A DNA stretch of 57,667 bases, filler included, from Sphacelaria rigidula (GCA_964200075.2; 3 parts of 3 records of this genome joined end to end with filler, not necessarily neighbours in it), one strand, 5' to 3'; shown: positions 1-57,667, counted from the whole stretch's first letter. Program-made: numbers and translations. The notes: generated by a model not told the origin, from the letters alone.

Positions 1-160
1 CTCATGGGTGCCTCACCATTTAAACACTAGGTGGAACGATCAGGGGGGGGGGGAAGATATCAGTTTTGATCGAACAGGCATGCCGAGCGATTTTGGAAAC
101 GATTCATGCAAGATTTATAGCGAGCGCACTGCAAGTGAAAAAAATAAAATAAAAACTGAC

Positions 161-3100
161 CTTCGTGTCCGCCGGATTGGCAAGATTCTCGACATACATG
201 TAAGTCGAGAAGACCCCGACGCGGCTGCGGTTGAAGTACAGGTTCACTGCCTGAATGCAGGTAAGGGAATAGAGGGGGTGCGGCAAGGGAAAACATTTCG
301 CCTTAAGAAAGTAAGAGATCAAATAAGGGAGCAAGAAAACAAGAAGGCGGGAAGGCAGCCGCATCAAAGGTCGCATCAACAGTGCCCGGAAAAAACAACT
401 TTGCACTGGACAAAGAGGACAGTAAAACAACAGGACGAAAACGAGAGAGAAGAGTCAGCTCATCTCATTCAGTACGTGCGTTCCAGAATAATTATCTTAC
501 TTACCTGAACATCACCGTCGAACAACTGCCCTTCCTTGTTCCCAAGAGTCAGCCACTCAGCATCCCAGTGATGCTGAGTGCGCACGCGGAAATCAAGCGC
601 CGTCGCCGCCTGCCTGGGCGCTTGAGGCCCTGCCGCCCCCGTCGACTCGCTCAGAGACCCCTTTCCACCGCCAACCCCACCCCCGGCCCCGCCTATCCCT
701 TGGTGAACGACTCGCCATTTGTCCGTCGTTGCCGGGTACAAGCTGGACGGGTTGCCGCGACGTGCCCATGGTGTCATCGGCCGCACTAACGAAACCGTCC
801 ACTTCAGTGACGACTCGTGAGCGATTTGCTGGCCAAGATTGATCTCGAATCGCGAGGATCTGGGTCCGATGGGCGTGCACCCACGCAGCTCCAGTCTCGG
901 TCGAGAAAGCACCCCCAACATCGTGGCGGCTTGGCCGCCCGATGGGATGAGAGCTTGCGGTCCTTGCGCGATTGCTCGCTGCGTCACCACCGATAACTTT
1001 GCCTTGTCTGTTGTGGTCGGTGTACCTACTCCGCCGCTTCCACCGTTTGCCCGTCTTGTTCGGTCAATCGCGGTGGAATGGTTTCCGACGGGAAGCACGC
1101 CTGCGTCGCCTGAGCGTGCAGAAATCTGTACCAAAGATGATGCCGGCCTGACAATGACGGTTCAATGCAAAGATTCGAGATTGAAACGCAAATGTACACG
1201 GAGAACAACAACGACATACCAGAGCGCGCATTGAAAACTACGCGCCTTGAAAGAACGGTCACGAAACAACGGAAGACCGAACAGCTTAGAGATAACGAGC
1301 CCTTGATGCGGTACGAGACCGCGCGTGATGTACGGCACCTTGTTGATGGCAAAACATTCAAAACTTCGCCCATCCATAAATGACGAAATATACGACAACG
1401 CTGACCGTCAGGGGAAATATAAGTCGCACCTGTTTCCGGGACGGGAGTGCTTTGACCGACTGCAATCATCGGAAAGCACGGGCACAGAGCCGTCATCTAT
1501 AGGGTCCTTAGACAGACTGTAGCTTCCCCGGGAGCCCAGCGTGCCCATCGTGTGCATTTCACAAGGACCACCAGGAACGGCAGCGCCAGGCGCCCCATCG
1601 ACACCCAAACCCGTCCTCGGCACACCGGTCCGCGGGTCCATGATCGTGTAGTCGAACACAGCGGGGAGCTCTACGTGCACAGCCACCATCTGTGAGGGAT
1701 AGCCAGGGTGGTCAATGTCAGTGACTTCGACGAAAAGACTGGCACCCTGGTTGTACGCCGTGTGGTCGAGAGGTCCCATACCCGCGGCAGCCATGGCAGC
1801 TGCTCGCCCCATCGCGCCACGGTCGCCGAACCGGATAAGCTCGCCTGTACCACTGTCGTATCCTCCGAAATACTCCTCTTGCTCAACATTTTCAGGTGCT
1901 GCAGTCAAACGCACGGTGATCTCTCGCTTTCCATTTACAGACACGATTCCCCGACAGGGCTCTGCGAAAGCCGTTACTTCCTGCACTACCAGCGCGGGCC
2001 GCCGCCGGCCGCCCCCTTCATCCTCCGGCGCCGCAACGCGCACGCCTCTCGCCAGCCGGAGTCGACCGCCCCCGGCGAGGCTGAAGCGGACGGGACCCTG
2101 AGTCCCCGGAAAGCTCTGAACGGAAAATGTAGCGGGACCTTCCTGGTCGAACGGGCCCGTTCCGTCGCCATCACCTCCGCCACCGCCTCCACCACTCTCC
2201 GGCGGCCTTAGAGTAATGGCGATCGACGTGCAAGAGAGTCCGAACGTCGGTCCCGGAATAAGCGACCCCAATACGGCCACAGACTCCACCAAAACCCCTT
2301 CTCCTTGCCCCACGATATCATCAGCCCCATCGGTCGAGCGTCCTTCTAGCGCAATCTCCACTCGCACGAAGCCCAAAAGGCGGGCGTCCGGGTCCCAGTC
2401 GTGAAAACCGCCACCAATTCTTGATCCACCGCCTGACATCGCTGCCGACGTCACTATCGAGGAGGCATATGCTGCATCGTCGTCCAATGACGATGACGCC
2501 GGGAGAAGCTCCGGCGGAAGTCGAGCCCCCGGTAGCGCGATGCACTCTACCTGCACGTCCACCATATCCCCGGGAAGCAGGGAAACACTTGGCGACGGGC
2601 GACCGTCAGGGTGCGCCAAGGCGTACACGCCGTTCGAGGAGTCCTGGTGATGCATGGACGCTCCGAGCGACAGCACTGTAGCGACTTCCACCGCCGGCTC
2701 TACACACATCTTCACCGCAACCGGCTCGTCCGACACGTTCTGCACCTGAAACGAACCGGTGCAGCGCCCAGTGGCGCCCCTCCGCGACGGTATCGCCAAG
2801 GGAGCCAGTCTCACAGCACCTCCCGAGGGTGTTCCGAACGAGCCAAAACTGCCCACCATTGAAGCCGATGGTTTTCCCAGCTCTGAATCAACAGAGCTCG
2901 GTTTGCGCCCAGGGGGGGGAACAGGGCCGGGATAGCTCGGAGTGCCCAGGTAACTTGGAGTGCCCGGGCTCACGAGGCGGAGTAGCATGGGGCTCGGAGG
3001 CGGTTCGTCCAGGCCGAGAATGCTCACCAGATGCGTAACCACGCGAGCGTGAACTGCGACGGCAACCTCCTCCGCCCGGGGGTCGGCCAGGTTGGCCAGT

Positions 3101-6100
3101 CGGATGGTGAACGTTTGTGCGCCCGCCCAGCTTTGTCGCCGTTGGGAGAGACGCAGCTGAAACGTCAGTGACACCTCGGTCCTCGCCGGTAACCACGTTA
3201 CAATGTTGTGATCCGGAAACGCCTTTCTCCCCGAAGCATCATCCCCAAGACGTGATCGGACACCACACGCCAACGCGCAGCTGGGACGAGTCGATGACGA
3301 CCCGCCAGCTCGGCGGTAGGAGCATCCGCCACCAGCGACAGCGCTACTGCCTCCGCTACTCCCACCACCGCCGACGTTAACGTGCCCCCCTGTCTTTCGG
3401 CGTGGGACGCTGTCGCTGGCGCCGCTGCTGACCGCCGCCGCCGACTGTATTTCGGCCGGTCCGTTCAAGGCGGTGCCGTCATCGACAAGCTCTAGCTCCG
3501 GAGACAGGCTTGTCATTCCAACGGGAACGGGTGTATCAGACAGATTTCGCAGCGTAAGCTTAAAGCGGCGACGGCCACGTTTGTAAACTGTGTGGCCGAC
3601 GTTACCAAGGTCGATAATAGAGGGACCCAACACGCCAAACCTCGGTCGGCAGTAGGTGCCGACGGCCCTGACAAGCTTGACCAGCGGCGGCGTCCCCGAA
3701 TCTGCTGCAACGCGAGGCCATGCAGTCGTGTCCGCGAAGTCTATATTTTCCGGCACTTCCAGCACGTCCAGTATATCCACCTCTTCGTGCATGCCCCCTT
3801 GTCGCGCCAACGAGCGGAGAGTGTCGTCGTCTACCTGAGCCAAAGCAACGAAGCCATCGAACGGTACAGCTCGGCCGTCTTCCACCGCGGATATCGGCAG
3901 CGGGCCCGTCACCGCGCCCGGCCGAATGCCAAGTCGCAGCCTCCGCGTGGCATTAGGCGCGAGAGTGAAAACGGCACCGCACTTTGTCATCCTCAGCTCC
4001 GGATTCCATGAATTTGGTCCTTTCGGCTCAGACAGCGGTGACGCTGGCGATATCTCCTGCTCTGCTTCCTCCGCATCAACAGACCATGTCTGCATCCTGC
4101 CCCCACCAAACGACTTGCTCCGTCGATGGCCGCCGGCGCTACCGTGTCCCCAACCTCTTGTACCGTGCTCCGGTGAGAACGAAACAGCAAAACCATCGAC
4201 AAGGTGGGCAGCATGGGTCTTACGCCGTCGCGCGACCGGCGCGATGAACAGGGGAAGATTCGAGTAAGGAGCAAGAACCACTGATCGGTTCAGGCGGTTC
4301 GTCACTCGAAATTCCATCTCACCATCGGCAGTGATGGCGGCAGGATCGTCTTCAAAATCATCCCCAGCTTCCTCGTCCCCGTGAGTGATATCATCAGCCA
4401 CGCTTAAGCGGCGCAGCACGGTCACCGGGGACAGTTCGAACGGCCCAACAAGCCTATCGATGCCTTGTCGATCTCGGTAGTCGTCGTCTTCGTCTCCATA
4501 TTCCTTCTCCGCGTGTATGTTGTCCCGAACGCTGACCACCTCCTCCTCGACCACCTCCCCCTCTGACTCCGACTCTTCACCATCCCCGTCGAGAGCCAGG
4601 CTACCTTCATCGAGCCGCGAATCCAAAACTGGTGCCAGAAGGCGAAAACGGGAGAGGGAGGGACGACCGCCAACGTCAATGACGTTGTCGTCGTTACCGA
4701 TGGTGGCACGCGTTTCGGGAGAAGCGCCGGAGCTCCCGCCAGCGGACGGCCGCATTTGATCGGGGGCGATGGATTCGGAAGCGGAAGGCAGCGGAGTCAC
4801 GGGCACCATAATCGGAAAGTGCAGGGTCTCCAGCGACGCAAGCGACTGCCCGTGTACATCAGTAAGCTGTTCAGCCTTCTCCGTCACCTCAACAGCTGAA
4901 GCCGAATCCGCCGAAAACCGTCTTATCAAAGCAGCAGTTGGCACTTCCATCGCCGCTGCTGCAGCTGCCGTTGTTGCCCCACCATGAAGCGGGAGAGCAA
5001 ACAGCGAAATAGTGCCGTTATCCACAAACAGCCGAATTTTGTGGTAAAAGCACACTCGCCCACAGAATGCTGGCGCGGCTGACGAAGAAGACAACGCCAC
5101 AGTAGCTTCCCTACCGACATCGGTTGACGAATCAACCGATGAAGGGGGAGAGCTGAGATTCTCCACAGCCAGCTCACTTTGGAACACTCCTTGGTAATCA
5201 TGGAAAAGAACACAGAACCGGATGCGGCGGCGGCCAGATGGTGGCAAGGTGCCGGTTTCGGTGTCAAGCAACACGACCTCGGCAGACCCAGTCGGTAGGG
5301 TGTGCAGCCGCGCCAGAGCGCTGGCTATGTCCAAACATCTCACGCTTCCTCGAGGCCGGCCGTTGTCTTTGATTTCTCCTCCGACAGCCATCCTTTGTGT
5401 TCCTCCCGCTATCCGATATTTCAGAGGCAGAGCTTTGGTGACGTTCTCCAGATTCACCGAACCGTACACTACTCGTCGCCGCTCGTCTTCGGCATCTCTG
5501 CGCTCGCTCCTGCCCGCCGCAGCCACGACGAAAGGGTTGCACCCGATATCATCAGGACTTGTCAGTGCGAGAACGCCACCGCCACTAGTATCCGTATCGA
5601 TGCTGCTGCTGCTGCTGCTGCTGCCGCCGCCACCGCCGCTGATGCAATGCGGCGGCGGCAGGAGGGTGAATGGCGAGTCCTGACCCCTGAGGCGCAAGAT
5701 ACTGACTCCAACAGTACCAACGAACTTGATGGTCAGCTCAAACAGCCGGTCCGTCGTCTGTCGAGACGCCACTGATTCGACCACAGGGTCGAGGACGGGG
5801 CTTCCAGCACACGATGGCAGCGCTGCTGCTCCTGCGCCCCCGTTTGCTGCGGCCACTGGTGCTGCGGCTGACCCTGATTCCTCGCCTACGCTTTTGTCAT
5901 GGAGAACTGTCCCCCCGAGCGTAGCTTCGTCACCCCCACCGTCGGCGGGGGCAGTTTTGCCTTCATTGTCGACTACGGGAGGTACATCAGCAAGAGCGCG
6001 GCTGTATCCCAAAATTCGCACGCCACCGACCAGTTCTCGGCAATCCCTGGACACGAGACGAACGGGCGAACGAAACCAACATCCAACGACGAAGTGGGTT

Positions 6101-9100
6101 AGCTTGGGTGGCGACCAGGAGTGGGTGATGGCCAACCACATGCACAAGATGCCGAAATTGTGCGCGAGGTTGGATAATGGTGGTGAATGATCCTTCTACC
6201 CGGCTAGGAATGCGTGTCCTCCAGTCTGCAATCCCACGTAGTTTGGCTCTGATATTTCACGTGACGCTTCTCCTGTATCAACATCCTCCCGTGCACGTTA
6301 TTTGACATCACATACACTGGCCACTCAGAACATGAAGGAATGTACATCTTCGACAAGGAAGACAACGAGCACGCACGTCAACATCTCTCGAAACACCACT
6401 ACACAGCGATTACAATTGCACACACCATATGCACAACACAAGAGTACGAAACGCGAATCATGCGATACTCGGCGAGGCGAGAAAAACATTGTTTACCCTG
6501 TGACGTACGCCTCGCTCGGCAGCACAGGACGCAGTCCAATGTAGAGCGTGGTTTCCGACTGAGGCAGCAGAGGCAAGTCCGCCACGAGCGGCCGGTGAGT
6601 CGTGGTCCCTGCCGCCGCAGCCGCCGCTGAGGAGGTGGGCGTCGGAATATCCGCGTACACAAAGCACTGTTTTCTCAAATTCGGGATACAAGAGAGAAAC
6701 AGCTTGTGGTCCGTCACGTTGCGAACACGCAGCCGCCGTACGATATCCGTCTCAGGAGCAGCGGTGGCGGCGCTCACATCATTTTTAACCGACCCGTTCT
6801 CCGCTTCAAAACGCGGTGGCATATAACAGTGACCAATTTGGAGTTCCGCCGGCTTGAACGTCATGTCCGGATCCAGGTCGGGGAAATACAAGTACATTCG
6901 AGGTTTCACGGTGACGGACACTGTCACTTTGGCCTGTATACATTTGTGTTTCGCACAGGAAGAACACCGAGCGGCATAATATCCATGTTACAAGCGGCGG
7001 TAGACCCGTGTTGCAAGGAGGGACAGAGCGATGGAGGGACGGAGGGGGGCGGGGGAATGGCCGGGTTTGGTACGGCAATGTCAGTGTTTTCCCTCCTTCA
7101 AAATGCGTGTATGCCTCAAGCTGGCGGTACAGTACATGCTAATGCTTTACACAGTATACGAACGCCACCCACGAGATATGTTGGAATGGTCCTCGTTGAA
7201 TACCTCACGCTGGAATGCTTATAAAATGCGTATGGTCGATCACATCCAGTACCCGCTTTGGGTCGAAACAACATGCCCCACCGGTACCACCGAAATATGC
7301 CCTGTATCCTAACTGCAAAATACATTAGGTTGGTGGGTGTCATCCCCCCCCCCCCCCTTCTTTTTGCTTGTATGTTGACTGAGTGCTCGCCTGATCCTGT
7401 TTGTTGCTGAGATTACGCACGGCCAAATCGTGCATCCAACGACCGACGGACGTCGCGTGAAACGCAAAAGAGACGTCCACCGAGCCCCCCGACTGCAGAG
7501 TGCCCGTTGGCTGGTTGGTTAGCAAAAGGCTATTCGTCGCCGGTTTTCCATTCACCATGACAACGAACCTAAAGAGAACATGCAATAGCGACGGCGCCGA
7601 AAACCATGGCCATGTCGAGGACAGGACAGGGCGGGGTGAGAGGGTGGAGTGTGCAAGATGATTGCCCAATCGTCTCGTCGACAAACACTCCAGGGCACTG
7701 GGAATTTGGTATGAAGGAAAATAGGGGATGCCGGCATTAGTTTGCAGTGCTGCCATGTGCACGGCACTTATGGCAGGCACTTAGTTGGGGAAAAGCAAAA
7801 AAGTTTGTCTTGTTTTTGCAACAACGGCTCCCTAGCACCGTTTTACGACAGCGACAACACACGAGACGTCGACAGGGGACGCTGATACAAGCGACAGCGT
7901 ACGCCTGAAAATATACTCAGGAGAGTTAAGGGGTCAAGGCATTCGAGGCGGGCAGCATCAAGAGCGTGTCTTTCGTGCACCCCATCAAGATTACCCCTCG
8001 CATCACCAAGGATTCATCGTGCGGGGGAAACAACATATTCTACAACTGCTCACGCGGGGATAAAATCTTCCATATACCCCTCCTCGAATAGCATAAAAAT
8101 TCGAGCTTTCATGGAAGTGCGGTGGTCGTGAGTAATACGCAACAACGTGAGTGTGAAATTGAATGCGATGACCCCCCCTACCCCAATCTCACCCGGTCAG
8201 CCTGCGGAGGTACAAACACAAAAAAACTCACTTCACAGGTGCCGGGCCAGTCGACAGGTTGTGCACCGTGAAGCTCGACTGGGTGTGGGAATCCAGGTCG
8301 ACGGTACCAAGTTCGACTTTCTTCGGGACGCTGAGGTAGCTCTCCGGCAGAGCTTCCAACACAACAGGGACGAGAACGCGCTGGCGCGCTCCACCGCCTC
8401 CCCCTCCGCCGCTTCCCCCATCGCCGCCGCTGCGTCCACTCCCGATCTCACCGATGCAACTGCCGTTGCTGCTGCCGCCGCCGCCGCCACAGGTTGCACC
8501 GTTTCCATCTTCGTGGTGGGTGTGGGGTCGGTCAATGACGGTGACCGCAACAGCGCCTACGCACCTGAGGCAGGGGAGAGTGGCGCGGAATGGGGAGAGG
8601 GGCCTTGACAACATATAACAGCGGAAAATGTCGCCATCTGCATAGCAACAACGGGGACGGGAACACTCACAAGGATATCTGCTGTGCATGGCTCCCTTGG
8701 CAAGAACATGAATACCAAGTAAAGGTGCACCATGACGTAAAAAAATTGGCACGAACTCCTCAACACAAGACACCAGCCCGATTGAGGTCGAGCGCATCCA
8801 ACCGTTGCGTACGTCGTTGAGTTTCGAGCGCTTCAAAAGCGGACAATAAAATACGGGGAAGTGTAGCTTTTACTAGAGTGAAAGGGAGCGTGTCATCTTC
8901 TGGTCGACATCAACCACCTGAAATGGCCTATCAACAACGCTTCCCTCCTCCTTTTTCCCCGCCCCGGCACATGGCGCTCCATCTCGAAAGGAATGCATGA
9001 TCAATGGTCAAACGACTGAGGTGATCATCAAAGAAGTACACCCCTGCGTCCCTGCACACACAAAAACCGTCGGAAGCACCTCTTACCAACGGCCAACCGG

Positions 9101-12100
9101 AATCGACACGGGTCCGTCGAGTTTGACGCTGATATCTAGCGTGCTCTCTGCGTAGAGGACAGCCGCCTGAACTGTAGCGGGCGGCGGAGGCGTCTGATGT
9201 CCGCCGCTTGCCGTTGACTCTGCTCTGAACAGGAAAGTCGGGGACGGATTTGGGAGAACCCCCATGCGTCGCGCAGAGTCTTCGTCCCAGCTCACCTGCG
9301 CGCGGCAGGGCAACAGCGGGTGTAGATTAGGGGAGTGGTGAAAGCGATATAAGAGAGACAGAAAAGGGGGTGGAGTGACGGGGGGACGGGGGGGGGGCAC
9401 AAGGAGCTAAAGAGCACAAAGCCCAACAAAGTGTCACGAGTGGCGATCGGGGGACACTACAGGGCAGACAAAATAGTACAAGATGTGCAAGTGAGGGCAA
9501 GCCAAGAGAGCGCGTCAGCAGCGTCAACATAATGGGCACAGCTCAGCGAGATAAAAAATTGTTTGACCAGAGTAGCATATGGGGGGTCGGACAGTGTCGT
9601 ACCATCGAAAACGGAGAGCAAGTCTCGTTATTCAAGCGGTAGGCAGACTAGCGTTAAAAAAGGGATCCGCACCCATACCCGTGCCGGTACCCCGAAATAC
9701 GCAGGGTGAAACGCAAGGAACATATGGTCGAGCGTAGTCAAGAGAGACGTCTTTCGCTTTTTTCAAAATGCACGAGGACATAACCACAAGACAAAAAGAA
9801 TGAAGAAAGTGGGGGGAAAAGGTTTCCTGGCATATTATACGTTCCCTGCACGCCCTGCAACAGCGAAAGAGCAAAAAATTATATGAAGACGAAACGGGCA
9901 GCAACATCTAGATGCACTCTGTCCAGCCACCTGCGGGGGCCCTGCAAGCAAGCAGTGAAAAACAAAACGCCGCCTTACCCTGACGATGACATCCTCTGTC
10001 GTAACTGAGTGCATGGAGAACATCCCGGCCGATGCCTGTCCAGGCGGCGGCGCGGCCCCTGTCCCGTCATGATGCTGGTCGGCACTGCTGCTACTTATCA
10101 CCATCCTGACTGCCTCAGACAAAGCAAACCTCGATCCCCCCGACCCCGCACCGCCCTTCGGAAATAGTGCAGGCAACGACGCTGGGGTGACAGCACCACC
10201 GCCGCCTCCAATAGCCGCTGCCGCGGCCGTGGCCGCCGGATTTTCGACCCCCTCTGCAAGAGCAAGATCGCTACTGCCACCGACGGCTGCGCTGGCTTCC
10301 GGTGCGGCGGTCAAAACAGCTGCTGGTGACGGTGGTGCACCTTCTTCCGCTCCCCCGAGTGTGCAAAACTGAGCAAACTGGGCTACAGTGACGAAAAACG
10401 GGGCTTTATTGTTGACATCATCATCGCAGAGCCCCGCCGCGAACCCCCCGCTGCCAGCCGACCAAAGTCTCCCTCTTTCCTCGTTATCGGCGACCCCAGT
10501 TGATGTTGCAGTCGGCGAGTTCTGTTGCTGCGCTGCCGTGCCTCGAGTGGCGTTGTTCGAGCCATCGGACAAAGTGGGACTGCACGACGCGCCACATTTC
10601 CTCCCGACCAGCATACCGGGCCCGCCGCCTGGGTCGTCTACCTCGTCGCCTGCGTCTGAAAGCGCAGATCCCACAGGGCTCGGCGGGCTGCGGTGACTGA
10701 GATGAAGAAAAGTGCCAGTCAATAACGAACAGCGAGAAGTATGGGATAGAAAAACAACCGAGGTCAACCAAATGCACGACTACCAAGACCATGGGCCGCG
10801 ATAAGTGAGACGCCATAGCCTCAGTCACATCGAAGTGCAAAACTGTTTCGTTCGCGCCCCGAAATGACTGAAACTCCCCGATGATGCAAGAAAAATCAAG
10901 CAGATCAGCATACGCTGCAAAGTGGTTTCCAAGTTCTGCCTCGTTGACCAGACGCAAAATTTCCACAAGTTTTCGTATGCGCAAAAGGACACCATCGTCA
11001 TATCTACACCCACCCGCTTTGATCTCCCGCACCAACACCGGCGCCTCCTCCTCCTCGAACGTCCGTCGCAACGGTCAATAGTGGATATCCGTGCGCCGGG
11101 CCAGGGTAAGCGGAGCGCCGTGGCTTACAATCGCTGCCCCTGGTACTATTACTATCGTACCCGGAGCTGGCATTCGCCGCAAGAGGTGACGTCGATCGGT
11201 CTGGCGACCCCCTCCGCGATGTCGGCAAGAGAGCCGCAGGCTCGTCGAGACCCCTATCATCACCACCAGCAGACACATCAGAGGCCGCAGGCGCCTTCGC
11301 CGTTGTCATGGCTGCAAACGACGTAAACGACGGTGACGGCGATCGGTCGGGTCCACGTGAAATAGGGGCGAACACACCGCTGCCGCCTTCGCTGCCGCCG
11401 CCGCCTTCGCTGCCTCCTTCGCTACCACCTTCGCTGCCACGATCGCTGGACCCGGCTCGATCTCGATCTCGCCTGCCAGTGAACACTCCCAGCGTCTGCT
11501 GGAGGTGGGTTGCAGGTTGGGGAGTACGAGTCGGGAGTTGCTGAAGCCGTGACCAATCTCTACTTCCGACTGTGCAATGATGTAGTAGAAGTAAGTTCGA
11601 CGCGAGAGGTAGCAACAACAAATAAGACCGAACAAAAACACAAGATCCCCCTCCCCAGGGTCCCCATCAGCGTAGACTCGAAAGCAACGCTGCCTCGAGA
11701 CGCCAGCCAGCAACACACACGAACACAGATCAAAATCTCGTACCTGCCGACTAACCTCCTGCAGTATACCTCCAGGGGGAGATCCGGGATTCGAGCCAAC
11801 CCTTCCCTTTAACTGCCGTCGCGATCGACCCCACCCGACAGGAGACCCGCTATTGCCACTAGAACCAGAAGGGGCCGGCGGCGGCACGGCACGGCCGACG
11901 GATTTGTACGACGGCACATTCGGCGAAGTGGCGTTAGAAGATCCGTCCGTAGGGGAGTGAGAAATCCTCGGGACAACGACTCGCGGTAGGTATTTGCGTC
12001 CACGGGGGGGGCCACCGCCGGCCGAATACCCTGGCGGGGTCTGGATCCCCGGAGGGGGAGAGAGGGCTCCATCTCGCTCTCGGCTGTCGTCTTCCGCCTC

Positions 12101-12274
12101 CCCGTCGACGGACGGCGACGCGGACGGAGGTAAGGCGCCTTGGTATGCTGCGGGGCTGCTGTACACCTGTTGGCGAGAAGATGGAGGAAAAGTGCGCATC
12201 GTGACGGGTGCAGCGGCGGCGGCCGAGTGGGATGAGTGTGTGTGTGGGGGGGGGGCGTACTCTTGATCTTGCAT
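161..12274 (-). CDS. Giant uncharacterised multi-exon protein with tandem Ig-like (ASH/PapD/MSP-type) beta-sandwich modules; 3' part continues beyond window start
   Basis: Exons with GT(GC)-AG boundaries: ~11756/11768-12274 (start and first donor uncertain), then phase-consistent 11014-11569, 9979-10696, 9087-9295, 8232-8603, 7391-7568, 6497-6933, 1430-6046, 505-1147, 161-250. Recurrent beta-rich motifs: VELGTVD..FTVHNLS, LQIGHCY..LRVRNVT, IDLGNVG..LTLRNLS, VRNLSNKQD, RLANLADP, VENLANPAD, FEINLGQQ. These are separated by G/S/A low-complexity linkers. The domain call is inferred from the motif pattern only. Confidence 0.75.
1430..6046 (-). CDS. 4617-bp internal exon of the giant Ig-like repeat protein
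   Basis: Lies within the 1579-aa ORF 1408..6147. Acceptor ccag|G GAT TGC joins the upstream exon to give YVTG-DCRELVGGVRILG. Donor AAC AG|gtgcga at 1430/1429. Confidence 0.85.
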
Positions 12275-12959
12275 GCCGTAGTCCTGACCACTGACTGCGG
12301 CCGAGTGGGGGGTGGGGGGATGGGGTGAGCAGAGGAGAGGGGCGGACGGATATGGTCCATTCATCAAATCTAATCGCAGTGGACACGTGTATGTTAATCC
12401 ATGCGTCCGGATGGACGAAATGAAAGTAACTCGGGGATACCAGATACAAGACATATTTTTCGAGGGAGGTGGCAAGAAAGGGGCGAGGGCAAAACACTGT
12501 CCACATGGAAGCATCAATACAGTCATAATACCCGATTCTCACAGCCCGGAGTCCGGTCTACCGTTTTGCTCGTGCATGAATAAATACTTGTGCTTTATTA
12601 CGTGTGTCCAGCTGCATCTTCAACGACCCGCTCCTTCCACACCATAGGGAAACACAATTCTTCTTGTTGGTGCGAACGTGGTGTGCGAGGTATACTCTCA
12701 GTATACCGTTCAATTCGACTGATGTCACAGCTGTGATGTCGCCATGTCCCTCTGCTCTGCCGCTTGATTCACGCCAACTTCACAAACACGACGAGAATAA
12801 AGATCTACTGTAGCCAAATTAACGCAACCCTATTCAACGGAGTCAATGGGTCGGCATCATGTGGCATGGCGCTATTAAATGCCCAAGAAAACGGCGATGA
12901 CTTCTCCCATAATCTCGGAACAATTTCCTGCTTGCTCCATTTCTCACGCTCTTTCGAAT

Positions 12960-14640
12960 GATGCCCACGTCGGACAGCGATCGTTATCTGTATCACCCGG
13001 GTCATACAGTGGAGTGTGAACACATTTGTGCAGACAAGTCGAATGACACAGTGCAACTAGTCATGGAACGGTCCTCGTGTTCCGGGTATCATCGATCACG
13101 AGAGAGGTATCTTGAACGAGTTCATGAGGTTTCACAGGTTGTTGTTGGCGTTTCGAGTACACCTGATTAGGATCACATATGTGTGCCCAAGGAGGTGATG
13201 TACGGATGAACAGAGGATACGAATCACCTATGGAAACCCTGGTACGATTAGTCGGGGTCATACAGATCACCATCAAGCGGACTTGTACGAATCACAGGAT
13301 CACACAGATCGTTAAAGGCTATGTGTCCAGAGCAACCGGGTTCTTCAGGTCACCCGCCGAGAAATGTGTACAGGTTAAACGGGTCATACTGATACAGATC
13401 GATCGCAGATCGCAAAAGTGATATGGCTGATCGTCGGGCAGGCTTGCGGGGGCCATCCGGGCTTCATCAACGCCGGTAATGTACACGTCGATCACTCTTC
13501 TTTTGATCAGACTCTGGCCAAACAGCGTCATGATGAGTAAATAGAGCAGACTTCCTCTGTCCCATAAGTAAAGTCAGTTATGATCACACGGATCCTTAAC
13601 CGTGTCCGATGCCGTAGGCGATATATTTTTTTTATCTTTAGCGGTTTTTTTCAAGTTAAATCGCGTTTTTTTTCCCTGTTTGCGCAGCAGCCAGCGTGCG
13701 CGAACGGCTGATAAACGACCAGTCGGCCCCAAAATGGCCATACTTCGCCCCTTTTCCATAACACAGTAAAGAACCAAATCCGAAAAACGGCAAAAATCGC
13801 GAAAAAAGTATAACTGGCTCTTTTTCTCCGGTTCATCGGTGGCATGCGATAGCTTCGCCTAGCCCGAAACCACTTGTTGACATTGCAGCCTTCAATTACA
13901 GTAGAACGAGACAATGTTGTCGAAATTCGGCGGACAATGTACAAATTGACGAAATTCGGTCCGAATTTCGGTCCGAATTTCGCCATGTTTGACCCAAAGA
14001 TTCTAAGGTTGTAGGTCGATTATTTTATTCTTGTTGTTTCCAGTGGCCATCTCCACAACTAAATATTTTCAACGAACTCAACCATAAATCGTGAGCACCT
14101 CCGTTGGTGAGGTACGGCCTATCCTCCATAACGGACTTTACTCATGGGACAGAGGAAGTATACCTATATCTAGCTTCTTTCCTCTCCCCGCGGTGCATGA
14201 GTGCGCATGCGAACAGGTTAGAAGGTGAGTAATATTGAAAACTGTTTCTTGTATACGTGATCAGGATTGTACGCGTGCGGGAAACTGTTTCTTGTATACT
14301 AGATTCATATTCCACGGGCAAGGGGGTAGCTTTTGGTAGACATGAGATTCAAATCGCGCGGGTCGACGAGAAGCTGCTGCGTTTGCCTGAGCCGAGTTAC
14401 ATGGATAACAACTATGTGATGTTGTACGGATGACACAGTTCTGCAGATCAGTTGTACACGACACGTGTGTGAAGCGGGTCTTACAACTCGTCGCTCGGCA
14501 ACAATGTACAGGTCAAGCGGGCCCTACAGATCACCATCGGACAAGAGTGCACGGGTGACAGCAAACCTCGGACAGGTCATGATTTATGCCCCAAATGGGC
14601 CGACCCGGATTTGTCACGACCTGACATCTGTCCGAAGTGT
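12960..14640. repeat. Degenerate GATC-rich repetitive region (gatcacacagatc-like units) interrupted by the MITE
   Basis: Recurrent gatcac/acagatc/tacagatcaccatc motifs on both sides of 13551-14158, e.g. 13261 and 14526. Confidence 0.45.
13551..14158. mobile_element. Stowaway-like (Tc1/mariner-type) MITE, ~608 bp
   Basis: Terminal inverted repeats of ~31-32 bp with 2 mismatches: CTTCCTCTGTCCCATAAGTAAAGTCAGTTATG (from 13551) and CATAACGGACTTTACTCATGGGACAGAGGAAG (14127-14158). TA follows on the right and GA precedes on the left. Interior is non-coding. Confidence 0.75.
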
Positions 14641-15129
14641 GGAATAATGTATAAAAGGGGAATTACATACACGTGTTCCTCACTCAGGCCCAATCTCACG
14701 GAGACCCGAGAATTTCTTCCTTCAGTTGATTCCACACATCTCCTGAAAAGCCCCGGAACCCGGTGGAACCAACATTCCAAAACGAGTTCACTGGCGATTC
14801 TTCAAGGCCTGTGTGTGATTTTTCGTCTCCTACTTTTCCAAACGACATAAGAACCGGACCAAACGTATTTGGATGATGACAACATATTACAATGTCGAAA
14901 AGTATACTGCATGCAGTTTGGAATGTACTACCTACTGCAATAGATGCAATGGTTGATACAGTACGCAGTAGACTCTTTTGACAACGTAATATCATGTCCA
15001 GGGTGTGGATTTCTGGGATCCTCGTGAACCAGTGGTCGCACACTATGCGTTTAGTTGCTCCATTTCTCAGACCCTCGGGGAGGAGAAAAATGTCAGTACC
15101 ATGTCCCCGACGGAAAAGCCTGCGGTTGA

Positions 15130-15310
15130 GCGATGCCCCGATAGCCTCGCCTCAACCCAGCCCCAGAACTGCTGGGAAGGAAATGGTCACACAGCGCATG
15201 ATAATTGGTTTCAGACTGCAAGGAGCATATGGGTGACATTGGGGGAAACGATCCCAGGAGTGGGAGTTGCCAGCTGTTCGCTGTGCTCAGCATGTGTCAT
15301 TTCGATTCGC
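15130..15310 (+). repeat. Dispersed repeat, copy 1 (inverted homologue at ~27700-27895)
   Basis: gaactgct..gcgcatgat..tggtttcagactgca..aaacgatccc..tcgctgtgctcagc aligns by eye to the reverse complement of 27700-27895. Confidence 0.65.
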
Positions 15311-15561
15311 GAGGAGATTTTGCCTCCCCTCAAACGAGTATCATTCGATTGTTCGCGTTCGAAAAAACGACTTTTGGTCAATTTTACCGTTTTTTTTTCT
15401 CAAGAAACTGGATAGAAATCGCGGTTGCAAACGAATGCGATGCCGGTTCAAGACCGTATCCGACGCGGAACGACTCGATCCCGCGCCGTTTTCAACCAGC
15501 AACGCACACTCCCCCAACTTCCCACCCCCCGTCATCGTCAAAGTACTACACACCAGAAGCC

Positions 15562-18500
15562 TCATGCATATGTATATTTCAACCACCCTCGACCTGAAGT
15601 GCAGTAGTAGTACAATAGTACGAGTACCTGAGCCACGCAGGGGAGCTCCTTCACCACGTCCTCGTTCCTGGCCTCGTACAATCGAATCACCCCGCGAAAC
15701 AGGTGACCGCCCTCCCAACTACTCCCCGTCGAATACAGAATACAGACGAATTACAAGAAGAAAAAAAAATAACACGAGGCACGGCACGCGAACAGCAACG
15801 AACAGCGTGGTTAACGGACAGATACTACAGAACAAAGCACATCCGGCATAAAACAAAAAAATATGAAAAAATATGAAAAATAACCCTGTGTGGAAGTGAA
15901 GAAACTGTCGGTGCGCGTAGCTACACGGTCGAAGTTTTCCCAGTATTTATTCCGAAACGACTGCCATGACCACCACCACCATCATCAACAAGTGTAAGTA
16001 CCGCAGAACCATGCAGTCGGTGGACGGTACTCGAATACCGCTTACGCAGAGGACCTGCGCGCTCTGCACGCATTTACAAGAAAGTCAAACTTGACACGTT
16101 CGTAATCACTTCGATCGCAATTCAACACCATGCCACCAAACTCCCAAATCCCTCGCCACTACTTCACATCTCGCACACTCAATCAACAACAAAAAAAAGA
16201 GACAAACCCCACCACCTACATACAACGCGAACAATGCACTGATGCGTAAGTGAAAAAAAAACGAAAAAAAAAAAAAAACAAGCGAGCTACACACGCACTA
16301 AATAATTGATACCTATTCACGGTACCGTGCAATTACTAATTAATATAATACGAATATAAATGCCTCTCACCCTTGAAAAGATGCGCCCGGCGTGAAGGCC
16401 ACGTTAATTGCCACCGAAATTTCGCTGTCAGCGTCCAAGCTGACCTCAAGCCGACCGACACCGTCGTGCCTGCCGCCCATGCCGCCGTTTCCGCTGGTCC
16501 CCCACCCCTCGCCCGAGCGCTGCCGTAGCTGAAGCTCGGCATCGCTGTCTGACTCGCTCTCGCTCATTCCCGTCTGCCCGGGAAGGAAAAAGGAGAGGGA
16601 GGGCGGAGCAGGGCTCGACACAATAAAACAAACATGATATACTTATCGATTTAGAGATACACGAACGAACAACACGTGCAAGTCTTCACGTAAAACACAC
16701 GTGAAAAGTTTACCAACGTTTGCACGGATCAGTCGCGTTTCAGTTGTAATGTGCGACATTTCAATCAACCAAGCAAAAAGATACATATATTTAGATGCAT
16801 ATATAAAGAAAGAGGCACGAAACGTTGTGGTGCTGAGGTATCAGCTCGAGTTTCCATTTGTGGGGTAGGTTCGAGAGGTGTCGAAAAACAATACAAGCAA
16901 CAGGAGCAAAAACGAAATAGGAATTGGAGAGGGGAGTGCGGGGTACAGGCGGCAAAGGGCGGTGGGGAAACGGCGCAAGATCAGAGAAAACAAAACGTGC
17001 CTCCCGTACCTCTTCCCCTTCGTCACTGCCCACGGGTTCTCCGGCCAGCCGCCGCCGCAATCGGTTGATCTTCTTGTGCATCTTCGCTACCTTGGTTCCC
17101 CTGTTCTTACGCTCAGCGATGCGAAGCTTAAAAAGGCAACTCTCCAGCTTTTCCTGGCGACCAAAAACACGAGAAAACACACACACAGACACACACAAAA
17201 CGGAATGAGTTGATGACACGAGAAAGAAGAAAAAAAAAAACAGGAAACATTCGTGTATTAGAAATCCACACATCGCTAGAGTGAATCGCCGTTCTCAACC
17301 AGGCACCACCCGAAAGACAAAACATCTTCGAATCAAACAGCGAAACAAAAAATTCAATACGTACGGGCTTCCACGAACTTGGTACGTGTATCCGACATGC
17401 AAAAGATCACAGCTAGTTCTCGAGTACTTGTCATCTTCCAAAAACGCCATCGTGTCCTCACTTGTGCACAATTCACTAACACACAACGCTGGTGCACACG
17501 ACTCGGACTACCCCTGCGTAACAGTTGAGGTTGATACGCCGAGGCAACCTTTTCCACCCCCTCCCCATTATCCTTCCCAGAAACTTGGATATTAATTCTG
17601 CTGACTTCAAAATTTGCTCGCACACCTCCATGCCGCGCCGTTCGGCCTCCGGTATCCCAGGAGCGGACACGGCGTCCAGCTTGAAACGAAACGTAGCGGT
17701 GCAACCAGTAATCTTCAAAAACATAGAACAACGAAAAAAAGGAGACGCGAAAGATACCGACACGAGGGAAAAAAAGAAAGAGAGAGAGAGAGAGAAAAGA
17801 AAAAAAGACCGACGGTCAGCGAAGAACAGTCGGCTCGAAACAAACAGAAAACGTCACACACCCTGGACATAAGATAACAACAGATCAATAGATTTACAGT
17901 GCCAAAAAATTTATTGCGTACAGCATTGGATATATATTTTTCAATTCCAATTTGCGAGTGTTTCAGCTTTGTTTTGTCTCGCGGACGTCTTCCCTGTGGA
18001 TAATGAAAACGGCTGGATCATGACTCCTGGGCGAACAGTAAAGTGCGACGATCAATCAGATCGAGGCAATCAATCGATGGACAGAAAATTCGATGTTGTA
18101 TGCAGTACACTTTTTTCGACGACGTTTGTCCACTGTCAAGGGGTATGCGAAACGGCGTGAGCGAGATCGCGAGACAGGGTATAACGACAGTCCAGCGGGT
18201 GGGAGCTGGCCACAACAAGCGAAGAACGTGAACATTCAGAGAGCATGGCACGAACATGGGCGGAGAGGGGGGAACAACAACAAACGCGAAAACAAGAAAG
18301 GTAACTACTTTGTGCGGAGAAAGAAAGAAGGGGGAGCGGGGGGGGGGGGGGGGGGGGGAATGCAGAGAGCGAACGAAGACGTGCATATCTCAAAACACGT
18401 GCGCGCGCGCAACAGGGGTTGCGTGTCGTGTGAGAACCAAAAAGGCAAAGGAGACTCCTGGCTTCGGATACTTGATGAGTATTTTGTGCATGGTTCCCCT

Positions 18501-18904
18501 TGACCAGAGCTTTCCCCTCTCGTCGTTTTGTCGATAATTTCGCAGAAAATAATTTTAAAAAAAATGTAGAAAAACATGTATACATGTATCTATATTTTTC
18601 TCTCCTCTTTATTCCGACTTTTTATTCTCGGTCTTTGTTACACGTCTCACAGAAGAATCATATATTAATCCATACATTCGAAAGGTTCCAAAAGACAAGA
18701 AAAAAAAACGTATTAAATCTGTCCTTGTTTTCTTTCTTCGTTAGCTTTCTTTTTCCATACCTCTCCGAAATTAGGCCACACCATGTTCGTTCCTGACTCC
18801 TGGATAGGTCGGCTGAGGTCGGTTCCGGTCGTCACGTCCGATCCTGCACTTGATAGTCTATGTCGCGCAGCACCGGCATCTGGCCGCGGACTCAACGATG
18901 CTCC
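15562..18904 (-). CDS. Multi-exon coding segment of an uncharacterised protein (coiled-coil plus beta-strand module); either the 3' end of a related gene or upstream exons of the giant gene
   Basis: Exons with splice signals: 18761-18904, ~18134-18205 (weak), 17626-17679, 17010-17153 (EKLESCLFKLRIAERKNRGTKVAKMHKKINRLRRRL), 16371-16573, optional 16046-16063, and 15718 downward (WEGGHLFRGVIRLYEARNEDVVKELPCVAQ; donor at 15628 or read-through to TGA 15564-15562). Phases join consistently. The 5' part is cut by the contig linker at 19158. Confidence 0.55.
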
Positions 18905-19157
18905 CTGTGGGCAGGCATATCACGTTCCATGTAAAATGAATTCGACTGGTGAATTGATTGAACATTGTTTCACGTTTTGTTGTTTTTTGTCCCCAGAGGA
19001 CAGGAAGGAACCTTAAATCATGCACACTTCGCTACTTCGCTATTTCTAGTTTCGTGCAGCGCTTCTAGTCGCTCCACCCGTCAGACATGCCCACCCGAGG
19101 GTAGACATGTCCGGCGAATGTATGGATCTGCACCAAGGTGGGAGTGCCCCCCCACCC

Positions 19158-19257
19158 NNNNNNNNNNNNNNNNNNNNNNNNNNNNNNNNNNNNNNNNNNN
19201 NTTAATTAATTAANNNNNNNNNNNNNNNNNNNNNNNNNNNNNNNNNNNNNNNNNNNN
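19158..19257. other. Artificial scaffold linker (N44-TTAATTAATTAA-N44)
   Basis: 100-nt N run with a central six-frame-stop 12-mer; an identical linker is at 38413-38512. Confidence 0.97.
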
Positions 19258-19913
19258 ACTTAAGGCGAATGATCAAAGCCACTCTCAATCGTATCATCTA
19301 CTCTCAATCTCACGGAAACACTGTTATATCTCGAAAGGGGTAGTCTGGTACCCAGAATAAATGGGACGGCAACACACACATACACAAACATGGATGGATG
19401 GATGGTTGGTTGGTCGGATGGATTTTATTTTTTGGACAAGGGAAGTCCAAATTAGATATAATAAATATATTAAAACTATTTAACTAATTGGTTGGTTGGA
19501 TGGATGGATGGTTGGTTGGTCGGATCGATTTTATTGTTTGGACAAGGAAAGTCCAAATTAAATATAATAAATATATTAAAATTAAGTAATTACTCGGTTG
19601 GATGGATGGTTGGTTGGTTGGTCGGATGGATTTTATTTTTTGGACAAGGGAAGTCCAAATTAAATATAATAAATATTTGAAAATTAATCAATTAACTAAT
19701 TGGTTGGATGGATGGTTGGTTGGTTGGTCGGATCGATTTTATTGTTTGGACAAGGGGAAGTCCAATATCCTAGAGCAGAAAACAGTTTTTGGACATTTCC
19801 ACCCACACGCGTTTGGACGGAAATATAGAAAATATGGTTTTGGCTCTAGGACCCTAAGAATTAAGCAAGTCGCCTTAATTGTTTGTGGCGTGCTCGTAGT
19901 TGGTGCCACATAA
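19258..19913 (+). mobile_element. Non-autonomous Helentron/HINE-like element with internal ~115-bp tandem repeats
   Basis: Subterminal inverted repeat TTAAGGCGA (19260-19268) / TCGCCTTAA (19870-19878). A (CA)n tract lies near 19371-19390. About 3.5 units of ggatggttggttggtcggat..tttggacaagggaagtccaaatta.. span 19391-19765. A 3' hairpin TGTGGC..GCCACA lies at 19884-19910. Confidence 0.55.
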
Positions 19914-20550
19914 CCGTACCGAAGAAAAATCGGTGGACTTCGTTCTGTTCTGCGGAAGATATGGCGATTATCAATTTTCAGAATCTTATCCTATACAAAT
20001 AGAAGTTTTACTTCAAGTATATATATTATTTCATTAATTATTTCATTAATGAAAGATTGATTGAGGATGGATGGTTGCATGGTTGCTTGGATTTATTTTT
20101 TGGATAAAGGGAAGACAATATCGGTCATCCTACACTACTTCTATTTCACACTGTTGAGGGTTTGATCGTGTTTCAAACAACAATGTTTTCGTGAAATTGG
20201 GCCAAGGATGCGACTGAGAGTGAGAAGCGGTCAACTAATGAATGACATGTTATCAGTTCCGAAATGCCCCTCTGGGCCTTGGAAATGCTTTCTGTAGCAG
20301 CTTGCCACTGAAGCCCTAGATTAGGATATCGACGCGTAGCTGTAAGTAGGCATGGGACAGACAGTGTTGTTACATTACAGGCAGAAAAAAGCACCCAGAA
20401 CAAAACCCACAGAAACGCCAACTTAGAGCGAAGAATAAAACTCACTGTATCTCCTATCAACGCTCCTCTTCAATCTACGAAAACATTGTGAAAGCATCAT
20501 GTACGACATCACGTACGACAACGTGGGAGCAGGAGCCATAAAATGTGACT

Positions 20551-20912
20551 GTTGTCATCCCATCTATTCTGGACACCAGTCTACACCTTTCGGTATATAT
20601 ATGTGGGCGCATCAGCTCGGATCACGCAGGAGGAAGGCCTATACAGGAGGATTGTTTTCTTATTCATTTTTTTTCGGTACTCTATCTTCCTCCTGAGGTG
20701 CTTCCCCTTCTTTTTTATCGCGAGACGGGTTTAACACTCCCTTTCCCTCGTCGACCATGAAGTCGAATTTCGTGTACCGATGGCATCGTCGCTCTCCACA
20801 GTTGGGCATTCTGAGAGAAAAAATTCCAGATCGTGTGAGCGCACCGAGATACGAACCCACGACCCAACCGTCAGAAGGTTTCGAGGTCACCAAGTGGGCC
20901 ACCGGCGCGACC
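20551..20912 (-). mobile_element. tRNA-derived SINE family A, near full-length copy
   Basis: Minus-strand head GGTCGCGCCGGTGGCCCACTTGG (A box-like) ... GGGTTCGTATC (B box-like). Body is homologous to copies at 32095-32300, 44089-44300, 44709-45077 and 45330-45415. Confidence 0.75.
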
Positions 20913-22451
20913 GACTTGATCCTTAGACCGCGATGCGGGTAGTCCATCTGGATCACACATACTTTTTTTCGAGTGAAATTGATGCCGATTGCGCAGGCAA
21001 CCTACCCTCGCGGTCAAAGAGTTAAACATACATGATACATATATAACGCCAAAATGGCAAGAAACGAATCATTCATTTTGTACATATTTCGGCGAACGTA
21101 GCAGCGCAGTACGAACGTGAACACCAGAGTCTGAAAGACACGGCAACAACAACAGCCATTTGTTATCACGGCTGGGTGAAACAAAAAAGCAGCCGACCCC
21201 CCAAGGCGCTGCTGCTGCAGTCTCCGCCAAAAAAATATTGATCCCACCCTCTTTCAAAAAGGGTGGGAATGCGACGAAAATTGACAAAACTTCGAGAAGA
21301 CGCTCACGAGCCGACACCCCCTAGGTACACACTGTACTGTACGACTCAAAAGTATCTAGAGGGTGAGGCCCCTCATATGTACTCACTCCTATACAACGGG
21401 GAAAAAAACATCACGGAAAAGGCCGAGCCTCGGGAAGTCTCAAGCAAAACACTAAAAAACGACAGACAAGGGAACAAGAGATGGAACACAACAGCACCAA
21501 ACGGGAAAAAAAACACCTCGGGGATAATAAACGGGCCAGCAGAGAGCCGGCAAAACATATGAAATTGCAAACGGGCCGAGCACGGTGGCGACAAAAAAAA
21601 AAGGAAAAGAAGAGGGGACCGAGGCGAGACGTTGCCGTTGGTGGGTCACCCGTCGAAACTCAACGGCAGTCGATCAAGGACAAGATGCGACTTACCGTAA
21701 GAAGAGTAAAAACAATTGTACAGGACAAAACTAAGAGCGCTTCTGGAGCCTTTTCTGTCGAACAAGTTCGCATCAGAATGAAGCACACCTTCCTGTTTGC
21801 CACAACAAACTAAAGCGCGTGGAAACAGATACATGATTACACCACTCCCCAAATATGGCACACCCAAGGGCAATTGCTACATACAGTACAGTGCCTGACT
21901 TGAGTAGTCAATGGCTTCCATAATTATACTCTGGGGAGGGTCTGACGTGCATCCAGCGCCACAAGAAAGCTCAAACGGGGACAAAAACTCGCAGCAAACA
22001 GAAGCAAATACTCAACTTACCCAAAACTTACTTCCATCTCTCCTAAAATAATACACAGCTATCTTCCAAAACTGGGTATTCCAAACAGTATTCGAAAAAC
22101 GGGAAGTAGAAGCAACCAACGCCCCGTTTGCCAACCCGACCCGACAAACGAACCGGGTAGCGACCACGTGTACAAAGAACCCCCCTAGATACTACAACAC
22201 AAATATGAAACGACTACAACAAAAGATGAAACAAGGGAATAACTACAAAAGATACACAACCAACCAAACTCTTGCTGCCAGGATTATTCTGCCTGGCCAA
22301 AATATTTTTGAAACCTGATCGAAATCTCAGCTTCCACTGTACTGCACACGATTCGAGCGCTCTAACCTTGTGTGGTACGCTTTACTTTCTATGTCAATAT
22401 CTTCACACTCAACACGTATGTACGAACGAGACCAGCCTCCATCACATTTTG

Positions 22452-25400
22452 TTAACGGCGTAACGGAAACGACACTTCCACTGGTTGCGCCGTCGCCGCC
22501 TCGACAGCACCCTCCCCATACGTGTTCGTGCTGCCAGAACCAACATCCATGCTAGAGCCTCTTCTGCTATTGATGATAGCAGCACCGCCAACACTGCTGC
22601 CACCATCCTCCATGACTTCCAGTTCCTCGCCCGCCTCCCTCTCCCCCTCTTCCAACACCTTGGCCAGCGCTCGCTTCGAGTAAACGCTCACAAGTACAAC
22701 CGCAGCCACGGTCGCGATACCGCCGACAATCAGAGTGACCAGCTGGATGGTGGCGCTGTTGTCCCCTTCGTCTTCGGCGCTGTCCTCGTCCTCGTCATCA
22801 CCCAACAGTCCGGATGCGGTAGTGCCGATGAAAACGAACGCTACCGTGCCCGGGATAAAGCCGATGCACCCCAGAGCGTAGTCGCGGAATTTCACGGCCG
22901 TCACGCCCCTGTCCACGAGTTGAAATGAAGTGGCAGTGTAGCGAAGGGGGGTGTGGACAAGCAAATGCGTCGAGTTAGTGGTGCATACAACAGCAGACAG
23001 CTAGCTATTGATGCGATTGCTTTGCTTGCCGCGCGCATGTTCACAGCAGCGCCGTTGGTGTTGTTGTTCTCGTGTGTGTTTCACATCTTCTTGTCGTTTC
23101 CGGATACACCAATTATTCTAGGGTGTCCGAGCAAAGCGCAAGTGCACGCGACGAAAATAACGTAGTCGTGTCCAACCGGGTGCTTGTACCGCGTACACGT
23201 GTACAGCCGTGAGAGAAATACAACTCACATCACGTAGTTGAAGGCGCTGAAGGGCACGACAGGCGACAGGCGCAGCAGAATCACGAGCTTGAGGCCCTGC
23301 GACTCGATGGCCTTGTTCACGGCGGTCAACACTTTGAACTTGTTGAATAGACCCTGGGCCTGGTCTCTCAACACGAATCGCCCAAGCAAGAACGCCAGAA
23401 TGGCTCCGATCGTCGCCCCGACCTGAGTAGTCCCAAACAGAAAAAACGACACAAGAGATGAGATTGACTCAACACTATCACATCGTGCATCACGGTGATG
23501 AGATGAAGAAGAAAAAGGCAGCCAATCGTCTCAAAAGCTGTAATATGACAACCCAGCTCCCGGGTAACGTGCACGCTTTTGTCTATGCGGCCGCATAAAG
23601 ATTATGTTGTCGAACCTGGTGAGCATGACCCCTGCAGCCGGCCAGCAGGACCCTATGCGGACGTTCGTATGGCGTCCATCTATTGCCCAGGAAAACATTT
23701 CCGAAAGCTAAATAGCGGGAAATCTTGGGAGAAAAATCCCGTGGAGTGGTCACAGAACTGAGGAAAAGGATGCACACGGGACTCGTAAAAATATCTCAAA
23801 TATGTAGCGCGATACAGAAGTAATACTTGGTATGGTCCAAACACGTTTGCCGCATGACCTCAACGTCTGCGTGTGCTTTCATTCTGATTTGAAATACGAA
23901 CCCACCAGAACAGCCACGGAGCCAACCAGCACGCCCAGCCCAGTGCCCAGCGCGCGTCCGAACACCAGACCGGCGCCGAGGGTCAGCAAAGATCCAGGGA
24001 TGAAAGCAACGGTTGTGAAGATGTACACGGCGGCGAAGGCTATCGCACCAAGACCCGGGTTGTCCTCTACCCACTCGAGGAATGCGGTTAGGGTGTCCGC
24101 CACGAAGCCTAGTCCCGGCACCTGATTGTTGCATTTCATTTTATTTTATTTTTCCGTGGCAGCGACGGCAAGGAGGGCGGGGGCGATCACGAGCGAGGGA
24201 GTGGATTAGTGGGGTACGTCATCACAACCAACGCAGAGTTGGTTGACAGCAGCGTGATGGTCACGGTCCGCGCCATGACGCCGTTCCCGTTATTTGTGGT
24301 CGTGGGGATGTTTTCAGGGGTATCTCGAACTCGAGGTTCCTGGTATATTTCACAGTAATTTACAGTCAAACATACCGGGAACCTCGAGTTTGAGATACCT
24401 CTATTAGAGCGACTCTAACGGGAGCCGTTCGAAAATCCTGTTTGAAACTGCCTTTTTGGCCCTCCTCCGTCGTTTTAACCCTGGGAAGAGGGCTAGGCGG
24501 ATGTTGACGTCTTGGAATGACTTGCCCTACTCATTGAGACCGTTCCAGGGCAAGTTTGCATTTCCCGCTGGCTGAACTTTTATTTTTGACCAAACGTGGA
24601 TTTTCGATGGAAAAAACGGTCAAGCGATAAAAAAACAGGAGGGAATCTTCGTCACCCGACCGTTTTTTACTGGAAATCCGTGTTTGACCTGGTTTGGCCA
24701 AAAACAAAACTGCGGCCAGCGGGAAAAGCGAAGTTGCCCTGGAACGGTCTCAACGAGGAGAGCAAGTCATTCCAAGGCGCCAGCATCCGCCTAGCTCTCT
24801 TTTCGGGCGTGAATCGACGGAGAACGGCCCAAAGGGCAGCTTTCAACGGAAATTTTGAGCGGTTCCGATTAGAGTTGAACTGAGAGAGGTATTTAACACT
24901 CGAGGTTCCTGATGTATTCACATGTATTCGACTGTAAAATACTCCGATATATAGCGAGAATCTCGAGTTTTAAGAAATACCCGTATTTTGTGACTTGGCT
25001 TTGAGATCGATACATGTCTTCCACTGTCGCTGTCTATGGGGGTTTGAGTACTGTCATAAAATGATATGATGGCGCAGCGGGATGAAAACGCCACACAAAT
25101 CGCCGCATACATACAGGGGGCGATGTGAGCCACGCGTGCACGTGGGAGATGATGGTTCTGCAAAGGCTAGAAGCTCGCGAGGAGCACCAGGAGCACCGCC
25201 CACAGCCCCCGTAAAAGATCTGGGTTTCGCTGTCCACACTAATACCAGATCGAAAAGTTCCACGCCTGCCAAGTGGTAACCACTCTGCTGAAGTGGGGCG
25301 AGGCGTTGAATCTATTCCGAGCCTTGAAAAAATCCGAATATGATCATCCAGAACGAAATCAAGTTTGTTCCCAACATGGTCTTGTGTCGCCGGGTTGGTG

Positions 25401-26675
25401 TGCGTACATACGGTACATACAATTTTTGTACCAATGATGGTGTTTGTTGACATATTGTTGTGTATTTTCGCAACGAACAAGGCCCTTGGTGCACAGATCC
25501 AGCAGGGTTCCAATGCACCCCACTACCTACCCTGTCACCTACAGCACAAGAATTCGCCGTGCACTCGACTTGTTGTGCGACACCGTCAGCTACAGAACAG
25601 GAATTATGGGCCTCGCAATCCACTTTTTTATTTGTGTGTGTTTGACACCGTTGCACACCTTTGTTTTTCAGCTGGTATGAAAGACTTTTACAAGGAGGGT
25701 GGAAGGTCACAGATACATTTTACGAGGTACTTGCTGTTTATTTTTGCAGAAAACATGGTTCCGTCTCTCTTTTCTCACAACAGAGCTTGCATCATCGGCA
25801 GGTTGGTCTGCACTTCACAGCAATATACAATATACTCACGTCAGGCTCATTCGTTCAACTTGAAGAAATATCGGTGATGAGACTGGAGAAACGTCCGTTT
25901 TCAGGTTGGCCAAGCCTGCGTGGGAAAATAATGTGGGGGAAAAAAACACAGCTTTCTCCCCCCCCCCAACAGCCGCATTTCCGAAGGTCCATCAGAAGCG
26001 TTCAGACAACGTAAGCAACGGAAATTGCCCCAACCATGCATAAGTTGAGACTACTGATACGCGGCGGCCTTGCTACCTCTAGGAGAGGTGATGGACAAAC
26101 AGTAATACGTCCCATGAAACGTGCTTGTGCTATGCCCTCTGTGCTTCGTACAGGCTTATCTGGCACGTGAAACGCATTACGGATGTGTCCGTTGCATCGG
26201 ACCGCTGAGGACCGTATGCCATGCTGGGATGCCAAGCCGGTTTGAGCGCTCAGCTCAAATTCAAAATAGGGCCGCAATCCTAGCCGCTTCTTCACCCGCA
26301 CGGTAGTACAGTACCACAGACGGCATGAAACAACAATACAGCTAACGTTCCTTCGGGACACACCTTCGGGACACAAACGCGATTCATAACCGCAGTGGGT
26401 TGAACCCGTGTAGAGGTCGATACGACCCGAGATAACTAACTCACTGTGTAGTCCAAGATAACGTAGACCACGACAACGACGAGCATGAAGAGAAGGCCGG
26501 CCTTGACAAGCTTCTTCCGCCTGACCTCTTCAGGAGTTTCTTCCACTATCGCGTTTTCTTGCTTGTTGTCGTAGACGGTGGCAAGGTTGACAACATTCTC
26601 AGTGGCGTTCTCTGGCATTGTTGTTCCTGAAGAAGGGCGCTCGCCCCTGCTGTTGCTGATGTTGTTCATGCTCAT
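22452..26675 (-). CDS. TVP38/TMEM64 family (VTT / SNARE-associated Golgi, DedA superfamily) membrane protein
   Basis: Exons 26445-26675, 23906-24121, 23229-23422, 22452-22908, all in consistent phase. Hallmark motifs FIPGSLLTLGAGLVFG, GATIGAILAFLLGRF, LLRLSPVVPFSAFNYVMGVT and GFIPGTVAFVFIG. Confidence 0.92.
24316..24983. mobile_element. Composite foldback/MITE insertion in intron 1 of the TVP38-like gene
   Basis: Inverted arms of ~180 bp at 24413-24595 and 24692-24873, flanked by related small hairpins at 24316-24401 and 24884-24983 (ggtatctcgaactcgaggttcc..gggaacctcgagtttgagatacc). Confidence 0.7.
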
Positions 26676-27699
26676 ATCTTCTGTTATAGGCTGAGGTGTC
26701 GAGTCTTGCACGTGTTGTTGTTGCCGTCACGTGTCACTATGGTCGCTGTGTGTCGATGCTTGTCGTTCGTCGCTGCTGACGGGTTATCCGGCTGGAAGCT
26801 GGTCGCTCTTTCTGGGGCCGTCGCCGTTTATTTACTGCTACTGGTATCTGGCGGCCGGTACCTGCTGTAAGTGTCACTGCAGACAACAGCGGTGTGTGCG
26901 AGCTGTGTGCTCGGTTGCAACACATGCGTTCGCACCAGTTGGTGGGATCTCGGTGTTCGGGAAATCACCGGCTGCCCATGTGTGATCACGCACCACCACA
27001 TCGGGTGATCGGCATTCGGAATAACCAATCAAGCCGATATACAATATATCTCGATTCTTGGTGGGTAACGACCATCTCCCAACATCCCAGCTCCAAAAAC
27101 GCTCAATACAACAGTACTCGATACACGTGGTGTGGGGTCTGTTGTGACCCGTGTAGTAGAGCAATATATAGAAGATGCAAACATATGACATCAGTACCGT
27201 CGCTGCATCTACATATCGACTGCCTAGAATCACCTGTTGTGCGGCGGTCCGTCCTCGGTCGCCCGGTCGACGCCGTCGTATTGTCGCGTTTTCCTTTAGT
27301 TCATTCCGTTCCGAGAATTGCAGGTAGATGATATGAGAGGGAACTCCCCATGAACCGAAACCCAGACTATAATAATCCCAACCTCGTAGAGGTATAAAGA
27401 AAGATAGTTGCGATTTCTATTGCCATGGTTCGTCATCTTTGGTTCTTGCTTTCGGTTCTATTTTCGCTGGGCTACTTGTATCGAGTGGGGACGTTGGGGT
27501 CTATTTTCACGGTAGTTCGAATGATTGGTCGCCTGCGGCACCGCATCTCACGGGGTGCTACTCGTAACATTCTATCGGATGTGTGTCTTGCAATTTTTTC
27601 TGTGTCGGTTTCTAGTTATATTTGATTTCTTCGACGTATAGGCTGAGTGATGACGCGATAGTCCCCTCAAGAAAAGTGGCTGATCCGAGGAAGCAAAAC

Positions 27700-27895
27700 C
27701 CACGTGTGGAACAGAATGACAGAAAGCTGAGCACAGCGAGCAACTGGAAACTCCCCCAGTTGGGGATCGTTTTGGCCAGTGCCATCCATATGATGCGCTG
27801 CTGCACATGCAGTCCGAAACCAGCGATCATGCGCGATATGGCCATCTTCTTCGTAGCAGTTCAAGGGGAGTCTTGTGGAGGGGCGATCGCGGACA
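27700..27895 (-). repeat. Dispersed repeat, copy 2 (homologous to 15130-15310)
   Basis: Reverse-complement similarity seen by eye. Confidence 0.65.
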
Positions 27896-28867
27896 CTCGG
27901 AGATCAGACACTTGAGAGAAAAAAACACGAACGCATCTGATGAGGGGATCCAACCCGGATTTTCTTTCACCCTAACGCCGTCAGTTGTACCATCAGGCCA
28001 CTGGGGCGGGGTAATCACCTTCATGCATATCATGATATATTTGCGTGATGATGCCTCTACTCTGGGTCACTGCAACCCCATGAGAATAAAGTATGTGCGG
28101 ACGGGCAATAATATAATCGAACGACGAATCGTGTTGTGATCCACAATCACCCGTTTTGATAAAATAATGAAAAGAGTAGTTGCATCCATCCGTTCAGTGG
28201 GACATCCTCCAAACATAAATGTGTTGCATTTCCTCAAGAATTTTTGCCCAGCCAGCCAACTTACATCAAAACAGACGATACCCTGCGGAAAGTCACACCC
28301 ACAACCCAGCCCTATATATACTGTAGGTACATCCAAAACGCGCCGACGGGTACCACGCATCCTCTCCTGCCGAATCAACGATTCTTGTTCCTATATCGCC
28401 AGTACGCGGACTAAACGCCTTCTCGAACAAAAAAAACACTCAAAATCTCCACACAACGATAAGGTCCCGAAACACAGAGCATACACCATTACATGTTACC
28501 AAATAACGTTGAAAGGCACTCCACACAACCCTACTCGATTTTTTCTGTCATGCCGAAATGGCGAAGATCAGAGGTACATCGAAACTAACCCAATGACGCA
28601 TATCCTCACCTCAGACCACCCTAACTCACCGCTTTCCTTCTCCTCGTTCACAAGAAACATAAAATGTAGAAACGAGCTAAATGAAACGTCCAAACCCCTT
28701 TAGCACACACCACGACATGCCCATACTTCCCTTTAATTTAGCCCGTGCGCGGGCCAGATTGGAATCTGTAAACCATAGGACAATACACCGAGACGATCAC
28801 CTTAGTATGTATGAACAAAGCATGTTGCATGGGCAGGTACACAAATCACCCCACCCCCCTTACCCCC

Positions 28868-28945
28868 GCGTGCTCCATCCCGGCTTCGCAGGGATGCAAA
28901 GTCAATGGTCATATGACTACGGCATGCAACATGAGTACACCCCCT
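28868..28945 (+). repeat. Short (~80 bp) dispersed repeat family, representative copy
   Basis: Consensus gtgctccgtcccg..gggatgc..gtcaatggtcaWatgacta..atgagta..cccc. Other copies at ~34432-34467(-), 39035-39112(-), 39190-39230(-), 43203-43285(+), 47115-47200(+) and 50903-50990(+). Confidence 0.75.
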
Positions 28946-29899
28946 CCCCCCTCCATCGGATGCACGTCTGACATCAGAATGGCACTGACGCACCCTCAAA
29001 TTCCCACCAACCCACCGACCAACACACACTTTCTTCTTCCGTCAAGTCTTCTCTGAACAGGGCTCGACTGCGCAAGCACGGGGTTACCCGTGCAGCCTTT
29101 GCGAACGATAAACTGAACATCAAAAATAAGCCAGATCGAGACCCTCGATGCGTCCCCGTGCGCCCCCCACTGGCCGGGGCACCACCCCCCATCGCGGGAA
29201 TAAATCAATCAAGTATCCATGTTTCGCCTACCGTCAAGTTGCCGATGCGAGACTGGTATACAAAATGAATCCGACGAAAAAGCGAGAAGGGCAGAAAAAA
29301 GAAGTGTAGGTTTTGGCAAAATGCCGTACTTTGCTTCAATAAAATATCGATGATATCATCTACTGGAACACACACACACACACACGAAAATCACGAGCAC
29401 ACGCACACACAGAGATACGCAGACTTCACGACCCTACTCGGTATGTAACAGGATACGGCACATGCGTACGTACATACGTGACACATGGGGACATCTCCCC
29501 CCCCCCCCCCCCCCCCCCCCACACCCCCCCCCCCCACCCCTCACCCCCCCCCCCACCCNNNNNNNNNNCCCCCCCCCGCTATCCAACAGCGCCCCGCTCA
29601 CCGCTCTCCAAACCCCGGCCCAATGCGGACCCCCCCCCCCCCCCCCCCCCATTTCACAACCCGTATCCACCTTGTTACCCCCACTCGCCCACCCATTCAA
29701 CCAGCCAAACCTTCCGCACAGAGACAACAGATAACGTAAATGGTCAGATCTATAGAAACACCATGCCGTGACATCCCTAAACAACAGTAAAAAAACATGT
29801 TTTAAAACGATGGAGTATTCAAATGAAGCCCCCTTCCCTTTACCCCCGCTACCCTCCCCCTCGTCTCCCTTCACTTCTCACGGAAAAACAAAGCTGTCA

Positions 29900-32800
29900 T
29901 CAAGCTTTACACGGCTCGGCTTGCTGAGGCCCGAGGGGAGGGTCAGGTTGACCAAGAATTCGACACGGACGGACGGATGCAGGCAGGTGGGCAGGCAGGC
30001 AGGCGTGGGTGGGGCGACGAGTTGAGGATGATGTCAGCGACGAGAAGCAAGTTTCATCGTTGACATGCCAGACAGACGACATGCGCGCGGAAGATGCAAC
30101 GAAGGGGTCTTCCCTGCCGAAAATCCCGACACAGGGGCGAGGCAGCTTCAACTAGTCGACAAAAAACTAAACGCGACATGTGCCATTTCATTCACTGTAC
30201 TGCAACACATTTCTGGGGGGGGGGGGGGGGGGAAAGCCGTCAATGGAGGGTTTACGNNNNNNNNNNCCAACAAACAACAACAAAAAACAACGGACGGCCG
30301 CTTGTTATTAGTTACGGATCGCTGTCGGGCGGGGGGGGGGGGGGGGGGGGGGGGAGAAACGCGTCAATGCAGGTGTCATCGCTATGAGCAGAACAAATGC
30401 CCCAGTCCAACACCAACTGAAACAACCCGGACATCACCATATCACTACAAGATTACGACGATAAAAAAAAATACCAGTAGTACGTGGGCCTTTTGCTGTT
30501 GCATTGACATCGCGAACTCTCATCAAGATATAGGTAAGAGGGTATAGGTGGCGACAAACGTCCCACGAAACAGAGACGAAACCGGTGCCCAAAATACGCC
30601 CGTCTCTCGGGAAGCAGGTCGTATGTAGTCGACACTGCCTGTGCGAAATCGCGTGGGTCATGCATACCAGAAGGTTCCCGCATCCATTTGTCCAAGCTTG
30701 AAATGAGCGTGAAACTGAACGCAACACTTTTTGTAACATTACTCTCAGGCAAAAATAGCCGTAATCGTAGAGCAAAGTGTACCAACGAAACACATCCTCC
30801 CCCCGCCATTCTCTCCCCGTTCTCTCACCCCCCTTCAACGTGTGACCAACTCACCCTGTGGAAGACGTGTCTTCCCACGTGGTGCACTCCACTATACCGG
30901 GAGAGCAGAGATGTAAGGAGATGCACTCCTCCGTCTTGCTAGCGTTGCCCATCTTGTGGTAGCCCATCTCGTCGTCCATGTACGTAACAGTCCCGGCACC
31001 GTAGGTCACGTGCGACGTTTCGATGAGTCCTGCACCAGGATCCGCGTTTGCATACCGCGTCTCGGACACTTGTCCTCGAAGCACCTGAAGACAATTTTAC
31101 ACGATTTTTCCGGGCATGTCCGGGTGCGGAAAGTGAAAACGAAAAGATACAAAACAAATCAAATGAATTAAAATTACTGCGTGCACAAAGAAGAAAAAAA
31201 ATGAAAATGATTGAAGTAAAAACAAGACAGGGCAAAACAAAGGGTAAAAAGGAATCGTTCGATGTTGGGGGTAGGAGTTCCTACATCACGCGTTGCCGAA
31301 TATTACAATGTTCATGTTATGTAGGGTAGGTAGTTACCCCGAAGTGTTATTTTTTGGTTGGCATCATACCATCAACCAACCATGCCGAAATGTGTACCGA
31401 ACATCGCAGCATAGTTCGACAAGAGTGTCGAGCCCTGTTCCGAACACTCCGGTATGATGCGGAAGGGCCGACAAGAAATGTCTTTTTATTCTTCTGCAAA
31501 TGCCCGAAATTCAGCCAGTATACCCCACGGAACACAACCTCCGCATCATATAGTACTTGTTCAGCTTGGTACCGCTCCTTTTCTCTCAACTTCAAGTACC
31601 CTCCCCCCCTCCCCCCTCCCTCCTAGGGACGAGTTCTTGGTCTGAATCGATCATTCCATCGTATCCCTTGTATACGCCTGCGTACATTTCGATATTGCGG
31701 AGTGGATCAGCATCCTGTCACCACGTCAACTGTCGTCCAACACACTCACTCAAACATACCCTTGTTGCTTTTGATCTCGTCACATCCAACGACGGCCGCA
31801 TTTTTTCTCAGCGTAATGGTGTCAGTTGGACCATAACACGTTCGGGTCTCGACTGACAAGAGTGGAAAATGACCTCTCGTTGACGGTACATAAAATGAAC
31901 GGCTTTTTGTCGGGCAAAATGTATAGGCCGAGATTCCACGCCAAGTCTGAGAATCTGGCAACGTCACTTTTCAAAAGCAAAATTGTGCCAATCGGAGAAG
32001 AAATCACGTCCATTCGAAAGACTACGCATTTACTGGTTCCGGCACTGCTGCTTGAAAAACAAAATCCATCATCGGCTGTGTGTTGTATGTGTATTGTCGT
32101 CATATCTATTCTGGACGCCGGTCTACACCTTTCGGTGGGTGTGGGCGCACCAGCCGGGGTCGCACAGAAGGAAGGCCAACACAGGAGCTTTTTTCTTTTT
32201 CATTTGTTTTCAATACCCCACCTTCCTTTTGCGGTGCTAGCCTTTATTTTTTATCGCGAGAGGGGATCAGCAGTCCCTTTTCCTCGTCGACCGTTAAGTC
32301 GAGTCGGCTGCCTAGAATGTACAAAAATAATAAATAATTTTGGAAAAGATAAATTATATAAACAAATAATAAAAGGAATTTAAAAGGTATGAACAAAAAT
32401 GGAAAAAAGAGGTATCCCGTCCTCTACAGATACTTCTGGTTTCTTGAGGGCCAATTTTGACGAGATGATAGAGAGCTGATGGGCAACCAATATGAGGTAC
32501 ATAAAAACAGGGAAAACCCCCCGTTAGAATCACTATTTTTCTCACGGAACGTTCTCACTCTCCCTGTCTCGTTAAAACGTGGCCCAACGTTTCTTCACGT
32601 GGTCATCTCCCTCGACAATCCACCAGTGGCGCTGGTACGCAACTCAGTACGGTGTGATACGGCGGGGTTGTAACTGACTGCCTGTTACTATAAAAAATTG
32701 TCCTGCTTTGAATATCGAATGAGCCTGTGGTGGTTGCTCACCTTGACCCAGCAGCCCGAACCGGCGTGATCGTGGATGGGAGACATGGCGCCCGGCTTCC

Positions 32801-35800
32801 AGCAGAGCAACAACAGGTCGAAGCCGTTGGCTGCAGAGGGATGGAGGGATGGCGACCCTTCATGTCGAGCAAGCAGTGTTCGTGTGAATGGCTCACGGGA
32901 TCCATCTGCGAGGCACACGGCCACAAACAGAAATCGTGCGGATACTTCGAGTGATCAGCGAGGAAAGGGTCGGACAAATCAACGATTCGTCTGGAAGTTA
33001 CGTGGTTTTAGTGCATTTGATTCGAATCGTACCGATCAATCCCTGGGCTTTGTTTTCAGCGTTACAACCCAGGTACACGCAGACCNNNNNNNNNNGGGGA
33101 ATCAGGCCGAAGAAATCGTGGATTTGGTGATTCGAACCCGTGATGATTCGTCCTAACCGTGCAGCCTTGCAAGCAATGACGACGCTCCGCTCAGTGTATA
33201 TATAAGCATGGTCTTGTATCTCTCATTAATGAATGAAATAGTTGATGTGTATTTATTTCGGTCTAATCGTAGACGAACGAGCTGACATTTCGTGTATACA
33301 TGAGGGATGGGCGTTTGATATTTGATTGGGGCAGATGGGCTACTGGGACGGGTTTTTGATTGTTTTGAGGGCCTTTGGCCACGAGCAGACAATGTGGTCG
33401 TAGTCCCTATATCGGGATGACTTGTCTTGAGGTGAGTACGGCACAAGCGCAAGGCCGAGATAATCGATAAGAGACGCGAATGGCGAGTGCCGGACTAGGG
33501 CGTTCGGCTTTGCGTCAGACGCCATCGTAGTGAACACAAACGCGCGTGTGATCAATCTCCACCAACTTCATTTCAACAACACCGGACCAAAGCATCAACG
33601 ACCCGGGCGTGGAAAAAACGGCAAGAACAAGGCGTCGGCACGCAGTGCTGGATGCACACCGTTGCAAGCTTTATGTGTGTGTTTGCTGTTTCGCCTTGCG
33701 TAAGAATAACGCGCTGTCCGCTGCTGCCACACTCCTGCTGGTGCTGTGTTGGGGGCCTGGAACGTAGTTCTGTGTTGTGTTCGGTGTACTATACTGTACC
33801 ATCTATGAAACTGTATTGCGTTGGTACGCGCTACGAGATTCGACCGTAGGAACACTGGATAGGTTTTAGACTACTATACTCGTCGAGCGATTCCCAAGCG
33901 AAATGGAGCGCTCTGATTGGTGATTACCAAGCGAATGTATCCCGCTCCAAATGCCGCAAGTGTCTATTTTGACACTTGGGGCCATTATTACAGGCTTATT
34001 TTTTATACCCTTGATTCACTTGTGTTCGTCACAAACGGATGACAAATTGACCAAAAATAAAGCCCCATTGAGGGCACTTTCCGCATGACGGTGAAAACAT
34101 GGCAAGGCGGGTATTATTGCCATCCCGGAATTACGCACGACGTACACCTGATTGTGCGATCTCAAGACACTTTTAACGATAGCTCCCTTAAAAAAAGGGG
34201 CTGGTTTGGGGAGGCAAAGTCTACACGGGAGTCGAAATGAAAAAAGCCGAGCACAACGAGCAGCTAGGAATTCCCACGCTCGGGTTCGTTTTCCGCGATG
34301 TCGCCCATATGAGGCTCTTCACGCAGCCTGAAACAAAACATCAGGCGTTGTACGACAATTTTCTTCGCAACAGTTTTGGGCTAGTTTTGAGGGGGTGTAC
34401 TCATGATCATGCTTGCCTTAGAAGAACATCGACATCGCATCCCTACAAAGCCGGGACGGAGCACGCTCTTTTTGGGGGGGTGGAGGGGGGGAGGGACTAT
34501 CGTAGAAAGACCCCAAGACATGAAATCCAGCACACCACTTCCACTACTATTCTCGGTGCACGCAGTCTGACTTTTGGCTGAAATAAATAATAACACATTC
34601 GCGTGTAATTCATAACAGCCCTTGGAAGATGAATCTGGAAGATGAATCTCCAGCTTCACGAAAGTGGTCGCTTTTCTCGCGCGCGCAAAAAAACGCTGCC
34701 CAAAAGAGTCTCGTTATCCAAGATCTTTCATGCCAACAAGAAGTGGTCTCGTTATCCGATGCTGCCGTGACCTTATTATAATACAAGCGATTCACAACGT
34801 ACACATCACAAGAAGCAAAGGAGGACGCACAGCGGTGCGTGCGGGCACCAGCGCGGGAATACGTTTTTTTTCGTCGTGTACGTGTGCTCACCTGTTGGGC
34901 GCTTGAGAGCGGGGGCCCACGTCTCAAACTTTGGTGTTTGCAGCCGCCTGATGAAGCGCGCCGCGACGAAAATTGGAGCATGCGCGAGAGAGTAGAAGAG
35001 AGCGGAGGGCTGGTGATCAAACGCAAAAACAAATCCCGTTGACGCAGTTGAGTTTTGAAGTTGTGGTACGTTTTTGGGACGTACTTTATTTCGACGAACG
35101 GGTATACTTCATGTTTCAGGAGAGACTTGATAATTCATGACAACGTCTAATTTATCCAGTTTGTCTGCTGGGCCATTGGTGTCCCGTGACTCCGTGACAC
35201 TACTCGTCGTTACACTGCGGTGTAGCTCTCGACATCATGCAACGGCGGCGAATACCGTGCGCGAGCTCGCTGTCCCGTTTTTATTTTTGTGGCCCATTGT
35301 CCAATGCGCCGCGCGGCCCTCGACAGAGGTTATATGTCAAGTTGAACATAGGTATGGAATGCCGGCCCCATTTTTGGGGAACGGAAACCGCAACACGGAT
35401 GCTTCTAGTGGTGAGAGTCTGCATGAGACTACAGTTGAATTTGAACCTTCATATTGCACCGCGTTTGGGAGCGAGCTGCAAGGTTGAGGGAGGGGAAAGA
35501 GAAGAGTCGGTGCGACTGGCTCCTGCGATCTGTCCACCACTACTACCGTAGTGTGTACTGCGCGATGGGTGGTACACTAGGGTTTCTGTTTCATGCTTTA
35601 CTATTATACTGCATTTACCTTGTCACCCCAACACTTGCAAAGCGCTGTGGGTCACCTACACCCCTTACGGGCTCGCGACTCCTCACGTCACCACAGGGCC
35701 GACGTGGTAAAAACAGATGATATTCACCGTTCGGACAGACTATACACAAAAGACGACCCAACCATTTTCCTTGGAGCAGTCGAAAACAAGATAATGTAGT

Positions 35801-37239
35801 GTTTTCAACAATGCTCTTGTCTGCATGGTATAACCCCGCGCCATTGGCTTCATGGTGTTAGCTCGCGGTCAACCCAACCAGCGCTGTTGACTACTGTACT
35901 GCTTGTGCTGTCGAGCTGGTGTTGTCAGCTGGGATAGTCTGAACGCCGCGAAAATACCGACCCAAAGCGGATAAACATGGACGGGTACGTTCGGGCCGGG
36001 CAGGGTGAACCAAACACCAACTGAAACCGCCAACGACAAATATTTCCGGAAAATTGTCCGATTGTCACACTTTATTAGGGGTGAATCACTCTGAGGATGT
36101 CAGCTTATCGCCCGCACCCAACTTACCCCGCCTGCCTGCACTGCAGGACTGTACTCTGCGCAACAAACTTGTGATTTTGTCTAGTCCAAAACTAGGGAGC
36201 CTGCATAGGAAATGTCAACACAAGCACCCAAAGCTCCGATGACCCTGTATTTCACAAGTTGCGTCATTTCAAGCAAGTTCTGCACGAAAGTCTATGGGCG
36301 GGGGCACGGCAGGCGGATGGAAGCAGGGCGGGGCGCACAACAACACGTTTAAAAAAAGACATGATGGGAAGAGAGAAACGAGTATCCTTGTGTGCAGGGG
36401 ATATGTTGTTTTCGATGGTTGTAATGAGAAAGTTGTAGTACGCTCTGTAGATACTTCTGTAGTTGTAGTGGGAGGGTGCCCGTGTGCCCTTTAATAAATT
36501 CAAGCTAGAGTTCAAAGCGAAATCTCTTGCCACCCGTACTACATCGAGGCCGGGTCGGGTGTCCAAGTCAACACTGACTGACTATAAGCGGCTCGAACGT
36601 TAACTAATTTCGAAAGCAGATGGCAGATGCAGACCGCCCTCCAACCGGAACAATCTACAACATTCACAGACAACGAAGGTAAACTCATGACAACTTTCAA
36701 CTTTTCCACAACATGATTTCCCGAACACCCAAGGTTGTGGCAGCAACTCACCGTAGCAGACTCTGAACCCTAAACCTCCTCCTGAAAGGCATGGCATTGT
36801 ATTGCCACAGCTCATTCTTGACTTCCTCCATGAAGTCTCCGAGTCGCAAATCGCCGGACTCCATGCCTAGCATACCCCCAATGGGGGGTTCCGCGGCTGC
36901 CGTGTTGGGCTGGTCGAGTTTAGCCGCATCTGCCTCATACATGCCAGTCCCAGCACCCCCATGACGAGTCCTCACATCGGTGACAACATCACCACCAAAG
37001 CTAGACGAACTAGCCGCCGCCGTCACCGCCGCATGGCTTGGCGCTACATGCGCGGCCTTACCACTAGCCTTCTCGGGCACCGCAGATAGATCATGATGCG
37101 GTAAGAATGCACGGTGTTGATGCTGGCGCTCGTAGGCATGAGATGATAGCCTGGCAGCTGTCGGCGCCGCTGGACGAGGACCGCGCGGCCGGATAATTTG
37201 GCGCAATGTAAGTCTTGCGACAGACGCAGGCGCCATCAT
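29900..37239 (-). CDS. Cysteine dioxygenase (thiol dioxygenase, cupin) family protein with N-terminal extension
   Basis: Exons 36752-37239, 34892-34947, 32742-32905, 30855-31084 and a tentative last exon 29900-30113, all in consistent phase. CDO motifs: FTRTLL (canonical YTRNLV), LLLLCWKPGAMSPIHDHAGSGCWVKVLRG, YMDDEMGYHKMGN, ISLHLCSPG (canonical VSLHLYSPP). The three His metal ligands are present. Confidence 0.88.
32095..32300 (-). mobile_element. SINE family A, 5'-truncated copy (CDO intron)
   Basis: atctattctggacgccggtctacacctttcgg..caccagccggggtcgcacagaaggaagg..tttatcgcgag..cctcgtcgacc matches 20551-20760. Confidence 0.75.
33003..33155. repeat. Dispersed repeat with homologues at 38513-38570 and 48895-48950 (inverted)
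   Basis: tggttttagtg..caatccctgggctttgttttcag is the reverse complement of 38513-38570. aatcaggccgaagaaatcgtggatttggtgattcgaacc is the reverse complement of 48895-48950. Confidence 0.65.
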
Positions 37240-38412
37240 GTTTCAAGTGCTGTACAGTGCTCCACCGTTGTGCTGGGGCCGGTTGGGGAATGCTGGCTGG
37301 AGGGTGTGTATGGGAGGAGGCGGATGGGAGATGGGAAGCAAGATGATATGATGCACCGTGTATTTTTTGTTTCTTTTTTGGGATGGCAAAATTCAATACT
37401 TGCAGTTTTAAGTAATGCGAAGAGGCGTTTTTCAAGGGCTCGTCATCATGGAGCCGTTATGCCACGATGATGATGCTACAACCGGCGGTTGGTGGGGGCG
37501 GGGATTATTTTCTGCTGTGCGTGCGATAGACACTATACTGCACAAAGAGCACACTGAACGCTTTGACCGTCTGGGTATATCATCTGGAAACTGTATTCGT
37601 CCGCCTCTGTATTCGTCCGTCTCGGGTTCGACAGTAGTAGTAGTAATAGTACAGTTGTTACATGCATCGAAAAAAAGACAACAAATGCAACTCATTTTTT
37701 TAAATAATGTGACGTATATATTTTTCATTCTATATCTTACTTTTTCAAGGTTTTCACGTGCGGGGAAGCAAAGCTGTCACGTGATGACCCTCTTTGGAAT
37801 GAGCATGGGTCTTTACGTGACTCGGACTGACACGCTCTGGAATGAGTGGCGAGCACAAGGCGAAATGATCATGAGAGCTCTCATCACATGATCAACATTG
37901 ATTCAAGCTTTGGGAACACACAACAAAGCACAAAAATTCTCACATGACTCCGTAGTTTCGGAATTGTTCTGAAACCCTGCGCCCTCCGACGTTCACCCGA
38001 GACCGAGAGAGTATTTAATTCTTTACCTGGTACACTACTTGTTTATAGACGCGAGATTCACGGTATAGTTCAGCAGTAATGTACAGATAAATATATCGGG
38101 AACCTTGAGTTTGATGTACTGTACCCCTAATAATAATGGAACAGAAGTTAACCTTATTGTTCATTTTGACGGATCCGAGGGAACCACAAGTAGGATACTA
38201 CTGTGATTATTGTACGAATACGAACACTTCTTGAGGGGAGTCAATACATTTGTGTTGCCTGCTGGTGAGTTTCGCAACATTCTACATGATATTATCGTGT
38301 ACCTAGCAGGGAGGCTTTTTTTTTCGCGGGGGGGGGGGCGTTTTCCATCGAACAAAGGCAACATTTTGCGACGCTCCTGGTGTTCATAATATGTTCTTCG
38401 AACGATATAACT

Positions 38413-38512
38413 NNNNNNNNNNNNNNNNNNNNNNNNNNNNNNNNNNNNNNNNNNNNTTAATTAATTAANNNNNNNNNNNNNNNNNNNNNNNNNNNNNNNN
38501 NNNNNNNNNNNN
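38413..38512. other. Artificial scaffold linker (N44-TTAATTAATTAA-N44)
   Basis: Same structure as 19158-19257. Confidence 0.97.
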
Positions 38513-38890
38513 CTGAAAACAAAGCCTAGGGATTGATTCGCACGAGTCGAATCAGCTACACTAAAACCAAATAATTTCCAGACGACTCATTATTTGTCCG
38601 ACCGGTCCAAACTTTGTACATGGAATTCGGAGTAGGTTGTGTCTCCCACAGCACAATGAACCGTATACCCCATGACGCCGGTAAAATTGATACATGTACT
38701 TTACTGTATTAGATTGCCGAAGCCCCCTGTCTCTCTGCCCAGAGGAAGGAGTATAACGAACCCCTCCTGATGCGTCCGTGGTGTGAAATGAGGGCTCTGC
38801 CACTACCACGAGGAGCACCTCATTTTTCCTCTGCCGACTGAAGTTGCTAATCTTGGTGCCATTGCCGTTGCGGCCGTCCTCGTATGACAG

Positions 38891-41800
38891 GTGGTCACGG
38901 GGGTGTATCCCGGGGTGACGACCTGCGAACTTGATGAGCTGGCCGCTCAGACCGCGGCATACATGGCAACGCAGCACCGTGAGTAAATCCTCATTTATCC
39001 CAAGATATATTGTCGCTAGTGTTCGATCGGGGATGGGTGGACTCATGACGTTGCATCCCGTAGTCATATGACCACCGACCTCGCATCCCTCCAAAGCCGG
39101 GACGGAGCACGCCGGGTTTCCTCCCGAAAATGATTTTTAATGGGGGAGGGGTGCGGGGGCAGCGTGATCATTTGTTGCTTGCCTTGGTCTTTTGACCATT
39201 GACCATGCATCCCTGTCGAGGCGGAGCATGGGGGTGGGCAGGGTGGGGATGCGGTGCAGTTGGATGAGACGACAACAACGACCATTTTCACTCGTACCCC
39301 TAGTTGACTGCTGAAATAGGCTCAAACATCACCAAACTCGGAGACCTTGTGTGAGTTCACTTTCATGGTTTTGATATCAGTTCGGTTCTTGTCGCGATAT
39401 CTTTCGGTAGTCACCGTTTGAGGGGTGATGAGCTTCACGTTCGATGTACTTCCGTTCTTGTGATTCGTTTTTCGTCCTTGGCGCGGCAGCGGACATGTCG
39501 CTCCTTGCGGCACGGATCTCGGTGTCCAACCTGCACAAGAATACACCCGACGCATTTAGTAAGACCATCGAGAAACTCCACAGCTACGTGCTGCCTCAAA
39601 CGGGAGAACGGTCGTCCCTCATCTCCGAGGATGTCTACAACATCGTGATGGAGGTAATGAATAAAGGATTTGTCGAATCCTGGATATGAGGCCGAGAGAG
39701 TGGAAGCCACGATATTCCCGCACGGAGCATGGCAGTACATAAGAGATGCATTGACAGGGCGCGTGAACGAAGGGGGAAAATGTCCGCCGTGCATTTCGTA
39801 TCTTGTGTTGAGTTTGTTTCAGCCGTCTCATGAAGAAAAATAGATGATCGTAGAAGTTGGATGCGACGATCTCAGATAAACGATTGAATTCAGTGCTGGC
39901 AGGACATGGGGGTCTACGGGGGTCTAGGTCGGACGAACAGGGCGTATGTATTTGATTGACATGACGATATGATACGCAGTGCAGAAATGTGTTGTCTGAT
40001 GGCGTTTATTTTGTGTGTGAGATGATCTTTTTGGTGTTTCCGAATCGCCTGATCTGATACGAGCAGAACAAGGACGTGTTGGATGCGGCGATCAGGGAGG
40101 AGCGAGATTTCGAGTACGATTACTTCGGGTTCAAGACACTGGAAAAATCCTACTTGCTCAGGTGTGCTGAGCCAAATTTTTTCGGGGGGTGGTTCTTCAC
40201 CTTCTTTTCCCATTTTGTTCTTGTGTTAAGTCCCCTGTTGGCTGTTATACCATTATTCAGAGAGAGTAAATCTGTTTTCATACCGGGTACGTCTCTCACG
40301 CGACCACGGCTGGATCTCTGGGGGATGACCTGAGTAAAATGCGACAAATGGATGGACGGGCTTCCAAGGGGGAATACTCTAAGAAGTATTTGCGGTGAAA
40401 GGAGCACGCTGCCTGGACACGAAAGAAACTTGCCGACTATCGAAAGAAAAAACGAGCATCGGTCAAGGTGCTAGTGTAGCCTTGGGTACATGAAGTAGCC
40501 GAAATGCATCCGGACGATCACCCGCATGCAGCAGCTGAGTTACGCAATGGGACCGATAAAGGCTTTCGGTACTGCGCGCTACTCCCGTTTCTGTATTTTA
40601 TTATTATTATTATTTCCGCACATGAGTCCCATCTCGCGAACCCGTGGTGACAGACGAAGGCTCGCCTTTCCCATGTCCCCGCTATTCCTTACAAGATGTA
40701 TATGCACATGGAGAACATATACGCTTTACAAATGAATATATATATATATATATATATTGTGTTCTTTTTTCCCAGAAAATAATAATCCAAACCAAATTTC
40801 TCCGAAGCACGAAGGAAATGACAGATTAATTAATGGATTGTTCTCTACTTTTATTGTACAGCCACGTACACATGGTGGCTGGGATGGGGGTGATCACTCT
40901 TTTGAATCGCCAGGTCCCCATGAAAAGGAGCAGTTCGAAGAAATTGAGAACGAGAAGTAAGTAAGGGAGCGTGAACATTCTGTTGTTTGGTGCCCACCTC
41001 TGTCCGTCTCCGTTTCATTTTTGTATTTTTTTTCGATGATAGAGTGGACGGCTTGGTTGTGGAGCGCATTCAGCATATGCTCATGCGCGTAGCGGTGGGC
41101 ATCCACCAGAGGGATATCGCTGGAGCCGTGGAGTCGTACGATCTGATGTCGCAGAGGCTTTTCACACACGCGTCGCCCACGCTGTTCAACGCCGGCACAC
41201 CCCGACCGCAGCTGTCGTCGTGTTTCTTGCTGAATGTGAAGGAAGACAGCATCGAGGGTATTTACGACACCCTCAAACAGGTTTGTTTCGGTTCGCTTCA
41301 ATTTTTTTTCTCCATTTTCTTCTTCCTCATTTTGTTTCTCATTTTTTTTTCAAGAGCTGCTTTTATGTTCCATTTCATCATATGCTTACTTTTTTCTCTT
41401 CCAACACCTCGTTATTTTCCAAGTTCGTAGGTTCGTAACTGAATGATTGTGTGTGTTGTTTATTGTGTTTTGAGGAATTGCGTACGAGGGGATGGGATCA
41501 AGACGAGGGATGGGGTTGGGGTTGGACACTCGGGCTAGGACCCTGAAGTCGTAAGGGCCGACGGGCACAGATACTTGGGGAACCCTGTAATACGGGTACT
41601 CTGAAATACGCGTGATTTTGGCAGGCTACAGATATTTTCCGGTACCCGTAGCACTGGGTAACTAGACGCAACACTAAACGCAATTTTAGGTCCCTGTACA
41701 TGGTGAAGCGTTTCCCGGCGGCAGCTGTCGCGTTCCGTGTTTGAATGATCTCAACTTCGCTCCCCCTCTCTGTTTTGTTTGTGCATCGTCTATTAATATT

Positions 41801-44800
41801 CACTTTGATACCATATTTCGACGTGACGTGTGCTCAAGTGTGCAAACATCTCCAAGTTTGCCGGAGGTATTGGCGTCTCGATTCACCACATCCGGGCCAC
41901 GGACTCGTACGTAGCCGGATCTAACGGGTCTTCCAACGGGCTCGTGCCCATGCTCAGGGTGTTCAACGACACCGCTCGCTACGTAGACCAGGCAAGCTTG
42001 AAGAAGAAGATCGTGGATGAAAAGTGGAAATTGTGGTACTTTTGGACCTGAACTGGTTCCGTTTGTTAGTGTGGTCGTGTATTGATTTTTAGTCATCTAT
42101 TTAATTGATTGACTGGTTAATTGATCACCTGATCGACCGGTTCATTGTTGAGTTGATTCGATCAATTTGTGGGTTGTATTGTAGAAACTTACTTCATTTC
42201 TCTGAAGATGATTTACTTCAAATCCATCATGATGATGTTATTTTATCTCTCGTTCTTCTTCCTATCGATAGTAATGCTACGATAGACAGGGGTGGGAGTA
42301 TTTTGAGCCGTTTTCTGCACGGGAGCCCCCTTGAATCGCCCTTGAAAGCAGCCAACAGTTGTTCGAACGCGCTTGCTCCCGATAAAAAACGCTCGTTCAC
42401 ATTGTTTTCCAACCCTTTTACCCGAATACAAGCGCACCGCGAATGTTCCAGGTCGCTTGACGCATCCAGGAGCACATCTTTTCGTGGAATCGAATACCCC
42501 CCCCCCCCCCTAGCGTAGCATATAATGCCTTCGTTTGGCGTTTGCCACATCCTTGGCACGAGCCTGGAATTTTTGTTGTCTTAGAGGACAAACCCGTCGT
42601 TTCCCGGGTGCCTACCATCCCTTCCATCCCCACCATCACTCCTCTAGCCCCTTCCCTTCCATCTACTGACCGTTCGTTTACTGTGAGCTCACGATGAAAC
42701 TAGGACTTGTAATTGGTTGAAGCAATATTTCGAAAAACGAATGAGAAACTGAAGGTACACAGCGTATGTCGACGAAAATGAGGGAGCTGAAGAAAAAGGA
42801 CAGCGGGTTTTGCAGAATGTATTCTGATGAGAAATCGTTGGATTTTTGTTCAATTTGCGGTTGCAGGGTGGAGGTAAACGAAAGGGGTCCTTCGCCATGT
42901 ACTTGGAGCCGTGGCACGCTGACATCTTCTCCTTCCTCGACCTGAGGTAAGTGCTGCAGGCGCTCGCCTTGCATGAATGTCGTCTTGAGTGCATGTTTCA
43001 CGTGTGCTGTCCTTCCTGCCTGCGGATCGCGTCGTGATGGAATCTTGCATGAAAATACAGAATAGAGAATCGGCGAACGGTCCTCGAGAAACGCTTGTGG
43101 TATGTTAACCCCCCTGTAGCGTTGTGTATGTCTTGGAGATGGATCGCCCTTTCCGCGGTTGTGGGCTGTGTATTCTTCCCCCCCATCAGCAGGAACCGTG
43201 CTCGGAACGGTGCTCCGTCTCGACAGGGATGCGTGTTGATGGTCAAATGACTAAGGGAAGCAATAAATGAGTATGCCCCCCCTCCCCACCCCCCTCATCC
43301 ATAAATGGAAGGAACGTAGTAAACCCCGAATGCTGGAGTTATCTCTGTTGTAGTAGGGACGGTGCTGCATCTCGGAAGTGATGCTGGTCGAACGACTGAA
43401 GCAAGCGCCCCACCCCCATCTATCGTCGGTGTAGTGAACACGCGTACCTGCCGGTTGACTGACGGCCATAACATGCTTCTGTCATCCTCCAGGAAGAACC
43501 ACGGGAACGAGATGGAGCGTGCCCGCGATCTGTTTTACGCGCTCTGGATCCCCGATCTGTTCATGAAGCGAGTGGAGACAAGTGAGCCGAGCCCTCTAAT
43601 ATCTTGGCGTTTTGTTGAGATATGATCTGGTTTGGTCTACTTTTTAACCCCCCTCCTTCCTCGGGACGACCCTGTGGCCGCGAGCGATCAATTGACCTAT
43701 CTCCCTGTGACCGCACGTACATGTCTGACATGGAACATTCGTCGTCCTTCCCATACCGCGCTTCTCCCGTTATTCTTGGTTGGATGATCGACGTAGACGG
43801 CGACTGGAGCTTGTTCTGCCCCAACGAAGCACCAGGCCTACCTGACGTGTTCGGAGATGAATTCGAGGCGTTATACACGGAATATGAGGCCAAGGGCAGG
43901 GCCCGCCGAAGCATCAAGGCTCGCCTCCTGTGGACGGCCATCATGGACGCGCAGGTGTTCGCTATACTCACCAGCAGCTTCTTTTTTTGGCATTTCTTTG
44001 TGTCGATTTTATGTCCGGTCATGTTCCATGTATATATATATATATTACGGTCACATGTCCGTCGTCCACTCTTCATTTCGTGTGTGCCTTGTCATCCCAT
44101 CTATTCTGCACTCCAGTCTACACATTTTGGTACATGTGGGCGCATCAACCGGAGACTGACAGGAAGAAGGTCAACACAGGATTACTTCATTTCTTCTCTT
44201 TTTATTTCGAATCTTGTGTAACCAAGACAAAACTAGTCGGTCTCCAGCATTGGGCATGACTGACGTGAGATGAACTCCCAAATCGTGTGACTTCCAGGAA
44301 TCCGAATCCACATCCTCCCATGTCCACTTAGACGTTTATCAGATTCAGTGTGTACACCATCTGCCGGCACTCGAGAGGGTGGAATCGTGGTGGCTTTGGG
44401 TGACTCGTGCTTCCTCACAACATACTGTTTTTTTTTGTGGTTGGTTTTCATTTTTTCATTTGTCCGTTCTCGTCTGTTTGATTTCGTCTTGTTTGACACA
44501 TACGCGTAATTGCGCGTGGGCTGATGGACGGGAAAAACGAAACAATTTTCAGGTGGAGACAGGAACGCCGTACATGCTCTTCAAGGATGCGTGCAACAGC
44601 AAGAGCAACCAGAAGAATCTCGGTACCATCAAATCCTCCAACCTGTGCACAGAGATCATCGAGTACACGGACCCTGACGAGGTGCGTGTAACCAGTGTTT
44701 CTTGTTGTGTTGTCCCTCCTATTCTGAACGCCAGTCTACACCGTTCGGTATATGTTGGCGCACCAGCCGGGGTCACACAGTAGGAAGGTCAACACAGAAG

Positions 44801-47800
44801 CTTTTTCTTTTCCGGTTGTTTTCGGTACCCCACCTTCCTTCTGCGGTGCTTGCCTTTTGTTTTTATCGCGAGTGGGGTTCAGCATTCCCCTTCCCTCGTC
44901 GACCGGTACGTCGAGTTTTGTGTACCCACGACATACAGTACAGGATCTCCACGACAGTGCCGAAAAATTATCCACTGTTGGGCATGGTGTCAGAAAAAAT
45001 CCCAGATCGCTCCTAGATATGAACCCACGACCCAACCGTCAGAAGGTGTTACTAACTGAGCGAGCCACCGGGGCGACGGGTTTCCAGTGTGCCTCATTCA
45101 TTCCGTATACACTTTTCCGTTTTCATGCCCCGTTTGCTTTTGTGAAGTTGTCCTCCACCCGTGTCTGTTTTCCTCCCATCATACCTAGAAGTATGTAGCT
45201 TTCTTCTTTTGTTCTTTGTGGTTGCCGTCCGCTCTACTCTATCTTTCCTTGTTCATGAAACAAACATACTGCTTGACTAGTTCCTCAACAGGAGGCTGCG
45301 TCCAGTGTGTGTTTCTGTTACGTGATTTCACGCCATCTACTCTGGGCGCCAGGCGCCTTTCGGTATATGCAGGCGCATCAGCCAGGGTCACACACGAGGA
45401 AGGTCAACACGGGACTCTTGTATATATGTCTTGTTGATGATGGATGTTTCCCCGCTCGTATTTCGTGCGGTGCGATTTGTATGTATTTTTTCAGGTGGCT
45501 GTGTGCAACCTTGCGTCCATCAGCCTGCCGGCCTTTGTCACAAGTGCCGCGGATGGCGCCCCGGCCGAATTCGACTTCCAGCGTCTGTATCAGGTGCGCG
45601 AATTCCTCGCCAAGGGGTGGTACTTGGTCGTTGTGCTAAACTCGCTTCACGGTAGTCATGGTCGCGGAAAATAACAACAATGACGACGATGGTGGTAACA
45701 TAAATGATGACAACAATGATGGTAATATAGATGATGACAATGAAGATGGAAATAAAACAATTATTACTCCACCTTGGATTCACTATGTTTCCATTCCTTG
45801 ACATGACTCGAGTCCCCAACGTCTGATGTATGATTTTGTTCCGAGAATCCAGTCCCCGTGTCGTTGTTACTGCTGTTTTTTTCTAATCATGGATTTCTGC
45901 GTGTACGCCTGTCTTTCATGTTTGTTGCTGATGCTGGGCACAGGTTACTCAAGTGGTGACCCGCAATCTGAACAAGGTGATCGACGTTAACTTCTACCCG
46001 GTGCCGGAGGCGAAGAAGAGCAACATGCGACACCGCCCCGTGGGGCTGGGGGTGCAGGGACTCGCTGACGCCTTCATAATGGTGAGCAGGAGCGATCACG
46101 TTACCCTACTCCCAGCGTTGTCAAGGCCCCAACCCAAACCTTTTGACCACGGTGCTCTTTGGATTAGTTTCTTGTCTGTTATTCGGACTTGGATGTTGGT
46201 CAAACTGCCCCTGTGGGTTCTTGATTTCATCATCGCCCACTTGAGATATGTGGATGACACATGGATCATGGTTGATTTCTGCCGGCTCAACTCTTGTGAC
46301 TGCCATGCATTTAGTGATTTTGTACATAACTCGTAATCCATGTACATGAACCATCACATGCTGGTGCGGACGTTTGCGTGGCTTGTCGCTCTGTGTGGCG
46401 CTGCCTTCTCACTGAAGATGCACGAAAACTCACGATAAAAAAATCGCCGTGCACATGTTCTTTGGATTATGTTACACCTCAAATACGCTATGCCCAGCCA
46501 CTAAATGCTTTGGACGTCTCTGAGCTTTTGGCCACGACTAATTACTCTGTTGGTTGTTCGTTTTTGCGGCGTTGGACCATCAGCTGCGACTGCCGTTCGA
46601 GTCCCCGGAGGCGGCCCAACTCAACAAGGATATTTTCGAGACAATCTACTTCGGGGCCGTGGAGGCGTCGATGCAGGTACGCATCTCTGTGTGTGAGCAT
46701 ACTCCATATTTGTGTCATTTTCCAATGTGTCTTGTACTCCAATGTGTGAAGTAAACTTTATGCGAGAAGGTGGTATGCACGGATGCTAAATGCCAATGGA
46801 CTGTGTGCTGAGTCAATTTCCCACTGATGATCTGTGAAAACAGAAGCATAATTTACTATGCTAATCCCCCCCCCCCGCGCCATGGTTAGACACCCATAAG
46901 GCAGTGCGACCCGCGGCTGTCTCTGAGGGTAGCGATACGAGAAACTAAAGGCAGCTAGCTCATTGTAGTCTTCCATCCATATACTGTATAATCAGTACGC
47001 TTCGGGCCGAGCAATCTTGGCAGAATCCAGCCCACCGTTGATGCAACTCGTCGAACACTCCACGACGTTTCGCGCTTGATGAATGACTAGGAGCCTGGTC
47101 CGGCAAAAACCTGGTGTGCTCCGTCCCGGCTGTACAGGGATGCGAGGTCGATTATCATATTATAGGGCATTCAAGATGATGAGTATACCACCCTGCCCCC
47201 CTCCTAGTCTCACGTGATGAATCCGTTTCCCCTTCCCCTGGTGTCTGGTATCCGTCGATGTTGTTCCCGGGGTTATTGTCATGCTATTCCAAACCAAAAC
47301 AGCTAGCGGAGAAGCTAGGCACGTACGAAACGTATGCTGGCTCGCCAGCTTCTGAAGGCATCCTACAGTTCGATATGTGGGGTGTCACCCCATCCGATCG
47401 CTGGGACTGGGCAGGACTCAAGGTGAGGCTAACGTGGAATGTGGTGTGTAGGCTCTCATGGCGGTCGGGTGTCGAGCCAAAGTGTTTTTTCGCCATTTTT
47501 GAGAGCGGAATGCTAGAAATGATATGTCATGGTCTGTTGCTTTGAAAGGGGCGAAGTTTTGTCTTTCACATAATCTCACTGTCCCATCGGCGCTGCCATC
47601 GGGCGCCAGTGATGTAGAGGTCCGTCTGATCCCATCGGGGTGAATGGGACGTGGGTTTGACTCCCCAAGAATGCGGCGAGTTTTTTGTTCGAAGCATCTT
47701 ATTTCCACCGTTGGATCATAACGACCCAACTAGACAACGTGGGTGACAGATCTTCATTTGGCCGGGGTTGACGCGGCGCGGGAGTGCTGATGGTCATGAT

Positions 47801-50800
47801 ACAATCCGCAAGACGAAAATGAAAAGTGTGTACCGGGAAAAGATGAGTTGATTTTTTGGTTGAGACCACGGACTCGGGTTGAGGAAGGGAGGGGGCTGAG
47901 TGTGACGAAGGTAGCAATAGTTACTCTGGTTTCTGTAGCTTCCAATGTTTCTTGAGGAGTGATGTGTCAACTTCACCAAGCGTGTACAATAGCACAGGTC
48001 GATATAGTTGGAGCATTGACCTTTCTTACTGTATACTCGTATCCGATTGGTCGTCTGGTTGTGTCCAGCACCGGCGCTGCCGTGCGCGCGCGTGTATGCG
48101 ACGTTTCATGGACAGGCGAAAAATGATGGAGGTCAACGACCTACCTTGCCTCTGCGCTCCCCGCGTTTATTCCCCAATGTGTTGATCGTCTTGTTTCTTG
48201 CGTGTGCAGCAAAAAATCGCCCAGCACGGCCTGCGCAACTCTCTGCTCCTGGCGCCCATGCCCACGGCCTCCACCGCCCAGATCCTGGGCAACAACGAAA
48301 GCGTCGAGCCTTTCACAAGGTGAGAAGAATTGTAAATGTATCCAGGTATATTTCATCACCGAGCGTGTTGGCAGCGCCACAAGTGCGTGTCCAATCCATG
48401 TGCTTGATGGGTGTACGCGATTCGTCAGGCATGATTTTATATATGACGTATCTTCGCCCACTTGGGAAAAACTTTCACAGTTTCAACGCGGAAAGTGTTG
48501 CAGAAAACCGGGGAAGCTGTCTGCAATGTCCGAAATTTCGTCCAGAAGTTATTCGATTTATTTGCAAGGCAGTCATGTTCCACCCGCCTCAGTAGGACCT
48601 ATGTCCCACCTTCCCGACCATCTCCCGCGGGTATCGTTATTCTCCATTCCCACGTATGTTATTATCTATTCCTTCCCACCGCATGAATCTTGTTCCAGTA
48701 ACATGTACAATCGAAGAGTGCTGGCGGGGGAATTCGCGGTGGTCAACAAGCACCTGTTGAGGGATCTGACGCAGAGGGGGCTGTGGACGGCGGGGGTGCG
48801 AAATCAGATCATCGCTGACCAAGGCTCGGTGCAACGGGTAGACATCCCCCAGGACCTGAAGGTACAGTAGTACTGTATGTTTGACTTGAATTTCGGGTGA
48901 ACCATCGCTGGTTCGAATAACCAAGTCTACGATTTCTGAGGCCTGGTTGCTCGAAAAACATGTAAGAACGTTGACCGCCAGTCCAAAAACTATCCACGCA
49001 AATTTTGTGCCAGTCCTTGCACTCGCCTCGGGGCTGCGCAGCTGGGGTGTAAGACTGGAAACAGCCCAGGGAGTGATGGGTACGATACGAATCATGTTAC
49101 ACTAGAAGCAGGTAATTTTATGTAGACCAATCGTTTCTAGTCCCATCCTTGGTATGATGGATTGTGACCACGAAGGCGAAGTGCCGCGCTGTGACGATGA
49201 AGGTTTTCATCTCGTCCCCACATGATCGCCGCAAGGCGGTCGAGCCGAGCCTTCGGGTAATCGGCACACGAACTCGCTCGCGACCGTTNNNNNNNNNNCG
49301 TTGCGGTCGCCAGCGGGGTAAGTGTTGGGTTGGGTTTCCTCCTTCCATCAAGGAAAAAAAAAATCTCGAACCCATCGCCGAATTTGCGTGGTTGGAAAAA
49401 AACTACTCGGTTTGTGTCGGGGAGAGGTGTGTTCACACCACACTTGGTCGATTGATTCTTGGAAGAAATTGATCGGAAATATGTTATTTCGAAAACCCTG
49501 GGGGCAGGGGGTTTCAAAGCGCCCCCCACGCAAAGTGGTCATGTTCTGGAGTGTAGGCAGTCACGACATTCGAATCTTCCCGAGGCTGGCGAAAAATAGC
49601 AGATGCTCGCTATGGTGTGCAAATTTCGTATGAGCTGTGCCAACACACACACCGCTGCCCAGGATACCTGCCCACTTCATCCGTCTTGCGCGAGGGTCCT
49701 TGGTATACGGTGGTTTGGGGCCGCGAGGATCACGTTTTGCCTACGACTCTCGACTTTCATACTTGAGCAGCAAAGTGAGTTGTCGATCTTTCACTGTAAC
49801 ACCGTCCGCTGGCGAACTCGCTGTTGTCTCTGGTTCTCGCCTGGCACTGCTTCACACCCTTGATGACGACGATAGACTACACAAAAAAAAATGTACCACG
49901 TACAGTATCGACTACTGCGTCTACTGCAACAAAATATCCGATACTGTAAGTAGTACAACAGACGCTCGACTGTTGCGTCTATTGCATCGGACACTACATT
50001 CGATAATGTACCTGGTACAACAGACGCAATAGGCGATACCGTACCTAGTGCACTTTGGTTAGTGTAGTATTTTGTCCAGCGCACGTGATGCTTGTGCCGC
50101 AGTAGCAGGGATCTGTGAAGAGGGGGACAAGCGTTTTTTACTGTGACCATGCCTAGAGTCCAACGCGGATAATTCAGTTGGTCAACACGACACGACCGAT
50201 CAAACAAATCATGGAACCCATCACCCAACTTGTCAAGGGAAGCTCTACGCTCCTCCTTCTTCACCGATGGTGTTTTTCCTTCAAATTTATCGCATGCACG
50301 TGCCTTGCTCGTCGTTGGCAGGACCTGTACAAGACGGTGTGGGAGATCAAGCAGAAGGTGGTGATTGACATGGCGGCGGACCGAGGTGCTTATATCTGCC
50401 AGTCGCAATCCATGAACGTGCACATGGCCGACCCTACCCAGGTAAATTTATGTTGGGAGTAGCAGAAGTGTTGTTGGGCAACCCTGGGGAGAATCTGAGA
50501 CGCTCATGTGATTTTTTTTCTCAGCCCAAGGTGAAACTACGGGCAACGATCGCCCAAGTGTTCGCCGAAACCTCCTGGGATGATCGATGACAAAAGCAGC
50601 AAGTCATTCTGGGGCTGAACCCGCCTCGTCGGCTCTTGTCGTGTGAACCGCTGTCGAAGAGTCGAAGTAGGCATTTATTTGAACTAGGACAATTTCTCGT
50701 TCCCGCAAGAAGTGGCCAGAGCTCTCTCACTAGATGAATTTTTGTCATCCGCTTACAAGTCTCTCACCTCCCCTCCCTTTCTTGAGACGTACGTGACATC

Positions 50801-52442
50801 ACGGAGTCGACCCATTCCTCCCCCCCCCACCTAGGTTTTTGTGTAATGTATGAAAGAAACATGATGAGCACCTGAATGTCGGAGGCGTCTCTGTTGAAGG
50901 TAGGAACGGTGCTCCGTCTCGGAAGATATGCGTGGTCAATGGTCAAACGACTAGGGCGAGTAACAAATGAGTACGCTTCGCCCCCTCCACCTCCCACCAC
51001 CTTCCAATATCCCTTGCCTTGCTCTGTGTTCCATCGCGTTGGGCTAGGATCACTTTTTTATTGTTTTACTGTGTTCGCATTCATTTCCCGACCGACATGA
51101 GACCCCACCGCGGGTAGATGAGTGACGGGAGTTGACATTTTCTTTGTTTCCAGATGTCATTTTTTTCGAACGACGGGCACGGGAAGAAGACTGAGCATTG
51201 CCTGACTTGATCACTTTCTCTTCGGTTGCGTGAAAGACGTGATCCATGCACATCCTTGATAAAATATTCCATTGTGAACAAATGTGCTGCGTACAGTACG
51301 GAATCTATGTCTGTTTCAATGGGCGCAATAGTCGATACTGTACGCGATACAAATCGACTGTGTATTCTGGTGTCCAGGGTATGTATCCCATGAGACAGGG
51401 GGAGGAGGGAATCAATCTTCTCTTGCGTGGTGTGACGTCCTGTGAAACCGCGTGCGTTCCTCTCGTGTTTGAAAGAGGGGAGGACAGTGTGTTGACTGAC
51501 GTGTATTGATCGACGGTCAATCAATCGACTGCTGCGCTGGTTGCAGGGCAAGCTCACGTCGATGCACTTTTACGCATGGAAGAAGGGCCTGAAGACCGGC
51601 ATGTACTACCTGCGGACTAAGCCACGGGCCAACGCGATCCAGTTCACCGTCGACCAGGAGGTGAATCAGGAGGCATAGTTGGAGGAATCTCCATTTGGAA
51701 TGTTCTGGTGTAGCTCACCTCTGTCGTGACGTAATGGGGGGTTCATGTAAGCAGCATGCTTCCATATCTAGCACATCTGGACAGTAAACTCTAAGCAGTG
51801 CAATTGTTATGCCGCCAACTATTCTGGTTTCTGCCGCAACCCTTCATTGACCATCATCTGTGATGCAGACTTCGAGAATAGCCACGAATACATATAGGAG
51901 TTCACGCTCGGGTCCTAGTACGGCTAGGATCGTTGCTACCAATATATGGTGTCGTTATTATTTCCGCACAATGGCCCGATCTCTTGAACCCGCGGTGACA
52001 GGCATGGGCTCGCTTTCCCAGTACCGTCGCTACAGTCCCTAAATGAGGGAAGCGCTTATCGGGCGACTTCTAGACTCCAAAACAGTGTGAATGTGCAGTT
52101 GTTTTTCCTTTGAAAATCTCAGACTTGGAACTGCATACACTCTTGTTTTGTATTTATCTCGAATTTTTTTCCGATGGCGGGCGGGACAGGGCGGACACGG
52201 TCAATCAAGATTCATTTTTTTTTTCAATCGATATCTTGCTCTTTTCCGATGTCAGCCTTGTATGCTCTCTTTTTTCTGCTCGTTTCCCTTGCCCTCTGCT
52301 CACCTACATATTCGTGGGGGCATAGTCCCTGGCGGCCGCGGTCAAGGAGCAAGCGTTACTCCGAAGGCAAGGCAAGGATGAGAAGGTTGCCGAAGAGCAG
52401 GGCGAGGAAGAGGCGGGCGAGTGTCTGACGTGCTCGGCGTGA
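38891..52442 (+). CDS. RNR1: Ribonucleoside-diphosphate reductase large subunit (class Ia R1); first exon(s) missing, probably in the gap at 38413-38512
   Basis: 17 exons: 38891-38978, 39490-39653, 40067-40161, 41043-41280, 41839-41991, 42867-42946, 43493-43581, 43797-43954, 44553-44681, 45495-45593, 45944-46081, 46584-46676, 47303-47422, 48210-48319, 48699-48861, 50322-50441, 51547-51660, plus terminal exon 52326-52442 (TGA). Motifs [65 protein letters not shown] and C-terminal ECLTCSA are intact. Confidence 0.97.
44709..45077 (-). mobile_element. SINE family A, near full-length copy (RNR1 intron)
   Basis: Colinear with 20551-20912, including the tRNA-like head gtcgccccggtggctc..ccttctgacggttgggtcgtgggttcatatc on the minus strand. 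Confidence 0.75.
47598..47805 (+). mobile_element. Probable second tRNA-derived SINE (family B), degenerate
   Basis: gggcgccagtgatgtagagg (A box-like), ctgatcccatcgg stem-loop and gggtttgactccc (B box-like), followed by a non-tRNA body. Single copy in the window. Confidence 0.4.
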
Positions 52443-54414
52443 GAAGCGCTTGTCGCGATGGCTTCTCGGCTGCTGTCTCGTGTGGGACATATACCGGCTG
52501 TTGTCTCCTGGCTGGTCCTCACCATGGGCGTAGTGGTGGTGCTACAATGTTGAATGATTCATGCGTCGTATACGCCCCGAGCAGCAATCGTTCGCAGATT
52601 CAAAGTGATGGGTGTCGGCCGCGTGCACTTCGAATGCGGATGGATGATGTCTACTCTAGGCAGTACATGTTGGACAGTTCAATGCTGCAGATCTTGGTGT
52701 GCAGTGATTGGACGCTGGTGGACCCTTGTGTTTGATATGGTCTAATAATTATCCTGCATGTGATGCGCCATCTGCCACGATTTTTTGCGCGTAATCTCCA
52801 CTCATGTGTTGCTCGTGCTTTGTACCTATCTGTGTGATTCTATACAGTGAGTCTCCGAATGAGCTTCGGGTCTCTTCTGTTTTCTACTGTAGCGAGAGGT
52901 TGAACCTAGGAACGGGTTATGCACTGAGGACTGGTCAGAAATCGGGGCATGAATGCCCAGGATGGATTGGAAAAATGCACTGAGGATTGGTCAAAAGTCA
53001 AGGCGTGAAGAAGAGGGGATGATAACTTGCAGCCCAGAAAGCCACTGTAGATTTTCATAGGTCAACACATTGCAAACTGCTGCACTTACAGACTGCTGCA
53101 CATGTCGGTGCTTTTAAACAAGATTTTGACCGTCAACTACCCCTGGCGATGACGGGTAAATGAGTGTGTAGATTTTGAAGCAGGGATATATATATATATA
53201 TATATGTGATGTCGAAACCTCTTCGTTCCCCCTCCGTTTCACGTGTTTTTTCGGTGATTGAGTGGGTTGTGGCCTTACGTGGTCTAGGTGGTGTATTTTT
53301 AGTCGAAGAATTACGGTTTATACGTTTCTGAGGTGTGGTCGTACCCACCAATCATTCCCCCCCTTTTTTTTTCTTGTCATGTTGCTGTGGAGCTGGCCTG
53401 AGAACACGTTTCAGATGATGACCCGTGGGGTTGACTCGGTGCATTCGGTGTACATCGGTGTGTGGTGTGGAATTGCCCAAATTGCTTCGGCGCACAACAG
53501 TTCGGGCAGCGCCGTGTTTTGCTCACTAGTTTGCGGTAATACGCGTCGGGAAGAGGGTCAGGACGCGCGATTTTTTTTAATATTATTGTAGAACCGACTG
53601 CTGATTCGATTACACAGCGCATGGTATTATGTACAGGAAGATGGCAATTGGGAGCTTGACGCTTGATGGAAGTTGTCGTGGGCGAGGACATGGTGAAGGT
53701 CATTTGTGAGCTAGGGAATACTGAGGAGTTGTTGTAAACGGGGGAGGGGAAATGAGGCAGTGCTCTGATTCCCACTCAGGGATAGGACTCGAGCTAGAAT
53801 GAATTGATCGGACAACTGGTCGCGATGGTGATGAGCGGTGCAGGGATGGGTTGTAAGCAAGACGCACGGAGGCGAGTACACAGCTGGAAACTCTTGCCTT
53901 CACCGGGGCACCTCGTTCAACCCCAAAACATCGGAGTGTGTTGGGCAGCTGTCATGACAGATGAGCCGACGTTGTCAGCCCACGTCTTGCGAGAAATGCG
54001 CTAGAGCAGGTTGTGGGTGTTAGCAGGTGGCTCCGGTTCACAGTGCTTTTGACCCTTGATGCACAACTGGTGACCGGTGGGGGGAAAGTGGAGATGCATG
54101 TACATGGAAATTTCCGTACATGTTGTGAAGTTGCTTGGCTGAGCGGATTTGGTGGGGGGAGGGGGGTAAGTTCAATGTACCCGCCGTTGCCAGGTTGAAC
54201 TCGCATCGTCCATTGCAATCGTTCTCATACCTGTCCTGGTGTGGAGGCGGAGATGTCGAAGGCGGGCAGTATGATGCCTCGGTTTGTGACGCTCGTTGCG
54301 GTTGAGGGAACACGAGCGTGTCGAAGAGTGCTTGCGTAGCCGCTTGTTGTATGTAGCGAATCAATTGCGGCGAAATAAACGATGGGTATCACAGCACCCA
54401 ACCTCACACTGGAG

Positions 54415-55000
54415 CTGTCCTTGGATATTTATTCAAGCTCAACCTCATGAATAACTACCTCTCCGCGAAGTGGATAAATCACTCAAAACAGTCGTGCGTC
54501 GGACGTCACCCGATACGCGCTGGACCGCCTCTCATAACCATGGCTCAATTTTGTAGTAGGCTGCTCACACACGCGGCCCATCGGCTACTCCCATGAAGAT
54601 CCTCTGTCGCGATTTCATCTTCTCGAGGGTGAAATTCCCAGTATCTTATCCGCGGGACCGTCATGACTGGATCCTCTGGAGGGCATCTGATGCTCCCATG
54701 ATTTCTGAGGTCTGGATCCCTCGAGAGTAACAAAACAGATGGTGCCATGGAGAGCCGCGCACCGTCTGGGGGCGTTTAATTCCCCTCGAAGCTCGAAAAG
54801 TCGACCGGAACAGGGTATTTTGGGGGGTAGCCGAATGGCCGCGTGTGTGGGCAGCCTTCTACAAAATTTAGCTGTGATTGTGAGGGGGGATCCAGCGCGT
54901 ATCGAGTGACGTCCGACGCACGACTGTTCTGGTGATTCACCGTTTTGCGGAGAGGCAGCCATTCAGGGGGTTGAGCTTGGACAAAAATTATTCAAGGGCA
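54415..55000. mobile_element. Foldback element with ~185-bp inverted arms
   Basis: 54415-54600 is the reverse complement of ~54815-55000, e.g. aacagtcgtgcgtcggacgtcacccgatacgcgctgga versus tccagcgcgtatcgagtgacgtccgacgcacgactgtt. Confidence 0.8.
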
Positions 55001-55001
55001 G

Positions 55002-56091
55002 GTCGCCTGGAATACTGAAAGTACATCTGAGTACTCAGTAAAATACCCGAGTAATTATTCTACTCAATTTTTGGGTAGATTGAGTACGGCCTCAAATACT
55101 GGCCTCGATTTTTGAGTAGATCGAGTACGACCTCCATTACTCTACTCGAATATTGAGTAAGTACTCTCTTGAGTAAGCACTCTCAGTAATACTTGAGAGT
55201 AAAAAATATCACTTGGGTTTGATCTCAATACTCTACTCAAGTTTTGGGTAGATTGAGTATATCCTCAGATACTGGACCCAGTTTTTGGGTAGATTGAGTG
55301 AGACCTCAAATACTGGACGCCAAACTTCCGCACCCGCCCCGGGAGATGATTGTTCGGGCCAATGTCAATGCCAGGGGTCCGGGTGGCGGATCCGTACTTC
55401 AATTCGTGCCGGGCGGTACACATGTGTTCGCCACCGTGCGAACGGATGCGCGATCGCGGTGTTTTTGCAATGTTTCCGGCGGGCATGAACATTGCCAGAG
55501 AGGCTCTCTTCTCACGAGGGCTTGGCAAGGCAAGAATACCGAGACCCTCGAAAAAGACGGACGGGCCCGGGGCGCAGCCCCGTGTCCCGTGCGGCTTGTA
55601 TATATGAATAAAATACGTAAAGGGGCAAAAGCAAACATACACCCCGCAACGCCCACCAAAATTTTCACAACGACGACAACAACAATCACAACAGTGTTTA
55701 TAGATCAGTTCCTCGCGACAAACTTGACAAAAGAAAAAAAAATATCATGACCATTCTCGAAAAAATGTCCTCCGGGAGGGGGGGGCTACTTGTCCGAAAT
55801 TTTCTCCGCGCTGCCCCCTGACTCTACCCACGTTTTGAGTAGATCGAGTACGACCTCCAATACTTTACTCGAATATTGAGTGAGTACTCTCAGCGATACT
55901 GAGAGTAAAGAGTATTATTGGGGTTTGGCCTCAATTCTATACTCAAATTTTGGGTGGATTGAGTACGGCCTCAAATATACTGGACCCAATTTTTGGGTAG
56001 ATTGACTAGGACCTCAAATACTCGACTCGAAATTTGAGTACTGAAAATATGGTTTTTCGAACATACGGAACTTTACTCGACCTTCCCTTGT
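55002..56091. repeat. GAGTA/TACTC-rich repeat element: ~35-bp subunits in two ~200-bp direct-repeat blocks around a ~500-bp core
   Basis: ttttgggtagattgagtacggcctcaaatactgg-like units at ~55068, 55109, 55242, 55282, 55833, 55948 and 55990. Block 55109-55316 is repeated at 55833-56024. Confidence 0.75.
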
Positions 56092-56096
56092 ATCTA

Positions 56097-56348
56097 CACA
56101 CGCGGCAATTTGGCTACCCCCCATAATGCCTCCGGAGGAATGCGCGACCCTCCAGAGGCAAAACGAGCCTCCGGAGGCCTTCATTTTCAATCCCTCTGGA
56201 GGAAACCAAAAGCTACCGACCTGAAAGGAAACCAAAAGCTACCGACCTGGAGGGCCGCGCACCCCTCCGGAGGCGTTTAATTCCTCTGGAGGCTCAAAAA
56301 ATTTACCCACCTGGAGAAATTGTGGACGTGGTCATATGGTCGCGTGTG
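56097..56348. mobile_element. Small MITE with CACACGCGG TIRs and TA flanks
   Basis: ta|CACACGCGGC ... GTCGCGTGTG|ta. Interior is rich in CCTCYGGAGG palindromes and homologous to the core of the 54415-55000 foldback. Confidence 0.65.
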
Positions 56349-57667
56349 TATTCTCTAGTTTCATTCTCTCTTTGGCACTTGAGACTGCCCGCGTGTCACA
56401 TTTCCTTCCCCGCGAAGAAATTCATCCCCCGGGTAACCCTCCTGCCCGGCTGGTGCCCTCACACAGACCGAAAGGTGGATGACTACACCCACACCCACAC
56501 ACAAGGTGGGGCTTGACAGCACAGCGCAAGTATTTGCTGCACCGTACGGTATAGCGAATGCAGTAACGCTTTGAAAGGATGGTCCAGTACGGAGCAGGGC
56601 TGCGGTTTTGTGTCCTATCCACGATTGACATTTATTCGTATATTTCGCCGTACACTCGTTTTCCCAGTGCAATGCTACGGTAGGGGTGCACTTTTTTCGC
56701 GAAATTATGTGTAGTTCAGGGGCTCCTAACGATTCTTGATGCACAAAAATATGGGTCAGGGCATCTCCGTTTGTTTGCAAATTTATACGGGATATTCCCA
56801 GCACATTGGAGTAGTAATCCTGGCGTACTTTCACATATTTTCATAAGGGTGGTGTTTTGCAGGATATCAAGGGCTTCCAACAATTCTAACCTCAGAAAGT
56901 ATTTGTGTGCCCCTACCGTAGCATCACTCCCTACCACTTTAAACGTCTCACTAGTAGTGAACTACTTCCTCTGTCAAACAAGATGAGCCCGCCCGGAAAT
57001 CACGTTGGATAAGCCCGTGGTGAAATTTTGTGATGGTGTACCCAATACAGTTGTTTTCGACATACGGACCTCCAATATGTCTTCCACATACGGTTGCTAT
57101 CATGTAATATATATATATATGTATAGCCCCAGGGGATCACATATTTTTGCCCCCGGCGTGAAAAAATCACAAAGTGGGCTTATGTAGTGAGATTTTCCGA
57201 AGGAGAACCAGAGTTTTGGCAGAGCTTTGGCTTAATGTGCGATACGGGGGGTATAAAGAACCTTTTTTTCGATGCTCAGACCCACGGAATGGTGTGCTTC
57301 GAGATGTTGGGGACATGTGTGAGAACAAGAAGACCCTCCAGACCCGGGGACAACATAGTATTGTCCCCGGGATGGGCGCGTATACCCCCGAATCCGATAT
57401 GTATGGGCTGCTGCGTGCTTAAATAGTGCTGTGGTGGCAGCAGACTGAAAAATGACGGTTTCGGGTGGTTCTCCGAAACGCCTCGGGAACCATGAAAAAA
57501 TAACGTTTCTCCAAAAATCGATGGGGAGGCTGTCAACCGGTAGATTCCGGTTGTGCACGACCTACACACTCTGATCGCCGTGAGTGTAGCTGCTTGTCTA
57601 TTGGGGGCTCGGCAAAAGCCTCGGTTTTGAGTTCTGCCCCAAAACTTCACGAAAACAACGAAAAAAC

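Follow-up and report, generated by a model that had tools for sequence, protein, structure and literature searches.

The window, a stretch of 57,667 nucleotides from Sphacelaria rigidula (GCA_964200075.2), carries on its minus strand a gene of the cysteine dioxygenase (CDO) family with at least four coding exons, spanning 37270..30855. A 1028-nt contig (X6 record 24) joins the four exons and shows 0 other letters relative to the window, and a second RNA-like run, X10, has two joints in common with it; both were read as RNA from their spliced joints, and the runs are not on record as RNA. The four exons give 312 codons with no stop and no frameshift, the introns are of the GT..AG type, and the gene is transcribed and spliced.

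Exon 1 (36752..37270, minus strand) is placed by X6 record 24 through the joint 34946/36751 (cut +1), with GTGAGT at the junction. Its start codon lies at 37239..37237, from where the reading frame is open, and the RNA contig extends about 30 nt 5' of the exon as placed. The product begins with an Arg-rich extension followed by a conserved helix, GDLRLGDFMEEVKNELWQYNAMPFRRRFRVQSLL, which is 71-89% identical to the same helix in relatives (tblastn). The Arg-rich extension is common to the relatives and suggests organellar, probably mitochondrial, targeting. Exon 2 (34892..34947, minus strand) has only 56 nt and is defined by the X6 joints 32905/34892 and 34946/36751, by an AG acceptor and a GT donor, and by tblastn; it encodes RLQTPKFETWAPALKRPT, the helix preceding strand beta1, and the joint 32905/34892 occurs in both the X6 and the X10 contigs. 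Exon 3 (32742..32905, minus strand) holds beta1 with the FTR motif, a loop insertion, beta2 (FDLLLLCW) and the first cupin motif, IHDHAGSGCWVK, while exon 4 (30855..31084, minus strand) encodes the second half of the cupin barrel and ends in phase 2 (ACA GG/gtgagt). Both exons are supported by the spliced contig and by matches to the Pfam family CDO_I. The sequence-only reading, which had placed a CDO homologue between 30855 and 32905, was exact in its limits, which coincide with the ends of exons 4 and 3 as supported by RNA.

The RNA contig runs 29 nt past exon 4 into a further 3' exon that is unplaced in the window. Tblastn with the C-termini of relatives did not locate the 3' terminal exon in the window, leaving the C-terminal strands unplaced. 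One candidate, at 25946..25860, has a good acceptor, but its similarity is at chance level (E 1.5-10) and canonical joining to the phase-2 end of exon 4 reads another frame. Tblastn matches within the window fall at one copy of the gene only, with no second copy.

Family membership and active-site residues

Several lines of evidence assign the gene to the CDO family, as the sequence-only reading had proposed. Against CDO_I (PF05995) the scores are 28.3 bits for exon 3 and 38.8 bits for exon 4; each alone exceeds the gathering score of 23 bits, and full-length relatives reach 83-88 bits. A profile of the clade to which the gene belongs matches CDO1 in the PDB with an E-value of 1e-25, and hhalign pairs the clade with canonical CDOs at a probability of 99.96%. 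Scores of the relatives against PCO_ADO (PF07847) are 16-22 bits, below its gathering cut-off of 27, and the window exons have no match to that family at E up to 0.1. The AF2 model of one relative, P0009 (mean pLDDT 72, core blocks mostly above 87), points the same way: its TM scores, normalised to the target, are 0.79-0.83 against mammalian CDO1, which accounts for all of the top 23 matches, and 0.50-0.56 against PCO and ADO structures.

The three-His iron site is complete in the window protein. IHDHAGSGCWVK aligns with IHDHT(N/D)SHCFLK, residues 85-96 of CDO1, so placed that His86, His88 and Cys93 are kept: the two His ligands are encoded at 32774..32772 and 32768..32766, and the Cys93 equivalent, which in mammals contributes the thiol to the Cys-Tyr crosslink, is the TGC codon at 32751..32753 (residue 233 of the partial protein), all on the minus strand. 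The third iron ligand, His140, corresponds to the CAC codon at 30956..30958 (minus strand), where GYHKMGN aligns with GLHRVEN. Of the Ser-His-Tyr motif, alignment to CDO1 finds Ser and His present (Ser153-Leu-His155, TCC TTA CAT at 30911..30919, minus strand) and Tyr replaced by Cys.

The gene shares with mammalian CDO1 (PDB 2B5H, 2IC1, 6BGF) the CDO_I family, the three His ligands, Arg60, Ser153, His155 and Cys93. It differs in having Cys for Tyr157, and hence neither thioether nor phenol, Phe for Tyr58, an insertion of 10 residues in the beta1-beta2 hairpin, and an N-terminal extension of about 125 residues ahead of the first conserved helix.

Phe58 and the hairpin insertion

The codons TTC ACA CGA at 32880..32888 (minus strand) encode the Phe-Thr-Arg that corresponds to Tyr58-Thr59-Arg60, the second Thr of FTRT falling at Asn61, and the segment RHEGSPSLHPSAA (32829..32867, minus strand) carries an insertion of about 10 residues in the hairpin loop relative to canonical CDOs. 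Both assignments rest on hhalign, motif spacing and the relative's model, and both uphold what had been read from the sequence alone. Hhalign pairs PFTRTLLA with RYTRNLVD, FTRTLLARY forms a strand (residues 182-190) in the P0009 model, and the distance from FTR to His86 is 38 residues in the window, 41-44 in relatives and 27-28 in canonical CDOs. Tyr58, the residue of eukaryotic-type CDO that hydrogen-bonds the substrate, is therefore Phe in the window protein. Arg60 is kept, since hhalign pairs the Arg of FTR with the Arg of YTR, and all 75 of 75 relatives have an Arg at this position. Taken alone, the local alignments of HMMER and Pfam, which start after FTR and run ungapped through the insertion, would suggest that Arg60 is missing; the hhalign pairing, the motif spacing and the model overruled them.

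Phe58 and the insertion are features of the clade. All 10 clade homologues with sequence at this site have FTRT, the insertion segment varies within the clade in both length and sequence, and one member, P0051, keeps PYTRT; among 236 family domains, 17 have FTR and 147 have YTR. The six homologues that span both sites (P0006-P0011) combine Phe58 and the insertion with an intact Tyr157, so these features arose before the Tyr-to-Cys change and do not depend on it. A remodelling of the pocket tied to Cys157, as the earlier reading had suggested from the insertion, is thus not supported.

Cysteine at position 157

The minus strand reads ATC TCC TTA CAT CTC TGC TCT CCC GGT, with TGC at 30907..30905, and translation of 31084..30855 gives ECISLHLCSPGIVECTTWEDTSSTG. 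The TGC codon (30905..30907, minus strand) encodes residue 296 of the partial protein, and SLHLCSPG aligns with SLHLYSPP, residues 153-160 of CDO1 (phmmer against the PDB, E 7e-6). The codon is identical in contigs of three studies, two of DNA and one of spliced RNA. X1 record 2, like the X6 contig, has 0 other letters relative to the window, and X5 record 17 has a single difference, at the intronic position 31087. X5 represents a different haplotype, with at least 18 single-contig differences from the window over 7.5 kb. Of the X5 differences listed, none falls in exon 4; 17 lie in introns, and the remaining one, at 37226, turns codon 5 in the N-terminal extension from Ala into Gly. The X10 contig, from organism B, reaches only to 30929 and so ends 22 nt before the codon, and the Cys is known from one species. 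These data confirm the Tyr157-to-Cys substitution that had been read from the DNA and, by alignment to CDO1, the presence of Cys at both crosslink positions. With Cys at position 157, the Cys93-Tyr157 thioether is impossible.

The substitution is not shared by relatives. The gene falls within a clade of 20 (tree support 100/98), in which all 16 homologues covering the site have Tyr. Position 157 in 230 domain rows is Y in 218, F in 7, T in 2, L in 1, R in 1 and C in 1, the last being the window; the other 11 non-Tyr domains all lie in proteins with 2-5 tandem CDO domains, and all 75 of 75 single-domain relatives have Tyr157. The alignment of orthologues that the sequence-only reading had proposed therefore shows FTR to be conserved and SLHLC not. 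The same reading had coupled Tyr in all orthologues with lack of expression or relaxed dN/dS as marks of a decaying allele; the former applies to all orthologues found, but the gene is transcribed and spliced and has no excess of changes at sites invariant in the clade.

The closest comparisons are CDO-family proteins of Ectocarpus, Scytosiphon and Pylaiella (P0007-P0011), which are unnamed or annotated "conserved unknown" and belong to the orthologous clade (100/98). They resemble the window gene in exon content, in the N-terminal helix, PFTRTLLAR, hairpin insertion and GCWVK, and in the signature ECISLHL-SPGI-ECTTW; the window is 59% identical to P0009 across both exons 3 and 4. Unlike the window protein, they have Tyr in SLHLYSPG, and after ETRY they carry a long low-complexity loop that is absent from the window. 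A literature search found no biochemical study of a brown-algal or Ectocarpus CDO.

Other systems also lack the crosslink. Bacterial CDO and 3-mercaptopropionate dioxygenase (MDO) have Gly at the Cys93 position and keep the motif Tyr, and hence form no crosslink; in MDO, Gln takes the place of Arg60. These enzymes (PDB 4QM9, 3USS/4TLF, 6XB9) are natural family members that work without the Cys-Tyr crosslink, but the window protein is their opposite in keeping Cys93 and losing Tyr, it differs from MDO in keeping Arg60, and the TM scores of the clade model against their structures, 0.63-0.77, are lower than those against CDO1. Engineered CDO1 variants, Y157F (PDB 4UBH/4XET series) and Y157H (PDB 5EZW), appear among the fold and sequence matches; like the window protein they have lost the phenol and retain Cys93, but they are laboratory mutants carrying Phe or His. 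A literature search on Y157H found nothing relevant.

The end branch of the window gene, 0.58, compares with 0.38-0.74 in comparable deep members of the clade. In exon 4, 23 positions do not vary among the other 17 clade members; the window gene changes 2 of them, its peers 0-2 and P0051 6, so there is no excess of change at clade-invariant sites. The branch is thus not unusually long and, as far as its sequence goes, no other decay is visible in the gene. These tests of constraint have low power; should the substitution be recent, most of the long terminal branch predates it.

Consequences of the substitution

Tyr157 is regarded as conserved and mechanistically central: it hydrogen-bonds both the substrate and the iron-bound oxygen species, and in eukaryotes it is part of the Cys-Tyr cofactor. 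In one account, small-molecule thiol dioxygenases conserve both the His and the Tyr of the Ser-His-Tyr motif, and only Ser varies (PMC10966181). On balance we think it probable that the Tyr-to-Cys change is real and specific to this lineage, that the thiol dioxygenase is otherwise intact, and that its activity is low or altered. An orthologue of a clade-specific CDO_I enzyme would have had its conserved Tyr157 replaced by a single change of the TAC-to-TGC type, which would leave the iron site in place and remove the phenol and the Cys-Tyr crosslink. Without the phenol, the hydrogen-bond donor that places the carboxylate of the substrate and the oxygen species on the iron would be missing. Binding of Fe(II) and of a thiol substrate would persist, but cysteine would be oxidised far less efficiently than by Tyr-bearing orthologues; alternatively, specificity or coupling may be altered. 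The thiol of Cys157 may partly substitute in a Ser-His-Cys relay. The crosslink is described in PMC11951088 as giving an approximately 20-fold gain in efficiency and as not essential. With both phenol and crosslink lost, activity should be low or altered, an expectation based on mutants of distantly related mammalian and bacterial enzymes that carry Phe, not Cys. A Tyr-bearing paralogue elsewhere in the genome may carry the real function.

We regard it as rather unlikely, though worth serious consideration, that the gene encodes a pseudoenzyme or was recently disabled, the loss of function being fixed and the gene either starting to decay or kept for a non-catalytic role. Y157F is the replacement used to inactivate CDO1 and served as a catalytically inactive control with which cells made no cysteine sulfinate (PMC6584702). 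The only literature found on Cys at position 157 is a human Y157C variant, listed as predicted damaging in PMC7005546. The restriction of the change to one lineage, 1 of 17 clade sequences, is also what a disabled gene might show. If real, the best candidate for the last exon, being out of the homologous frame, would be consistent with damage to the C-terminus, but its similarity does not exceed chance. A spliced transcript exists, the 312 codons are uninterrupted, all other catalytic residues are retained, and neither excess change at clade-invariant sites nor a long branch is seen, all of which argue against disablement.

A reversible disulfide or sulfur bridge between Cys93 and Cys157, acting as a redox gate or substituting for the cofactor, possibly with a different thiol substrate, is an improbable reading. 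It would account for Cys at both positions in a site that is otherwise kept, and for an expressed gene without signs of decay. However, Cys occurs in 0 of 16 clade relatives and in 0 of 229 other domains, and, being unshared, it gives no evidence of selection for Cys; Phe58 and the insertion, which had been cited as remodelling, predate the change. The Tyr ring spans about 3.8 A from C-beta to the crosslinked carbon, so by general geometry a direct disulfide would require the backbones to lie about 1.5-2.5 A closer. In CDO1 the thioether holds the two side chains in covalent contact, and hence near each other (PMC11951088). The wider proposal that the Cys93/Cys157 pair has replaced the cofactor, whether as a reversible disulfide or persulfide-type bridge that would turn activity on or off with the organelle's redox state or as a Ser-His-Cys relay for another thiol, we consider distinctly doubtful. 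Finally, although TAC to TGC is a single transition and short N gaps lie nearby (30257-30266 and 33086-33095), a sequencing or assembly error, a somatic or strain-private variant, or RNA editing is hardly credible, since the same letters stand at 30905-30907 in three studies, including the different haplotype, and the RNA contig matches the DNA at the codon and so shows no editing.

A real Tyr-to-Cys change in an otherwise intact enzyme thus remains the preferred reading. The gene is expressed and otherwise intact, has Cys157 together with its partner Cys93, and is the sole case of Cys among the 230 family domains examined. It also helps to define a brown-algal CDO clade marked by Phe58, by a hairpin insertion that varies and by an N-terminus resembling a presequence. 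In practical terms its value is modest, since a single residue in a single lineage is concerned. An active enzyme would show to what extent the family can do without the phenol and would offer a natural Cys-Cys pair for study. If it is inactive, the alga's oxidation of cysteine to the sulfinate, from which hypotaurine, taurine and sulfite are made, would be lost or weakened, with a bearing on its sulfur metabolism. Should a Cys-Cys cofactor or a Ser-His-Cys relay prove true, it would be new second-sphere chemistry for the family and a natural experiment on the purpose of the conserved tyrosine.

Gene structure and the TGC codon

The cysteine dioxygenase (CDO) family gene lies on the minus strand, and RNA joints and sequence together place four of its exons: exon 1 at 37270..36752 (ATG at 37239), exon 2 at 34947..34892, exon 3 at 32905..32742 and exon 4 at 31084..30855, which ends in phase 2. 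Splice sites are canonical at all four, and the exons together form an open 312-codon partial protein. The limits proposed in the sequence-only reading, 30855-32905, are exactly those of exons 3 and 4. Exon 4 translates to VLRGQVSETRYANADPGAGLIETSHVTYGAGTVTYMDDEMGYHKMGNASKTEECISLHLCSPGIVECTTWEDTSSTG, where the Cys of SLHLC is the codon TGC at 30907..30905, and exon 3 to ...PFTRTLLARHEGSPSLHPSAANGFDLLLLCWKPGAMSPIHDHAGSGCWVK; each matches Pfam CDO_I singly (28.3 and 38.8 bits; cut-off 23 bits). When aligned to solved structures, SLHLCSPG pairs with SLHLYSPP of CDO1 (Ser153-His155-Tyr157), GYHKMGN with GLHRVEN (His140) and IHDHAGSGCWVK with residues 85-96 (His86, His88, Cys93). The earlier description of codon, domain and alignment was right in all details.

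The stretch is present, whole or in part, in ten public runs from four studies, and contigs of four runs (X1, X5, X6 and X10, the last being "organism B") were compared with it over 30000-37500. The TGC codon, which the sequence-only reading had wanted confirmed, is the same in two contigs of DNA type, record 2 of X1 (30366-31455, 0 other letters) and record 17 of X5 (30799-31455, with a single difference at intronic 31087), X5 being a different haplotype with at least 18 single-contig differences from the window in the region. It is also the same in a spliced 1028-nt contig of X6 (record 24), which spans 30855-31081, 32739-32905 and 36751-37270 with 0 other letters. The joints of this contig skip 1657, 1986 and 1804 bases and end in CT..AC on the plus strand, or GT..AG on the minus, with a short piece, 34892-34946, placed between the second joint and the third. 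X10 contributes a 388-nt contig that has two joints in common with X6 and ends at 30929, before the TGC codon. Because these contigs join exons at GT..AG introns, the gene is transcribed and spliced, and is not an unexpressed copy. Since the RNA carries TGC, both an assembly error and RNA editing are ruled out.

The RNA contig extends about 30 nt past the modelled exons at either end, so the gene must have at least one further 5' piece, which is untranslated, and at least one further 3' exon. No placement was found for the 3' exon. Just one stretch came up as a possible last exon, 25946..25860 on the minus strand. Its polypyrimidine-AG acceptor is strong, and its open frame, ...DVSPVSSPIFLQVERMSLT followed by a stop, is faintly like the ...SKPVKAPMFLD... 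tail of relatives, but the similarity to their C-termini is at chance level and the canonical join to exon 4 reads another frame. At the other end of the gene, in the protein encoded from 36752-37239, about the first 125 residues are rich in Arg, Ala and Pro, with no acidic residue among the first 36 (MMAPASVARLTLRQIIRPRGPRPAAPTAARLSS...). This extension looks like an organellar presequence, and relatives carry similar ones (MNLARLSRVPARP...). It holds the only exonic difference between the two haplotypes among those listed, at 37226 (X5 C, window G), which changes minus-strand GCG (Ala) to GGG (Gly) at codon 5.

Introns 2 and 3 of the CDO gene contain repeats of very high copy number, in the segments 32008-32509, 33012-33262 and 34016-34517. 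Summed contig depth there reaches about 1.9 million, versus about 65 in the single-copy DNA on either side, and there are hundreds of contigs, loose ends and joints. An N gap (33086-33095) lies inside one of these repeats, and bridging contigs skip only 17-37 bases. Elsewhere, an uninterrupted minus-strand frame of 1595 codons (1408-6195) lies where the G+C content of the window is highest (0.59-0.63); it matches no Pfam family at E <= 0.001. Plus-strand open frames at 43619-44218 and 48127-48867 match positions 128-181 and 405-453 of PF02867, the ribonucleotide reductase large-subunit barrel domain, and belong to a multi-exon gene for that subunit, which lies on the upstream side of the CDO gene in the window and on the opposite strand.

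Tyr157 and Phe58 among relatives

With exon 4 as query, four proteins were recovered from 33 candidates, every one reading SLHLYSPG. The CDO part of the longest of these matched 32 proteins (E <= 0.001), including annotated proteins of Scytosiphon, Pylaiella and three Ectocarpus species. Seventeen with CDO_I or covering the core were taken; 13 matching the N-terminal helix exon alone (9-15% of the query) were left out, and the remaining two (P0003, P0004) were already present from the exon-4 search. The sequence-only reading had asked whether FTR and SLHLC are conserved. Among the 21 homologues aligned with the window, FTR is conserved, FTRTLLA and then a variable loop appearing in 10/10 that cover it; SLHLC is not shared, the site being Tyr in 16/16 that cover it.

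Searched with the profile, 1.84 billion representatives yielded 2971 relatives (E <= 0.001), of which the best 150 were examined. Re-alignment of all the collected proteins to the profile, these included, gave 278 domain rows. The Tyr157 column is occupied in 230 of them, by Y in 218, F in 7, T in 2, L in 1, R in 1 and C in 1, the sole Cys being that of the window. In the 75 single-domain relatives Tyr157 is invariant, as are Arg60, His86, His88, His140 and His155. The other 11 non-Tyr rows all come from proteins of 369-922 residues that carry 2-5 CDO domains in tandem, and several have also lost His ligands. Among the same best 150, the next-nearest to the brown-algal clade (P0036-P0060 and others) have 600-920 residues and 3-5 tandem domains. 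From their sequences, domains of tandem CDO proteins appear to be diverging in function. In the literature searched we found no Cys described at this position, natural or engineered, barring a human variant list, and no study of the brown-algal CDO clade.

The sequence-only reading had also proposed Tyr58->Phe with an insertion after FTRT. HMMER/Pfam local alignments start past FTRT and are ungapped, which at face value would align Tyr58-Arg60 with the variable loop. This is ruled out, and the proposal upheld, by three independent tests. The motif [YF][TS]R stands 27-28 residues ahead of His86 in canonical domains, and FTR 38-44 residues ahead in the brown-algal clade (38 in the window). In a profile-profile alignment (probability 99.96%), PFTRTLLA falls opposite RYTRNLVD and the loop is accommodated by a gap. 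The AlphaFold model of clade member P0009 has FTRTLLARY as a strand (182-190), then a loop (191-206) and a second strand (207-214, FDLLLLCW). Another member, P0051, keeps PYTRT with a loop longer still. Phe58 and the insertion are thus old traits found across the clade. They coexist with Tyr157, and are not part of a coordinated remodelling with Cys157 as had been suggested.

Constraint and likely function

In a maximum-likelihood tree built from 29 rows and 144 columns, the window groups within a clade of 20 (support 100/98), separate from the Ectocarpales-like subgroup. The branch that ends in the window measures 0.58, compared with a median of 0.38 over all rows and 0.38-0.74 in other deep clade members. 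Exon 4 has 23 positions that do not vary among the other 17 clade members. Two of them are changed in the window, Ser to Glu in DSMG and Tyr157 to Cys; comparable members have 0-2 such changes, and P0051 has 6. Together with the intact reading frame and splice sites, these values argue against long-standing relaxation of the window's copy. A recent loss of function may have occurred.

The P0009 model is closer in fold to mammalian CDO1 (TM 0.79-0.83, the top 23 matches) than to bacterial CDO/MDO (0.63-0.77) or PCO/ADO (0.50-0.56). Within the Ser-His-Tyr motif, His and Tyr are described as residues that the whole family conserves, and the iron-bound ligand accepts a hydrogen bond from the Tyr (PMC10966181). 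The Cys-Tyr crosslink is reported to raise efficiency about 20-fold and yet not to be essential, and Tyr157 to hydrogen-bond the substrate carboxylate as well (PMC11951088). CDO1 Y157F serves as a catalytically inactive control that makes no cysteine sulfinate in cells (PMC6584702), and the human Y157C variant appears as only predicted damaging (PMC7005546).

Given the likeness of the clade model to CDO1, the published roles of Tyr157 and the inactivity of Y157F, the best reading is that the window encodes an iron-binding thiol dioxygenase which, having no phenol, cannot make the Cys-Tyr cofactor and would oxidise cysteine poorly or with changed specificity. The main rival is a pseudoenzyme. 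Less probably, the two cysteines at the crosslink positions may form a Cys-Cys redox pair, as first proposed. The Tyr157->Cys change itself is verified, and a curiosity for specialists: one residue in one lineage, with a predicted consequence.
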